A stretch of DNA of 64,000 nt, taken from Eukaryota sp. GEM-RC1. Its lineage: Eukaryota. Below, piece after piece: positions 1 to 64,000 of this stretch (the stretch's first letter is position 1; every line of letters begins with the position of its first letter). Under the pieces are notes generated by a model. It searched no databases, was not told the DNA's origin, and saw only the letters and a program-made list of their open reading frames with translations. Made by a program: the position numbers and the translations under genes. The DNA lies in contig JAUFOQ010000013.1 in assembly GCA_040285855.1 (NCBI GenBank), positions 1,488,001 through 1,552,000 of the forward strand. Reading direction: 5' to 3'.

Positions 1-112
1 AACAAAATCAAAGAGCAACATCACACATTTTTTCAATAAATACAACAATACTGACGAGCAAGCATCTAAAAGATTTTCAAAGAATCCATCAATGACTCTG
101 TATCAATTACAA

Positions 113-1585
113 CTACGATCGATTTGCTACAATGTAATCTAAAGATCTGTCGAAATTGTTGTACTTTGAATAAATTGACGATACCTCATTCAAATCAAAT
201 CCAACTTTTTTTAAAACCTTTTGTTCTGCAGACAGTACTTCTTCAAATTCTCTAACAACTGGTTGACGGATTGGAACACGGCCGATCCCCCCATCTACAT
301 TGTTATTATCTGAGCGACCACGAGGAACTCTTGGAACAGCTGGATTCTGTCCACTTGGATTTAGACTTCTACTTTCAATTTCACTTACATTTGCGGGTGG
401 GTTAAAGGAAGCTTCAATTGGATGTCCTTTCCTAAGCTTCAACTTGGCTTTAATGAAGTGTTCAGCAGCTGCAGAATTATAGAATAACACTTCAAAGAAC
501 GGTCTAGGATTCATCGTGACCCATTTAAAACTTGATTTATCATACTCATATGTGTTGAGTAGATCCAGTACTTGAGTTTGTTGGTTCCGGTGAGTACAGC
601 TACCATAGACAAAGCGAGGGGTAGTTGTGGGATTCACTGTATTGTAACGAATGGGATTCTGTTGTCGAGGAGGTGTTGCAGGAGCAGTTGTTACCGGGGG
701 TCTCACCGGGGGTGCTGCAGGGGCTGAGGAAGTTAAACTGTTGAGTATATGAAGAGCATTTGATATCGAAGGTCTCTTGTTAGGATCGATGCTTAGTAGC
801 TGACATATTAAACTACTCAGAATTGAAGGTAAGGTTCGTCAGAGCGAAAGACAAAAGGTTCTGTTGATTTTTGTTCTTTCGCCATTCCAATGCACAGATC
901 CTCAAATGGTTTTTGATTACAAAGAGAGCATACAGTATTACTCCAAAACTATAGCAATCAGATGACTTATAGCAACGCTGTGGAGTCATACCAACGATCA
1001 TTTCAGGAGCAGCATAGGCATAGGAAAAGGAAGAGTATCTGTAATCGATGGTTGAGCTTCGTCAGAGTATCGGGCACATCCGAAATCAGTGAGTTTGATG
1101 TCTACTCCTTCTGAACCAGTGAAAACTAAGACATTCTCTGGCTTTAGATCCAAATGCAGAATGTTGGTTTCATGTAGAAAAGACAGTCCATGAGCAATTT
1201 GTATGGCATAGTTTAAGGTAGTAGAATTGTATTTAGAAGGAGTAGGAAGAGTTGTTGAGGCTAGTTGCATGACAATGCCATATCCTTGTTTATCGCCTGT
1301 AAGTTCAATAAAGCCATGAACAACTGCTATTCTGGGATGTCGTAAGGCAGCCATCAAGCTGAATTCTCGTTCCACAATTCTTCTGTGTTGCGATGGACTG
1401 TGTCTAGTCTGTTTAAGGATAACTTTGACCGCAGCATGGCTTCCAGCATATTCTGCTTTGTAGACGGTAGCGAATCCACCAGATCCTGCAGCAGATTCCC
1501 AGATTATAGTGACCTCAGATTCATTGAGCTGAGCAAGACCAGCGGTATTGGGTCTGAATCGTGAAGACTGAGGAGAAGAACTCAT
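113..1585 (-). CDS. Ser/Thr (TKL-like) protein kinase with C-terminal RRM-like and UBA-like segments; three single-base frameshifts in the assembly
   Basis: GSGGFATVY, VK, HLDLKPEN and DFG are in ORF 998-1585. Adding one base in homopolymers near 1025, 912 and 831 restores YAAPE, DCYSFG and ICQLLSIDPNKRPS and reads into ORF 113-706 (VYG..PFFEVLF RRM-like; LKKVGF..NFDRSLDYI UBA-like). Confidence 0.8.
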
Positions 1586-1650
1586 TTTTAATGGAAATTA
1601 TTCTTTATATTTAAACACAGCGACCTGTGTTGGGTCTCTGTAAAATGGCT

Positions 1651-2096
1651 CAGACTAATTATCATTGTTGGAAATTAGTCTCACCTCCAACAAAATTAAT
1701 TGTCATTCATTACGATCAACAGAGTAGGAAAACAGTCGTTCGGTACGTCTGCTTGATATTCTCCCACAACAATCATATTAGGATGGGTATACCAACCAGC
1801 AAGCTGTGCTAGAACAAGCTCATTATTGACACAGCGACGCCCTGACTCAATTTCTTGACTTGTAAACACAAACATCAGCGGAGATTCTATTCATAAGAAA
1901 ATAGAAGCAATACCAACGTGGTTCAGTATTTGTATTCGTTGAATGTTGCTCTATTTTATAGGTATTTTATCACAAAAAGTGAGACTAATTTCCAATCGAG
2001 TTTCAGAAAGTGTTACAATATGGGAATCAGTCTGAGTGAGACCAATTACCATGTGAGACTAATTTCCAATACAGACTAATTACCATGATTAGTGTA
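1651..2096. mobile_element. Degenerate MITE-like element with inverted GAGACTAATT(T/A)CCA repeats
   Basis: ttggaaattagtctca at 1668-1683 is the reverse complement of tgagactaatttccaa at 1980 and 2054. Several more AGACTAATT copies are present. The left end looks truncated. Confidence 0.45.
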
Positions 2097-3487
2097 GTAC
2101 AATCACTGTTAGCCAATTAATCGAGTTAGTATGGATGTCGATGTATTTCCATGTTTTCGTATACTACTTCCATGGTTGAAGACTTAACAGATTTTTGTAG
2201 ACTTTGGTAATTTGCGATCAAATTTGTGAGTGTTTTACAAAGTTCTTATGTTAGTTGTTCCAAACAAACGAAGCTAAGATATGAAGACGAAAAAATTGTA
2301 CTTTATTAACACATTCTTAAATATTATTTTGAAAAAGGAGAACACTTCCATTAGTAAAGCTCATTTTAGAGATTAAATAGTGTTCAATTTTGGAGTACTA
2401 GGTGAAGTTGTTATGTTGCTCAATATTGTTACTATGTGTGGCCTGATTCTAAATACAGTCACAGCTTCCGTTTGTTTATAAATGTTTACAAATATTGAGA
2501 AATATGAAGCTGCTCGGATAAGCCTACTTCCACACGCCTTAGAAATCAGAATGTGCACATTTTATTAATTTTTTGATATGATTCTACCAAACAATATTGG
2601 ATTACAATTTGAAAAGAAAAATTTTATCTCTCAAAGATACAGTCTTCCCTCGGTTTACATAAAAGCTAAAAGCCTAAACAACATTAAATAGTTTTCTATT
2701 CAATTTGATACTTTTAAGATCTAGTTGTAATCATAGTACAACAATCAGAGAACTGTTTTTATTTACAACAATAAGAGTTTATTTGCAACAATAAAATTGA
2801 TATAATTGCAGCAACAATATCAAATCTTACAACATCTTTACCTGTATAAAAACAACTGACAGCTGGTCAAACGTTGCAGATGATCAGGGGAAGGCTTAAA
2901 TTTGCACTGTCACAGTGACTTGAAGAATAACAGACTTTTTGGGCATTGAAAATATGAAACTATTCGGAATATCAATCTTGTAAGAAAACATACATACATG
3001 TACTTAGTACCGAAAACATTGTTCTGTTTCAGATGCCTTATGGAGCTATATGGTGGCGAACTTTTTATCTAATCTGCAGCTCTAAATTATAACGATAAAT
3101 AACTGATTGTCACAGTTCTCGATCTCAATTGCTGCAATTGTGACATTTTTGTTCTGCTGTGCTTTTATAAACATGAAACCTAGGTGAGATTTTCAAAAGC
3201 CACTTCATAAGTAGACAGATAACATGAGAAACAATGGATGGATATAACTCAACTCGACGATCGAAAGAAGTAGATTGATAAAAAATCTAAAGAATGCTTG
3301 TTGGTGGTGGAAAAGGTTTTTTTGATGAAATATGCACTTGTAAATTTCATACCTGCATTATCTCACACAACTCTTCTTCATGTTTTCGAAGAGGTTCAAA
3401 TGATTTATTATGATTGTCAGTATACATTATTCTATTTACTCTTGGGTAACGATATTAAATTGAGGTCATGAATGTCAGTAAGTTTCC

Positions 3488-6402
3488 TCAGAAGTTGAAC
3501 AAAGAGTCTCTACCACAATCCCGAATATGAAGGTTCACAGGGCCTCCATTAGTTTGAAAAGTTAGAGTTCGCCTGACGACACCGCGTGTAGGGATATATT
3601 CTTCTGAAAAATTGCATGTGTAAAGTTTCTCAACTAGGGACGTTTTGCCGACACCTCCATCACCAATCATGACCACCTCAAACTGAAATGAGCAAAAAAT
3701 GGAAAACATACAGCGGGCCCCTCGAAATTTCCAGACTTTGGGGTTTGAGGGAGATAGAAAGAAGGATTCTCCACTCTCTTGGGAAGCATAAATGAATGGT
3801 GGAAAGGTACCGGAAAAAGACTCATCTCACCTGCTAGCGGTTGGAAACCATTGTTAAACAAAGTTGAAGCAATTTTGTCACACTCAAACTGCTGCAATAA
3901 GTCATAAGATTGGACAATGATTTTTGCACAAGCCAAAAAATCTGGAATCGAAAAACACATCCATTGGAGACATGTAAGTTGATTCAGAGTTATTTCTGGA
4001 AAAGTAAATGTGTTCGTGGAATTGTGGAAATGAACAGCACTTTTGTTCATCTCAATATTTGATCTTTTAAGCTCAAATCCAAATGCCAATAGAGACTCTT
4101 TATCTGACACTTCTGTAATTGTGACGGATTTCGGATCGTGTGGAAAACTAGCTAACCTTCCTTTGTATTGATCACTGAAAAGAGTAGTGAACATACAGAC
4201 AATTTTTTAAGAAAGGAAGCAATCCTTCTAGCCGATTGCACAGATGTAACAGCAAACGAGCATTCGCTTTCTGGAAGAAGCACATGTCCAGCTTCTTGAT
4301 TTGATTTCATTGCAAGCAGTGCATCTACCAAAGCAAAAACTCCATTTTCCCGAGTAAACCCAGAGACAACAAAATCACAGCCTTGAATAACACTGACAAT
4401 TCTGGCAACAACACGAGGGTCCTTAGCTGGAATAGTAACGTATTTTTGCATTTCCTCTTTCGTGATTGGTTGATACTGAAATTGTTCGTCACCGTTTGGC
4501 TTAGGCTGATATTTTCTGTGAAACTCCCTGTTGGGTCCACTCCTAGAAATCTGCTCCTTTGCATTCTGCTCCATTTTTGAGCCAATGCCTTTTAAAATCA
4601 ACAACATTTACACGTTCAATATTTGGATTCGTTTCGACTAATCTGAAAAGACTATCAGACGAACCAATTGACAGATCTACGTACAAAATTTTCAAAGATT
4701 TAGCGAATGTTAATGAACTGAAAGCTTTGAAACCAATAAATGTCTTCGACACATTTAAAACTTCCAAACAATTATTAAACCTTAACGACTCCGCAAAAGC
4801 AACAATTCCTTCTGAACCTGGGGTATTCTGTGATACATTTAAATGTTTCAGAGAGTCATTTGCTTTCATAAAATCAGCCAGAGCAACAAATCCAAATGTT
4901 TCAATATGGCTTTGAGTAAAAGATAGCGAAGTGACTGAAGAATTAGACTGCAAAGCGCTTAGAATCGAACTAATGCCCTTATTCCCAAGGTTCAATCGAA
5001 GATCGACGTTTTGGATAGTATTGTTAACTAACAACAAGTCTCCAAGAATATCACCGTAACAGACATCAGTTTTAGACACCACAAACGATTGCAAAGAAAA
5101 AAAAGTCACAGAAGAATTGAACTTGAGAGCGTCAACAAGAGCAGTCATTCCTTCTAATGATAAAGCTCTGGATGTAATATAACCTGAAGATTTGATTGTA
5201 AGAGAAAGACTTTGTAAAGTCTGGGACGCCCTGAGAGCATCAGCGATAGCGAAAGCAGCGTTATTATCTTCAATGTTGGCTGAAATCGTATCAGCTCCGT
5301 TTTTGATTCTGAAAAATGCTTCTTGGATTCCAGTTGGTAAAATATTAGAATCGAACGGATAAGAAGAAGCCTTTTGAGCTTTTGGCTTTGAAGCAACAAA
5401 ACGAGGACTATTGTTTAAAATCTTAAGTTGTTCAAGTTCAACGTTTAATTGATTCAGGCTTGCGTTTTTACTGTTCAACTGATTCTGAAGTTCTTCTTTT
5501 CAAAACTGAGTTGTTCTATACGTACTTTGAAACGATTCAACTGGTCGCTATCTGAAGTACGGTATTTCGGTATTTCAGGGATTTTCTGAAAAGGACATGG
5601 CTGTTGAACTAGAGAGTTATTTAGAGTTTCATTGGAGTTTACATTCAAGGATTTCAAAAACGTGAGTAGTTCATCTATACTTGGTCTAGATTCAGGATTA
5701 ATACTACAGCATCTTGTTATGATCTCTTGAAGTTCTTTTGGCACATTGTTAAAGGGAAGATGAGTGTTGTTCATTTTAGCTCCAAACATTGCAATGGGAT
5801 CTAGATCTTCAAAGGCGATTCGGTTTGTCAAAAGTTCATAGAAGATTATACCAAGAGAGTAGACGTCAGATGCAGGAAACAACTTGTTGGAGAAGGCTTC
5901 AGGTGGTGCATATTTAGGAGTTATTGCCGTAGTAGAAGGCTTAATGGTGGTTTTAGCGATGGTTTTAGAAGTTCCAAAGTCAGCTATCCGGATCGACTTA
6001 TTGAGTAGTAGTATGTTTCCAGGTTTAAGATCTCCATGGATCACACCCTGAGAATGAAGAAATGAGACAGCATGGCAGATTTCGATAGCGTAGTTGACGT
6101 TTTGTTGAGATAAGACAGAAGGAGTGAGGAGACTGTGATCAGCTCTTTCCATTACGATCGCAACTTTATCATTGATATCACACAGTCCGAATACTCTCAA
6201 GATGTTAGGATGCGCTAGCTTCATGAGGAACGATAGTTCCTTCTTCAGCATTAGTACTCCGTCATCAGTGAGCGAGACAGTTTTGACAGCAACAGGAGCA
6301 CCAAACCATTTGCCTTCATAGACAGTAGCGAAACCTCCCTTCCCAATATTCTGTCCATTGAAATCAACAACAAGTTGTTCTTGTGATTGAATCGAGAGAT
6401 TC
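3488..6402 (-). CDS. Multidomain protein: kinase, coiled coil, RI-like LRRs, then a truncated Ran-like GTPase domain (5' end uncertain)
   Basis: Kinase: IGKGGFATVY, HGDLKPGN, DFG, YAPPE. One missing A near 5498 joins it to LRR ORF 4543-5478. A 29-nt GTATGT..CAG intron (3711-3683) joins GPA to FEVVMIGDGGVGKT..YIPT in frame. Junctions near 4590 and 4190 are unresolved. Confidence 0.65.
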
Positions 6403-7181
6403 CTGATAAGAAGAATGCTTCATATAAGCTTACTGAAATCAGTAAAATGTACTAGTATAAGTCTCTTCCTGAAATTCGAAAAACAAACAGACAAGTTCAA
6501 ATGATTCATACTTTAGAGATCAAATAGCTTTCAACAGTGTAATAGTATGTTGATTCATTTCTCAATAATCATGTACACTCAGTAGTTCGTCCTGATTCTC
6601 AGCTGAAGCCGTGTAAGGCTTGAATGAGAAAAGAATGGTACACTATATACTGAAATAAAAGCAGTGTTGAACACACTTTTGATAACTGCAATTTGTACAA
6701 TTCTGTCCTCTTTGTACAATCTCCAACATCTTTACATGCCTACATAAATGTCTTAATAGTTTAGAATCCGACCAAAAATGACTGTTTCACAATTGGCGAA
6801 TCCTCGCCAATAAAGTTCTCTTAATTCCTTACAATCATTTTTCAAAAGGTGGAAAACTGATGTTCAAAACTGCCAAGAAGTTCGCACAGTGACCTGACGA
6901 AATTGAACGTATTGTGTTCATGACATTTCATCCGTTGTTTCGATCTACATGTTTTATTCTTCACTTCAAGACACAAACATTTCAGATGTTTTCGAATGGT
7001 AAAATTATCCACGATTGACACATGATTGTTCATTCAAAATATTTGAAAATGGATCTCCACCTGGTAAAAACATGAAATATAGATTAGGTCAGTATATCAG
7101 CTCAGATCATTAGTTATCAGATTTCGATATTAATTAATTGACTGTTTAACAAATCTACAATGCATTTATTACACTTTCCAA

Positions 7182-8093
7182 TCACGTAATCACGTATAAT
7201 TGATTCTTTCCACTAACAGTGACAAAAGTCTTGCCCTTATAACAAGCTACACCTGCCGGAAGTGCATTTTCAAACGCATTTTTCTCCAATAACTGAAAAT
7301 CTGAAAAATCTAGAAAAACTCTAAATTTGTAAACAAACGTATCTTCACATCCCACTGCTACCTGATAAAAGCCCTCTAACTTCTCTATACATACCCCAGT
7401 CACAGCCTTGGGCAGAGCAAGAGTGATCAGCAGTTCGTGACTGACAGCAGAAACAACAGTGACAGTACCATTGCCATGGCCTACACAAACTAAATTCCCA
7501 AATCCCCGTAAGAACAATGGATCATCTCCTATGGATAAACTGGAGGAGCCTAGCACATTGCAGTTGGGAGAGACAGAGTAGAAGTAGAGGAAGCCAGTAT
7601 CAGAGAGGACGGTTAAGATGGAATCGTAGTAGAAGACACCGATGATAGGGCGAACTCTATCCTTTTGTTTAGGAAGGACAACTAGACGAGAGGAGGAAGT
7701 TGGGGAAGAGAGATCTGATAAAGAGAAGGAGAAGAGATGGACTTCACCGAGAGTGTTGGAGACGAAGACATTGCATTTAGAAACAGTTGAGTGGAATGAA
7801 GCGGCAGTGGGATGTACCGATGGACCAAACTTATGTTCAAAAACGATTACCCTGCTTGTGATTGAGTATAATTTAAAGGAATTTAGTTCGAAAAGAAGAG
7901 CTAGGTTGCAGCCAAGTTCAATTCTATGGAAGTGACCTTGAATGGAGAGAAAATGAGGGGGATCGGGATGAGCAACGTTTTCAAGTATGGTGGCTCCATC
8001 GGAAGAACAAAACCCCAGTAGATTGTCATAAAGAGAGAGATTACAAGGTCCATATAATGAAGGATTGGTACATTTGATGCTAGAGATGGGCAT
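7182..8093 (-). CDS. Hypothetical protein, probable WD40-like beta-propeller
   Basis: Uninterrupted ORF of about 303 aa from ATG 8093, with repeated beta-blade-like motifs (VSNTLGEVHLF, LSDTGFLYFY, VGHGNGTVTVV, VGCEDTFVYKF). Confidence 0.55.
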   Translation of the reverse strand: MPISSIKCTNPSLYGPCNLSLYDNLLGFCSSDGATILENVAHPDPPHFLSIQGHFHRIELGCNLALLFELNSFKLYSITSRVIVFEHKFGPSVHPTAASFHSTVSKCNVFVSNTLGEVHLFSFSLSDLSSPTSSSRLVVLPKQKDRVRPIIGVFYYDSILTVLSDTGFLYFYSVSPNCNVLGSSSLSIGDDPLFLRGFGNLVCVGHGNGTVTVVSAVSHELLITLALPKAVTGVCIEKLEGFYQVAVGCEDTFVYKFRVFLDFSDFQLLEKNAFENALPAGVACYKGKTFVTVSGKNQLYVIT

Positions 8094-9714
8094 AACGTTT
8101 GCAGTTGACAGAATTGGAATTCTTCTCAAAGCTTAACTGAAGATAGTAGAACATGCCCTTCCTCCTGCTCTTTCAGTTCTTCTTTCGTAATCTTCTGGGA
8201 TATTCTGCATGTAAGTGAGATTAAAAGCATCAACCATGGGTCGTCCTTCTTGGTCCATATCACGTGTTAGCTTTCAGTACTTGTCTGAACTCGTTTCATC
8301 GTCATCATCATCTTTTATAAATCGATATGGATAATTCCTGTCGTCAGTTACAGTAGAATAGACAGGTATGATTTCCTTCTCTTGAAGAAACTTCAACTGT
8401 TTTACTGAGGATCCTTTCGCCAAATTAATACTATCTACAGTAATAACATTTGTTACTTCATTCTAAGCTTAGTTACCACCTTTTGAAGGCAATCATCCAC
8501 ACTCTTAAGAAAAAAAGTCAAGATTTGGTCCTGTCCCTACTTCATTTTTTTAATTAAATTAGAAGATTAAATTAATTTAACTAACAACGATATTTAGAAG
8601 GCTCGTGTATATCAATAAGTTTCTGATTATGATATTGTTTTTGACGCTAACATATTCAATGTCATCTTATCTTAAACAAGAAATCAACAGGTATCTATCT
8701 ATTCAGATATCCAACCCTTCTATCACCGCTTGAAAGCTCGCTACTTCTGATATACCATGAGTTCACCCTTTTGAAAGAAGTTACCTTTACCACTGAGAGT
8801 ATTATCCTTTTAACTATTTGAATTTGTAATGATGGAAGCAATTTTCATCATATGTTGAAAAACGTATGTTTTTCTTACCTTTGTTAGTCAAATTTTCAAT
8901 TTTTGCAGTCGATCAGAATTATTAAGAAATGATTTAAAAGCATTGATTTAGACTAAGTAAACGAAATTGGATCTTAAAATACCTTACTTAAATACATGCG
9001 CGTTGGGTACGTTGTGAGCAGCATCTCTTGGTGTAAGTTAGAATTAAAGATAGTAAAGATGTTTTTGGTTCTTAGAGTCTAACTTGTCGAGTTGCTGAGA
9101 TTAGTTCATCAATTAGGACACACCGTCCATCTAACGTCCATCGAGCCAAGCATTCCAGTCGGTAATTGAAGCAGCATCAATGAGAACTGGCAACATCATA
9201 CACCGGTCGTACCATGTTTCAAATTTGCCATTTTTGGACAACTGTAGGTTTTAAAGTAGCCCAGAGCAAATGGCAGCTGCAAAATTCAAGTGATAGATGT
9301 TCTGCTTCTTGATGGTTCTCACTATGAGCATGCCACGTGGCATCTTTGGTGGTGTTCTAGAGACACCACCAGTGTACTAACATTAGTCTGTAAATGCCTT
9401 CGTAATGTTGTTTCTCACCTCTTCTCGGGTTAGTTCACAATATCTGAAAGTGAAGAAGAACTTGAAACAGGTCCTTCTCAATAATGGAACCACTTGATGA
9501 CTTGCTCAGAACTCACGGTTCGGCTACTTCAAGATTTACTAAAATCATTTAATGTTTTTGTTTACCGGTTATATGGACTTTTGAATTGTTGTGAAAGTAA
9601 AATAACACACCGTTATTAAGATCTTATTGAGATCTTTGTAGAGTAAGTTATGGAACAAAACGATCCTAACACATTGATTTGTTTATTACATCGTGTCAAT
9701 TACTTATGTCATTT

Positions 9715-10293
9715 TCACTTATATTCCTGACGTTTCTTAGGTATTACATTATCAATCTGTGAAACAGTAGATAGTGGTTTGAAAGGAATGGGATGATGAC
9801 AAGTGAAGTCATGATGTGAAGAATATGAGATATGTTTCTGAGTTTTTGTGTGGTTCAAGATAGGCGTCTTGAAAGAATTTTGGTAACATAAGGTCATGTT
9901 CAATTGGTTAAAATAAGTTAATTCATCTGGGTGTTCATCAGGGTCTGAAAAAGTAGTTTCCAAAAAGTAAGTTTTGGACTTGAAATCTTGGCTTTCAGTG
10001 TATTTGACTTCAGCAAACGAGTTTTTGAATGCTTTGGTAAACATGATATTAGATTTGCTGCGGGTTATGCTGCGTCTGTTGTCGGAAGTGGGGCGAGGGT
10101 TTCTTGGGTTCTGATAAGGCCTCCGTTTGTTTACTTTTGAGGTACGGCAAGCTTGATCACGACATGCTTCAATCGAGTGACCCTCTGTTATGCAAAAGTT
10201 GCAAAAGTGGCGGGATAGAGGTTCAGAAGAATGGTGTTTACTAACATTAATGTTTAACATAACAGTAATAGTAACATAATGTTTTGTAAACAA
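9715..10293 (-). mobile_element. Gag-like CCHC zinc-knuckle remnant (retrotransposon-derived)
   Basis: CNFCITEGHSIEAC matches CX2CX4HX4C and is followed by a basic stretch. No pol ORF is visible. Confidence 0.5.
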
Positions 10294-10687
10294 GTTCCTG
10301 TAACTGAAAATATTCTATTAAAATGAAAATAAAATATAGCAAAATAATAATCAGTTCAGAGTGAACCGAACTACTTAACATTCCTAGCTTCATACTTGAG
10401 AAGGATAAATAAGAAGTGGCTTTTGTCACTTTTTGCAGCAATCGTATTTATGTTATGAAGATTGAGTACGAGAAAATGTAAGTTGATTCAATCCATTGGA
10501 TTAGTATCTACTTTGTTAATATTGAAAGTGTTTTCTATTTGAAATTGAAAGTAAGAGGGGGTTCTTGATATGAACTCAAAATCTAAAGTTCGTTCTTTCA
10601 CAGAAGTGGACCAGTTATTGCAGGAATAATTGTAATTGTAGTCATTGCAATAATCGTGGTTCAAAGTTTGAACTCCTCTATTAATAG

Positions 10688-11299
10688 TAGGACTGTGCAG
10701 GTTCGAGTTTAGGTTTCAAACCAAACCTTTTTACTAAACCTAGCTGAACCTTTTTTAATAAAACCAAACCAAACCTAAACCCTTTTCAATAAAACCAAAC
10801 CTGAACCTTTAGCCTCAGAACTGTAGGAAAATGAAACACATTTAATTTCAATAACCCTTATGAACGATCTTAACACTTCTAGCGACGCTTCTTCTCGCTA
10901 TCCAAGCAACTTTTGTTTGTTGCGTACATGTTTTGTTTTGTCTTCTGCTGGACGCACAGTTACAGAATATAGAGCTTCTCTGTATGACGAAAGTATACAA
11001 GTGCTTGTCAGTCTTAAGGATTGGAGACGATTTTTCGAAAATGAAAAGTGCCACCACTAGTAGTTGTTTGTGATACTCGAGCATTAATAATAAAGCGTAT
11101 CTAGTACTACAGTAAGAACAACAATGTTTTGACAGTGTTCCACTAACCTACAGTGTATTTTTAGTTCATACTATATATCGGGTTTACTAGGTTTGAACCG
11201 AATCCTTTTTTTACTAAACCTAGCTGAACCTAAACCGAAAACTTAAAAACCTAGCGAAACCTAAACCCATTTTTGGAAAACCAAACCTGCACAGTCCTA
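10688..11299. mobile_element. Non-autonomous hAT element
   Basis: 16-bp TIR TAGGACTGTGCAGGTT / AACCTGCACAGTCCTA; 8-bp TSD attaatag / attaattg; AAACC subterminal repeats at both ends. Confidence 0.85.
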
Positions 11300-11363
11300 A
11301 TTAATTGCTGTAACGGAATTTATGTTACACTTCCACCAAAACATTTGAATTGTTGGTTTCCTT

Positions 11364-13011
11364 ATGCTGACCAAAACCAAAGCAGTTCGTTTCTTCAACT
11401 TAAGAGGACTTACTCTAAGACCTCCCGCTTGGACTAAGCTGTCTGAAATCATCAAATCAGATCCCACTGTTACTGTTGATGACCTTCTTAACACCTTAAC
11501 CAACTATTGCAAAGAAAAGGGAGAAACCTTCATTACCCCAGATTCTGTCCTCGAGGCTTTCCTTCAGTCTAACCAACTTGAGACAGATTCTTCTTCTTCA
11601 ATTCTATCTGACAATGACCTATTTTCCTTGATTTCCACTGAATCTCCCTTCTCTTCATCCTTCCTAACATGCAACCAATCATCCTTCTCATTCGTTTCTC
11701 CTTCTCCTACTCTTATTTCCCCTTCTTCCTCATTCCGTTCCCGCTTCGTTGAACACTACTACATGCATCTAAAGTCTCTTGATTTCCTTGGTTACAACAC
11801 ACCGTACAACACTATTCAAGGTCAATTCTCCTCCACTGTCACTCCCATCTCTTCCCTCGGAACTTCCTCTTCTACTGTCATTGCCTTTGGTCTCTTAGTT
11901 CTCACTGATGACTCCAAAGTCTCAATGGCAACTGGAAGATCTTTCAAAATCTGTTGACGTGACACTTTCCGAATCTGCTGAAGTGACAGTCAATGAATCA
12001 CGTGGATTTTTATCTGATTGTTGTTGGGTTTTAGCTCATGGTACTTACTCTGAGCAACAATCCGAATTCCAGGTTGATTCCGTATCTCTAATACCGCCTC
12101 TTTCTAGGTCAAAAATCACTGCTGCGCTGGCAAGAAGTCAACGGAAGTCTTTGCTGCCTTCGTATCAGAATGTGACTGATGCTCAGTTTGTACAGTTAAC
12201 TACTAAGTATCTTGAAGATGATCTACTAAGTGATTGGCCAATGTACGTGTTTTCAGACGTGTTTTTGGACAATGATGATATAGTTAATAGTATTTTATCG
12301 GTCTTTTCGACATTGAACGAAAATATTCAAAATAATTCAAATTTTCGACCTCCGATTGCTATAGTTATGATGGGTAATTTCTCTAATTCTACAAATGATA
12401 AGAATGCGGCAGATTTAATAGTTGTCAGAAAGAGACTTTTGGTGAGTTTCTTTGTTAACTTTTTAACTCAGATTTCTACATTTGAATATTTAATTAAAAG
12501 AACAAAATTCATTTTTGTTTCGGGTCCACAAGATCCCGTGCCGAATTTAACCCCTCGACCTGAATTATTTCCAAATTTATCACATTTCAGCCAATTTTCG
12601 AATATTCAGCTACAATTCGAAAAATCTCCTTTCAGAATGAAATTTTTAGATCGTGAAATTGTTTTTTCTCGTGATGATTTATCTTTATTTTTGTCACAAG
12701 TTTGTTTCTCTGCTACCAATCCAAATTATTCCCTAAGTCAACATCTATCTTGGACAATTGCTTCGCAAAAGACTTTAAGTCCGTATTCTCCATTAAAAAA
12801 AGTCTATGGTGTGGTGTCAAGATTGTATTACTAGACTGTTTCCATTGCCAAATATTTGTATTTTGGGAGATAATTTTGCAGGGAATTTTGTCGAAGAAGT
12901 TGAGGATTGTATTTTTGGAAATATTGGTGGTTTTGAAAAGAATATAATTTTTTGAGTGTTTTTCCATTTGATCGCAATGGAAGAATCGAAATAAATATAG
13001 CACAATCTTGA
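11364..13011 (+). CDS. POLE2: DNA polymerase epsilon subunit B (DPB2/POLE2); frameshifted in the assembly
   Basis: FGLL..WQLEDL, VFSDVFLD, VMMGNF, FIFVSGPQD and REIVFSRDD. After homopolymer indels near 11917, 12797 and 12937 the frame gives VWCQDCITRLFPLPNICILGD. Confidence 0.85.
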
Positions 13012-13095
13012 CAATTTCAAATTTTTAAAATTAAGAATTCTATCAACTATGTTTTAAAACTTGTGATTAAATGATAACAAACAAGATTCACAATA

Positions 13096-14168
13096 CAGTC
13101 AAAACTGTCTATAGCGTGAAACTCTATATAGCGTAAAACTCTATATAGCGTGCACTTTTCATGGTCCGACATTTTCCTCCTCTTTTTCCCATATGACATC
13201 CTGTCTGTCGCCTCTATCAGTAGTTCTCTTTGGTAATAAACTGTCGTATTGCTGGCGTTCATTCTGATAACATCTTTTGATCAGCAACTTGAAGGTGTAT
13301 TACCTTCTTTCTTGACTTCACATATACTGGACATATTTCCTTTGATACGCCTGACATCCCCGTCTTAGCTGCCTCGTCAACATCATCCCTTTCACATCTT
13401 GCTCATTTCAGATTATCTTTGGTGTTACAGCTTCTAACAAATGTAAATCCTCCATCAAAACCCTGTAGGATGTTGATTGACGTACCACAAGAACTTTTTT
13501 ATCTAGCAACCATCCATACTCTCCAAAAGAGTTCCCTAAAAGAGCATAACACATGGTCTAAACCAACGCTATAACGTAGACGTAGACGGAAGATATATTT
13601 ATGATAAACAACCTCATTGAATCGTGTTTATGGGGAGAACCAACAAGAAACTATACAGAACTACCATGAAGCCATAGAACAAACCCAAATTGATAGGGAA
13701 ATAGAAGGAGTGATGGAAGAATGTAGATCCGCTCTCATAGTCTCTGGAGATTCATCACTCATCTACTCAGAGAGGAGGGTGATACAAGGGATACAACTGG
13801 TTGCTTGGAAGAAGAATCATGTCATCATAGGTGTAAGCGAGATGATCATGTCTCTTCTTCACTCTTTCATGTCCAAATAGGGTCAGAATGAAGTTACTCC
13901 ACCAGAACTTCCATATCTGGATGATTTCTTGAATTCCGTTCAAAATATTTACCACCCAGATTCTAGTCTTGTCCATTCTTCCTTCTCCATCCCATGTAGT
14001 TATGTCCACGATGTGGATATTTGGATGACCCATACTTTGTCCTTTCTAGATCTTCTTGAAATAAACACTCATTGTTGAGATTGGAGCTGCACAGTGCGTT
14101 TATTCTATATAGCGTAAAACTCTATATAGCGTAGGTACATATAGTCCCGCTATAAACAGTGTTGACTG
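13096..14168. mobile_element. Non-autonomous pogo/Tc1-mariner-type DNA transposon
   Basis: TA on both flanks; TIR CAGTCAAAACTGTCTATAGCG versus reverse complement CAGTCAACACTGTTTATAGCG; internal repeats AAACTCTATATAGCGT at both ends. Confidence 0.85.
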
Positions 14169-14750
14169 TAATTCTTTACAGTGTTACAGTTTCTTAGGAT
14201 GGAAAAGGTGGACACTCACATTTGTTTAGTTATCTGAAACATAACATTCAGGTCGTTGTTAGGTGAAGTGTCAAATTCACGGTAATGATCACTCACGAAG
14301 TTTTCTAAATGTATTGAAGAACTAAACAACATGTGGTATGCATAATATCGTCAATTGAAGGAGTGATGTCATTGTATTAGACGTTTTGGATAATTGAAAT
14401 TCAATATTTCTTTTGATAAAGTGGGTAGTTTACTATTTCAACATAAACTAGAACAGTTGCTCATTTAATACCACTCTTCCACTTGTAACTGACTTCACTA
14501 ATAGAGTGTCTCTACTAAGAGGCTTGGTCGTACGCCTTCAAGATTAATCTATTTGGTATATGTCAAGAATTGTCGTACAGAGTACTTTAATCGACTTTAG
14601 ATTCCTATTATGTGTGTTTAGGAACACACCGGATAACAGATGTTTATTGAGGTCTATTTAGTGTGTGTCTTGATGCAACATCAAGAAGATGTGAAGTTAA
14701 ATTAATGTACTAGTAGGGAGAAGGTGAATAGGACAGGTCAAGGGTGGTGG

Positions 14751-15062
14751 TTATATACCGTAGCCATAGAGTACTTGTCCTCTTCGCTTCAAGGCATATA
14801 TGACATCAAGGGCTGTTATTGTCTTTCTTTTAGCATGTTCACAATAGTTGATTGTGTCCCAAAGCACGTTGCGGAGATAGGTACGGAGAGTGGCCCTTGT
14901 TTCATCATACACGAGAGCCGATATTCGCTTTACTCCACCACGACGAGCAAGACGGCGAATGGCAGGTTTGGTGATACCAAAAATGTTATCCCTAAGGTCT
15001 TTCCTAGATCGAAGCCTCTTGGCACCTTCTTTACCGAAGCCCTTGCCACCTTTTCCAGCCAT
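14751..15062 (-). CDS. H4: Histone H4 (divergent)
   Basis: [38 protein letters not shown]. Confidence 0.97.
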
Positions 15063-15715
15063 AGAGAAGTGCAGGTAAATGAATCTTCGTTAATTCTTCT
15101 CTCCACAATTCTTTCTTGAAAAGATTCCTTTCACCGTGCGTTTTCGTAAACCTTGTCGGTAACTATGCCATTATGATTCAACGACAGTAAGTCTGCCATG
15201 TCTGTCTGTTTTTCATCGACCAGTTTCAATTTTTGTGCGATTCCCTTCCACTGGTTTCCTTTGGGTGATCCTGTATGAAGTTTGTCTAGTTCATAACGAC
15301 TCATGTCCCTTTTCAAAGGTAGCAATGATTTTGGATTCCAAATACTTCAATGTAAAATCCATTCCTTTGTTATTCGCTATGACTTTCGATGCTTGATTAT
15401 CTTAAAAATAAACCATGAATTAAACTTCGGAAGGGTTTCTTCATTGATCCCGAGTTCCTCCAACCTTTCGCGTATAATCTACCCTAAACATAATGACTAC
15501 AATACAACTTCTAAACAGAATGTGTATTGTCAAAGGAATACATTAATCAATATTGTAAAATATAATAACACCAATCATATGCATCAAACGAACTTGACCA
15601 TACTAGTGAGTTAGTGCTAACAAAAAGAAAAAAACTAAAAAACTATACGGTGTGAAAAACAAATCAAGTGAAAACCAGGCTAATCACCATAACACCCTAA
15701 ATGATCAAACAACTT

Positions 15716-17851
15716 TTAAATTCTACATTTCTCTTCAAAACTTTGATAGAACTGAATCATTTCTGATGACGTTTGAGGTGTCATTCCAGTAATAGCTTCT
15801 TGCAAATGCCTCATCTTCACAACCAACTCTCCTTCAATGTCCTCTCTCAACACATTCATTGCAGCTTCACGACAAACAGAAGCAATCTCAGCACCAGAGA
15901 AGTCAACAGAAGTCAATGCCAACTCAGCATAATCAACATCGTCACCAACACTCATTTTAGATAGGCAAACTCTAAATATATCCTTTCTAGAAGCTTCGTC
16001 TGGAAGTCCACAGTACACTAACCTATCTAATCTCCCAGGTCTCAAAAGAGCAGGATCCATGGAATCTGGTCTGTTAGTAGCACCAATAATTACCACATTT
16101 TTCAAACATTCAACACCATCGATTTCATTAAGCAAAGTAGTTAAAACACCGGTTTTGTTATTAGATGACGAATCTCTGGTACCAGCCAAAGCATCAATCT
16201 CATCAAAAAAGATTAGACAAGGAGCTGCTGTTCGAGCTTTAGTAAATAGAGATCTAATTGTTTTTCAGATTCACCCAGATATTTAGAGAACACTTCTGGT
16301 CCTTTAACTAATAAAAAGTTAATACCAGCTTCAGTTGCAAGAGCTTTGGCCGTGAGAGTTTTAGAACAACCAGGTGGTCCATATAGTAAAACTCCTTTAG
16401 GTGGGGATATTCCCAATATTTCAAATTTCTCAGAATATTTCAATGGCCATTCCACCGACTCTTTCAACACTTGTTTAACATTCTCCAGCCCACCAATGTC
16501 ACTCCACTTAACTCTTGGAATGGTAAGAGTAACTTCACGCAGGGCTGATGGTCGAACACATGTCAGAGCTGACTCTAGGTTTGACAAGGTAAGTGAAGGA
16601 AAGGTGGAGCTCGAAACGGAGTGTTTAACGGCATCGAAAGCAGCAAAGTGAACTAGTGAGACGATGTCGGAAGCAACAAAACCATGGAGATTATCAGAAA
16701 ATGACTGGATATCGTCATCAATCAAATTAGATTGAGATTTGGCTAAGAGAGATGATAGGATTTTGAGTCTATCGACTGGTGATGGAACAGGAAGGTCAAA
16801 TTCATGAACGAATTTTGATCTAAAAAGGCAGGTAGAACGTCTGATTTTGAACATGTAGCAAAAACAAAAGGCCCTACATTACAATCATTGACTAGACTCA
16901 AAAATTGGGAAAATTTAAAAATCAAATCACTAGTTGTTTCATCAGAGGAAGAAAAAACTGATCAACATCAGCAATCAAAATGATTGACTGTGAAAGACAA
17001 TCAATTTGATTAATTAAACGATCCAACTCATCACAAACAGTCGTTTTTGATTGAACCGGGTGAATTTCTGTAAAATTCGACGAGAACTTCTGACTCAGAT
17101 ACTTAACCAATTGTTTCTTCCCTACTCCAAAATGTCCAGTAATTAGCACAGTCCGAGGTGCTCCAAATGACAATGAATCGAAGAGAGATGCGTGGTGAAG
17201 GGATAATGAGAGGAGAGCGGAAACTTCTTCAGTTAAAGAAGAATATCCAGCAAAAAGAACTGGCGAAGTTGATGACGTGGCAGGCGCTGATTGAGAAGGA
17301 TTGAATTCCATAGAAGTCTGTGGAGTTATGATCCCTTCGCAATCAGACGTGACTGTGAAGACGTTATCAGATGAAAAAAATGGAGGGAAGTTGAATGAAA
17401 GAGTAGATCCTGTTCGAACAACTCTTCCTATTAACTTTGTCATGAGTAATGAATGGAAAGATGGGGATGGAGAGGATTTCATAGAAGAAGGGACAATGGA
17501 GAACTGAGAGAGAGGATTGGGGGTGGGAGAAGCTGTGGGAGAAGCAGTTGTGGAACCCAAGTCACGACAAGTGTCTTGATCCAGTTTACAATGTCCAAAA
17601 GGTGTGGATTGGTCTGGGAAAACACGAATGATGACGTAATTATCTGAAGAAGAGGATTGAAGCTTGAGGAAATCACCTGGATAAATAGATAGAGCTGACA
17701 GACATTCAGGATGTAGTCTGGCTATTGGTGGTGAAGTGATAGATGAAACTGAGAGAGGGCCTTTTAGCACACGATTGGTGGGTGTAGGTGATGCAGGTTT
17801 CAATGGAGATTTTGCTGCAGGAGAAGATTTATGTTTTGGGGTTCCTGGCAT
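15716..17851 (-). CDS. AFG2: AFG2/SPATA5-like double AAA+ ATPase; frameshifted in the assembly
   Basis: D2 has WSDIGGL, GVLLYGPPGCSKT, VKGPE, GATNRPDSMDPALLRPGRLDR. D1 is degenerate (GHFGVGKK, IADVD). The gene is split over ORFs 16922-17851, 16213-16854 and 15716-16189. Confidence 0.85.
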
Positions 17852-17974
17852 TGAATTGCAAACTCAGAAAAGGAAAACTTGTTCAAACATCACTAGAAGA
17901 GACAGTATATTTACAGACCTTGGTACATCCAAGGGCGCTTTTGCAGACGAGTATTGATAATGGAAGAATATAGT

Positions 17975-18013
17975 GGGGTACGGTGCAGAGGCAATAAGCC
18001 CAGAGCTGAGATT
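17975..18013 (+). pseudogene. Degenerate partial copy of the adjacent tRNA-Trp
   Basis: ggggtacggtgcagaggca..agcc-cagagctg-agat aligns by eye with ggggccatggtccaatggca..agcctccagagctgcaagat; the anticodon loop is partly deleted. Confidence 0.4.
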
Positions 18014-18027
18014 ATCTAAGCAGGAAT

Positions 18028-18099
18028 GGGGCCATGGTCCAATGGCAGGGCATCAGCCTCCAGAGCTGCAAGATCGTGGTTCGATTCCTCGTGGCCCCA
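18028..18099 (+). tRNA. tRNA-Trp (CCA) with a 4-bp anticodon stem
   Basis: Acceptor GGGGCCA/TGGCCCC+A; D arm GTCC/GGGC; anticodon arm TCAGC-CTCCAGA-GCTGC; T arm CGTGG-TTCGATT-CCTCG. Confidence 0.93.
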
Positions 18100-18101
18100 C
18101 A

Positions 18102-18114
18102 TTTTTAATTTTTT
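18102..18114 (+). terminator. Pol III oligo-T terminator
   Basis: T5 then T6 immediately downstream of the tRNA. Confidence 0.7.
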
Positions 18115-18181
18115 GGCTCATTGAAGGATGAGTCTGTTGTTCTCACAGTTATATAATTTCGACAATTAGTCCAAGACGATT

Positions 18182-18760
18182 TTACTATTTCTCACCTTTT
18201 GAGTTGTAATCGTTTCATTGCTTATAGAACTTGTATTCATGATGCTGTCAGAGATCAAATTCATGCATCGTGTAAGTCCTACAAAATCGAATCTTTCGTT
18301 GAGTCACTGTTGAGATCACTGGAAATCAATAATTCAAAAAATAGTGATTCTGATTAGACTTTTGGTGAACGAAGAGCTGATGTTATAATTCCATCAGTCA
18401 ATGATGAACTAACCGTTGTTGATGTGATTACTGTGGATGTTTGCACAAAAAGTGCATTCAAGGATGCTAAAAATGAAGTTTCTCCACTGAATTCTTCAGA
18501 ACAATACAAGAGAAACAATTATGATGAACCACTGACTGCTCTCAAACATATTAGACATGTTGAGTACAAATTATGATTATGTCCTTTTGCAATTTCAATT
18601 TATGGTCGACTTGGTAGAGATGCTCATTGTTTCTCTCTGATTTTGAGAAAGTGGTCAAAAAAGAATGAACAAGAAATTTGATTTCAAATTTTGGTTAAAT
18701 CGTATTGTTTTTCAATATTTAAAACAATTCCTATCATGATTTCAAAAGCTCTATTAGCTC
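18182..18760 (+). mobile_element. 5'-truncated RLE-type (CRE/NeSL-like) non-LTR retrotransposon fragment, family A
   Basis: Near-identical to the reverse complement of about 29480-30060 (HDAVRDQ..RRADV..VDVITVD..PFAISIYGRLG), with stops. It is cut at 18761 by a hAT end. Confidence 0.85.
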
Positions 18761-19790
18761 TAGAGATGGGAGCCGGCTCAGTCTGGCCGGCTAAGCCGGC
18801 TAGCCGAGCCAGCCTACTGGTCCAGAATAGAAATATTTCCAGCTGCAAGCCGGCTGGCTAAAAATATTTTTAGCCGGCTCAAGCCGAATATTTTAGGTTT
18901 TCCGAAAACATAGCTAACAAAGAACGAATAATGAATTTAGAATTCGAAAATAATCATTTACAGCGCTTATCAGAACAGTTTAGGGCTACTAATGTTCATC
19001 AACGTTTGAGCAACAATAAAATTGGTGAATATTGTTGATATGTGCCGAATAATTGCCCTACTGCTTTTCTTGGGGTACTGATAATCCATTCAGTGCCATA
19101 TGTACAGTGTCGCAGTGTCTATGTCTGACACTTTATATGTCTATTACATCTTTTACTTCCATTTAAAATGTATGTACATGTGTTCTGAGACAGTAAAAGC
19201 CTAGAGTCTGTCAGAGATCTTCTGCCAACGACTTTGTTTCTTTAGAACTAACTAAGCTCCTTCTTAAAAGTACTACTGTACCGTTTTCCCATATTATGCA
19301 GACAGCCAATTCCATAGTGGTGATATGATTGTTTCACAGATTCAAATAATAACTACATTGTAACTGATCAACGTCAAGTTCATAAGTGATAATCACAAAA
19401 ATAAGTGACATGTAAGTTCTTAATGTTCAATATCATATTTATTTCAACAAAACATTCCTCTTATCTTCTAAATATCATCGATGTCCAATTCATTTATGTC
19501 AGGTTCGTCATTCTCATCATCATCATTTGGAAATCGCTGCAGTATCTTTTTGACTAAATACATGTCCCAATACTTTCTGTTATATGAGAGGAACAATTGT
19601 TGTTCTAGTAAACTCCATTTCAAACAAGAAGTTTGGTCCACTTGTTTTCCAAGAGACATCCAGTAAATCATCTGATAGATAATTACTTTCTTTAAGATCT
19701 GTCCTGAAAAAGCTTCTGCATCATCTTTCAAAACATTTTGAAAGTTAGGATTTTATTGTTCGCATTAGCTAGGCTAAGCAAAATAATCCT
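18761..19790 (-). mobile_element. hAT transposon end with transposase C-terminal remnant
   Basis: TAGAGATGG terminus followed by many AGCCGGCT subterminal repeats. Minus ORF 19468-19731 (SLLEQQLFLSYNRKYWD plus acidic tail) resembles a hAT C-terminus. Confidence 0.6.
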
Positions 19791-19794
19791 ATTT

Positions 19795-20530
19795 TCGCAA
19801 TTTTGTGTCAGATTTGAAAGATAACCCTCTATCGGCTTTTCTTAAGGAAATTCTGCAAATTTATGGATTTTTATTCAATTATCATCAATGGACCACTAAC
19901 ATGCGTTTTAGGTGTTATTTATGGCCTCATAATCTACTCAATGCTTGTTATTGTCAATGTGGCCAATTGCTAATGTTGTCTCATCTGTTTGTTTGTTTGC
20001 ATTACATTACCTATTGATCTTCTTCTCAAGACCTAGTAAGAGATCAAATACATGATATGTGCAAATTTTACAAAATTGAATCATACATTGAATCATTGCT
20101 TAGATCTCCTCTCAATCATCATCAGTGATTGATGTTGTTTCAGTGGATGTCTGCAGGAAAAGTTGTGACAAATTGGTTACAAAAGAAGTATCACCTCTAA
20201 ACATTGCAGAAAATAACAAATAAAGAAGTTATGTTAATTCACTCAAAGATCTGAAATAAATGATTCTTGTTGAATATTGATTTATCCCATTTGCTATTTG
20301 TATAAATAAGCCATGAAGTTCTTAGATGATATTGCAAAGGTTGTTGCCAGTAGAACTAACAAAAATTTTGGCCGCTCATTCAGGTACAACAGATTAGTCT
20401 TTACAATTCTGAATGCAGTTCCCACAGTGATTTCGTAAGCTTTATTATCCGTCAGTGTACATTATGAAGACAAAGCTTCAACAAGGTTCCTTTCTAAGGA
20501 GTCTTGCCTTAATGATCTATTTCATTATAT
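19795..20530 (+). mobile_element. Decayed RLE non-LTR retrotransposon fragment related to family A
   Basis: QIYGFLFNYHQWTTNMRFRCYLWP..CYCQC..SHL matches QIYGLLLNDYQWTTTFRLRCFLWP in ORF 29407-30435; multiple stops. Confidence 0.8.
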
Positions 20531-22609
20531 TTGCCATAACAATTAACTATTAAAAACATAAAAAACATAAAAATTTTCCAAGTGGTAGGTCATATCTTCA
20601 AACATTTGTTACCGCCAGTCTGCTTGATCATACACTAAGTCGACTACAGAAATACGTGTATAGTGTTCGAGGTATTAGTTCTTTCTTTAACGATTTTGTG
20701 TGATCATCCGTTTCATCAATAGATATGTGGTGGGTGTCGTTAATTCCCTTTTGTAAATCCATGAACTATTAATGACATTTTGAACACTACTATGACCATT
20801 GTAAAATTGATCGTACCATTAGCAGATGTTGTTTAATGTTGTTATTCAGTACAAATAAAATGTCTATTGTTCATAATATTTTCGTTTCAATTTACAGTTG
20901 GAGTTCCTGATGGTACTACTTGTGCTGCTTTAACCTCTGATTTTTTTCAAATGATCAAGATACCGTTTTAAACATTGATTTTTAATATGCGTTTAATTGT
21001 GTTGTAAGATCAAAAATATCGGACGAAGTTTCTAAAATTGTTCCTCAGTTGATTTCTTTATTTTATCTTTTTGTAATAAATCTTCGAATTTAATTTTTGA
21101 CAAGTTTGATATTAAATAAATTAGAGGTTAATAACGGTTAATAACGGTTACTTGACAGCATATGGAACAATATAATATGAACACTACGTAAAGGATGCAT
21201 CATTCAGATCACTTCAAGCACAGGTTTATACAAATGATGTTTCGCGAACATCTTGTTTTCCTAAAATTACTGTACATAAATTAAAATCCCATTAATGGGG
21301 ATTATTATATAAATGATGTTAAGAATAATTAAAAAACCATGTCATTAAATACATGTTATCCCATTGTTCGAATAAACCGACATTTCAACATTGAAACTAT
21401 TAAAAATATCCAAAACCCTCCAAACAAATAGTAAAACCATTGGATACACATGCAGTCATGAATAAATGTATAGATATATATAAAAGATATTAATTACAAG
21501 GCAATAATACAACAATGAATACACCTATTGATCAGGAATGTTAAAAAATATATTTAATAAACAATATTTTTTATGACAATTCAAACAATGTAGATAAACC
21601 TTTACCATTAAATGTAAATGTATTTTTACTCATTAGATCATAATGGGTCTAGGGGATAACGTAATTATGGCTAACCATTATTTAGGCATAACCAACAAAC
21701 AATATTCCCTGAGGATTTTTGTGTAGACGCATTCAAACGATCTATAAACAAGATCAACAAACTAACTAATGAAATTATTCCCCTGTCTACAAATAATATT
21801 ATTTAATATACAAATATATTATAAGATCATCAAAAACTTTTCATACTGAATGACCGAAGGGTGCCCACACACTGGAAAGTTTTCCACGAATGGAAAGTTA
21901 TTCAAATTTTAATTAGGCACTAAAAGCTTGTTTAGGATCTGCACGTAGGATTAATCCTAATACGACAGTGGTTAGTCTAACTGCTACAGATGCATCATTA
22001 TATTGTAAAGCAAGTAATTGCATTATGCTAGTGTCAGTTATAGGTGCTGCAACTTTATTTGGAACTAACACTAATCAAAATAGTGGGTTATCATTTGAAA
22101 GTGTATGTGAGATCAATCGCGGTGATTTTATACGAATGAGAGTTAACGACCTATCTGAAAAGGAAACTCATGTTGTGTTATTACGAATGATTGGAGATGT
22201 TTATTAGACAAATAAAGTTGAGAATGACACTAGGGCAACGGATAATGCAAGTACCGATGGGAAGCCTGATTATCTTATACCTAATTGAATACGAGCCTTT
22301 GGCATTATTAGTTCTTATACTCAAATCACCAGTAATGAGGACCTAATAAATAATGATACTGTCAATACAATCTAACCTGGATGTAGTACATATACCATAT
22401 CTTCTCTTGTACGATATTGAGATTCCTTAAATCTTACATTTAGTTCATTTAAATGAATTAACATGTTTGCATAATGCAAATCGATTTCTTCATTAAAATT
22501 GGATTCGAATTCAGTGGTTTTAATACTATTTGATTCTTTGTAAAAATTTTATATCCTTCTGTTTCACTTACCGTTATGTGTATTTTCTCATTATATTTTT
22601 TGAATTTCT

Positions 22610-23050
22610 CTCAAGTTGTGTTTACTTTACTACAGTTGACCCGTTTCCAAAAGTCTACCAAGACTCCAGATTGAATGATTCAAACGGTCGTCTGGAAAAT
22701 GCTGACCAGCAAAAGTGTTCATATTATGCGGATGCTTTGAACAAGTTTAATGATAATCTGTCTTCTCAATTTCATTTGTTCCATTTGCGATTTCAATTTT
22801 TGGTAATATTGGTCCAGCTGGTTTAGAGTTTTTCCGTGATTATGGTCTTTTATGTCGTTCCAATGGCAAGGTGTATAATAGCGCTGTATGGATTAATCGA
22901 ATTATATTCGCTCTTAATAGAAGCATTCCCAAGTATTTATGTTCCATTTATTCGAAATTGTATATGGACAAATCTCGTGTTGATGTGGAGAATTTAACTT
23001 CTTTCATTTTTTGAATTGGTATGTATTAATTTATTGCTGCAAATAAACTC
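22610..23050 (+). mobile_element. RLE non-LTR retrotransposon 3' fragment, family B
   Basis: FTTVDPFPKVYQDSRLNDSNG.., nearly identical to 61015-61455, including the 3' UTR ending in caaataaactc. Confidence 0.85.
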
Positions 23051-23074
23051 TTTTATCAAGATCCGAACTAAGTT

Positions 23075-23770
23075 TTTGAGTGTATTAGTAGACTGTGGTG
23101 ACACTTCGTTGCCAGGTCATTGCTTCACATCTACTTTTTTTTGGGGGTGTAGGTTTCTCAAAGGCACAGTATCTTCGTGAAAGAGCATTCATAAAATGTT
23201 TGAAGAATTTCTTGTTTGAGTTTCGTATCCGTTATCCTGATCTTTGGCTTGTCATCTTCCCCGTGTTCATGGTTAATTAGCCTACAAGATCAGATTGAGA
23301 ACCTTGATGCTGATATATGGGCGTCTCCTTTCCCCGTATCTGTTACTGACTTTCCTCAAAGAAGTTTGTTCTCCTTACCACTATGTGTCCGTAAATTGCA
23401 GAAGCAATTTATCAACTATCATGAAAGCTTGGACTTTAAAAATCGTTTTAGCTCGGCTCAAATCGAGAGTCCCGCTTTGTAGTCAGTTTTCAGTAATTAT
23501 AAACATTCTTATATCTCTCTTGTCTAAACCCTAGCCAGTCACAGCTTTTTATGTTTTTTTTAAAAACATTTCTAATGATGAGGCTTCTACTTTGATTACG
23601 CGATATACTCAAAGATATAGTTTCAACTTAAAAGATCACGAATGGGTTTTCAACATTCGTTTGAGCTGTGGCTTATGACCTGTTGGTCTCCTGCAAAAGT
23701 CTACTTGTGTGTGGTTCTTCTTCAGCCTCTTTCCATCATGTGGTCAACTGTCATAAGTTTATTCATTTTG
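23075..23770 (+). mobile_element. Non-LTR retrotransposon fragment (post-RT region and zinc knuckle), decayed
   Basis: FGGVGFSKAQYLRE resembles the LP..GGLG motif; a decayed C.C..HHVVNC knuckle lies near 23700-23755. Confidence 0.6.
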
Positions 23771-23869
23771 TTGACTATACTGTCAAATGGGGTACTGTTA
23801 TCAGAGAAAACAAATGACATAGGTTTATGAGACGGAGATAAGTGAAATCTATAAAGTTAAATATAAAAA

Positions 23870-24460
23870 TAAACAACAATTTAAGATCAATTATTCACAA
23901 CAGTCTACGTGATCAATGTTTAGAATTATTTAAAAGTATTGGTTTCCATGGTAAAATCGAACCAGTTTTAAATACCTTATCTGACTCAACTATGAGAGAT
24001 AGGAGCAGCGGTGATTTGTTTGGTCCTTGGTTGTCCTCTCAAGAAATAATTATGGACTTTACTACTGTTGATCCTTGTAACTCAACTTCTGTTAAAAATA
24101 TTTTTGGTGAAAACTATTCAGCTCTTGAAACTGCTGAGAGGAAAAAATTAAATCGATATGGCGAATTAATTTCCAATATGAATTCTAGCCGACACAATCC
24201 TTTTGTTTTCCATCCTTTTGCTATTTCTCTTTATGGAACTTTTGGTTGCTTCGGTCAACAATTTCTCACAGATTTTGGCAAATTGTGTAAGCAGTATGGC
24301 AAGAATTTTAATGAAAGTTACTGGAGAGGAATGTTGTCGTTTTCCCTTTTCAAAGTCTTATTTAGGTATTTTGATTCGATTTTGAACAGTCTCTTTACAT
24401 TGAGACATGAATTTGAGATGATGTAGAGGTATTTGCATCTCATTTGTTAATATTGATGAT
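23870..24460 (+). mobile_element. RLE non-LTR retrotransposon 3' fragment, family C (endonuclease ORF still open)
   Basis: RSIIHNSLRD..IEP..GDL..DFTTVDP..AERKKLNRY..FHPFAISLYGTFG, the RH..E..R.D..D..E..K..Y layout of an RLE domain. Confidence 0.85.
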
Positions 24461-24679
24461 TGGTGCATACAGTGAAGAATGTGAAAATTGTTGATATCTA
24501 AAGGTGGGATCATGATTTGTATTGATGAATATAGTGAACAAAAGAATGTGTTAGTGCGTGTTCAAACATGTTGACATGTTAGAAAATCCCAAGCTGAACT
24601 TATGTTGCTTGAAGGTACCAAGACAGAACAACCAATGACACGTGGCAATACTGAAACAATTTCATTTCTTTCCCCTCTC

Positions 24680-25118
24680 ATGCAAGTCGCTGTTATTGTC
24701 TTCCTTTTATGTGTTTGCTTTGCTGCTTGTGAGCCTCCCACATATACGATGGCGGTCAAAAACATGAATTCATGGTACACATTACATTACTTCGACTATG
24801 AGGTGAAGGGCTATAGTATCGAAATTTATTCCCCTTCTTAACTGTAGTTGACTGGATCCAAAAAGGAGGGACATTTCTCCTGGATCGGTAGCTAATAACA
24901 TCTTCACTCTATATGGAAGTCTTAATATCGCCTGGTGTACACACACTTGGAGGGGGTCACAGAAAGAACTTGTGGAGATCTACTTTGCAACCGATGATAA
25001 GGGCGTATTTACGGAGGCTGAATGTTGGATGTGGGACGAAGAGGAATACATGCATGACTGCGATTGGTGGCGTAATGGACACGAGTTTGTATTTGCCATT
25101 GATACATCTAAAAGATAA
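24680..25118 (+). CDS. Small secreted Trp/Cys-containing hypothetical protein (about 135 aa, one intron, one homopolymer indel)
   Basis: Signal-like MQVAVIVFLLCVCFAA; 32-nt GT..TAG intron 24816-24847; one extra T near 24875 gives SPGSVANNIFTLYG..ECWMWDEEEYMHDCDWW..TSKR*. Confidence 0.6.
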
Positions 25119-25236
25119 AACTTAAATAAAATCTACAGGGAACTACATGTAGTACCTTCAATATAGTAAATACCAGACAACAGCAGAAATCAAACTAGAA
25201 GGATAATGGGAATATATTTTCGTACAGTGTATTAAG

Positions 25237-26417
25237 CAGTGTTATAAATCTTCAGAAATGCGTCAAATGCACGCATTTAGCGCCTTTGACGTCTTTTACG
25301 CATTTGGGATTTTGTGATCTTGCGCATTTTGACTATGAGATTTTTTTGTCCTTCTGTAAAGTCTCCACAAACAATAACAGGGATGTTGATCTCAAAACAG
25401 TGTTTTGCAGTACCTCCTTTGTTGGACAAATGCAAAGTTGTATTGTATCCAATTCAATGAAGATTCTGTTGATATCACAATGTGAATTGGTATAAAATCT
25501 GTGAAGTTAGTGGGATTCAACCAAAACTTTTGATCAAAAGTCTGTTTTACTTATATTTACGAACAATGTAAATCGATACAAAACCATAAACGGTTAATAT
25601 CGTATAAAATACTGTATAAATATAAATTGTGTAAGCAGTATGGAAAGAATTTTAATGAAAGTTACTGGAGAGGAAGGTTGTCGTTTTCCCTTTTCAAAGC
25701 ATTGTTTAGGTATTTTGATTCAATTTTTGAACCGTCTCTTTGCATTGAGACATGAATTTGAGATGATATAGAGGTATTGGTCTCTCATTTGTTAATATTG
25801 ATGATAGTTTGTATTTGTAAGAGTAAATAAAAGGCGTTTTAAATACTGAATGAAATATGGTTTAAAAGACCATTTATTAAGACACCAACGTCCACTGTTT
25901 GACCTTAAAGTTGAAACACATGTTCTGTATAGAGTATGTGATCAACAGTAACAGTTGTTTAATGAGATTGGTCAATGAGAAGAGGATGTGCGTTTTCGAG
26001 CTCTCAACTCAGCTTAAAGACTTTCAACAAGTTCTGAACACAGTTTTGAACAAGAAAACATTACGTCGTCCCCGGTACAAAATATTGTTTCAAACTATTA
26101 GTTCCAATGACGAACTGGTGGACACAATTACGACAATGAACTGTAGCTTCTGATACAACAGAACCTTTGGAAGGAGGTTGGTATACAATTGTAGCGTGAT
26201 GCCAATGATGTGGGATTTTGATACATCTCGAAACGGGCATGGAATATAGAGAATTACGAGTACATGTATCAGTATGACGAAAAAGATTTTTATTTATGGG
26301 CTGTCTCAAGTTCGAAATCAAAATGCGCACGTAAAATGCGCGCATCTGGCACATTTTGACCCATTTCATTTTTTGGAAAAAGTGCGCATTTGACAACACT
26401 GGTATTTGACAACACTG
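25237..26417. mobile_element. Non-autonomous hAT element with a nested retrotransposon 3' fragment
   Basis: TIR CAGTGTTATAAAT / ATTTGACAACACTG (right TIR locally duplicated); perfect 8-bp TSD GTATTAAG at 25229-25236 and 26418-26425; AAATGCG subterminal repeats. Confidence 0.88.
25624..25830 (+). mobile_element. Family C retrotransposon 3' end nested in the hAT element
   Basis: Near-identical to 24280-24460 (aaattgtgtaagcagtatgg..gagacatgaatttgagatg). Confidence 0.8.
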
Positions 26418-27323
26418 GTATTAAGTATTTATTATTGGGTTTTGAACATGATCCGTAATAGTTGTCGTACATCAATTCCTGACCTAGATTATTCGATTGT
26501 AGATAAAACTAGTCCAATAAATAGAAATTTTGATGGTGTCGGGTAATCATATCGGAAGTTGGATCCGGATGGCAAGATAGTTTAGTATTATCTAAACTAA
26601 TTAACTCACTATTTGCAAAGAGAAAAATTAGCAATTATGATCGATCAACAGCTAATATATAGTAAGAAAATATTTATGTTATTTAATTCGTAATATCATA
26701 AACACTGTACATCAGGATCTGATTCGGGTTTTTTGTGTGTAACTGTTTAATTGTTCAAACAAATTGCGTCAATATCATGTGTTTTGCAACTGTAGTTAGA
26801 ACTGATATTTGATGTTGCGCTTGCTGTACGCCTTGGATAATTCAAAACTATTTAATTTTATTGAATCATCACGGTTACTTCTTTATGTGGTCTCTGAATA
26901 GTTTCGTTCTCAAGTGACAGTTATAAATGGGTTTATAGTCAGAGATCAGATTAACGTTTTGAAAAAAGCGCTTCTCTTTCAGGTGTTTTGTACAAAATAC
27001 ATACATGTATTTTCATCTTAACTAAGAGTTTGTAAATTACAATATCATACGTCAAATATAAGTAGCTGGCATTCACTTGACAATTTCTGAATCAAATTTG
27101 ATCAAGTTCGATATTTGAGTTGTTAATTGATGAAATTTTAACTATACTTAAAATTAGTCCTGTTAAAAACACGGATCAGGACAATTCAATCCATCGAGTT
27201 TCTGTTTTCAAATACACAAAATTGCATTGATATACACAATCAACTGAAAAAGAACAATTTAAAAATTCAAAAACTTTTAATGGATTTATACTAATTCCTA
27301 CCAGTTAAAAGGCCATATAAATA

Positions 27324-28487
27324 TCATTGAAGAATTCTAGTTACAGTAGAATTAACTTTCAAGGCATCAGCTAGAGCTGCTGCACCTTCAGCTCCAATAG
27401 AATTTGCTTGTAAATAAATCCAAGTAACTGAAGTATTGACTTTCAATGCTTTTGCCAATGCAATCGCACCATGAGGACCAATTAAATTCTTGTGCAAATA
27501 AAATCTTTTCAATGTAGAATTAACCTTCAATGCATCAGCCAATGCTCGAGTACCTTCAACTCCAATAGAGTTTGCTGCTAAATTAATTTCTCTAACTGAA
27601 GTATTAACTTTCAATGCTTTTGCCAATGTCATAGCACCTTGAGGACCAATTGAATTCATTGCTAGATTGATTTCCTGAATACTAGAATTGACCTTCAAAG
27701 CTTCAGCCAATGCTTCAGCGCCTTCTCTGCCAATCGAGTTACGACCAAGATTAACCAAAGTAACAGTGGAATTAACTTTCAAAGCATTGAATAATGCTAC
27801 AGCAACTTCAACACCAATAGAACAACCTACTAGATTTAGTTCAGAAATCGTCGAATTTACTTTCAATACCTCCGCCAAGGACAAGATAACAGAGGGATCC
27901 ACAGATGCGTCTACTCTCTTAAGTTGGGGAAAGTAGTAAGGGGAAGAAGAATTGAGGAAGTCTAGGTCATCATCACAGTCACGTCTGATCTCTACTCCTG
28001 TAATTAAATGAGAAAATCCAAGAATATCTTCAACTTCAAAGGAATCGTCAACATGTAAGAAAACAGATGACACAGCTGCTTGAAAGAGGGAAGCGATGGA
28101 AGTAAGTTGAGGAAGATCTTCAGGCACCATAGGAAACGTTGTAGTTTTAAAAAACACATTGGTTGATTGTTGTATGGATTCACTGAAACGGTGACTGACT
28201 TGGCTAACCGTTTGGAAGAATACGGGCAAATCATGTATCAAGTGTTTGAAAGGTCTACCAGGGGAACCGACATCCGACTCTAGAGAAGACTGTAAGCGAC
28301 GTTTAAGCCATCGTGTGATTACAAAGATTAATAAGGACTTTTTTAGGTAAATTGGTATGAATTTTGGATGATTTAAAGATGTGGATTGTGTACCAAAATC
28401 TGGTTCTAGCAAGGAAGTAGAAGTAGATGATGTCTTAGGAACATTATCAATAAGAGAATGGATACATTGGTCTGTTACTTTATCCAT
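27324..28487 (-). CDS. RI/NLRC3-like 28-aa LRR protein with a family-specific N-terminal domain
   Basis: Repeats of ALKVNS(T/S)V..I.L..NSIG.EGA.ALA; N-terminus homologous to the 36590 and 55980 paralogs. Confidence 0.85.
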   Translation of the reverse strand: MDKVTDQCIHSLIDNVPKTSSTSTSLLEPDFGTQSTSLNHPKFIPIYLKKSLLIFVITRWLKRRLQSSLESDVGSPGRPFKHLIHDLPVFFQTVSQVSHRFSESIQQSTNVFFKTTTFPMVPEDLPQLTSIASLFQAAVSSVFLHVDDSFEVEDILGFSHLITGVEIRRDCDDDLDFLNSSSPYYFPQLKRVDASVDPSVILSLAEVLKVNSTISELNLVGCSIGVEVAVALFNALKVNSTVTLVNLGRNSIGREGAEALAEALKVNSSIQEINLAMNSIGPQGAMTLAKALKVNTSVREINLAANSIGVEGTRALADALKVNSTLKRFYLHKNLIGPHGAIALAKALKVNTSVTWIYLQANSIGAEGAAALADALKVNSTVTRILQ

Positions 28488-28536
28488 CAAGGCGGGGAGA
28501 CTATGAAGTTGACCATTTTGTTAATCAGTTGTCACA

Positions 28537-29262
28537 ATGTTACCTCCACCAGCTTTTCACACACCTCAACAGCAAATGTATCCACCTCAACAGCAAATGC
28601 CTCAACCAGGAATGCATGCTGCCTCGGGATTCCAGCCAATGCCTCAACCAGGAATGCATTCTGCCTCGGGATTCCAGCCAATGGGCATGCAACAAATGGC
28701 CAGCCACTTGAGTGGATTCGCCCAGACTATGTATCAGAATCAATTCGCTCCATCCCAACAGGCTATGCAAAACACCCAATTCAAGTTCTACCAAATTGAT
28801 ACCGACAGATCTGGTGGTATTGGCTGGGCGGAAATCAAACAAGCCTTCGGTAACAGCATTGACGATGCTGCTATCAGAATGCTTCTCAATTTGTTTGATG
28901 CAAATCGCTCAGGTGAGATCCATATGTCTGAGTTTGTGTTCCTTGATCATTTCATTGAAACTATTCGCCAAGCTTATTCCAATTTCAGCCGTGGAGGACC
29001 TGCTATTTCTGGCTTTGACTTCCCTCAATTCATTCAAGCCGCTCTTCCCGGAATTGCTGCTCAAGTATCTCCTCAAACTCTCCAATTCGCCATGAGTTGC
29101 TTTGACAAGAGACGTTCTAACAGTATCAACTATCCTGAAGCAGTGAAAATTTGCGTCCTCATTGCAGCAACACGCCATGAGTTTGGAAAAGTTGCAAACG
29201 GAGGCCCTTCGGCTATGATGAACCTTGACCAATTGATTCGTCTTGTAGCATCCACCCATTAA
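28537..29262 (+). CDS. Penta-EF-hand protein (peflin/ALG-2/sorcin-like) with Pro/Gln/Met-rich N-terminus
   Basis: DTDRSGGIGWAE, DANRSGEIHMSE, DKRRSNSINYPE; a 42-nt tandem duplication in the N-terminal coding region. Confidence 0.88.
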   Translation: MLPPPAFHTPQQQMYPPQQQMPQPGMHAASGFQPMPQPGMHSASGFQPMGMQQMASHLSGFAQTMYQNQFAPSQQAMQNTQFKFYQIDTDRSGGIGWAEIKQAFGNSIDDAAIRMLLNLFDANRSGEIHMSEFVFLDHFIETIRQAYSNFSRGGPAISGFDFPQFIQAALPGIAAQVSPQTLQFAMSCFDKRRSNSINYPEAVKICVLIAATRHEFGKVANGGPSAMMNLDQLIRLVASTH

Positions 29263-29369
29263 TTCATTTGTAAAAATTTTTGTTGATAAATATACGTTGT
29301 TACTACCTTATTGTGGTTGTCATATGGTCCATCATGAGTTTTCGAAGAGAAGGTTTTCAAAAGCAGATG

Positions 29370-30210
29370 AGTATTTGGAACAAAAACACCAAAATAAACA
29401 CAAATACTAAAACTCAATATCATTAAAGCAACAATCATTGCCATTAAAACTCACATCAGCTTTTTCTTCATAAAAAACACTGAGAGCTAATAGAGCTTTT
29501 GAAATCATGATAGGAATTGTTTTAAATATTGTAAAAACAATACGATTCAACCAAAATTTGAAATCAAATTTCTTGTTCATTCTTTTTTTGACCACTTTCT
29601 CAAAATCAGAGAGAAAACAAAGAGCATCTCGACCAAGTCGACCATAAATTGAAATCGCAAAAGGACATAATTTGTACTCAACATGTCTAATATGTTTGAG
29701 AGCAGTCAATGGTTCATCATATTTGTTTCTCTTGTATTGTTCTGAAGAATTCAGTGGAGAAACTTCATTTTTAGCATCCTTGAATGCACTTTTTTTGCAA
29801 ACATCCACAGTAATAACATCAACAACGGTTAGTTCATCATTGACTGATAGAACTATAACATCAGCTCTTCTTTTACCAAAAGACTTATCAGAATCACTAT
29901 TTTTTAAATTATTGATTTCCACTGATCTCAACAATGGCTCAACAAAAGATTCGATTTTGTAGGACTTACACATGTCATGAATTTGATCTCTGACAGCATC
30001 ATGAATACAAGTTCTATAAGTAATGAAACGATTACAACTCAAAAGGTGAGAAAAAGTAACTAATTTTGCACATTTACATTGAAGATCATTGGGTAATTTA
30101 GAGGGCCACAAGAAACATCGAAGTCTGAATGTTGTAGTCCATTGATAATCATTCAACAACAAACCATAAATCTGAGGAATTTGGTTAATCAAAGCAATGA
30201 ATATTTGTGA
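29370..30210 (-). mobile_element. 5'-truncated RLE non-LTR retrotransposon, family A, with open zinc-knuckle plus endonuclease ORF
   Basis: CKC..SHLLSC..IHDAVRD..VEP..RRADV..VDVITVD..EQYKRNKY..PFAISIYGRLG. No RT core is present. Confidence 0.88.
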
Positions 30211-30546
30211 ATTGTGTTCTTGGTCCATCTTCTCAACGTCAATGATCTCGTCGTTGAAGTAATACGGATTTATGTACTGAGTAAGTATCCAACAAGATTC
30301 TGCCCTTAGAATATCATAAGGATGTACTATTAAACGAACGAAGTTGTCAAATTGTTGCATTGTTAAACTCAACTCATAAAATGTTTGTCTTTTGAAACTA
30401 CACAAACAAAGTATTGACAGAGCCGTACACCACACAGGATTGGCAATGTGGGAAAGACAACATTAAGACTGAACAAGAATACTTGAAAATTTATGGTACC
30501 AAAATTAATACAAAGGCCGTAAAAAATACAAAGAAAAATACATTTC

Positions 30547-33500
30547 CTATTGTACGATCTTTTGGAACATCATATAAGTTACTGTAAGTCCACCACTGAT
30601 GTTGATAGTAGCAGCGGAGGCGGCAATGATAGCCAAAACATTAGCAACTACAACGTCACTTCCAACCAAACTCATGGCTCCCAAAATGACAATTCCAGAA
30701 ATTCCATTACTCAAAGACATAAGAGGAGAATGAAGGTTAGCAGGAACGGACCAAATAATAAAGAATCCAACAATGGAAGCAAGGACAAGAACCAAAAGCA
30801 TTTCTAACAAAATGAAGTTCTTAGGAGTAATGAGAGCCATTGCGAAAATGACAGCTGACAAAATGACCATAAGAGTGAATTTGGTAGCGCTAGTCATGGG
30901 TTTTGCTTCCTTCTTCTCAACAATTTCCACATCCTTAACTGGAGCAGAAGGTTTCTTGGAAACTTGAATAGGTGGATGAGAAAGTTGTTCACCGTTACGC
31001 AATAAAGTGGAGTTACGGACAACAACATCTTGTTCAAAGAGTTCATCAGTGTAAAAGGTTGCTTTACTTCCCTTTCCAAATTCTTCCAAAAGATTGACAA
31101 TGTTCTGACCAAACATTTGAGATGATTGAGTAGGCATTCTTGCGGGTAAGTTGGTGTAACCAATAATGGTAACATTGTTATTACCAACAGTAATTACTTC
31201 ACCTGGTTTGGTTAAAGTACAATTACCACCAGAAAGAGCACCCAAATCGACAATGACAGATCCGGGTTTCATAACGGCAACCATGTCCTCAAAGATAAGT
31301 TCAATTCGTTTTCCAGGAACAGCGGCAGTGGTAACAACGATATCGCATTTCTTACACATTTCAAGAGTCATTTCACGTTGAGCGGCCTTTTCACGTTCGC
31401 CAAGTTCTTTAGCATAACCACCAACACCAGATCCATCAATATCAATCTTAGGCTTGACAAATTTGGCACCAAGAGATTCGATTTCATCAGCAATTGGACG
31501 GGTATCAAAAGCGTATACCTCGGCACCAAGAGAGTTCAATAAACCAATACTGGCAAGACCAGCAACACCTGCACCAATAACGTAAGCCTTGACAGGTGGG
31601 AACTTTCCAGAAGCAGTAACCTCAGCGTTTAAGAAACGACCAATAACATTGGTTGCTTCAACAACACCTCTGAAACCAGCAGCTTTAGCTTGAGAAGACA
31701 AAACATCCATCTTCTGAGATCTAGAGATTCTTGGGATCTGTTCGAGAGCAGTAACAGTGAGCTTCTTCGCGTTCATCTTGTTGATGATTTCTTTATGGAA
31801 CTGGGGCATAACCAATGAAATAACATGTTGTCCTTCTCTCATCATTTCAACTTCTTCAAGAGTGGGAATATTGACCTTAATGATGACGTCAGCTTGTTCA
31901 ATGACACTTTGAGCATCGTTTGCAATGAAAGCGGCCTTAGCTTCATAGAGATCATCAGTGAACTTAGCACTATCTCCAGCTCCTGATTGAATAACAACCT
32001 TGAATCCCATCTTACGGAGACTGTGCGCGGCTTTAGGATCAACAGCAACTCGAGCTTCGTTTTCGAGAGTTTCCTTAAGGATGCCAACAGTAACATGATC
32101 TGCAAGCAATTCGGGGAGAGCTTCTTCCTCTTCAACAGTAACTGAAACAGTCATTTCAGTGTTTGCAGAGACATTGGACTTGGGAACGTCATTGAGTTTG
32201 GATTGAATAGCACCAAGAGATTCACGTGCATCTCCTAATACAGTTCTGCAGTTCTCCTTGACCAAGAGAGTAAGTGGTTCACCTGAATATCCAGAGTCGA
32301 GTCTCTTTGAACGCTTGAGAACATAAGCCTTTTTGCAATGATGGACGGGGCAAATAGGCATTCCAGCAATGTTAGAGTCCTTGGATTCTTGAGCAATGGG
32401 ATTGATTGTATCGGCACAACCAATGGCAATGGCAACGTCATAGGTTTCAAATTGACCCTTGAGCTCATCCAAATCAAAGATGAGTTCATAAGGGATGCTG
32501 TTTTCGGCAAGAATGACTGCCATATGACCAGGCATACGACCAGCAACGGGATGAACGCAGAAGTGAACAACAATACCACGGCTTTGTAGATCCTTCATGA
32601 TTTCAGCAACAATTGGTCCTCCTCTACTTTGAGCAAGTCCAAATCCAGGAACAAACAACACTTTCTTGGCATCAAGGCAAGCATCTACCAAATCCTTGGG
32701 AGAAGCGATTTGTACTTGAGAAGCATCGTAGTCGTGTTTAGCGGCAACTTTCATCTTTCCACCGAAAATAACAGCAGTCAGGGGACGATTCATAGCAACG
32801 GCCATGGCTTGACTCAAAATGATTCCGGAAGATCCAACTAGAATACCAACAATTACTAATGCGTTATATCCAGTAAGCATACCACAGAAGGCTCCACTCC
32901 ATCCACTGAGGGAGTTGAGAACACTGATGAGAACAGGGGAATCGGCACCACCAACAGCTAAACTCTAAAGTAAGACACAGATCAAAAGGTACAAACCATA
33001 ATGATACCAATAACAAAGGCAATGGCAGTGATGATGAGTAGATAAACGAGACCAATATCATCGGTGACTTGAGGATCTTCTAGATAGAACAAAACGGACA
33101 GAACAATGGTAGCGACAAGGAGAGCTATATTGAAAGTCCTGGAAAAGGGTCCAGACAGAGTCTTTTTGACCCAACCTTGAAGTTTCGAAGCAGCAATTAA
33201 ACTACCGGAAAAGGTCAAGGTTCCTAGAACCAGAGTGACAATAACAATGATCTTGTCAAAAGCATCATCTTCAACATCCTTGTTCATAAAGGAAGAAAAG
33301 GTAGCCAAAGCTGCGGAAACACCGCCAAAACTGTTGAAAATAGCAACCATTTGAGGCAATGATTCGAAGGAGATAGCACGGGCAAAGATAAAACCAACCA
33401 AACTTCCCAGAACAATAACAATGGATAGAGGAACGGTTCCCTCAACATTATCCTGAGTAAAGGCGGTAACAACAGCAATCAACTAGAATAAGACAGTCGC

Positions 33501-33636
33501 GAGACGAACAAACCAATCCTGTGGACGCAAATGCGACAGATGATTTAGAACCTTTAACTGTTTTGAGGCATGACAAAGAGACCACAAAAAATAGAGAGGC
33601 TAGGAACTCTGCTGCGAGTACAATATTGGTTTCCAT
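30547..33636 (-). CDS. NNT: Proton-translocating NAD(P) transhydrogenase, beta-alpha fusion (1008 aa, two introns)
   Basis: Beta motifs PQMVAIFNSFGG, GGADFP..LNSLSGW and HPVAGRMPGHM, then alpha motifs RISRSQKMDVLSS, GAGVAGL, GGYAKE and LHSPLMSLSNGISG. Introns 33513-33483 (31 nt) and 32996-32965 (32 nt), both GTTTGT..TAG, restore the frame. Confidence 0.95.
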
Positions 33637-34376
33637 GTTAAATGGGGAGAATAGTGAAGATCGGACGGTTCTGGCGAAGTTAACATTCTATCACGTTCAG
33701 TTCATCATCGTTTATTTTGGTCAATTATGAGACATAATTTTGAGCTTTTCACAATTCTTCGTCTTCTTATGTTCTGACATGCATCCGATTTGAATTCGAA
33801 AACTTTCGGTCATGCTCTGAGGGGTAATGAGATCAAGATATAGGATAACATTCAGCAGTTGCAGATGTACAAAAGTAAGTTTTATGATTACTTTCTAGTT
33901 ATTCAGGGAAAGCTGCATCTGATGAAGAAATCTCCAGACAGACAAACATTGAAACGGTTTAAAAGATCGATTGAGAAAGTTCATTAAGGATGAACCTTTG
34001 AGGACTGATCGTCAGGCGATTTGAATTTTACAGATTCTCAAAAACTTGCCTTCCGACTTGAGTTTTAACAGGTCGATCCACTTTCTTCTATTTACATCAA
34101 AAGCAAGTTATGGTATTGCACAGGTTCACGAATGTCAAATCGAGAATAAAAATGCAGATCCATACACTCCAGTAACTATATCAGACTCGATCACTGTATC
34201 AATGCATTTTTACTCTGTTGTAGTGTATCTGACATTTGAGACGATGTATTGTACTTATATGTAATTCATTCGGTAACGTACAGACTTAAAAGTATTGCGT
34301 TTCATGAATAATACACAGGTGAATTTATACAGTTGACTAATATTGTCTAGGTGACAAGTCTCAACAAAATCCCCAT

Positions 34377-35072
34377 TCATTCATGTTTAACCGTTTTCGT
34401 CTCAAATGATATATAAACGTGTAACAAGTCCTGATGAGTATATCTGTAGTTGAAGTGAAGCAAGGAGGCAATGTACAAGTGTTCAAAAACACTGAATACA
34501 ACAGATCGATGTTTGTGTAGAAAAGGAAACCGACTGTTTAGCAGAAGCTGCAGAACAAACGGTAGCATTGTTGAGAAGAGAAACCAGTTATGAAGAACTC
34601 TTGATGTTCGAGACTCAGTGTTCTTATGGTGAGAGATACGTAATGTGGTGAGAAAAGACGCAAGTGAGGAAGACAGAAAGAACACGACTGTAACAACAAA
34701 GTGCAGGGGATAATAGTGGTCAATGGCGGCCAGAGCTCCCAATGATAATCCAAGAACTGTACTCAGCACAAATTCAAAGCGAGAAATAGAGTCAGTAGAT
34801 CGTGTTTTTGGAAGATAAACTGAGTAGTGAATGATACACGTTGCGAACCACGCCACCCCAGAGATTGCTAAGAAGAAGCTGAAGAAGAATCGCTCACACT
34901 TTCCTCCTCCTCCTATTGTTGAAAGTGTGGTAAAGAGAGGAAGGCCTCTAGAGTAAACCCGTGTCAGTATGTGAGGACATAGACATGCAATGATGGAAGT
35001 CCATATAGCTAACTACAATCAGACATAGAAAGCTGATTAACATACAAGGCAAACATGACTTGCTCTAAACAT
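34377..35072 (-). CDS. Frag1/DRAM/Sfk1-like multi-pass membrane protein (220 aa)
   Basis: ATG 35072; 33-nt GTATGT..TAG intron 35045-35013; LP..TLSTIG..CERFFF and LHF..FF; several hydrophobic helices; C-terminal FE. Confidence 0.6.
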
Positions 35073-36589
35073 ATCTAAAACTGTTATGGAAAAGAAAGAG
35101 AAATATTGACTGCATTAGCAGAGTTCGTAAAACGATTGTTGAATAAGAGATGTACCAAGACAGCTTGTAAAGAACAGAGAATAACACAAAGTTCAGTGCA
35201 CGCATAGCTGAAGTGCCCATGTAAGTTACGTTAGACCTCCAGGAAAAACTGAGACCAATACTGGAGAACACTGTAACTAGATGGAAGTTACATGTCAGAT
35301 ACAGTTTTCAATGATTCAGTTAAATATTGTGCACGAGAATCTGCGTGTTTCAAATCTTGTATATATCTGAACTTGAAAACTGATATCGATACAATATTGT
35401 ATTTGATTGTAATAAACCGTCTCCTTGTAAAGGACGGTTTTCAATGCTTCCCAGACCATATGTTTGAAATTGTTTCAATCGGTTTGTCTAATCTTCATTG
35501 CGTCATACAAAACTGAAATTGATCCTTTATATATGTATATACAATTAGGTTATTTACTCCAAAATTTGGAGTCCAAATGGTATCTGTTGGGGTACAGAAT
35601 GATAACATCTTGTAGATGAAATGCAGCATGCTTGTCAATCAACAATCATAGTCATACAAACTGCTGGTGACAAGGAGAGTTCATCTTAAAACCCAGAATA
35701 TAATAGAGGAGAAAGAAGCAGAAACTGACATTTGGATCAATTACCCTATGTGGAAAAGGAAATGTCGATGAATCTGATGAGGATCGTGAACTTTGTTCGT
35801 CAACACAACGACATGTCGTTTTTAGACAGCCCTAGGATGAAATCGTTTGGATTTAGTCTTAGTATTATTTATATGTTTGCAAAAATTCTAATTTATGTAA
35901 CAAGATTATCTTCTTGGGAACCGAATAGAGTCGAAGAATATTGTAGCTCTGTTAGTTGCAGACCCTTTTTCAAGAGTGAGAATTAAACATTTTGAAACTA
36001 TTTCTAAACCACGCAACTCTCATTGGCCAGTGTATCACTCATAGTGGTATTGCAAGAGCCTTGGCCGCACATTTAAGAAGATTTATGCCGAACCATTGAT
36101 TACAAACACTTTTAATTGTACTTTAGATATCATTCGATGGAACAGAAAACGGATAAAACACACGTTATGTAAGAAAATTGAGTCAGTTCAGTTCCCTCTA
36201 TTCATGCTCATCTAATTAACTTGAAATTTAATGTCATGTGAGATTAAAGATTGTGATTGTTGTACAATTGATACCTTAATATGGATGAAAGAATGTAAAT
36301 GTGTTTATTTTTAAAATAATTTGACAACATAACTATACTGATACCTTTGGCTAACACAATTACAGATTTAATAACCCACATCATTATTCAACAGATGAAA
36401 CAACAAAACAGAAACCTAAATGAAGAAGATGCTATCAAAATAAATTATTAAATGAACTACCCAATTCTGACAAGTACCAAGCAGTTACAGTTGTATAGAA
36501 GCCCTGGGTAAATCTTATCGAATGCAAGAGTAGTACTTGAGGTGAAGGCATTTCAAATGGTATCAGAAACTCGTTTAGTTTAAAAAGAA

Positions 36590-38032
36590 TTATAATGTGT
36601 TTACTCCTAATAAAGTGACTTTACTATTAACCTCTAAGGCCTTAGACAACGCTCTAACTCCCTCAGCTCCAATAGAGTTGTGACTCAGATCAAGACTTTT
36701 TAGTATATCATTGACCTTCAACATCTCTGCCAACGCTGTGGCACCTTGAGTTTCAATGGAATTTACACCCAAATTGATAGTTGTTACTGAAGTATTGACC
36801 TTCAACGCGTCTGCCAATGCCATAGCTCCTTCGTCATATATGAAACCCTGACATAGATTAATATGAGTCACTACATCATTTACTTTCAACGCATCTGCCA
36901 ATTTCCTAGCACCTTCAACTCCAATACGATTGAAATTCAGATCCACACTTGTCACGGTGTTATTGACTTTCAAAGCATCTGCTAATGCCGTAGTACCTTC
37001 ATCGCTTATAGAATTTCCACCCAGGCTGATAGTCATCAGTTTACTATTAACTTTTAACGATTCTGCCAATTTTTCAGCTCCTTCAACTCCGATAGAGTTA
37101 AAGTTCAGATCAATACTTGACAATGTACTATTAACTTTCAACGCTTCTGTCAATGAAATGGCACCTTCATCTCCTATAGAATTTCCACCCAGATTGATAT
37201 TTGTCACTGTGTCATTAACTAATAATGCCTCTGCCAACGCTCTAGCTCCTTCAAACCCAATACAGTTTGATCTCAAATTAACTCTCATAAGTGTTCCATT
37301 AACTTTTAAGGCTTCTGCCAATGCTCTAGCACCTTCAAACCCGATAGAGTTATACCCAAGATCAATACTCGTAACTGTAGTGTTAACTTTCAACAAATCG
37401 ATTAATAACATAGAAATAGAAGGATGGCCATGCACATGAAGCTGCTTAAGACGTGGAAAGAACAAAGAAGACTTGTTCAGAAACTCCAAGTCATTACGAT
37501 GTACTAAATCCACCATTAATCCAGAAATTAATGCTGAATGGCTCAGAAATTCTTCAGCTTTAAAAGTACCGTTGACGTGTAGCAAAACAGAACGTACATC
37601 TGCTTTAAAGAAAGAAGCAAATGAATGTAGTTGAGGAAGATCTTCAGGTACCGCATGGAACGTGTTTGTTTGGAAAAACACCTTAACTGTTGCAAGAGTT
37701 GATTCAAAGAAATGATGGCTCACACAACCAATTTTTGTCAAGAAAACGGGCAGTTCTTGCATCACAAAACGTAGAGTAAGACTAGTATGACCATGACTCA
37801 CTTCAAGAAACCGTCGTAAAAGACGATTCAGAAAATGGAGGTTTACTAGAATCAACAAAGACTGCTGAAGATGGAAGTGCATAAACGATGATGACGAAGG
37901 GTATAGTACATCAGAGGTAGTTTGGGAGAAAGAGATACCAGAAGATGTGACATTGCAGCAAACGTCACTTTCAGTATTGGATAAAGTATCATTTGATGAA
38001 GGGTGTTTCAGTGGATGGTCATGGGAGCTCAT
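36590..38032 (-). CDS. RI/NLRC3-like LRR protein, same family as 27324 and 55980
   Basis: Intact 480-aa ORF with about 9 ALKVN..NSIG.EGA repeats. Confidence 0.9.
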   Translation of the reverse strand: MSSHDHPLKHPSSNDTLSNTESDVCCNVTSSGISFSQTTSDVLYPSSSSFMHFHLQQSLLILVNLHFLNRLLRRFLEVSHGHTSLTLRFVMQELPVFLTKIGCVSHHFFESTLATVKVFFQTNTFHAVPEDLPQLHSFASFFKADVRSVLLHVNGTFKAEEFLSHSALISGLMVDLVHRNDLEFLNKSSLFFPRLKQLHVHGHPSISMLLIDLLKVNTTVTSIDLGYNSIGFEGARALAEALKVNGTLMRVNLRSNCIGFEGARALAEALLVNDTVTNINLGGNSIGDEGAISLTEALKVNSTLSSIDLNFNSIGVEGAEKLAESLKVNSKLMTISLGGNSISDEGTTALADALKVNNTVTSVDLNFNRIGVEGARKLADALKVNDVVTHINLCQGFIYDEGAMALADALKVNTSVTTINLGVNSIETQGATALAEMLKVNDILKSLDLSHNSIGAEGVRALSKALEVNSKVTLLGVNTL

Positions 38033-38449
38033 CACAAGAAGTTGATCTGGATTGTTTGCTACTACTAGTAGTAGTGTTTTAATTTCAATGCCACCTCAAC
38101 ACGTTACTGTAGATTTTGTTGGTGGGTTATACTGTTAATGCAAGCTTTCAGTGATTCCAGTTTCTACTCCTTCTCAACAATTAGTCTGATTCCTACCAAT
38201 TATGTATTTAGGAGGTGTGAAGAATTTTGTGTCTCAATTTTTGAAATGTTTTCAGTGGATGGAATTACTCCACAAAATTCCACTAAAAGGCGGTGGATCA
38301 AATCCGCTAAAGATCTGACATCATCTTTGTCCCCTGAAATCTAAATTCTCTTCTCGCTTAAAATACTTTATCTAATACTTTATCTCTTCCATTGCAGTAT
38401 GTTAATTGAAAAACTGAATTGACTGAGGAGTTTGAACTCTTGGACTTTA

Positions 38450-38720
38450 ATAATCGTAATTATTTTTAAGGATTTTGAAGAACTTTGTACAGAAAAGAAG
38501 TGTCAGTTTTGGATGTCTGAATGGAAAAACCGTGTTGTGTTTTCCATTTATCGGAACGTCTCTTTCTATTTCTCTCATTTAGTTGATAAACTTGACAAGT
38601 TTGGCGTGAAGGTTAATGCCGGAAAACGGAATCTTTTACTGGATAAGGATGAAGTCATTTGGATTTAGTCTTAGTTATATTCTTTGGATTTACAAATTGA
38701 TATTTTTGTAGGAAGGATAC
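38450..38720 (+). mobile_element. RLE retrotransposon 3' fragment, family D (related pieces at about 35810-35930 and 57465-57700)
   Basis: KDFEELC..WKNRVVFSIYR resembles the C-termini of families A-C; ggatgaagtc.tttggatttagtcttag 3' sequence is shared across the three sites. Confidence 0.65.
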
Positions 38721-39279
38721 CTTTTTGGCTGTCGAATTAAATCTATAAATTATGAACTTTGACCATTTCTTACAAAGAGTTTAGAAGTATTGTCATCCTA
38801 TATGAAGACTGTACGATCAGTTCTGATCATTGTTTATGGTGTCGGGTTACATACACCACCGACATTTTTGTACCTTTCATCGTCACCGTAATATTTGTGT
38901 TTTAATATATTTTAATATTCTTTGTGGTATATCAATGAGCCCTCAGTGAGTCGTTGTGCTTGATCATTTCACAATTCTTTCTGGTTATCGAAGTGTTCGT
39001 GAAGTAATTGAGTCGTCCTCTTACCGGACCCTGTTCTTGGTCTATGAACTAATGACACTGTTGTAACAAATGAATGTGGGTCTTCCAGTATGTATACAGA
39101 AATGCTGATGATCATCGTTTATCATTCAAAATAGACTCTTCAATTCTAGAATATGGAGGTCAACAAACGTGCACTGAATCCCTCCATCAGATCTTGTAAT
39201 TATAATTACACTTACAAAACAGCAATAATGGCACAAAACTAACAAAAACATAACAGCTCAAACAAGATTTATTCATTGT

Positions 39280-40007
39280 TTACAATTCTTCATCATAAAC
39301 CTTCTTCAAATCAAAGCAAGGTTCGTCAGTTCTGTGACAAACCATGGGATCTTGCCAGAACTTGCAGTAACTACAGGGAGGACACTTGGTCTTGGGTAAC
39401 AATTTGATACACCACTTGGGAAGTTGAAGTACAAGTTTTTGGTCAAAGAGAGATTTGGGGACAGCTTCAATGAGGTCAAGCTTCATTTCAAGTTGTTCAG
39501 TGTCCTTATCCTTGATGCTAATGATACCCTTGAATCTTCTCCAGCGGAAGAAATGCCAGACAGTCAAGATGACATTGTCGTCCTTGTCAATAGCACCAAC
39601 AACATTCCATCTATATCCTTGCATCCACATAACACCGCGGACGTTACCCTTTCCATCATGATGAAGTTCGGAAGAAACTGGCCATTTAGCAATAACCTTT
39701 TCAGTTTTGGGAGCAAAGTGATACTTGAATCCTCTCCAGTCACCGGTACCTTCCAAGACATCAAAGCGACGATCAGACCAAGGATAACGAGGGCAAATAG
39801 GACGTCCATCACAAGGAATATCTAATCCTTGACAAACGGGAATGTGAAGCCAATGTTTGCAGTAAGATTCAGGATCGAACTTTTGACAGAATTCGTCACC
39901 GTTGACAGGAGGTTCGGGTTCGTGGTGATGGGCAAATGCCACCAAGACAATCGCAGAGCTAATGTTAGAATTCTAAGTTCAACTTACAGTATCAGAAGGA
40001 CTTTCAT
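39280..40007 (-). CDS. Secreted Cys/Trp-rich protein, copy 1 (232 aa)
   Basis: Exon 1 MKVLLIL and 29-nt GTAAGT..CTAAC..TAG intron (39987-39959) create signal peptide MKVLLILSAIVLVAFA; two SYCKxW..VC..PC modules. Confidence 0.9.
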
Positions 40008-40333
40008 CTCAAAGAAGTCAAGGTTATTGGAGAAGTGGTAAGAATCTGCTGTTAAAGGGTTACTGTAGACTAGCTGTAAGTTATTTTACAGCTCTACAAT
40101 GCATTTTTGTCAATTCAAATTGTGCAATTTCAATTTCTATACTGGTGCTCAGTATTGAAACAGTCACACACTGATAAATCGAGCAGATTCACATCCCAAA
40201 ACAACAAGAAATCCACAATATACATCATCTTACAAACTGATGATCAAGTTTGTAATTATAATTATTCTTACAAAATAGCAATAATTTTCCAAAACTAAAA
40301 AACCTAACAGCTCAAACACGATTTATTCACTGT

Positions 40334-41061
40334 TTACAATTCTTCATCATAAACCTTCTTCAAATCAAAGCAAGGTTCATCAGTTCTGTGACAAACCATG
40401 GGATCTTGCCAGAACTTGCAGTAACTACAGGGAGGACATTTAGTCTTGGGCAACAATTTGATACACCATTTGGGAAGTTGAAGTACAAGTTTTTGGTCAA
40501 AGAGAGACTTGGGGACAGCTTCAATGAGGTCAAGCTTCATTTCAAGTTGTTCAGTGTCCTTATCCTTGATGCTGATGATACCCTTGAATCTTCTCCAGCG
40601 GAAGAAATGCCAGACAGTTAAGATGACGTTGTCGTCCTTGTCAATAGCACCAACAACATTCCACCTATAACCTTGCATCCACATAACACCGCGAACGTTG
40701 CCCTTTCCATCATGATGAAGTTCGGAAGAAACTGGCCATTTAGCAATAACCTTTTCAGTTTTGGGAGCAAAGTGATACTTGAATCCTCTCCAGTCACCGG
40801 TACCTTCCAAAACATCAAAGCGACGATCAGACCAAGGATAACGAGGGCAAATGGGACGTCCATCACAAGGAATATCTAATCCTTGACAAACGGGAATGTG
40901 AAGCCAATGTTTGCAGTAAGATTCAGGATCGAACTTTTGACAGAATTCGTCACCATTGACAGGAGGTTCGGGTTCGTGGTGATGAGCAAATGCCACCAAG
41001 ACAATCGCAGAGCTAATGTTAGAATTCTAAGTTCAACTTACAGTATCAGAAGGACTTTCAT
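40334..41061 (-). CDS. Secreted Cys/Trp-rich protein, copy 2
   Basis: Same structure and same translated protein as copy 1. Confidence 0.9.
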
Positions 41062-41393
41062 CTCAAAGAAGTCAAGATTATTGGAGAAGTGGTAAGAATC
41101 TGCTGTTAAAGGGTTACTGTAGACTAGCTGTAAGTTATTTTACAGCTCTACAATGCATTATTGTCGATTAAAATTGCGGTTTCAATTTCTATACTGGAAC
41201 TGTGCTCAGTATTGAAACTGTCTCACACTGATAAAGCGAGCAGATTCACATCCCAAAACAACAAGAAATCTACAATAAACATCATCTTGAAAAACTGATG
41301 ATCAAGTTTGTAATTATAAATATTCTTACAAAATCGCAATAATGGTACAAAACTAACAAAAACATAACAGCTCAAACATGATTTATTCATTGT

Positions 41394-42121
41394 TTACAAT
41401 TCTTCATCATAAACCTTCTTCAAATCAAAGCAAGGTTCGTCAGTTCTGTGACAAACCATGGGATCTTGCCAGAACTTGCAGTAACTGCAGGGAGGGCATT
41501 TAGTCTTGGGCAACAATTTGATGCACCATTTGGGAAGTTGAAGAACAAGTTTTTGGTCAAAGAGAGACTTGGGGACAGCTTCAATGAGGTCAAGCTTCAT
41601 TTCAAGTTGTTCAGTGTCCTTATCCTTGATGCTGATGATACCATTGAATCTTCTCCAGCGGAAGAAATGCCAGACAGTTAAGATGACGTTGTCGTCCTTG
41701 TCAATAGCACCAACAACATTCCATCTATAACCTTGCATCCACATAACACCGCGAACGTTACCCTTTCCATCATGATGAAGTTCGGAAGAAACTGGCCATT
41801 TAGCAATAACCTTTTCAGTTTTGGGAGCAAAGTGATACTTGAATCCTCTCCAGTCACCGGTACCTTCTAAAACATCAAAGCGACGATCAGACCAAGGATA
41901 ACGAGGGCAAATGGGACGTCCATCACAAGGAATATCTAATCCTTGACAAACGGGAATGTGAAGCCAATGTTTGCAGTAAGATTCAGGATCGAACTTTTGA
42001 CAGAATTCGTCACCGTTGACAGGAGGTTCGGGTTCGTGGTGATGGGCAAATGCCACCAAGACAATCGCAGAGCTGATGTTAGAATTGGAGGTTCAACTTA
42101 CAGTATCAGAAGGACTTTCAT
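41394..42121 (-). CDS. Secreted Cys/Trp-rich protein, copy 3
   Basis: One amino-acid change (K>N); intron interior diverged but splice signals kept. Confidence 0.9.
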
Positions 42122-42450
42122 CTCAAAGAAGTCAAGATTATTGGAGAAGTGGTAAGAATCTTCTATAAAGGGCAACTGTAGACAAACTGTAAGTTATTTT
42201 ACAGCTTTACAATGCATTTTTGTTGATTCAAATTCTACAATTTCAATTTCTTTACTGGACTGTGCTCAGTATTGAAACAGTCTCACACTGATAAAGCGAG
42301 CAGATTCACATCCCGCAACAAGAAATCCACAATAAACATCATCTGGAAAAACTGATGATCAAGTTTGTAATTATAATTATTCTTACAAAATAGCAATAAT
42401 GGTACAAAACTAACAAAAACATAACAGCTCAAACACGATTTATTCATTGT

Positions 42451-43178
42451 TTACAATTCTTCATCATAAACCTTCTTCAAATCAAAGCAAGGTTCGTCAG
42501 TTCTGTGACAAACCATGGGATCTTGCCAGAACTTGCAGTAACTACAGGGAGGACATTTAGTCTTGGGCAACAATTTGATGCACCATTTGGGAAGTTGAAG
42601 AACAAGTTTTTGATCAAAGAGAGATTTGGGGACAGCTTCAATGAGGTCAAGCTTCATTTCAAGTTGTTCAGTGTCCTTATCCTTGATGCTGATGATACCC
42701 TTGAATCTTCTCCAGCGGAAGAAATGCCAGACAGTTAAGATGACGTTGTCGTCCTTGTCAATAGCACCAACAACATTCCATCTATAACCTTGCATCCACA
42801 TAACACCGCGGAGGTTACCCTTTCCATCATGATGAAGTTCGGAAGAAACTGGCCATTTAGCAATAACCTTATCAGTTTTGGGAGCAAAGTGATACTTGAA
42901 TCCTCTCCAGTCACCGTTTCCTTCCAAGACATCAAAGCGACGATCAGACCAAGGATAACGAGGGCAAATGGGACGTCCATCACAAGGAATATCTAATCCT
43001 TGACAAACGGGAATGTGAAGCCAATGTTTGCAGTAAGATTCAGGATCGAACTTTTGACAGAATTCGTCACCGTTGACAGGAGGTTCGGGTTCGTGGTGAT
43101 GGGCAAATGCCACCAAGACAATCGCAGAGCTAATGTTAGAATTCTAAGTTCAACTTACAGTATCAGAAGGACTTTCAT
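42451..43178 (-). CDS. Secreted Cys/Trp-rich protein, copy 4
   Basis: Three amino-acid changes versus copy 1. Confidence 0.9.
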
Positions 43179-43505
43179 CTCAAAGAAGTCAAGGTTATTG
43201 GAGAAACGGTAAGAATCTGCTGTTAAAGGGTTACTGTAGACTAGCTGTAAGTTAATTTACAGCTCTACAATGCATTTTTGTCGATTCAAATGGTGCAATT
43301 TCAATTTCTATACTGGAACTGTGCTCAGTATTGAAACAGTCTCACACTGATAAAGCGAGCAGATTCACATCCCAAAACAACAAAAAATGCACAAAAAACA
43401 TCATGTGAAAAACTGACGATAAACTCTTCAATTATTCTTCCAAAATAACAGAAATGTAACAATACTAACAAAAACATAACAGCTCAAACACGATTTATTC
43501 ATTGT

Positions 43506-44233
43506 TTACAATTCTTCATCATAAATCTTCTTCAAATCAAAGCAAGGTTCGTCAGTTCTGTGACAAACCATGGGATCTTGCCAGAACTTGCAGTAACTAC
43601 AGGGAGGACATTTAGTCTTGGGCAACAATTTGATGCACCATTTGGGAAGTTGAAGAACAAGTTTTTGGTCAAAGAGAGATTTGGGGACAGCTTCAATGAG
43701 GTCAAGCTTCATTTCAAGTTGTTCAGTGTCTTTATCCTTGATGCTGATGATACCCTTGAATCTTCTCCAGCGGAAGAAATGCCAGACAGTTAAGATGACA
43801 TTGTCGTCCTTGTCAATGACACCAACAACATTCCATCTATATCCTTGCATCCACATAACACCACGAACGTTACCCTTTCCATCATGATGAAGTTCGGAAG
43901 AAACTGGCCATTTAGCAATAACCTTGTCAGTTTTGGGAGCAAAGTGATACTTGAATCCTCTCCAGTCACCGGTACCTTCCAAGACATCAAAGCGACGATC
44001 AGACCAAGGATAACGAGGGCAAATGGGACGTCCATCACAAGGAATATCTAATCCTTGACAAACGGGAATGTGAAGCCAATGTTTGCAGTAAGATTCAGGA
44101 TCGAACTTTTGACAGAATTCGTCACCGTTGACAGGAGGTTCGGGTTCGTGGTGATGAGCAAATGCCACCAAGACAATCGCAGAGCTAATGTTAGAATTCT
44201 AAGTTCAACTTACAGTATCAGAAGGACTTTCAT
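43506..44233 (-). CDS. Secreted Cys/Trp-rich protein, copy 5
   Basis: Three amino-acid changes versus copy 1. Confidence 0.9.
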
Positions 44234-45004
44234 CTCAAAGAAGTCAAGGTTATTGGAGAAACGGTAAGAATCTGCTGTTAAAGGGTTACTGTAGACTAGC
44301 TGTAAGTTAGTTTACAGCTCTACAATGCATTTTTGTCTATTCAAATTGTGCAAATTCAATTTCTATGCTGGAACTGTGCTCAGTATTGAAACAGTCTCAC
44401 ACTGATAAAGCGAGCAGATTCACATTCCAAACAACAAGAAATCCACGAAAAACATCATCTAGAAAAACTGACGATAAAATCTGCAATTATTCTTACAAAA
44501 TAACAGAAATGTAACAAAACTAACAAAATCATAACAGCTCAAACACGATTTATTCATTGTTTACAATTCTTCATCATAAACCTTCTTCAAATCAAAGCAA
44601 GGTTCGTCAGTTCTGTGACAAACCATGGGATCTTGCCAGAACTTGCAGTAACTACAGGAAACTAAAACAAACAACTTTCAAAAATCGAGAATAATACTCC
44701 AAATTAATAACTAAATTTGTCAAAAAACTAATTGTCAATTGTAGACTAAAGCGAATTTGAAACAACGAAATAAAGTTTAAAATTTGGAGTTAAATGAAAA
44801 ATGTGTTGACATTATGTTGATTAACAACAATCAATATAAACGCGATATAGAAAATCTCATCAGAAAAGGCTCCAGATCAGAATCACGTCATCATTCAATC
44901 ACATAAACTACTTCTTGTTTGATTAAACACCTCATATGAAGGTATTTGATAGATAGATAACCAAACCCATTTTACTTAATAAAAATTAAAACATTAATTA
45001 ACAC

Positions 45005-47524
45005 TTAATCATTTAAAACAAAAGATTTAAGCTGTTCAACAACAAGAGAATCAAGCAAATCACAATGAATATTGATCCAATTATGAACAATAGAAACAAC
45101 TTTCAAATTATCAGCAATCTGTAAATCGAGTCCGCACAGCAAACTTAAAATTGAATTAATTGAAGAAACTCTGTTTTCAAAAATTAAATTTTTCGACAAT
45201 AATTTAAGATCAGCCAATAATAAATCAAGACTGGAAATCAACTCAAGTAATCTATTTCCACTAACTGCAAAGTCCTGGGAAGTCATCAGAAAGAGCTCAA
45301 TCAATTTAAGCGCTTTCAGTGAACAATTCTGATGGTCACTGGTAATTAAATAAAACATGGAATTCCAAATTTTTGCAATTAATTGAAGAATATTAAAAGG
45401 ATCGTGAGACAGAATAGAAAAACAACAGTACAAGATATCCAAAGTTAAACACTTTTCCAAAAACGATGGTGAATCCAACATGAAATCCACTCCTTCAATT
45501 AAGATATTTAACAATTTTTGAAATTTTGTACATGATTCTTCTGGGAGATTTCTCCAATCTACCACAACAGATTCTTTAAAAAGAGGCTTGACCAAGGAAT
45601 ATAGTGATCGAAGAAGAGAATCTCGATGATTTTTAAATTCAGACTGTGGAAGACAATTTAAAATTTCATTACCAAAAGACAACAGAAAAGGGAGAATGAA
45701 ATTATCAAAATCTTGTGATTTTTCAGAATTTGTTATTAACTTGAAAAGTCCTGCTACGAATTCCGTGCCAATACGACATTGATTATATCTCAAAGCAGTA
45801 GTTGCTGAATCAAGAATATAATCCAGGTTATCTGTAATTAATTGATGAGATGAAATATTCAAAGTTTCAGCAATATTTAAAAAGAAGTGCTCAGCACACG
45901 AATCCAAAAGAACTAAATCAAATGAAAAACATTCAAGAACAAGAAACACCACCATTGAGAACAACTGATTGAACAAGCTGACGTCAGATGTGATAAAAGA
46001 GGAAAGTGAAAGGGAACATGACGTGATCATAATGAGAAGAGAGTTTAGAGTTCGAGAAAGATTGGAAAAGGTGGAGTTTGGAGTGGATTTGAGAGAAGAA
46101 AGAAGAGAGAGTTGAGAGGAGATGTGTTTGGTTAGTAATTCGAAATATTCAAATATTATGAATTTTTCAAATTTTTGTGTTGATTGATGAGTACATCCGG
46201 CTAAGGAAAATGCGAGAAAAAGAGGATCATTGGTCGAAATATTGTGCAAAACATAAAATTTTAAAGATTCTGGGAGGGAAACTAGAAATTCGAAGAATAT
46301 TTTAGAATTGTCTGGATTTTCAAAAGAATTATGAAGAAAGTCCAGCGAAGTCTGACAGTCAGAAATATTACCGATTCTATGAGATTTAAGTGATAAAAAC
46401 TCTGAATAAACAAGAGAAAGGAAATTTGTAAAGGAAATATCAACTGAAATTTGAAATTTTGATGCTAAGAAGCTTGCTATGGATTGTCTTTGAAAATTTG
46501 AATTGAACACAAGGGTCAATACTTTTAAGAAATTAATATTTGTTAAGGAATTTAAAAAGGAACAGTCGCAATTTGGTGGAAGAAACGAGAATATACAAGA
46601 CTTGGAAGGAAATATGTAGAATATTAAAATATCATGAACAAGGGGTTGAAACGTTTTAAAATTTGTCTCAGAAAGTATTTGGATATTTTGAACATTTTTA
46701 AAAATCAAGTGAGGAGGCAATCAACAGAAGAAAAATGAAGGAGATTAGCTTGAGAGGAAACAACGAGACCGCACAGCAATTATTTAATAAATTTAAAATC
46801 GAACCGAACAGAGTAGAGCTGGAATTAATTGATGAAATTATGTTATGAATTGACCGAAAAAATTAAATAGTAATGGAAAAACTTTGTTTGAAGCAGCATT
46901 TTTCCATGAAAGAGAATAATTAACACAGAATTGGGATTCAGCAATATTGAACTTTTCAATGTTTTCAATATTTGTAATTACGTCTGAGAATTGTTGAACC
47001 GAAACAACAGCATCGTCTTGTAATAAACAAATTAAATTATTTGTGAAAAAGTCCAATATTTTGGAAAGCAACAATCCTCGAGTTGAATGATGACTCATCA
47101 ACTGCTGGCATAATTTCAAAATACCAGCAAAAACCCCTGGAAAGAAAAAACGCCCTAGTTTCAACAGGAAATGAGTTGAACAACAGCTCTAGAGAATCAA
47201 GAGAAGCAGTAGAGATGGAGGAGTTACTGGGAGAAAGAAGACGAATACATGAAGCAATGCAAGATCCTTTCAGTTGTATTGGTAAGCGGTGAGAGGAAAG
47301 GGTGGAGAAGAGAGATAGGATGAGGAGGGTAAGGTCTTCTGAGAGAGTTGTTTCGAGGAAACGTAAAGAACTGCTGCAAGATGGCTTGCAAGTGTTTCTG
47401 AGAGCTCGAGAGAAGATGAGTTGAGTGACTTTAGGTTTGTTTCGAGGAGAACTTTGTCTGTTGCAGTGAAGGAAGACTTGTTGGCAAGAGATGAAAGTGA
47501 CTGCAGGACAGATAGAGACACCAT
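45005..47524 (-). CDS. TTI1: TELO2-interacting protein 1-like HEAT-repeat protein; frameshifted in the assembly
   Basis: FFFPGVFAGILK and LITDNLDYILDSATTALR resemble conserved TTI1 motifs (FLPGI.S.L; L..N.DYL...I...LR). Spread over ORFs 47270, 46838 and 45005; probable ATG at 47524. Confidence 0.6.
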
Positions 47525-48730
47525 GGAAACAGTGAGACTATTGACACAGTTTGAAGCTACAAGATTCTGCTGTGGAAGAATTTCAGAAAAGAATACTCTA
47601 GCTGCATTGTGTGAATTTCTTTTCGGGTGCTTAACACCATTTTCGCTCCAGACTCCTAAAACGTTGTTCACTGTCATTCTTTCTCCTCCTGTGTCATCTG
47701 TTTCGATCTTGTTATGCCTTACGGTAACCTTCCTCAACCTCCTAGTGCAATTGCTGTCATTCAAAACTCGATTGGTTTGATTTGAATTCTTTGAGGTATC
47801 ATACTTCTTTATATACACTTGTTCGTGGATTTCGCTATACGGTTGCTGTGATTTCCTATCACAAAAATAGACACTTCGACTCTCTGACCAGTTTCAGAAA
47901 GGTTTCCGCCTCTTCTGATTCAATGTCAGCCAGATCCATAGACATAACAACTTCCTCAACAGGCACTCGGCTATTTGTCTGGATTGAGGGATTCTCTTCA
48001 ATTTGTCTTATTTTTTTGTAGTTGTTGAAAAACTGTCAGAACGTGTGAACATGAATACCCATTCTTTAAGGGATTAAGATGAACATGATAGGATCTATAC
48101 ATAATAAGAAGTTTTTCAAAAATACAGTGTATTAAAACGTTCTAATATTCGATCGAAAAAATACATAATGAGCTCATTATTAATAACACTCTAGACAAAT
48201 TGATTAACATAGAATCAAAGCGAACATTTACTATACACAACGCTGTCAACTTGATGATTGAGCAAAGAACGAATTCTTAAGTTGAATCTTATGAGATTCA
48301 ATCCAAAGGGACTTCTTCGTCTGGATGGATTAGTTGTTGAAGGAGAAGCGAAGTTTGGATAGAATGTCTTCTCATTAGTAAGTGATTTCCTCATTGGAGA
48401 GCCCTAGGCAAAGACTTGAACATCACAAGGGGAAGCAGGGCTAAAGAAACTGTAAGGGAGATGCTAAGAAACAAGAAGTGGGATGACTGGCAGGAAGTGG
48501 TGGGTGTATGGAAGGAATCTAGAAGGGAAGTTGGCAATAGGATACCGAGAGCAAGTGATGTAGGACTAAGAGAGTCAGAGCATTGCAGATACATAGGATG
48601 AGAAGACCTAGGATTACCAAATGACCGTGTAAGACAAGGCTACAAATTATATAGGTGTGACTATAACAGGGATGGGAAACTCAATATGATGAAAGGAAAG
48701 TGATTATGGTTGACCGGAAACTTCGACACC

Positions 48731-50676
48731 ATGGCACAACCACGTAAGTGTTTCACTCGGTCGTGTGCTCTGAACTCGCTGCTTATACCTTCAGCAGTTC
48801 ACCAGATTCGGTCTGACATTCCTCATGTCACCGAAGTCTGCCATGAAGCTTCTTTGCTTCTTCATTCTTTCCTTGTCACTTTCCCTATAGCGGCCAGAGC
48901 TATTGCGGAACAGGATGTCTGGTATCTCTTTATGACCGTCATCAACAAAAGTACCTTTCCTGCTCCTCAAACTTCGAAAGGACAAAGGCTTTTGTTGAAT
49001 GTCTTCTATGATGGTTTTCTACCAGAGTCCCCTGCTTCTTTTGTTCCTCCTTTTACTTTGGAACACCAAAACTTTTTAATTTCTGAGTGGAATTCTGATA
49101 TACTCACTTATGGGTTACTCCTCCAGAATTTCTTAAACTCCTGGCTAGCCACACAGACCTTTTCTGTGGTGAATAGCCCTAATCTTTCGCAGTGGTTTTC
49201 TTGCCGTTCTCGTCAGTTGGCAGCTAATGTTAAGTCTTCTCTGCCCAAAATATCCAGAGCTTGGATTAAAAATTTTCTATATGCCCATTGTCGGATCATT
49301 GAGACACCTCGTCAATTTTCATCACATCTTCTTTATCTCTTTTATAATCTTCCATTTAATGCTCCTTCTTTTGTTAATGTTTCCATTGACAATCAGTCTG
49401 AAAAAATCTTTTTACTTAACGCTGTCTACTTTATTTTCCATCTTTTCGATAGTTTTCCTGTCTCAGAAGGACTTTTATCTTCTGCTGACCACATAAATGT
49501 TTCTCCTAAAGAAATTCGTGAATTGTTTATCTTTAACCTATCAATTGCACAATTCTTAGAAACTTATTTAAGTGATTTTTCCCATTGTTGGAGACGGCTC
49601 CGACTGATCCCCCTAGCTTCTCACAAAGGGTCAAACATGTTGGATGTACCTCCAAACATCTTCAAAAGCAATGGAAGATTCCCTCCAGCTATAGGCACTA
49701 GGGCCAATCAATTTTCAATTTTGAACCAGAATTTGAAGAAAATTTTCAAAAATTGTCCACATGAAAAATTCAAAATGTGGAAGAAAAGTTATAAAAGAAA
49801 CTACAGAAAGTTAGCTCTCAAATCAAATGGAAATGAGCTTTTGATCACATTTGAACGGACTGAGCCAACCTTGGAGAAAGAAGGAGAGCCGCCAAAAAAG
49901 AAAACAAGGCGGACAAAACTTGAGATGCAGCAAGATCCTAAAGTCAACTGCATCAAATCCATCAATTTAAAAGGATCAAAGAAGAAGCCTCGCCGTCGCC
50001 CTCTAACTGCCCAGGAGATTATTCCTGAAGGCCCATTAGTGGGTGTGGATCTTGGTCAGTCACGTCTTTGTGGTTACTATTTGAATGAAGAAAACCACGG
50101 ACTGATCAAGTGTCCTACAGGCCGCCAGTTTCGAACAAACCCTTCTCCTCACAAAATGTCACCGAACCAATATTCCGTGCAAAATATTCACCTATATTTG
50201 AATCACTGGAATTTGGTAAGAAAACAGGTGTACAATAAGAGTAACCGGTCAAAGTGGAAGTCGATTAAGTTCGACAATCGAAGACGCAGAGAACGCCGCT
50301 TTCGTGAAGCTCTGAATACTTTCCAAGAGATTTCTGGTCATCCAGAGGAATTGTATCTGGCTGTTGGCTCAGCAAACTTTCCTTCCCATTTCCGGAAAGT
50401 TAAAAGATATGGATCAGCTCGATGCTTTCGGAAATGGCTGAATCACCAAAAGGAGTAAAACACTTTCCCACCAGTGAATTCAACACTAGCAAACTGTCAA
50501 GCTGCTGTATGTCACTAAACGAAGCAACCAGATGGTGGCAAATGAGAGTCTGTGCCAACTGCCATCAAGTATATGACAGAGATGTTTCCGCTGCTAAAAA
50601 TATTCAGACTAGGAAGAAAGCAGAGTTGTGGCCTGGAAGATACGTCTGTCCTGAGGTAATGTCGAGGAGAGTCTAA
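48731..50676 (+). CDS. Fanzor1-like (TnpB/Cas12-superfamily) RNA-guided endonuclease, about 648 aa after one A-run correction
   Basis: RuvC-I LVGVDLG, AVGSANF, Fanzor-type RuvC-II SEFNTSK, Zn finger CC..CANC and RuvC-III DRDVSAAKNI. ORFs 48710-50458 and 50422-50676 join (HQK-GVKHF) by adding one A to the A4 run at 50448-50451. Confidence 0.85.
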
Positions 50677-50679
50677 TGG

Positions 50680-50961
50680 AGAGATCGGTAGAAATGATAA
50701 ACAAAACCACTTTGAGACCGATCTGGGGAAGTATCTATCCCGGTAGATATGTTTGTCAGATCCATTTAGATAGATTAAGTCTAAGAAACTTTGTTCTGTG
50801 TAAGCAGTGTAAGCTGTGTAAGCAGTCGGTCTATCTAAGTGATGTAGCCCGTTGATGAAGATCATGATTGTCTTTGTCAGATGACGCTATATGTCTCTTA
50901 CAACCTGTGAAAACAGGAGTGAATTTCATAATTGGGAGTAATCAGTTGTTATGAAATTCAC
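50680..50961 (+). ncRNA. Candidate Fanzor omegaRNA scaffold / element right end (boundaries uncertain)
   Basis: Five stems: 50682-89/50717-24; 50731-50750 hairpin; 50763-76/50828-41 (14 bp with G-U pairs); CCTGT-GAAA-ACAGG at 50904-17; 13-bp inverted repeat 50919-31/50949-61. Confidence 0.6.
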
Positions 50962-51836
50962 AGTATCATTATCTCAACAATAACTACAGTTGCAAAACTG
51001 ATATTGACGCAATTTACATTGAACAATTAAACAGTTACACACAAAAAACCCGAATCAGATCCTGATGTACAGTATTTATGATATTACGAATTAAATAACA
51101 TAAATATTTTCTTACTATATATTAGCTGTTGATCGATCATAATTGCTAATTTTTCTCTTTGCAAATTGTGAGTTAATTAGTTTAGATAATACTAAACTAT
51201 CTTGCCATCCGGATCCAACTTCCGATATGATTACCCGACACCATCAAAATCTCTATTTATTGGACTAGTTTTATCTACAATCGAATAATCTAGGTCAGGA
51301 ATTGATGTACGACAACTATTACGGATCATGTTCAAAACCCAATAATAAATACTTAAAACCAGTGTTGTCAAATGCGCACTTTTTCCAAAAATGAAATGCG
51401 TCAAAATGCGCCAGATGCGAGCATTTTACGTGCGCATTTTGATTTCGAACTTGAGACAGCCCATAAATAAAAATCTTTTTCGTCATACTGATACATGTAC
51501 TCGTAATTCTATATTCCACATCCGTTTCGATATGTATCAAAATTCCACATCATTTGGCATCACGCTACAATTGTATACCAACCTCCTTCCAAAGGTTCTG
51601 TTGTATCAGAAGCTACAGTTCATTGTCGTAATTGTGTCCACCAGTTCGTCATTGGAACTAATAGTTTGAAACAATATTTTGTACCGGGGACGACGTAATG
51701 TTTTCTTGTTCAAAACTGTGTTCAGAACTTGTTGAAAGTCTTTAAGCTGAGTTGAGAGCTCGAAAACGCACATCCTCTTCTCATTGACCAATCTCATTAA
51801 ACAACTGTTACTGTTAATCACATACTCTATACAGAA

Positions 51837-51965
51837 TAGGGCTCTCAAATGACCCAGGTCAGGTCACCTCACCCAGCATTCATGCATTTCACCTGGGGTT
51901 CAGCTGGAAAATGACCTGGGTGAATTATCACTCACCCAGTGACCTGAGTGACCCAGGTCAAAATG
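51837..51965. mobile_element. hAT-like element end nested in the duplicated hAT copy
   Basis: TAGGGCT terminus followed by TGACCCAGGTCA / CACCCAG subterminal repeats; homology to the 25-26 kb copy stops exactly here. Confidence 0.6.
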
Positions 51966-52040
51966 AATTAAACAATTTATTTTTAATAAAACTCAATTTA
52001 CAAATTCTAACATACAATGAACAACATTATGAGTGTGACC

Positions 52041-52188
52041 CAGGGCTGTGAAAAAAATATAAACATTTAAATAACGGCAATAAATTACTGCAAAAATAAT
52101 TTATTTTTCTCAGGTAACATACGGCAATTATTGATTTTGCTTTATTCAGAGTGCAATAATTTATTTAAATGATTTTTTAACAGCCCTG
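52041..52188. mobile_element. 148-bp hAT MITE
   Basis: TIR CAGGGCTGT(G/T)AAAAAA; perfect 8-bp TSD GTGTGACC at 52033-52040 and 52189-52196. Confidence 0.92.
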
Positions 52189-52599
52189 GTGTGACCAATT
52201 TTCTACCCCACAACTAATCCAGTTCCCGCTTGTTCAAAAAAAATCTCATAGTCAAAATGCACAAGATCACAAAATCCCAAATGCGTAAAAAGACGTCAAA
52301 AGGCGCTAAATGCGTGCATTTGACGCATTTCTGAAGATTTATAACACTGCTTAATACACTGTACGAAAATATATTCCCATTATCCTTTTCTGTTGTTGTC
52401 TGGACTTTACTATATTGAAGGTTCTACATGTAGTTCCCTGTACATTTTATTTAAATTTTATCTTTTAGAAGTGTCAATGGCAAATACAAACTCGTGTCCG
52501 TTACGCCACCAATCGCAGTCATGCATATATTCCTCTTCGTCATACATCCAACATTCAGCCTCCGTAAATACGCCCTTATCATCGGTTACAAAGTTAGAT

Positions 52600-54140
52600 C
52601 ATACTTGTTGATAACAATAACAGTGTGATAACATGTGTTCGTGAAAACATGTTATAACAAACAGGAAATATCTTGTGATAACATTGGGTCTTTGTATAAT
52701 AAAAGTTTACAAAATTAATTACAACAAACAAATGGTTTGGAGAGGTACTGGTATCTCCTTTGTTAATAATAATGATGCTCTTGATTTGTATGATTAAATA
52801 AAGGTAGTGTTTTTACAAATAAATGGTATTTGTGTGTGAATACTTGTTAATTGTTGAAACTGTAGTTTTCAGTTAACCCAATATAATGTTCCACAACTAA
52901 AGGAGACTGACCACCAAACAACACAAACAATTTTCCTAATGATGAAAATATTCATTTGCCATCAGCATTGACGGATATTCCTTAAACAATCACGAAAAAC
53001 TTACGGAGAAGACAGAAAGCGAGGGCGACTCTGATGCAGCAAATGGGACTATTTGAAGCGATTGTTGTTGAATAGAGACTTGATCACAAGTAGACCGTGT
53101 GTGCAGAACATAGGAGGAAAACAGAGTACGAGTCTCAGTCTGTTGGGAAATACACCACATCCGAAAATAAAATACACTAAAATACACTGTACACTAAATT
53201 ACACTAAAATACAAACGTCTAACATAATAATATTTTGTTATTTTCATTTGTTGAAATTTTAGAATTGCCGCTTAATATCACCAATCAATGTCAATTTCGA
53301 TTAGCTCTCAATCCTGAGACATGATCAGATTCTACATCCTGATTCACCACTACCATTGAGTGTTTACCATTTGCAAATTGCATCTGGAATTTCATCATAT
53401 CCAATTTAGTGTCTTTGATTGAGTATTGAGATCATGTCTCAATTACAAAAACAATCCCAAATAATTAGTCCATCTGTTTGACGACCAAATCAAATTTACT
53501 GCACAAAAACAATTGTGGTTCACAGAAAATGACTTATTATATTAGATGATGAGGATATACCATCTTTGGAGGCCGGAGTTCGTGAGAGGGGGGAAAGAAG
53601 GGGTCTGATGTAAATACAAACGTCATTACAATACATACTGGAAGCTCACAGAAGAAATGGGGTAGCAAATAGGAATGTAAGAATGTTGTGTTTTTTAAGT
53701 AGATTAATAGCTTAATGTTAATGATTATGGGTTGATTAGTTATTCTGATTATTGAACCTTGCATAATTCGAGGCATATGACCGCTTGAATAGTCAAAATG
53801 AACGTTCTGGAAAAAATACAAAAATAACAAAAACAAACTATAAACCGAATTTAAAAAATCCAGAAAAATACAAAAAAATACAAATAAATCAAAAAGGTGT
53901 ATTTCTCAACTATGGTTTCAGTGATCACCCACTGATGAATTGCTAAAAGTAGTTTTGTTGTTGAGTGTAGTTCTTGGTGGGTGTTTCTAAACGTGCTTAT
54001 GAGCAGTGTTTGTATTTCAAAAACGGTTATCACAAATACCCTTTGTTATAACACGTGATAGTATGTCATCACATTTTGTTATTGTGATTGTGTGATAACA
54101 TGTGATCACAAATGGTAGTTGGTTGTTATTCACAAGTATG
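52600..54140. mobile_element. Non-autonomous hAT element
   Basis: TIR CATACTTGTTGATAACAA versus reverse complement CATACTTGTGAATAACAA; TGTGATAAC subterminal repeats; flanks agttagat / ctttagat (imperfect TSD). Confidence 0.75.
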
Positions 54141-55110
54141 CTTTAGATAGTTGTGGCATTTGTTCACAGCTAACAGAAGAACCAAGAAAAAATTATGAGA
54201 ATATCCTCATTTTTTGATTATATATGAGGCTTATCTTGGTACTGTAATGGCTTCCAAAAAACCAAAATATTTGAAAACGTATTTAACAATTACATTTGAC
54301 TAAAGAATTACCACACTTACAACAAATCGAGTTTTCAAAAATATAATAGCTTTGATGAAGTGTAAAAACGTAACAATGAACAAACAAACATCTAACACGG
54401 AGGTAACTTAGATTTTCAAGTTACCAACACTTCAACTGCCAATTATCCTCGACAATGTTCTCAAGCAATGATTTTGCTGAATCAATAAGAGAACAACTGA
54501 ACGGTGTTTCAGATAAATTTAAGTACAACGGCTTGTTTGATATATATGAAAATATGTCCGCAATTTTCAATTTGATTGAATCTTTGCACATTTCAATTGT
54601 TGGTCCGTTAGGAAGAAGGTCTTTTCAGCATTAGGCGGCTATCTTATTGCAATGATTACAAGCAATAACAAAAATGACGACGGGAAAAAAGAATTATCAA
54701 GTCCAGAATATACTACTACTAGTATCACTTCACTTTGATTGTTTCCAAGAGAATTGTCATAGTCAACCAGAATACAGTAATGAAGTTTGTTTTGAAGTCG
54801 GGTGGATGAGTTTGTGAGTGGTCCAATGATGTTACTGCCAGGGTTACTTGAGTAATAGCTGTTCCATCGACTTCATGGATATAATCCCACCATATTTGGT
54901 TAAGTCCATCGACGAGAATTGATAATTGATTCTGACTTTTCATTTTGAGACAACAAACCGGAAACATAATTTTAAATGGAACATGTCTAGCAGCATTATG
55001 AACAAGAGAACATCATTCACTAAAAAGTAGTATTTTGAACAAATTTATATTTATCTACAAACCAATTGATCCACAATGATGAATCTAGAATGGTTGTACA
55101 GCTTTAAAAA

Positions 55111-55844
55111 CATAGTTGCGAATCACAAATTTTGGTGATGTGATTTTGTGATGTGATTGTTGTGACTCACAAAATCACAGTGACATTCATTTGTGAGGTG
55201 AAATTGTGATTGTTGTGATATCCAATATCACAAAGTAAAACAATTGTGATTTTGTGATGTGATTGTTGTGACATCTAATTTTTTAGATTTGTCATTACCT
55301 TGTGTTCATTACTATCATACACAATGTTAAGAACAAGAATTCGGTTCACCAACTTTTGAGATAGATGTAAATTTAACATCGGAACTGAAGAAGCAATTAA
55401 TGTCTGTTATTTTTTTTAAAAATTGATGTCTTACTATTCGCGATCTATCTTAGACTCCGTGGAAGAACATAACTAGCTTACATCCGCAAACTTCCATAAG
55501 GAACTTCCTTTGGGATACGATTGGAGAGGTCCTAAATCTGATAGCCCATTTGGAAGGTCAACAAAGGGAAGCACTTTGATTTTATTACTCAAAGGTCGGA
55601 TTTGCGATATTATTGGACCTTACTACTAAACACTACAAAGGTCTTCCACAGCGTGAAATTAAGCGTAAGAACAAGAACAGAAGCTTACTTCAGTTGTTAC
55701 ATTTCATCAACTTTCCAGAATACGTTTTGTTCAATCATTGTGATGTTGTAATGTTAAATCACAAATATCACAAAAATATTGCTTGTGATGTGATTGTTGT
55801 GACTCACAAAATCACAAAGTCAAATTTTGTGATTCGCAACTATG
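55111..55844. mobile_element. Non-autonomous hAT element
   Basis: TIR CATAGTTGCGAATCACAAA; perfect 8-bp TSD TTTAAAAA; TGTGAT subterminal repeats. Confidence 0.9.
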
Positions 55845-55979
55845 TTTAAAAAAGCATAACGATTCAAGCGAAATCATCATCTCAATATATGACTATATTA
55901 GTTGCAAAACATTTAAAACATTTAAGAGAAATTCATGCATGGAACAGTAACAAAGGCTTAGGATTGTGGATTGATCACA

Positions 55980-57277
55980 TCATAAATCCACTCCTTTGAT
56001 TGTAACATTAGAATTCACCTTCACCACCTTCGCCAGAGCTCTAACACCTTCAATTCCAATTGAGTTCACACTCAGATCAATAATTGAAACAGTATCATTA
56101 ACTTTTAACGCCTCGGACAATGCTATAGCACCTTCAGCTCCAATAGAGTTGTTCCTCAGATTAATGGTTTTTACAACATCATTAACTTTCAATGTCTCCG
56201 ACAAAGCCCTTACACCTTCATCGCCTATAGAGTTGTGACTCATATTAATACTTGTCAATGTATCATTAACTATTAACGCCTCGGACAATGCTCGAGCACC
56301 TACAGCTCCAATGCAGTTTTGACTCAGATTAATTGTTGCAACAACCACATTAACCTTCAATGCCTCTGACAATGCTTTACTTCCTTCAGCTTCAATGTAG
56401 TTTTGACCAAGATTAATACTGATGACTGTAGAATTGACCTTCAACATCTCTGCCAAAGCTGAACTACCTGTATCTCCTATGGCATTAGACCACAGATTAA
56501 TGACAGTGACTGTAGAATTGACTTTTAAAGTCTCTGCTAATGCTATAGCACCTTCATATCCAATAAAGTTTCCACGCAGATTGACACAAGTAACTGAAGT
56601 ATTGACTTTCATCATCTTTACAAATAAATGAGAAATATCAGAATTAACACGTACATGAAGCTGCTTGAGATGTGGAAATAACATTGTAGAGTTATTTAGA
56701 AACTGCAAGTCATCACTATGCGCTAATTTCAAATCCAATCCTGATATTATGTTGGAACAACTAAGAAACTCTTCAGTGTTGAAAATCCCACCCACGTGTT
56801 TTTTAGAAAATAGACTTCACATCTGCTCCAAAGAAGGAAGCAAATACATGTAGTTGTTGAAGATCCATGCGTTCCAGATGAAACATGTGTGTTTGGAAAA
56901 ATAACTTAATTGCCAGAAAGGAAGTTTCAAAGAAGTTGTGGCTCACATATCCGATTTTTCTCATGAACTTTGGGACTTCTTGGTTCAATAATAAGAAAGA
57001 ACGCATAGGTTCATCATTCACTCCGACGGAAGAAGTAAACAGACGTCTCAACAAGTGAAGATTGATCAGAATCATCAAAGACTGTTGAAAACGTAAGAAC
57101 AAGTACATGGAAGAATGTAAACAAGGAGATTATGGATTAAGGAGAAACATTACCCACATTTTTGTTTAGTAAATGTTTGAGCATTTCACTGCGATGTAAT
57201 TGTTGCATGTGATCCTATGTGGTTCTAAAGTCTTGTTTTGTGGATAAAAACTTCCCTTCTGTAATATCTGTGTCCAT
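55980..57277 (-). CDS. RI/NLRC3-like LRR protein, third paralog; frameshifted
   Basis: LRRs in ORF 55980-56795; N-terminal module (QQSLMILINLH..VSHNFFE..DLQQL..FASFF.ADV) in ORF 56803-57108; start is tentative. Confidence 0.8.
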
Positions 57278-58023
57278 ATATGTTGCGACAACACCTGATA
57301 TTTGCAAAAACCGGAAACTTACAGAAATCTTTCTAACAGTTGCTTACGGACAGAAGTAAGTAACCAGACCTTTATTGTAAACTGTTCATGACAAATTCGG
57401 TACAAACATCCCAGAAAAGAGTGTTAACGATGACTTTTGAATCATAGTTGTTCTAAACGTTTAAGTTCAGGATGTCTGAATGGAAAAACTATGTTTTCCA
57501 TCTATCGAAATTGCGGCTTTTTTTCCATCGACTAGTTGAGAAAAGTTACAAGTTTAGTGTGAAGGTTAATGTCAAAAAATGCGATCTTTATCGGTTAGGA
57601 ATGAAGTCGTTTTGATTTAGTTTTAGTGTTACTTACATGTATTCGTTTTTACAAATTCATATTTCTCTGGGAAAGTTACCTTTTGGGTACCGAATAAAGT
57701 TGATTTAGACGTGGTCGTCAACCTTCTTCTTTTGTTCCTAGAAGGGCTTGTTGACGCGAATTACAGAAATTTAGAGTTAGTAATACTGTAGTCACACTCA
57801 TCGTTTGCAAGTTGTAGTTGGTGTCATGGACAGCTATGTTTGCAACTAGTGATTTACACCTTTTTTGCTTAACTTCCAAGGTTCCCAAATAATTGGCTAC
57901 TTGAGTTTCTACTTGATCACTTGTCTTCTTTGATTTGTGTACTCTATGTAATAAATAAAGAATCCAAAGTCTTGAACTGAATCGTATCTGAATCTATTCA
58001 CAAAATGTACAAAACTAACATGA

Positions 58024-60682
58024 TCACAACTGTTTCCGCTGGGCAATAAGAGTTGCCTTCATGTCCTCAACTTTCTGGGCGTAAAGCGGAATAAATGTCA
58101 GTGCGATGTGTTCCACTAACGCACCAAACTCGGGTCCATGGTCCTTGATCTTGTTGTGAGCCAATTCATGACAAAACACAATAAACCAGTGACTTAGTAT
58201 GGAATCAACTGACATGTCTTTAATCTTGTTATGATAAAAGATATTGAAATAGACTTGACCAGCTCTGTTGAAAGCAATGACTGAAGACTCATCGTAAAAA
58301 ACATTACATTTGATATCAGAATCTGAGTATAAGCATCTCCATAACAATGACACAATACAAGACAAATCGATAGCACTTGGTATATGAGTTTCTAGTGCTT
58401 TTACTTGTGCAGGATGGCAATAAAGCGCGATATTTAATCCAAACTGTCGAAATCGTTGCGAATATGAATCGTTTTTGATCAAGTTGACTTCTTCTTTTGC
58501 TTCAGAATATCCAGATTCTATCACTAGCTGTGAACTTCTGGCCTGACGAAAGATTCTGTCAGCCACTGGATCAGCCATCGAAGTTCCAGTTACACTGACA
58601 CATTGGAAAGCCGCTTCAACTACATGTTCTAAGTATGCTTCATCAGCAGTAGGCCTTCGTGGCGGTAGCTGCACCTGCTGAGCTGGATTTCTGTGAGAAT
58701 CTGCAGTGTTTTTATGACCAGAATGAATTGAAGGTCTGGAACCTTTGGCTGGTTCTTGACCTGATGTTGAAGAATCAGTGTTGGAACTTTGAAGAGGATC
58801 TGGTGTTGGTATACGCTGTGTGGTCAATGAACTGAGTGATGACATCGCCAAACGTTTCAACTTGTTCTCAACCGTTTTCTTCCTGTTTGAAGCTGGAAAT
58901 ACAGTGTCAATAGCTTTCATAAGCTGTTCATAGAAGTAAGTGTGTACACAAGAACAGTTAACACCAGTACATTCATAAGACTCATCTTCGCTTTTGCATA
59001 GTTGATGAACCCGAAATTGTGAAAACTGGCTAATATCTACAATGTAAAAAGCAAACTTCTGAATTTTTAATGGGGTTATTGGTTTCGGCGTCTTAGTTGG
59101 TGGAAACTGCTTAAATCGGATAGACCACTTTGGAAGAACTGTCACGTCATCAAACAAGTCAACCATGTCATCACGAAGTTCGCAGGCATGAAGGTTAGCT
59201 TCTACTGATGGAAAGAACGTGGCCTTAATGATCTTTTTGATTTCGATGGGATACGGAAGACCAACATCATCTCGGATAATATATTCGGGAAGAGATAAAA
59301 ATTGGCTCGTGAAATTAGATCTGATGGAATCAATGACCGGACACATTGGAGAACATCTCAGCAATTGAAGAAGCTGCGAACTTTGAATTTCAACATACTT
59401 ACACTGAAACAATGTTAATTCGTCCTTATATTCATTAATTTCTTGGCGATTCATTGGGATGATAATTTGGTGAGCTATAAGGACTGAAGCTGGACTTTCA
59501 TGCTGGCACACATGAGTATGTTTGTCTTTAAGGACTTGACTCAGCATAAATCCCTCAAAAAGAAATTCTCCAATGATTTTGGGTTTTTTCAAAAGACACA
59601 CTATTACTAACCCGTAATGCATTCTTGAAAGTCCAGTATAAAAACGATATCTCAGTTCATTGAACAATTCATTTGAAAGTCCATGGTCTTTGTTTTCCTG
59701 CATTGAGGCAGCAGTTGTCAACATCTCATTGATGATGAAGGAAGAATTAAGAGTATTCCTTTCAACACCAATTCCAGATTCAGAAGATAAAGCTGCATTG
59801 TAATCAAGACCAATAGGAAATGGAACAGAAAATTGTGTAACATAGATTCCATGAAAGAAGATCTTATTCACATAAGAATCTTTCATCAAGAATCGAACAA
59901 GGGTCCGTTTATTGGGCATTTGATAGCGTATAACTGGTCCTAATTGTTCGTTTGACCGAAGAAATAGATACTGTGTTGGGTCAACGCGAACTGTTTTGCT
60001 ACGTATTCCAGAGATGTGAATCAATGTCGCTGGGGGAGAAGAAACAAGATCATTGTTTGTGTTAACATAGCAGAACAGTGAGTCATGCTTATCATGAGCA
60101 AACGACCAAGTAGATGGACCAGTCTTAATTCTAACAGTGAGAACGAAGAGTTTAAACATACTTGAAAGAAGCTCCACTGGCAAGCAGACGGTTTATTTCG
60201 GGTTTCAGCCCATCGCCAAAATGTCCTGCAAGACAGGGCTCATTCTCCTTGTCAGAATGGCCAAAGCGGAGAATCTCTGGTCCAAGTGTGACGTTGTTGT
60301 TGTAAAAAATGATGTCATGTGTTTGTTTAGCCAACTTGGAAGTTGTTTGAAGAAGCCATCCAAGATTTTTTCTTGATTCCTCTCTTTCCCCAGACCACGC
60401 AGAGTAGAGCTCAAAGGAAATCCCAGTTCCATTGAAGTCTTTATGTAAATGTGTTTCTATGGATGGAGATGGGAAGGAGTTCTGAGGATCGTAATCCTTG
60501 GCCTGCTTGAAACATTGGTCTCGCCAGTTCTGGAGGTTTTCTCTGACTGATGGCTTAAGGTGGTTTCGATAGCGTTTCACAATATTCAAAGAGATAGTTT
60601 CTGTAGGAGTTCCATCAGGAGAGTCATGCAGAAGATAGTGGTGTTCAGGAGGGAGAAGATCAACCAGTATATCAAGCAGCAT
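58024..60682 (-). CDS. GHKL-type ATPase fused to a C-terminal HEXXH metallopeptidase-like domain (875 aa, one intron)
   Basis: VRENLQNWRD and GHSDK..AGHFGDGLK (GHKL); 31-nt GTATGT..TAG intron 60161-60131 joins SFK-IKTG; IAFNRAGQVYFN..WF..CHELAHN..HG.EF. Confidence 0.75.
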
Positions 60683-60869
60683 TGTCAATCAAAAACTATG
60701 ATTTTCAATTGTCCTAAATTTGTGACACTTGTTTGACGAATGAATCTTGACATATCCTTTCATGCAGTTTTCTTGTAAATAGTGTCACTCTAACGCCACA
60801 CAGTACATTGTTGACTCTGAATCAAGTTCTGTATATGGATTCTGTAATTGAAGTTCACATTTAAATATT

Positions 60870-61455
60870 TAACGCTGTTCGTGACGTTACTTATGAAATG
60901 TTCAAATCCTACAACTATAGTTGTAAAATTGAACCTCTTCTGAAACATTATAGTGACAATAACGTGTTTGATTCTCGGCGTGGTGACTTAATTGCTCCTT
61001 TTCTGGATTCATCTCAAGTTGTGGTTGATTTTACTACAGTTGACCCGTTTGCAAAAGTCTACCAAGACTCCATACTGAATGATTCGAATGGTCATCTGGA
61101 AAAGGCTGAACAGCGAAAGTGTTCAAATTATGCGGATGCTTTGCAGAAGCTTAATGAAAATCTATATTATAAGTTTTCATTTATTCCAATTGCAATTTCA
61201 ATTTTTGGTAATATTGGTCCAGCCGGTTTAAAGTTTTTCAGTGATTTTAGTCTTTTATGTCGTTCTAATGGCAAGGTGTTTAATAGCGCTGTATGGATTA
61301 ATCGAATTATGTTTGCTCTTTATAGAAGCATTCTCAAGTATTTATGTTCCATTTATTCGAAGTTGTATAGGGACAATTCTCGTGTTGATGTGGAGAATTT
61401 AACTTCTTTCATTTTCTGAAACTGTATGTATTAATTTATTGTTGCAAATAAACTC
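60870..61455 (+). mobile_element. RLE non-LTR retrotransposon 3' fragment, family B (open endonuclease ORF)
   Basis: IEP..RRGDL..VDFTTVDP..AEQRKCSNY..FIPIAISIFGNIG; paralog at 22610-23050. Confidence 0.85.
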
Positions 61456-61872
61456 TTATATATTTTAAATATTTTAAATGTATTTCACCAGAGTAAATTT
61501 CGATTCACCCAAAAATTTAAAAAACAAACACTATTCAACAAGAAGATAAACTGGTGATTCAATATTATCAAATTGAAATGTACTATTCATATTGAGTAAG
61601 TGAGGATCAGATGCAATTAAAGACACAATCCTCTCATCAGCAGAATATATAAACTCGAACTTATACATGAAACAGACATATGATGATGATGTTCTTCAAC
61701 TTGACCAGGGTGTATTTCAATGATCAACACGGTAATAGCCAAGAAAAGAGATTGAAGTAAGATGCAGAGAATTTTGAATCTTATTTTCCACACGTTTTCA
61801 TCACGTTTCAAAAGGAAGGACGATAAAAACTCACTTAACTAGGATATACGATAGAAAATTCAACGTTTAAAC

Positions 61873-63233
61873 TTACACTTTTGTATTATCCAACTTCGTA
61901 AATCCAATTCTCCTGTCAATAGTACTACTTAATTGGGAAAATTCTTCAAAAGCTTCTGAATCTCCATGGAACACCCTTGTTAGAAGACCAGACAATCGTC
62001 GTGGAGAAGTGGGAAAAGGAAGAGGATTAAGAATATCAATAACAATGTTGGGAAATAGATCAATAATGATTGAGTGATAATCCTCTAAAGCAACGACTGT
62101 TCCTCCAATTACTTTTAAATTTGGAAAAATATTCAAATCCAGCAACTCATCTTCAATGTTACAATTAAGGTACAAACATCTAACCGAAGTCCAACATTCA
62201 CCAGAAATAGAAACTCCATTCCCAATCGTTAAAGTATTTAAATTAGGAAAATTTAAAATATTAGTGACAATAATCTCAGTGGTTGGATACAGGGTAAGTG
62301 ATTGCAGAGCAGGCAATAAAGGAATCCAGTCTAAATCTTCAGATTCGACACCATGTAAATTTAGATATTTCAAATTATTAAATATTGGAAATCCTTGTTC
62401 ATAGAGGGAGGCTGCAAAAGGGCACGGGTAGATATCCAATTGTTGGAGATTTTCCAAGGACGAAAAGCCTGTAATTTGTTCCAAGTCACCACTAATCTTC
62501 AGATATTTTAAATTTTGTAAATTATTCACATTAATTTCTCTTAATCGCCTAACATTAAAGAGAAAAAGAAAAACTCAACAAATTATTTTCAGAAAAATTC
62601 ACCCTAGGTTCTGATACATTGTCCAATTTAAGATCGACAGTAGATAAACTGGATAGAGATTTAACGTCCTGTGTAAACGTCATCAATGTCGTTCTGTCAC
62701 CAAAAATAGACTCTAGATTGCTTAAACGATGGATGAAGGAAACATTGGTCTTTTTTCTTCTTTAATCGTAGAGTTTTCACAGAAGGTAAGAGCTCAGTGA
62801 ACTCCACTTTAGAAGCAACTAGAGTAATGGAAGTTATGGAGGAAGGAAGTGATTGGAATGTAACATCAGAAGTAGAAGAGTCAATAACAAGGGAAGTACA
62901 AGAAGATGGAACTGACAAGTTTGGAATATAAGAAGGTGGTAGATCAGTGAGATGTACTTCTTGGATTATGGGAAATCCAGTCTCGAGGAGAGAAGGAACA
63001 GAAGAGGAACAACGGAGTGAAACATGGAAGAGGAGGAAGTGGTGAGAGGTAAGGTTATGTAACTCTTTATCTGTGACATTGATTGGGTTATTCTCGGAAA
63101 GGAATTGAAGAGTGGACCAAACGATACGATTTATTCGTTGGGAAATTTTAAGACAGGAGGTAATATCAGGAACAGAACGGTTTGAGCGGAAGTAGTGAAC
63201 AAACACCAGAGACAGTAAGGATTCTGGAATCAT
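61873..63233 (-). CDS. F-box-like / LRR protein; frameshifted
   Basis: N-terminal IPESLLSLVF..CLKISQR is F-box-like; LxxLxxLxI repeats in ORF 61873-62529. Confidence 0.55.
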
Positions 63234-64000
63234 CTTCAGTTGTAAAATGGGATGTGCAAAAATCGCTTTTCGTTACCTAAATTTCATCAAGTACAGTAGT
63301 AATGGACCTGATGCACAATTTCGTGCACTCTATAATATTCAAGAATATATAAATTCGCCATTGACGTTGTTTCTGTAGAACTATGTAAATGGAGACATTT
63401 TTTCATGATGTTACCTATTACATTTAGTTGTACATGTACAATGTAGTCTGTTTTCCGACGATTTTAAATCCAATTTTAAAATGATTTTGTTTTTGTTAAT
63501 GTTTTAATATGGTTTTTGACGCCCCTTTTTTACTTTACAATTTCTGGAACTACCAAATCATCAATTAGGGATCACTTGAAGTGGACAACCACTTGGATAT
63601 AACTGCATGTACAATCAATAAGACGTTAATCGCGATGTAAACCCATCCAGCAATATTCGAATTACATCATTGTGCTTCACGGATCTACATATTTGGCGGA
63701 AAACAAATTGCATAACTTGATTTCCGTATTGTTGAAGTTCCGGTGATCTCAATTTACGACTATTTAATGGAGCCAAAAACAAAACAAAGTTCTAAACGAC
63801 ACTGCCCCATAATTTCTTAAATTTCTCGAATAAGTCTCTTTTGAGAGCAATACAAGACCCAGGAAAAAATAAAATGAGACCTACATTAACAAATGTTCAG
63901 GACAATCTTACATAACCCATTCGAAATGTACAATTTCTAATATTTTTAATCAAATTAAATATCATTACTCTAATAGTTAATAGATCATCAAATGACTTAT

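Follow-up and report, generated by a model that had tools for sequence, protein, structure and literature searches.

A multicopy Fanzor1-type nuclease gene with a variant RuvC-I motif in a likely skoliomonad genome

Overview

The window, a 64,000-nucleotide stretch of contig JAUFOQ010000013.1 from Eukaryota sp. GEM-RC1, carries one copy of a multicopy gene family that encodes a Fanzor-type nuclease. Judging from its sequence and from analogy with characterised systems, we put at roughly 0.7 the probability that this family, whose three catalytic residues are all present, is carried by a mobile element without a transposase of its own and that its protein would cleave DNA guided by a predicted RNA made from the element's right end.

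In this proposal, which follows characterised Fanzors and TnpBs, an RNA of about 50680-50963 together with the next 15-20 flanking bases would load into the protein. The ribonucleoprotein would find a short target-adjacent motif (TAM) and then the flank sequence, and the junction of motif and flank would exist only at sites without the element. The RuvC domain would make a double-strand break at such an element-free site, and host recombination would copy from an element-bearing copy, by which the element would be kept or spread, while movement to new sites would require a transposase supplied in trans. The right-end RNA, the flank guide, TAM-dependent cutting and repair from the element copy are all taken from published systems (PMC10432273; PMC10530073).

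Reading frames and catalytic motifs

The gene lies in two frames (Table 1). From the N- to the C-terminus, the main open reading frame covers the WED and REC parts, a basic linker, RuvC-I, the REC2/bridge helices and the RuvC-II strand, and is 95% and 93% identical to two unbroken siblings, P0012 and P0016, respectively. The out-of-frame tail is 100% identical to P0012 over 75 aa by tblastn. It matches Pfam Cas12f1-like_TNB above the cut-off (E 2.5e-8), whereas its matches to three TnpB models of NCBIfam (E 1e-6 to 8e-6) fall far short of the models' whole-protein cut-offs. The first 575 aa searched alone against Pfam and NCBIfam matched no family. All of the motifs on which the sequence-only reading had relied (LKSNG..ITFER, GVDLG, AVGSANF, SEFNTSK, CC..CxxC and DRDVSAAKNI) are located in the translated frames. 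The basic linker is a candidate nuclear localisation signal.

Table 1. Positions in the window of the features of the nuclease gene and its surroundings.
Feature	Position	Strand	Remarks
Stretch before the ATG, left end of the element probably within	48595..48730	.	host-like coding sequence on the other strand just upstream; weakly indicated
Main open reading frame, ATG at 48731	48731..50458	+	575 aa, ends NHQKE-stop
LKSNG, WED position of the Fanzor1 TDG	49817..49831	+	relatives show TDG/TNG/SDG/SNG
Basic low-confidence linker (PKKK, KKKPRRR)	49892..49999	+	from model confidence and sequence
RuvC-I Asp440 in GVDLG	50048..50050	+	nearest relatives DPG or DPN
AVGSANF, RuvC-II strand	50360..50380	+	Gly at the canonical TnpB Glu position; aligned to relatives
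A4 run, sole break between both frames	50448..50451	+	
Out-of-frame tail with displaced Glu, zinc finger and RuvC-III	50449..50676	+	stop codon 50674-50676
Displaced Glu of SEFNTSK (Glu583 in P0012)	50476..50478	+	six residues ahead of the zinc-finger position
Zinc finger S-S-C-C x14 C-A-N-C	50497..50562	+	Ser in place of the first canonical Cys
RuvC-III Asp of DRDVSAAKNI (Asp618 in P0012)	50581..50583	+	
Candidate omega-RNA scaffold, strongly folding non-coding stretch after the stop	50677..50963	+	from folding only
Terminal hairpin, perfect 13-bp stem	50919..50961	+	5-bp GAAA-loop hairpin before it
Flank that would supply the guide	50964..50980	+	boundary deduced from one copy

In P0012 the D440-E583-D618 triad is complete, and a split RuvC domain flanks a TNB zinc ribbon, the arrangement of the TnpB/Fanzor superfamily. 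The motif of Bao and Jurka (2013; PMC3627910), D-X(125,275)-[TS]-[TS]-X-X-[zinc finger]-X(5,50)-RD with a C4 finger CxxC..CxxC, is matched in its spacing by D440, T586-S587 and R617-D618 of P0012. The finger itself departs from the canonical C4 form, in that four Cys are kept and Ser stands at the first position. This first Cys is missing in all 13 skoliomonad-labelled rows with a readable motif, including those that carry DPG.

Fanzors are described by Yoon (2023; PMC10711439) as having a near-exclusive DPG motif and a Glu placed six residues ahead of the finger, with a TDG motif in the WED domain of Fanzor1. According to the same paper, D-hydrophobic-G is the usual TnpB form, and one prokaryotic TnpB clade pairs it with a displaced Glu. 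P0012 has the displaced Glu (E583-FNTSKL-S590), and SNG or TNG, a conservative variant, aligns with the TDG of relatives. However, the window's family carries DLG where its sister families carry DPG. The relatives P0037 and P0040 have DPG together with DE(Y/F)NTSK, P0055, P0057 and P0058 have DPN, and at the displaced Glu the window's family shows SE in place of the DE of its DPG relatives. The Fanzor signature claimed by the sequence-only reading therefore holds for the displaced Glu but not for the RuvC-I motif, since Yoon (2023) needs both. Two departures were absent from that reading, namely DLG instead of DPG at RuvC-I and Ser at the first zinc-finger Cys, and it also lacked the unbroken siblings, the downstream candidate guide RNA and the EXO1-bearing sister clade described below. 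Its call of catalytic competence was too strong, cutting being a prediction from the motifs. By analogy with PMC10530073, the Gly of AVGSANF would stand where canonical TnpB has its Glu.

Because the two letter-level fingerprints, DPG and the C4 finger, are absent, the family is filed as a Fanzor1-type variant rather than as a canonical Fanzor; it probably descends from Fanzor1 and would work like it. Between GEM-RC1 and the related species TZLM1-RC, identity is 46% in REC and 68-81% in the RuvC and zinc-finger parts. RuvC-I Asp is retained in 24 of 24 family proteins, the displaced Glu in 19 of 20 and RuvC-III Asp in 18 of 18, counts that cover retrieved proteins whose motif a pattern could recognise and that badly decayed motifs would escape. 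Since the nuclease parts are more conserved than REC and the triad is kept nearly throughout, these comparisons suggest that nuclease function is under selection. We read DLG, the Ser-Glu in place of Asp-Glu and the zinc-finger Ser as drift within the lineage of an enzyme on which selection still acts.

Fold and closest known systems

A structure model of P0012, built from 18 aligned sequences (pLDDT 66.7, pTM 0.46), was compared with the PDB by Foldseek, which places SpuFz1 first (E 4.4e-5). The 12 matches at E<=0.001 comprise 7 Fanzor1 chains, 1 Fanzor2 and 4 Cas12f. The sequence-only reading had proposed Foldseek against SpuFz1/TnpB as a check for a RuvC/TnpB fold, and such a match exists; its view of a Fanzor-type nuclease with Fanzor1-like size and fold agrees with the 648-aa length and with SpuFz1 as the top PDB match.

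In VIA comparisons, P0012 aligns with SpuFz1 over 441 residues (Z 12.6, rmsd 18.1) and with PpFz1 over 441 residues (Z 13.2, rmsd 17.9), and with Fanzor2 over 177 residues of the nuclease lobe only (Z 11.6, rmsd 4.5). Fanzor1 chains align over 415-449 residues and TnpB over 274, with rmsd near 18, and the Z-scores for Fanzor1, Cas12o1 (13.5), Cas12X, TnpB and Cas12f all fall within about 1 of each other. Since the Z-scores are nearly tied and the rmsd is near 18, the modelled fold alone does not separate Fanzor1 from its relatives. Fanzor1 proteins have large REC insertions, a kinked pair of REC2 helices and about 600-800 aa; helices at 483-535 of the model may correspond to that pair, in an alignment with an rmsd of about 18. 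The N-terminal lobe folded alone reaches pLDDT 50 and has no match at E<=0.001, and a ten-member family profile retrieved none of the sequences of solved Fanzors.

The nearest ESM Atlas clusters are TNB/DUF8286 proteins of 650-820 aa, mostly from giant viruses (score 0.97-0.98), with a TM of 0.61 over 497 residues against 0.35-0.45 by query for TnpB-sized clusters. The first matches of a BFVD viral fold search are likewise 570-780-aa proteins of large DNA viruses (best E 3.4e-10). These giant-virus proteins are alike by fold but are uncharacterised and only 11-14% identical.

The closest characterised counterpart is SpuFz1 from the Spu-1 element of Spizellomyces punctatus (PDB 8gkh; PMC10432273), which shares a length of about 640-650 aa and a D-E(displaced)-D triad. 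Spu-1 is also a single-ORF multicopy element without its own transposase and has a structured RNA region past the stop codon. Identity to SpuFz1 is 12-13%, however, DLG and the Ser at the first zinc-finger position distinguish the window's family, and Spu-1 has 30-nt inverted repeats, whereas none were found at the window locus. PpFz1 and GtFz1 (PDB 9cf1 and 9cer; PMC11423790) align with the model over their whole length (441 and 415 residues), although with an rmsd of about 18, and GtFz1 has Asn as its third catalytic residue where the window's family has Asp. Fanzor2 (ApmFz2, 9b0l) and TvTnpB share the displaced Glu and an alignable RuvC core, but Fanzor2 and displaced-Glu TnpBs are shorter than the window's gene. 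Fanzor2 of the IS607 type is about 500 aa and accompanied by a serine recombinase; the protein here is 648 aa, and no such recombinase is found among 12 neighbouring ORFs.

By eye, the motif order of the family matches that of the Fanzor rows of Rhizopus and Trebouxia in the supplement of PMC10711439. Carpediemonas membranifera KAG9392881.1, listed in Table S2 of that paper, also has a metamonad host, and as a table row it shows by eye a similar motif order, with DPG, a G-G-Y-Y strand, an RF..HI..QK helix and RD.SAAKNI. It differs in its DPG and in being a fragment of the 270-aa class, and was compared as that row only.

The A4 break

The sequence-only reading had placed the only lesion of the gene at an A4 run and held the gene to be probably intact. 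The run is confirmed, the tblastn blocks of an unbroken relative meet there, and the 1.95 kb of the gene contain no second lesion. Of the six cluster members that cover the site, four read through it, whereas the reading frames of the window's copy and of P0010 both end at NHQKE. P0010 does not have the window copy's private substitutions at positions 405, 425, 502 and 503, so the breaks in the two copies look like independent, site-specific losses, a pattern that either a repeated homopolymer error or repeated slippage would produce. Programmed frameshifting was rejected as an explanation, since four siblings read through without it and the site has no slippery heptamer.

Host genes bear the same type of lesion, as had been claimed. 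Among 15 windows around host-gene frame junctions, four show one base lost in a homopolymer run and two are intron-like. An AAA ATPase holds two of the four losses, and the other two are found within a kinase and at the junction of a kinase with an LRR ORF; the matches to positions 1-54 and 45-130 of Pfam AAA fall in different frames. Short-read correction fails in repeats. The assemblies of the named siblings were built from nanopore reads corrected with short reads (10.1101/2023.05.03.539051). We regard the A4 break as probably an assembly error, which supports the view that the gene is probably intact: most copies that span the site are unbroken there and host genes carry the same lesion.

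That the window's copy is a true pseudogene, in which real A5-to-A4 slippage has removed the Glu, the zinc finger and RuvC-III, is a minority reading that deserves to be taken seriously. Slippage also prefers homopolymer runs, many siblings are partial, and long host ORFs of 805, 722 and 571 aa are unbroken in the window, which indicates that errors are not everywhere. Furthermore, the 575 aa of the window copy contain 14 private substitutions, against 10 in P0012 and 1 in P0016, which is compatible with some decay. Against it, the AAA ATPase and kinase with the same one-base loss are probably live genes, the otherwise unrelated copy P0010 has its break at this very site, and a tail fully identical to an unbroken copy follows a single lesion. 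For the family the choice between error and pseudogene matters little, as whole copies exist.

Copies, relatives and host

The window's protein heads a cluster of 11 members at 90% identity, of which the other ten are from Eukaryota sp. GEM-RC1, on six contigs. The full-length unbroken members are P0012 (648 aa) and P0016 (646 aa), and partial gene models make up 9 of the 11. The cluster from TZLM1-RC has 82 members at about 58% identity, 40 of which were read; most are fragments, and P0023 (651 aa) is whole. Cluster members are gene models, and two fragments may stem from one locus. When 1.84 billion representatives were searched with a profile, 36 matched, and the ten looked up comprise four from TZLM3-RCL, one from GEM-RC1 and five weak ones (E 1e-5 to 1e-3). 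The closest relatives outside the DLG group carry DPG (E 8e-78 and 1e-70), and DPN comes next. Neither metagenome contigs nor viral contigs yielded a related locus in pattern scans.

The labels of the named relatives are those of Skoliomonas isolates, anaerobic metamonads (Metamonada), in PMC11603281, so the window's host is likely a skoliomonad, in line with the "poorly sampled eukaryote" of the sequence-only reading. The gene is flanked by eukaryotic genes and its named relatives are eukaryotic, as expected of a Fanzor. Because the family is multicopy and rich in fragments, the gene is, as judged from sequence, likely part of a mobile element. The sequence-only reading had also allowed for a domesticated gene, a suggestion that these copy numbers contradict.

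The downstream RNA and the element ends

Fanzor guide RNAs sit at the right end of the element, past the stop codon (PMC10432273; PMC11423790). At this position the window has a strongly folding stretch, and by analogy it is likely the predicted guide RNA. The sequence of 50660-50985 folds at -98.6 kcal/mol (z -4.25; 0 of 100 shuffles as low), with the strongest folding in its last 100 bases, and the best 100-nt window reaches z -5.04, compared with -4.97 for the lowest of 120 random windows. The three solved Fanzor1 RNAs are 75-150 nt long (PMC11423790), whereas the predicted region here extends to about 285 nt, so the real RNA may be only the 3' part. Rfam has no match in this downstream region.

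The terminal hairpin is likely near the right end of the element, and no second copy of its arm was found beyond chance. An unrelated repeat starts at 50981 and recurs at 26798-24977 without a nuclease gene, so the right end would lie at or before 50980. The host gene upstream, which lies on the opposite strand, is broken and TTI1-like, as recognised by weak Pfam hits; its candidate N-terminus at 48394-48594 has no Pfam match. The sequence-only reading saw no transposase, terminal inverted repeat (TIR) or target-site duplication (TSD) around the gene, and the 12 neighbouring ORFs scanned, which include no transposase, and shuffle tests agree: TIR and TSD between 48595-48730 and 50677-50985 score no better than chance (243 and 448 of 500 shuffles).

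Origin of the DLG branch and alternative readings

The final 375 residues of 18 proteins were placed in a tree with fragments left out, a midpoint root and unlabelled outgroups, for which the tool warns of long branches. It makes the DLG group (100/99) sister to the DPG families of TZLM3-RCL (95/96). Both nest in a 14-row skoliomonad-labelled clade (99/97), outside which stand four DPG proteins, and the sequences are most simply explained if DLG is a derived change. Within the clade TZLM3-RCL branches first, followed by GEM-RC1 with TZLM1-RC, the same order as in the host tree of PMC11603281. Because the clade tree follows the host tree, it suggests vertical inheritance over a long residence in these hosts.

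The pairing of DLG with a displaced Glu is also that of the prokaryotic TnpB clade of PMC10711439, and might indicate a third Fanzor origin by separate eukaryotic capture of such a TnpB. This is very improbable given that the nearest relatives carry DPG and the next ones DPN, that the tree sets the DLG group within a DP-motif clade, that the TDG-like motif and 650-aa size speak against it, and that pattern scans gave no credible prokaryotic or plasmid relative. A single prokaryotic match covers 30 residues of the REC region and a single plasmid match covers the zinc finger only, and both are uninformative. Still the lack of visible element ends, and the head-to-head position of the gene with host-like coding sequence, could be taken for a domesticated single-copy host gene, which is extremely improbable for a family with 11 members on six contigs, and 82, mostly fragments, in a related species.

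The changes at the active site and zinc finger could alternatively mark lost cleavage, leaving the DLG branch a weak or non-cutting RNA-guided DNA binder: DLG, SE for DE and Ser for the first Cys are three departures beside catalytic or metal sites. We consider this distinctly unlikely. Both species compared retain the three acidic residues, the missing Cys is common to the DPG rows as well, D-hydrophobic-G is normal in TnpB (PMC10711439), and a TnpB with a displaced Glu cuts DNA (PMC10530073). A cutting enzyme that is likely carried by a mobile element remains the preferred reading.

A sister clade with a predicted exonuclease 1 fusion

Outside the window, the predicted protein P0072 (1,323 aa), in the cluster of P0037, starts with a leader and a 2A-like GDVEPNPG, next to which stands Met; the XPG_N and XPG_I domains, an acidic linker and a whole Fanzor come after it. 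The best named matches of its nuclease domain are almost all exonuclease 1 (EXO1; 28-34%). Seven acidic residues are listed for human EXO1 in PMC5499597, and P0072 keeps all seven, as read through alignment to rodent EXO1. Eukaryotic EXO1 (XPG/FEN1 family) thus shares XPG_N, XPG_I and these residues, but P0072 adds the acidic linker and whole Fanzor, with the 2A-like motif ahead. Canonical 2A needs Pro after NPG (10.64898/2026.09.24.754024), so skipping at the NPG-M of P0072 is doubtful.

The EXO1 domain is present in four of the nine members of the P0037 cluster, and three of these four (P0072, P0070 and P0067), on three contigs, cross the EXO1-to-Fanzor junction. P0051, which is 97% identical over a 37-residue overlap to P0076 of a second family, aligns to P0072 through the same junction (29%), and a profile built from 30 outside EXO1 proteins recognises it at E 3e-4. 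Over their Fanzor part, the two fused families show 45% identity. The sister clade is therefore predicted to contain an in-frame EXO1-Fanzor fusion in two diverged families, a prediction from gene models, in which introns could have joined the parts. Whole gene models of the DPN and DLG families start at the Fanzor start, and the window has no EXO1 remnant (best profile E 0.44, elsewhere), so the simplest reading of the sequences is that EXO1 was gained once, on the branch to both fused families. A word-limited, weak search with P0072 residues 590-1323 found no other long Fanzor fusion at E<=0.01 among 7,996 candidates. The nearest ESM Atlas cluster to P0072, a lead only, is a 1,312-aa TNB cluster from Mucoromycota with no XPG family shown.

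We offer tentatively, and as an unlikely rather than a favoured idea, that the skoliomonad Fanzor clade is a self-contained homing machine, in which the EXO1 fusion would couple cutting with 5' resection and the DLG branch would borrow host resection. In its strong form the clade would spread without a transposase by RNA-guided homing, with EXO1 resecting ends in the sister families and a host enzyme in the window's branch. A fusion that retains all seven acidic residues in two such diverged families, large copy numbers and the lack of a transposase or TIR near the window copy are in its favour. It is nevertheless rather unlikely: homing copies into empty alleles and would hardly explain dispersal over six contigs, Spu-1 has no linked transposase yet has inverted repeats (PMC10432273), and in the gene model P0056 a fragment of the family is combined with a helix-turn-helix that resembles a transposase's (weak, E about 0.01). 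For the window's branch we retain mobilisation in trans. If homing were true, the fusion would steer repair toward copying the element with no transposase needed, and no natural fusion of a Fanzor with an exonuclease would have been described before it.

Significance

Fanzors are common. No paper on Fanzor with XPG, or on Fanzor with metamonads, was found in the literature searched, which covers few subscription papers and not Repbase. Exonuclease or fusion terms are absent from the main text of PMC10432273 and PMC3627910, as are XPG or exonuclease from the readable supplements of three Fanzor papers; the Fanzor-EXO1 pairing was thus not found in the literature searched. Among metamonads, the window gene is not the first Fanzor recorded, since the Carpediemonas hit is already in the supplement of PMC10711439.

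The gene adds a new metamonad lineage, in which two copies are unbroken, to the range of Fanzor1-type nucleases. It also indicates that the DPG fingerprint used for finding Fanzors has exceptions, which motif searches would miss. Comparison of the predicted fused enzymes with their unfused sisters would make the homing model testable. A built-in resection enzyme, if true, would be direct support for that model as the role of Fanzors for elements in eukaryotes.

Surroundings of the nuclease gene

The TTI1-like host gene lies head-to-head with the nuclease gene, across a gap of about 136 bp provided that its candidate start at 48594 is correct, and is listed below together with an NAD(P) transhydrogenase gene and the tandem ORFs and repeats of the window. 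The 230-codon tandem ORF is rich in Trp and Cys and found no match in Pfam.

Features of the window around the nuclease gene
Feature	Position	Strand	Details
TTI1-like host gene	45005-48594	minus	split over many frames
NAD(P) transhydrogenase	30547-33482	minus	beta then alpha domain, single frame; short intron likely near 32970-33010
230-codon ORF	39280-44198		five near-identical tandem copies, spacing about 1,055 bp
1.6-1.8 kb repeat	50981-52600 and 26798-24977	opposite orientations	two copies, 93-96% identity
MITE-like elements (small)	52040-52189 and 55103-55852		flanking inverted repeats of 17 bp and 49 bp
Related ORF remnants	23842-24426, 29407-30462, 60865-61419		three remnants
Second match to predicted right end	22350-22365	minus	15/16 bases match 50957-50972

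Both copies of the 1.6-1.8 kb repeat are split by inserts, which differ between the copies, and neither copy contains a long ORF. The three ORF remnants look similar to the nuclease portion at the C-terminus of non-LTR retrotransposon proteins; the single remnant tested gave no clear Pfam match.

The second match corresponds to a segment that spans the predicted right end of the nuclease-gene element. Since about 1% of the 12-mers in the window recur twice or more, this match may be due to chance. Outside the nuclease gene's own locus, the gene model P0056 joins a transposase-like helix-turn-helix (weak Pfam matches, E about 0.01) to a fragment of the nuclease family. This helix-turn-helix, which is similar to Tc1/mariner-type N-termini, possibly belongs to a partner transposase, or else is a chance neighbor.

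Related Fanzors and sequence types of the family

Five predicted proteins encoded outside the window (P0072, P0070, P0067, P0068, and P0051) carry an EXO1 (exonuclease 1) nuclease domain fused in frame to Fanzor. These fusions belong to two diverged families, which either bear the label of the Skoliomonas isolate TZLM3-RCL or are linked to it, and a 2A-like GDVEPNPG motif, with Met rather than Pro at its end, directly precedes the EXO1 start. A second skoliomonad Fanzor branch, comprising the predicted proteins P0055, P0057, and P0058 and their clusters, features DPN at RuvC-I. One of its clusters holds six members of 592 aa and another holds four of 604-605 aa, and these shared lengths suggest recent spread of the branch.

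Within the nuclease family itself, the siblings fall into two sequence types, P0012 and P0013 versus P0016, P0008, and P0009, which differ in a block of the WED region (alignment columns 312-376) but are near-identical elsewhere. This pattern suggests either that subfamilies have recombined or that the two types differ in their target motifs.
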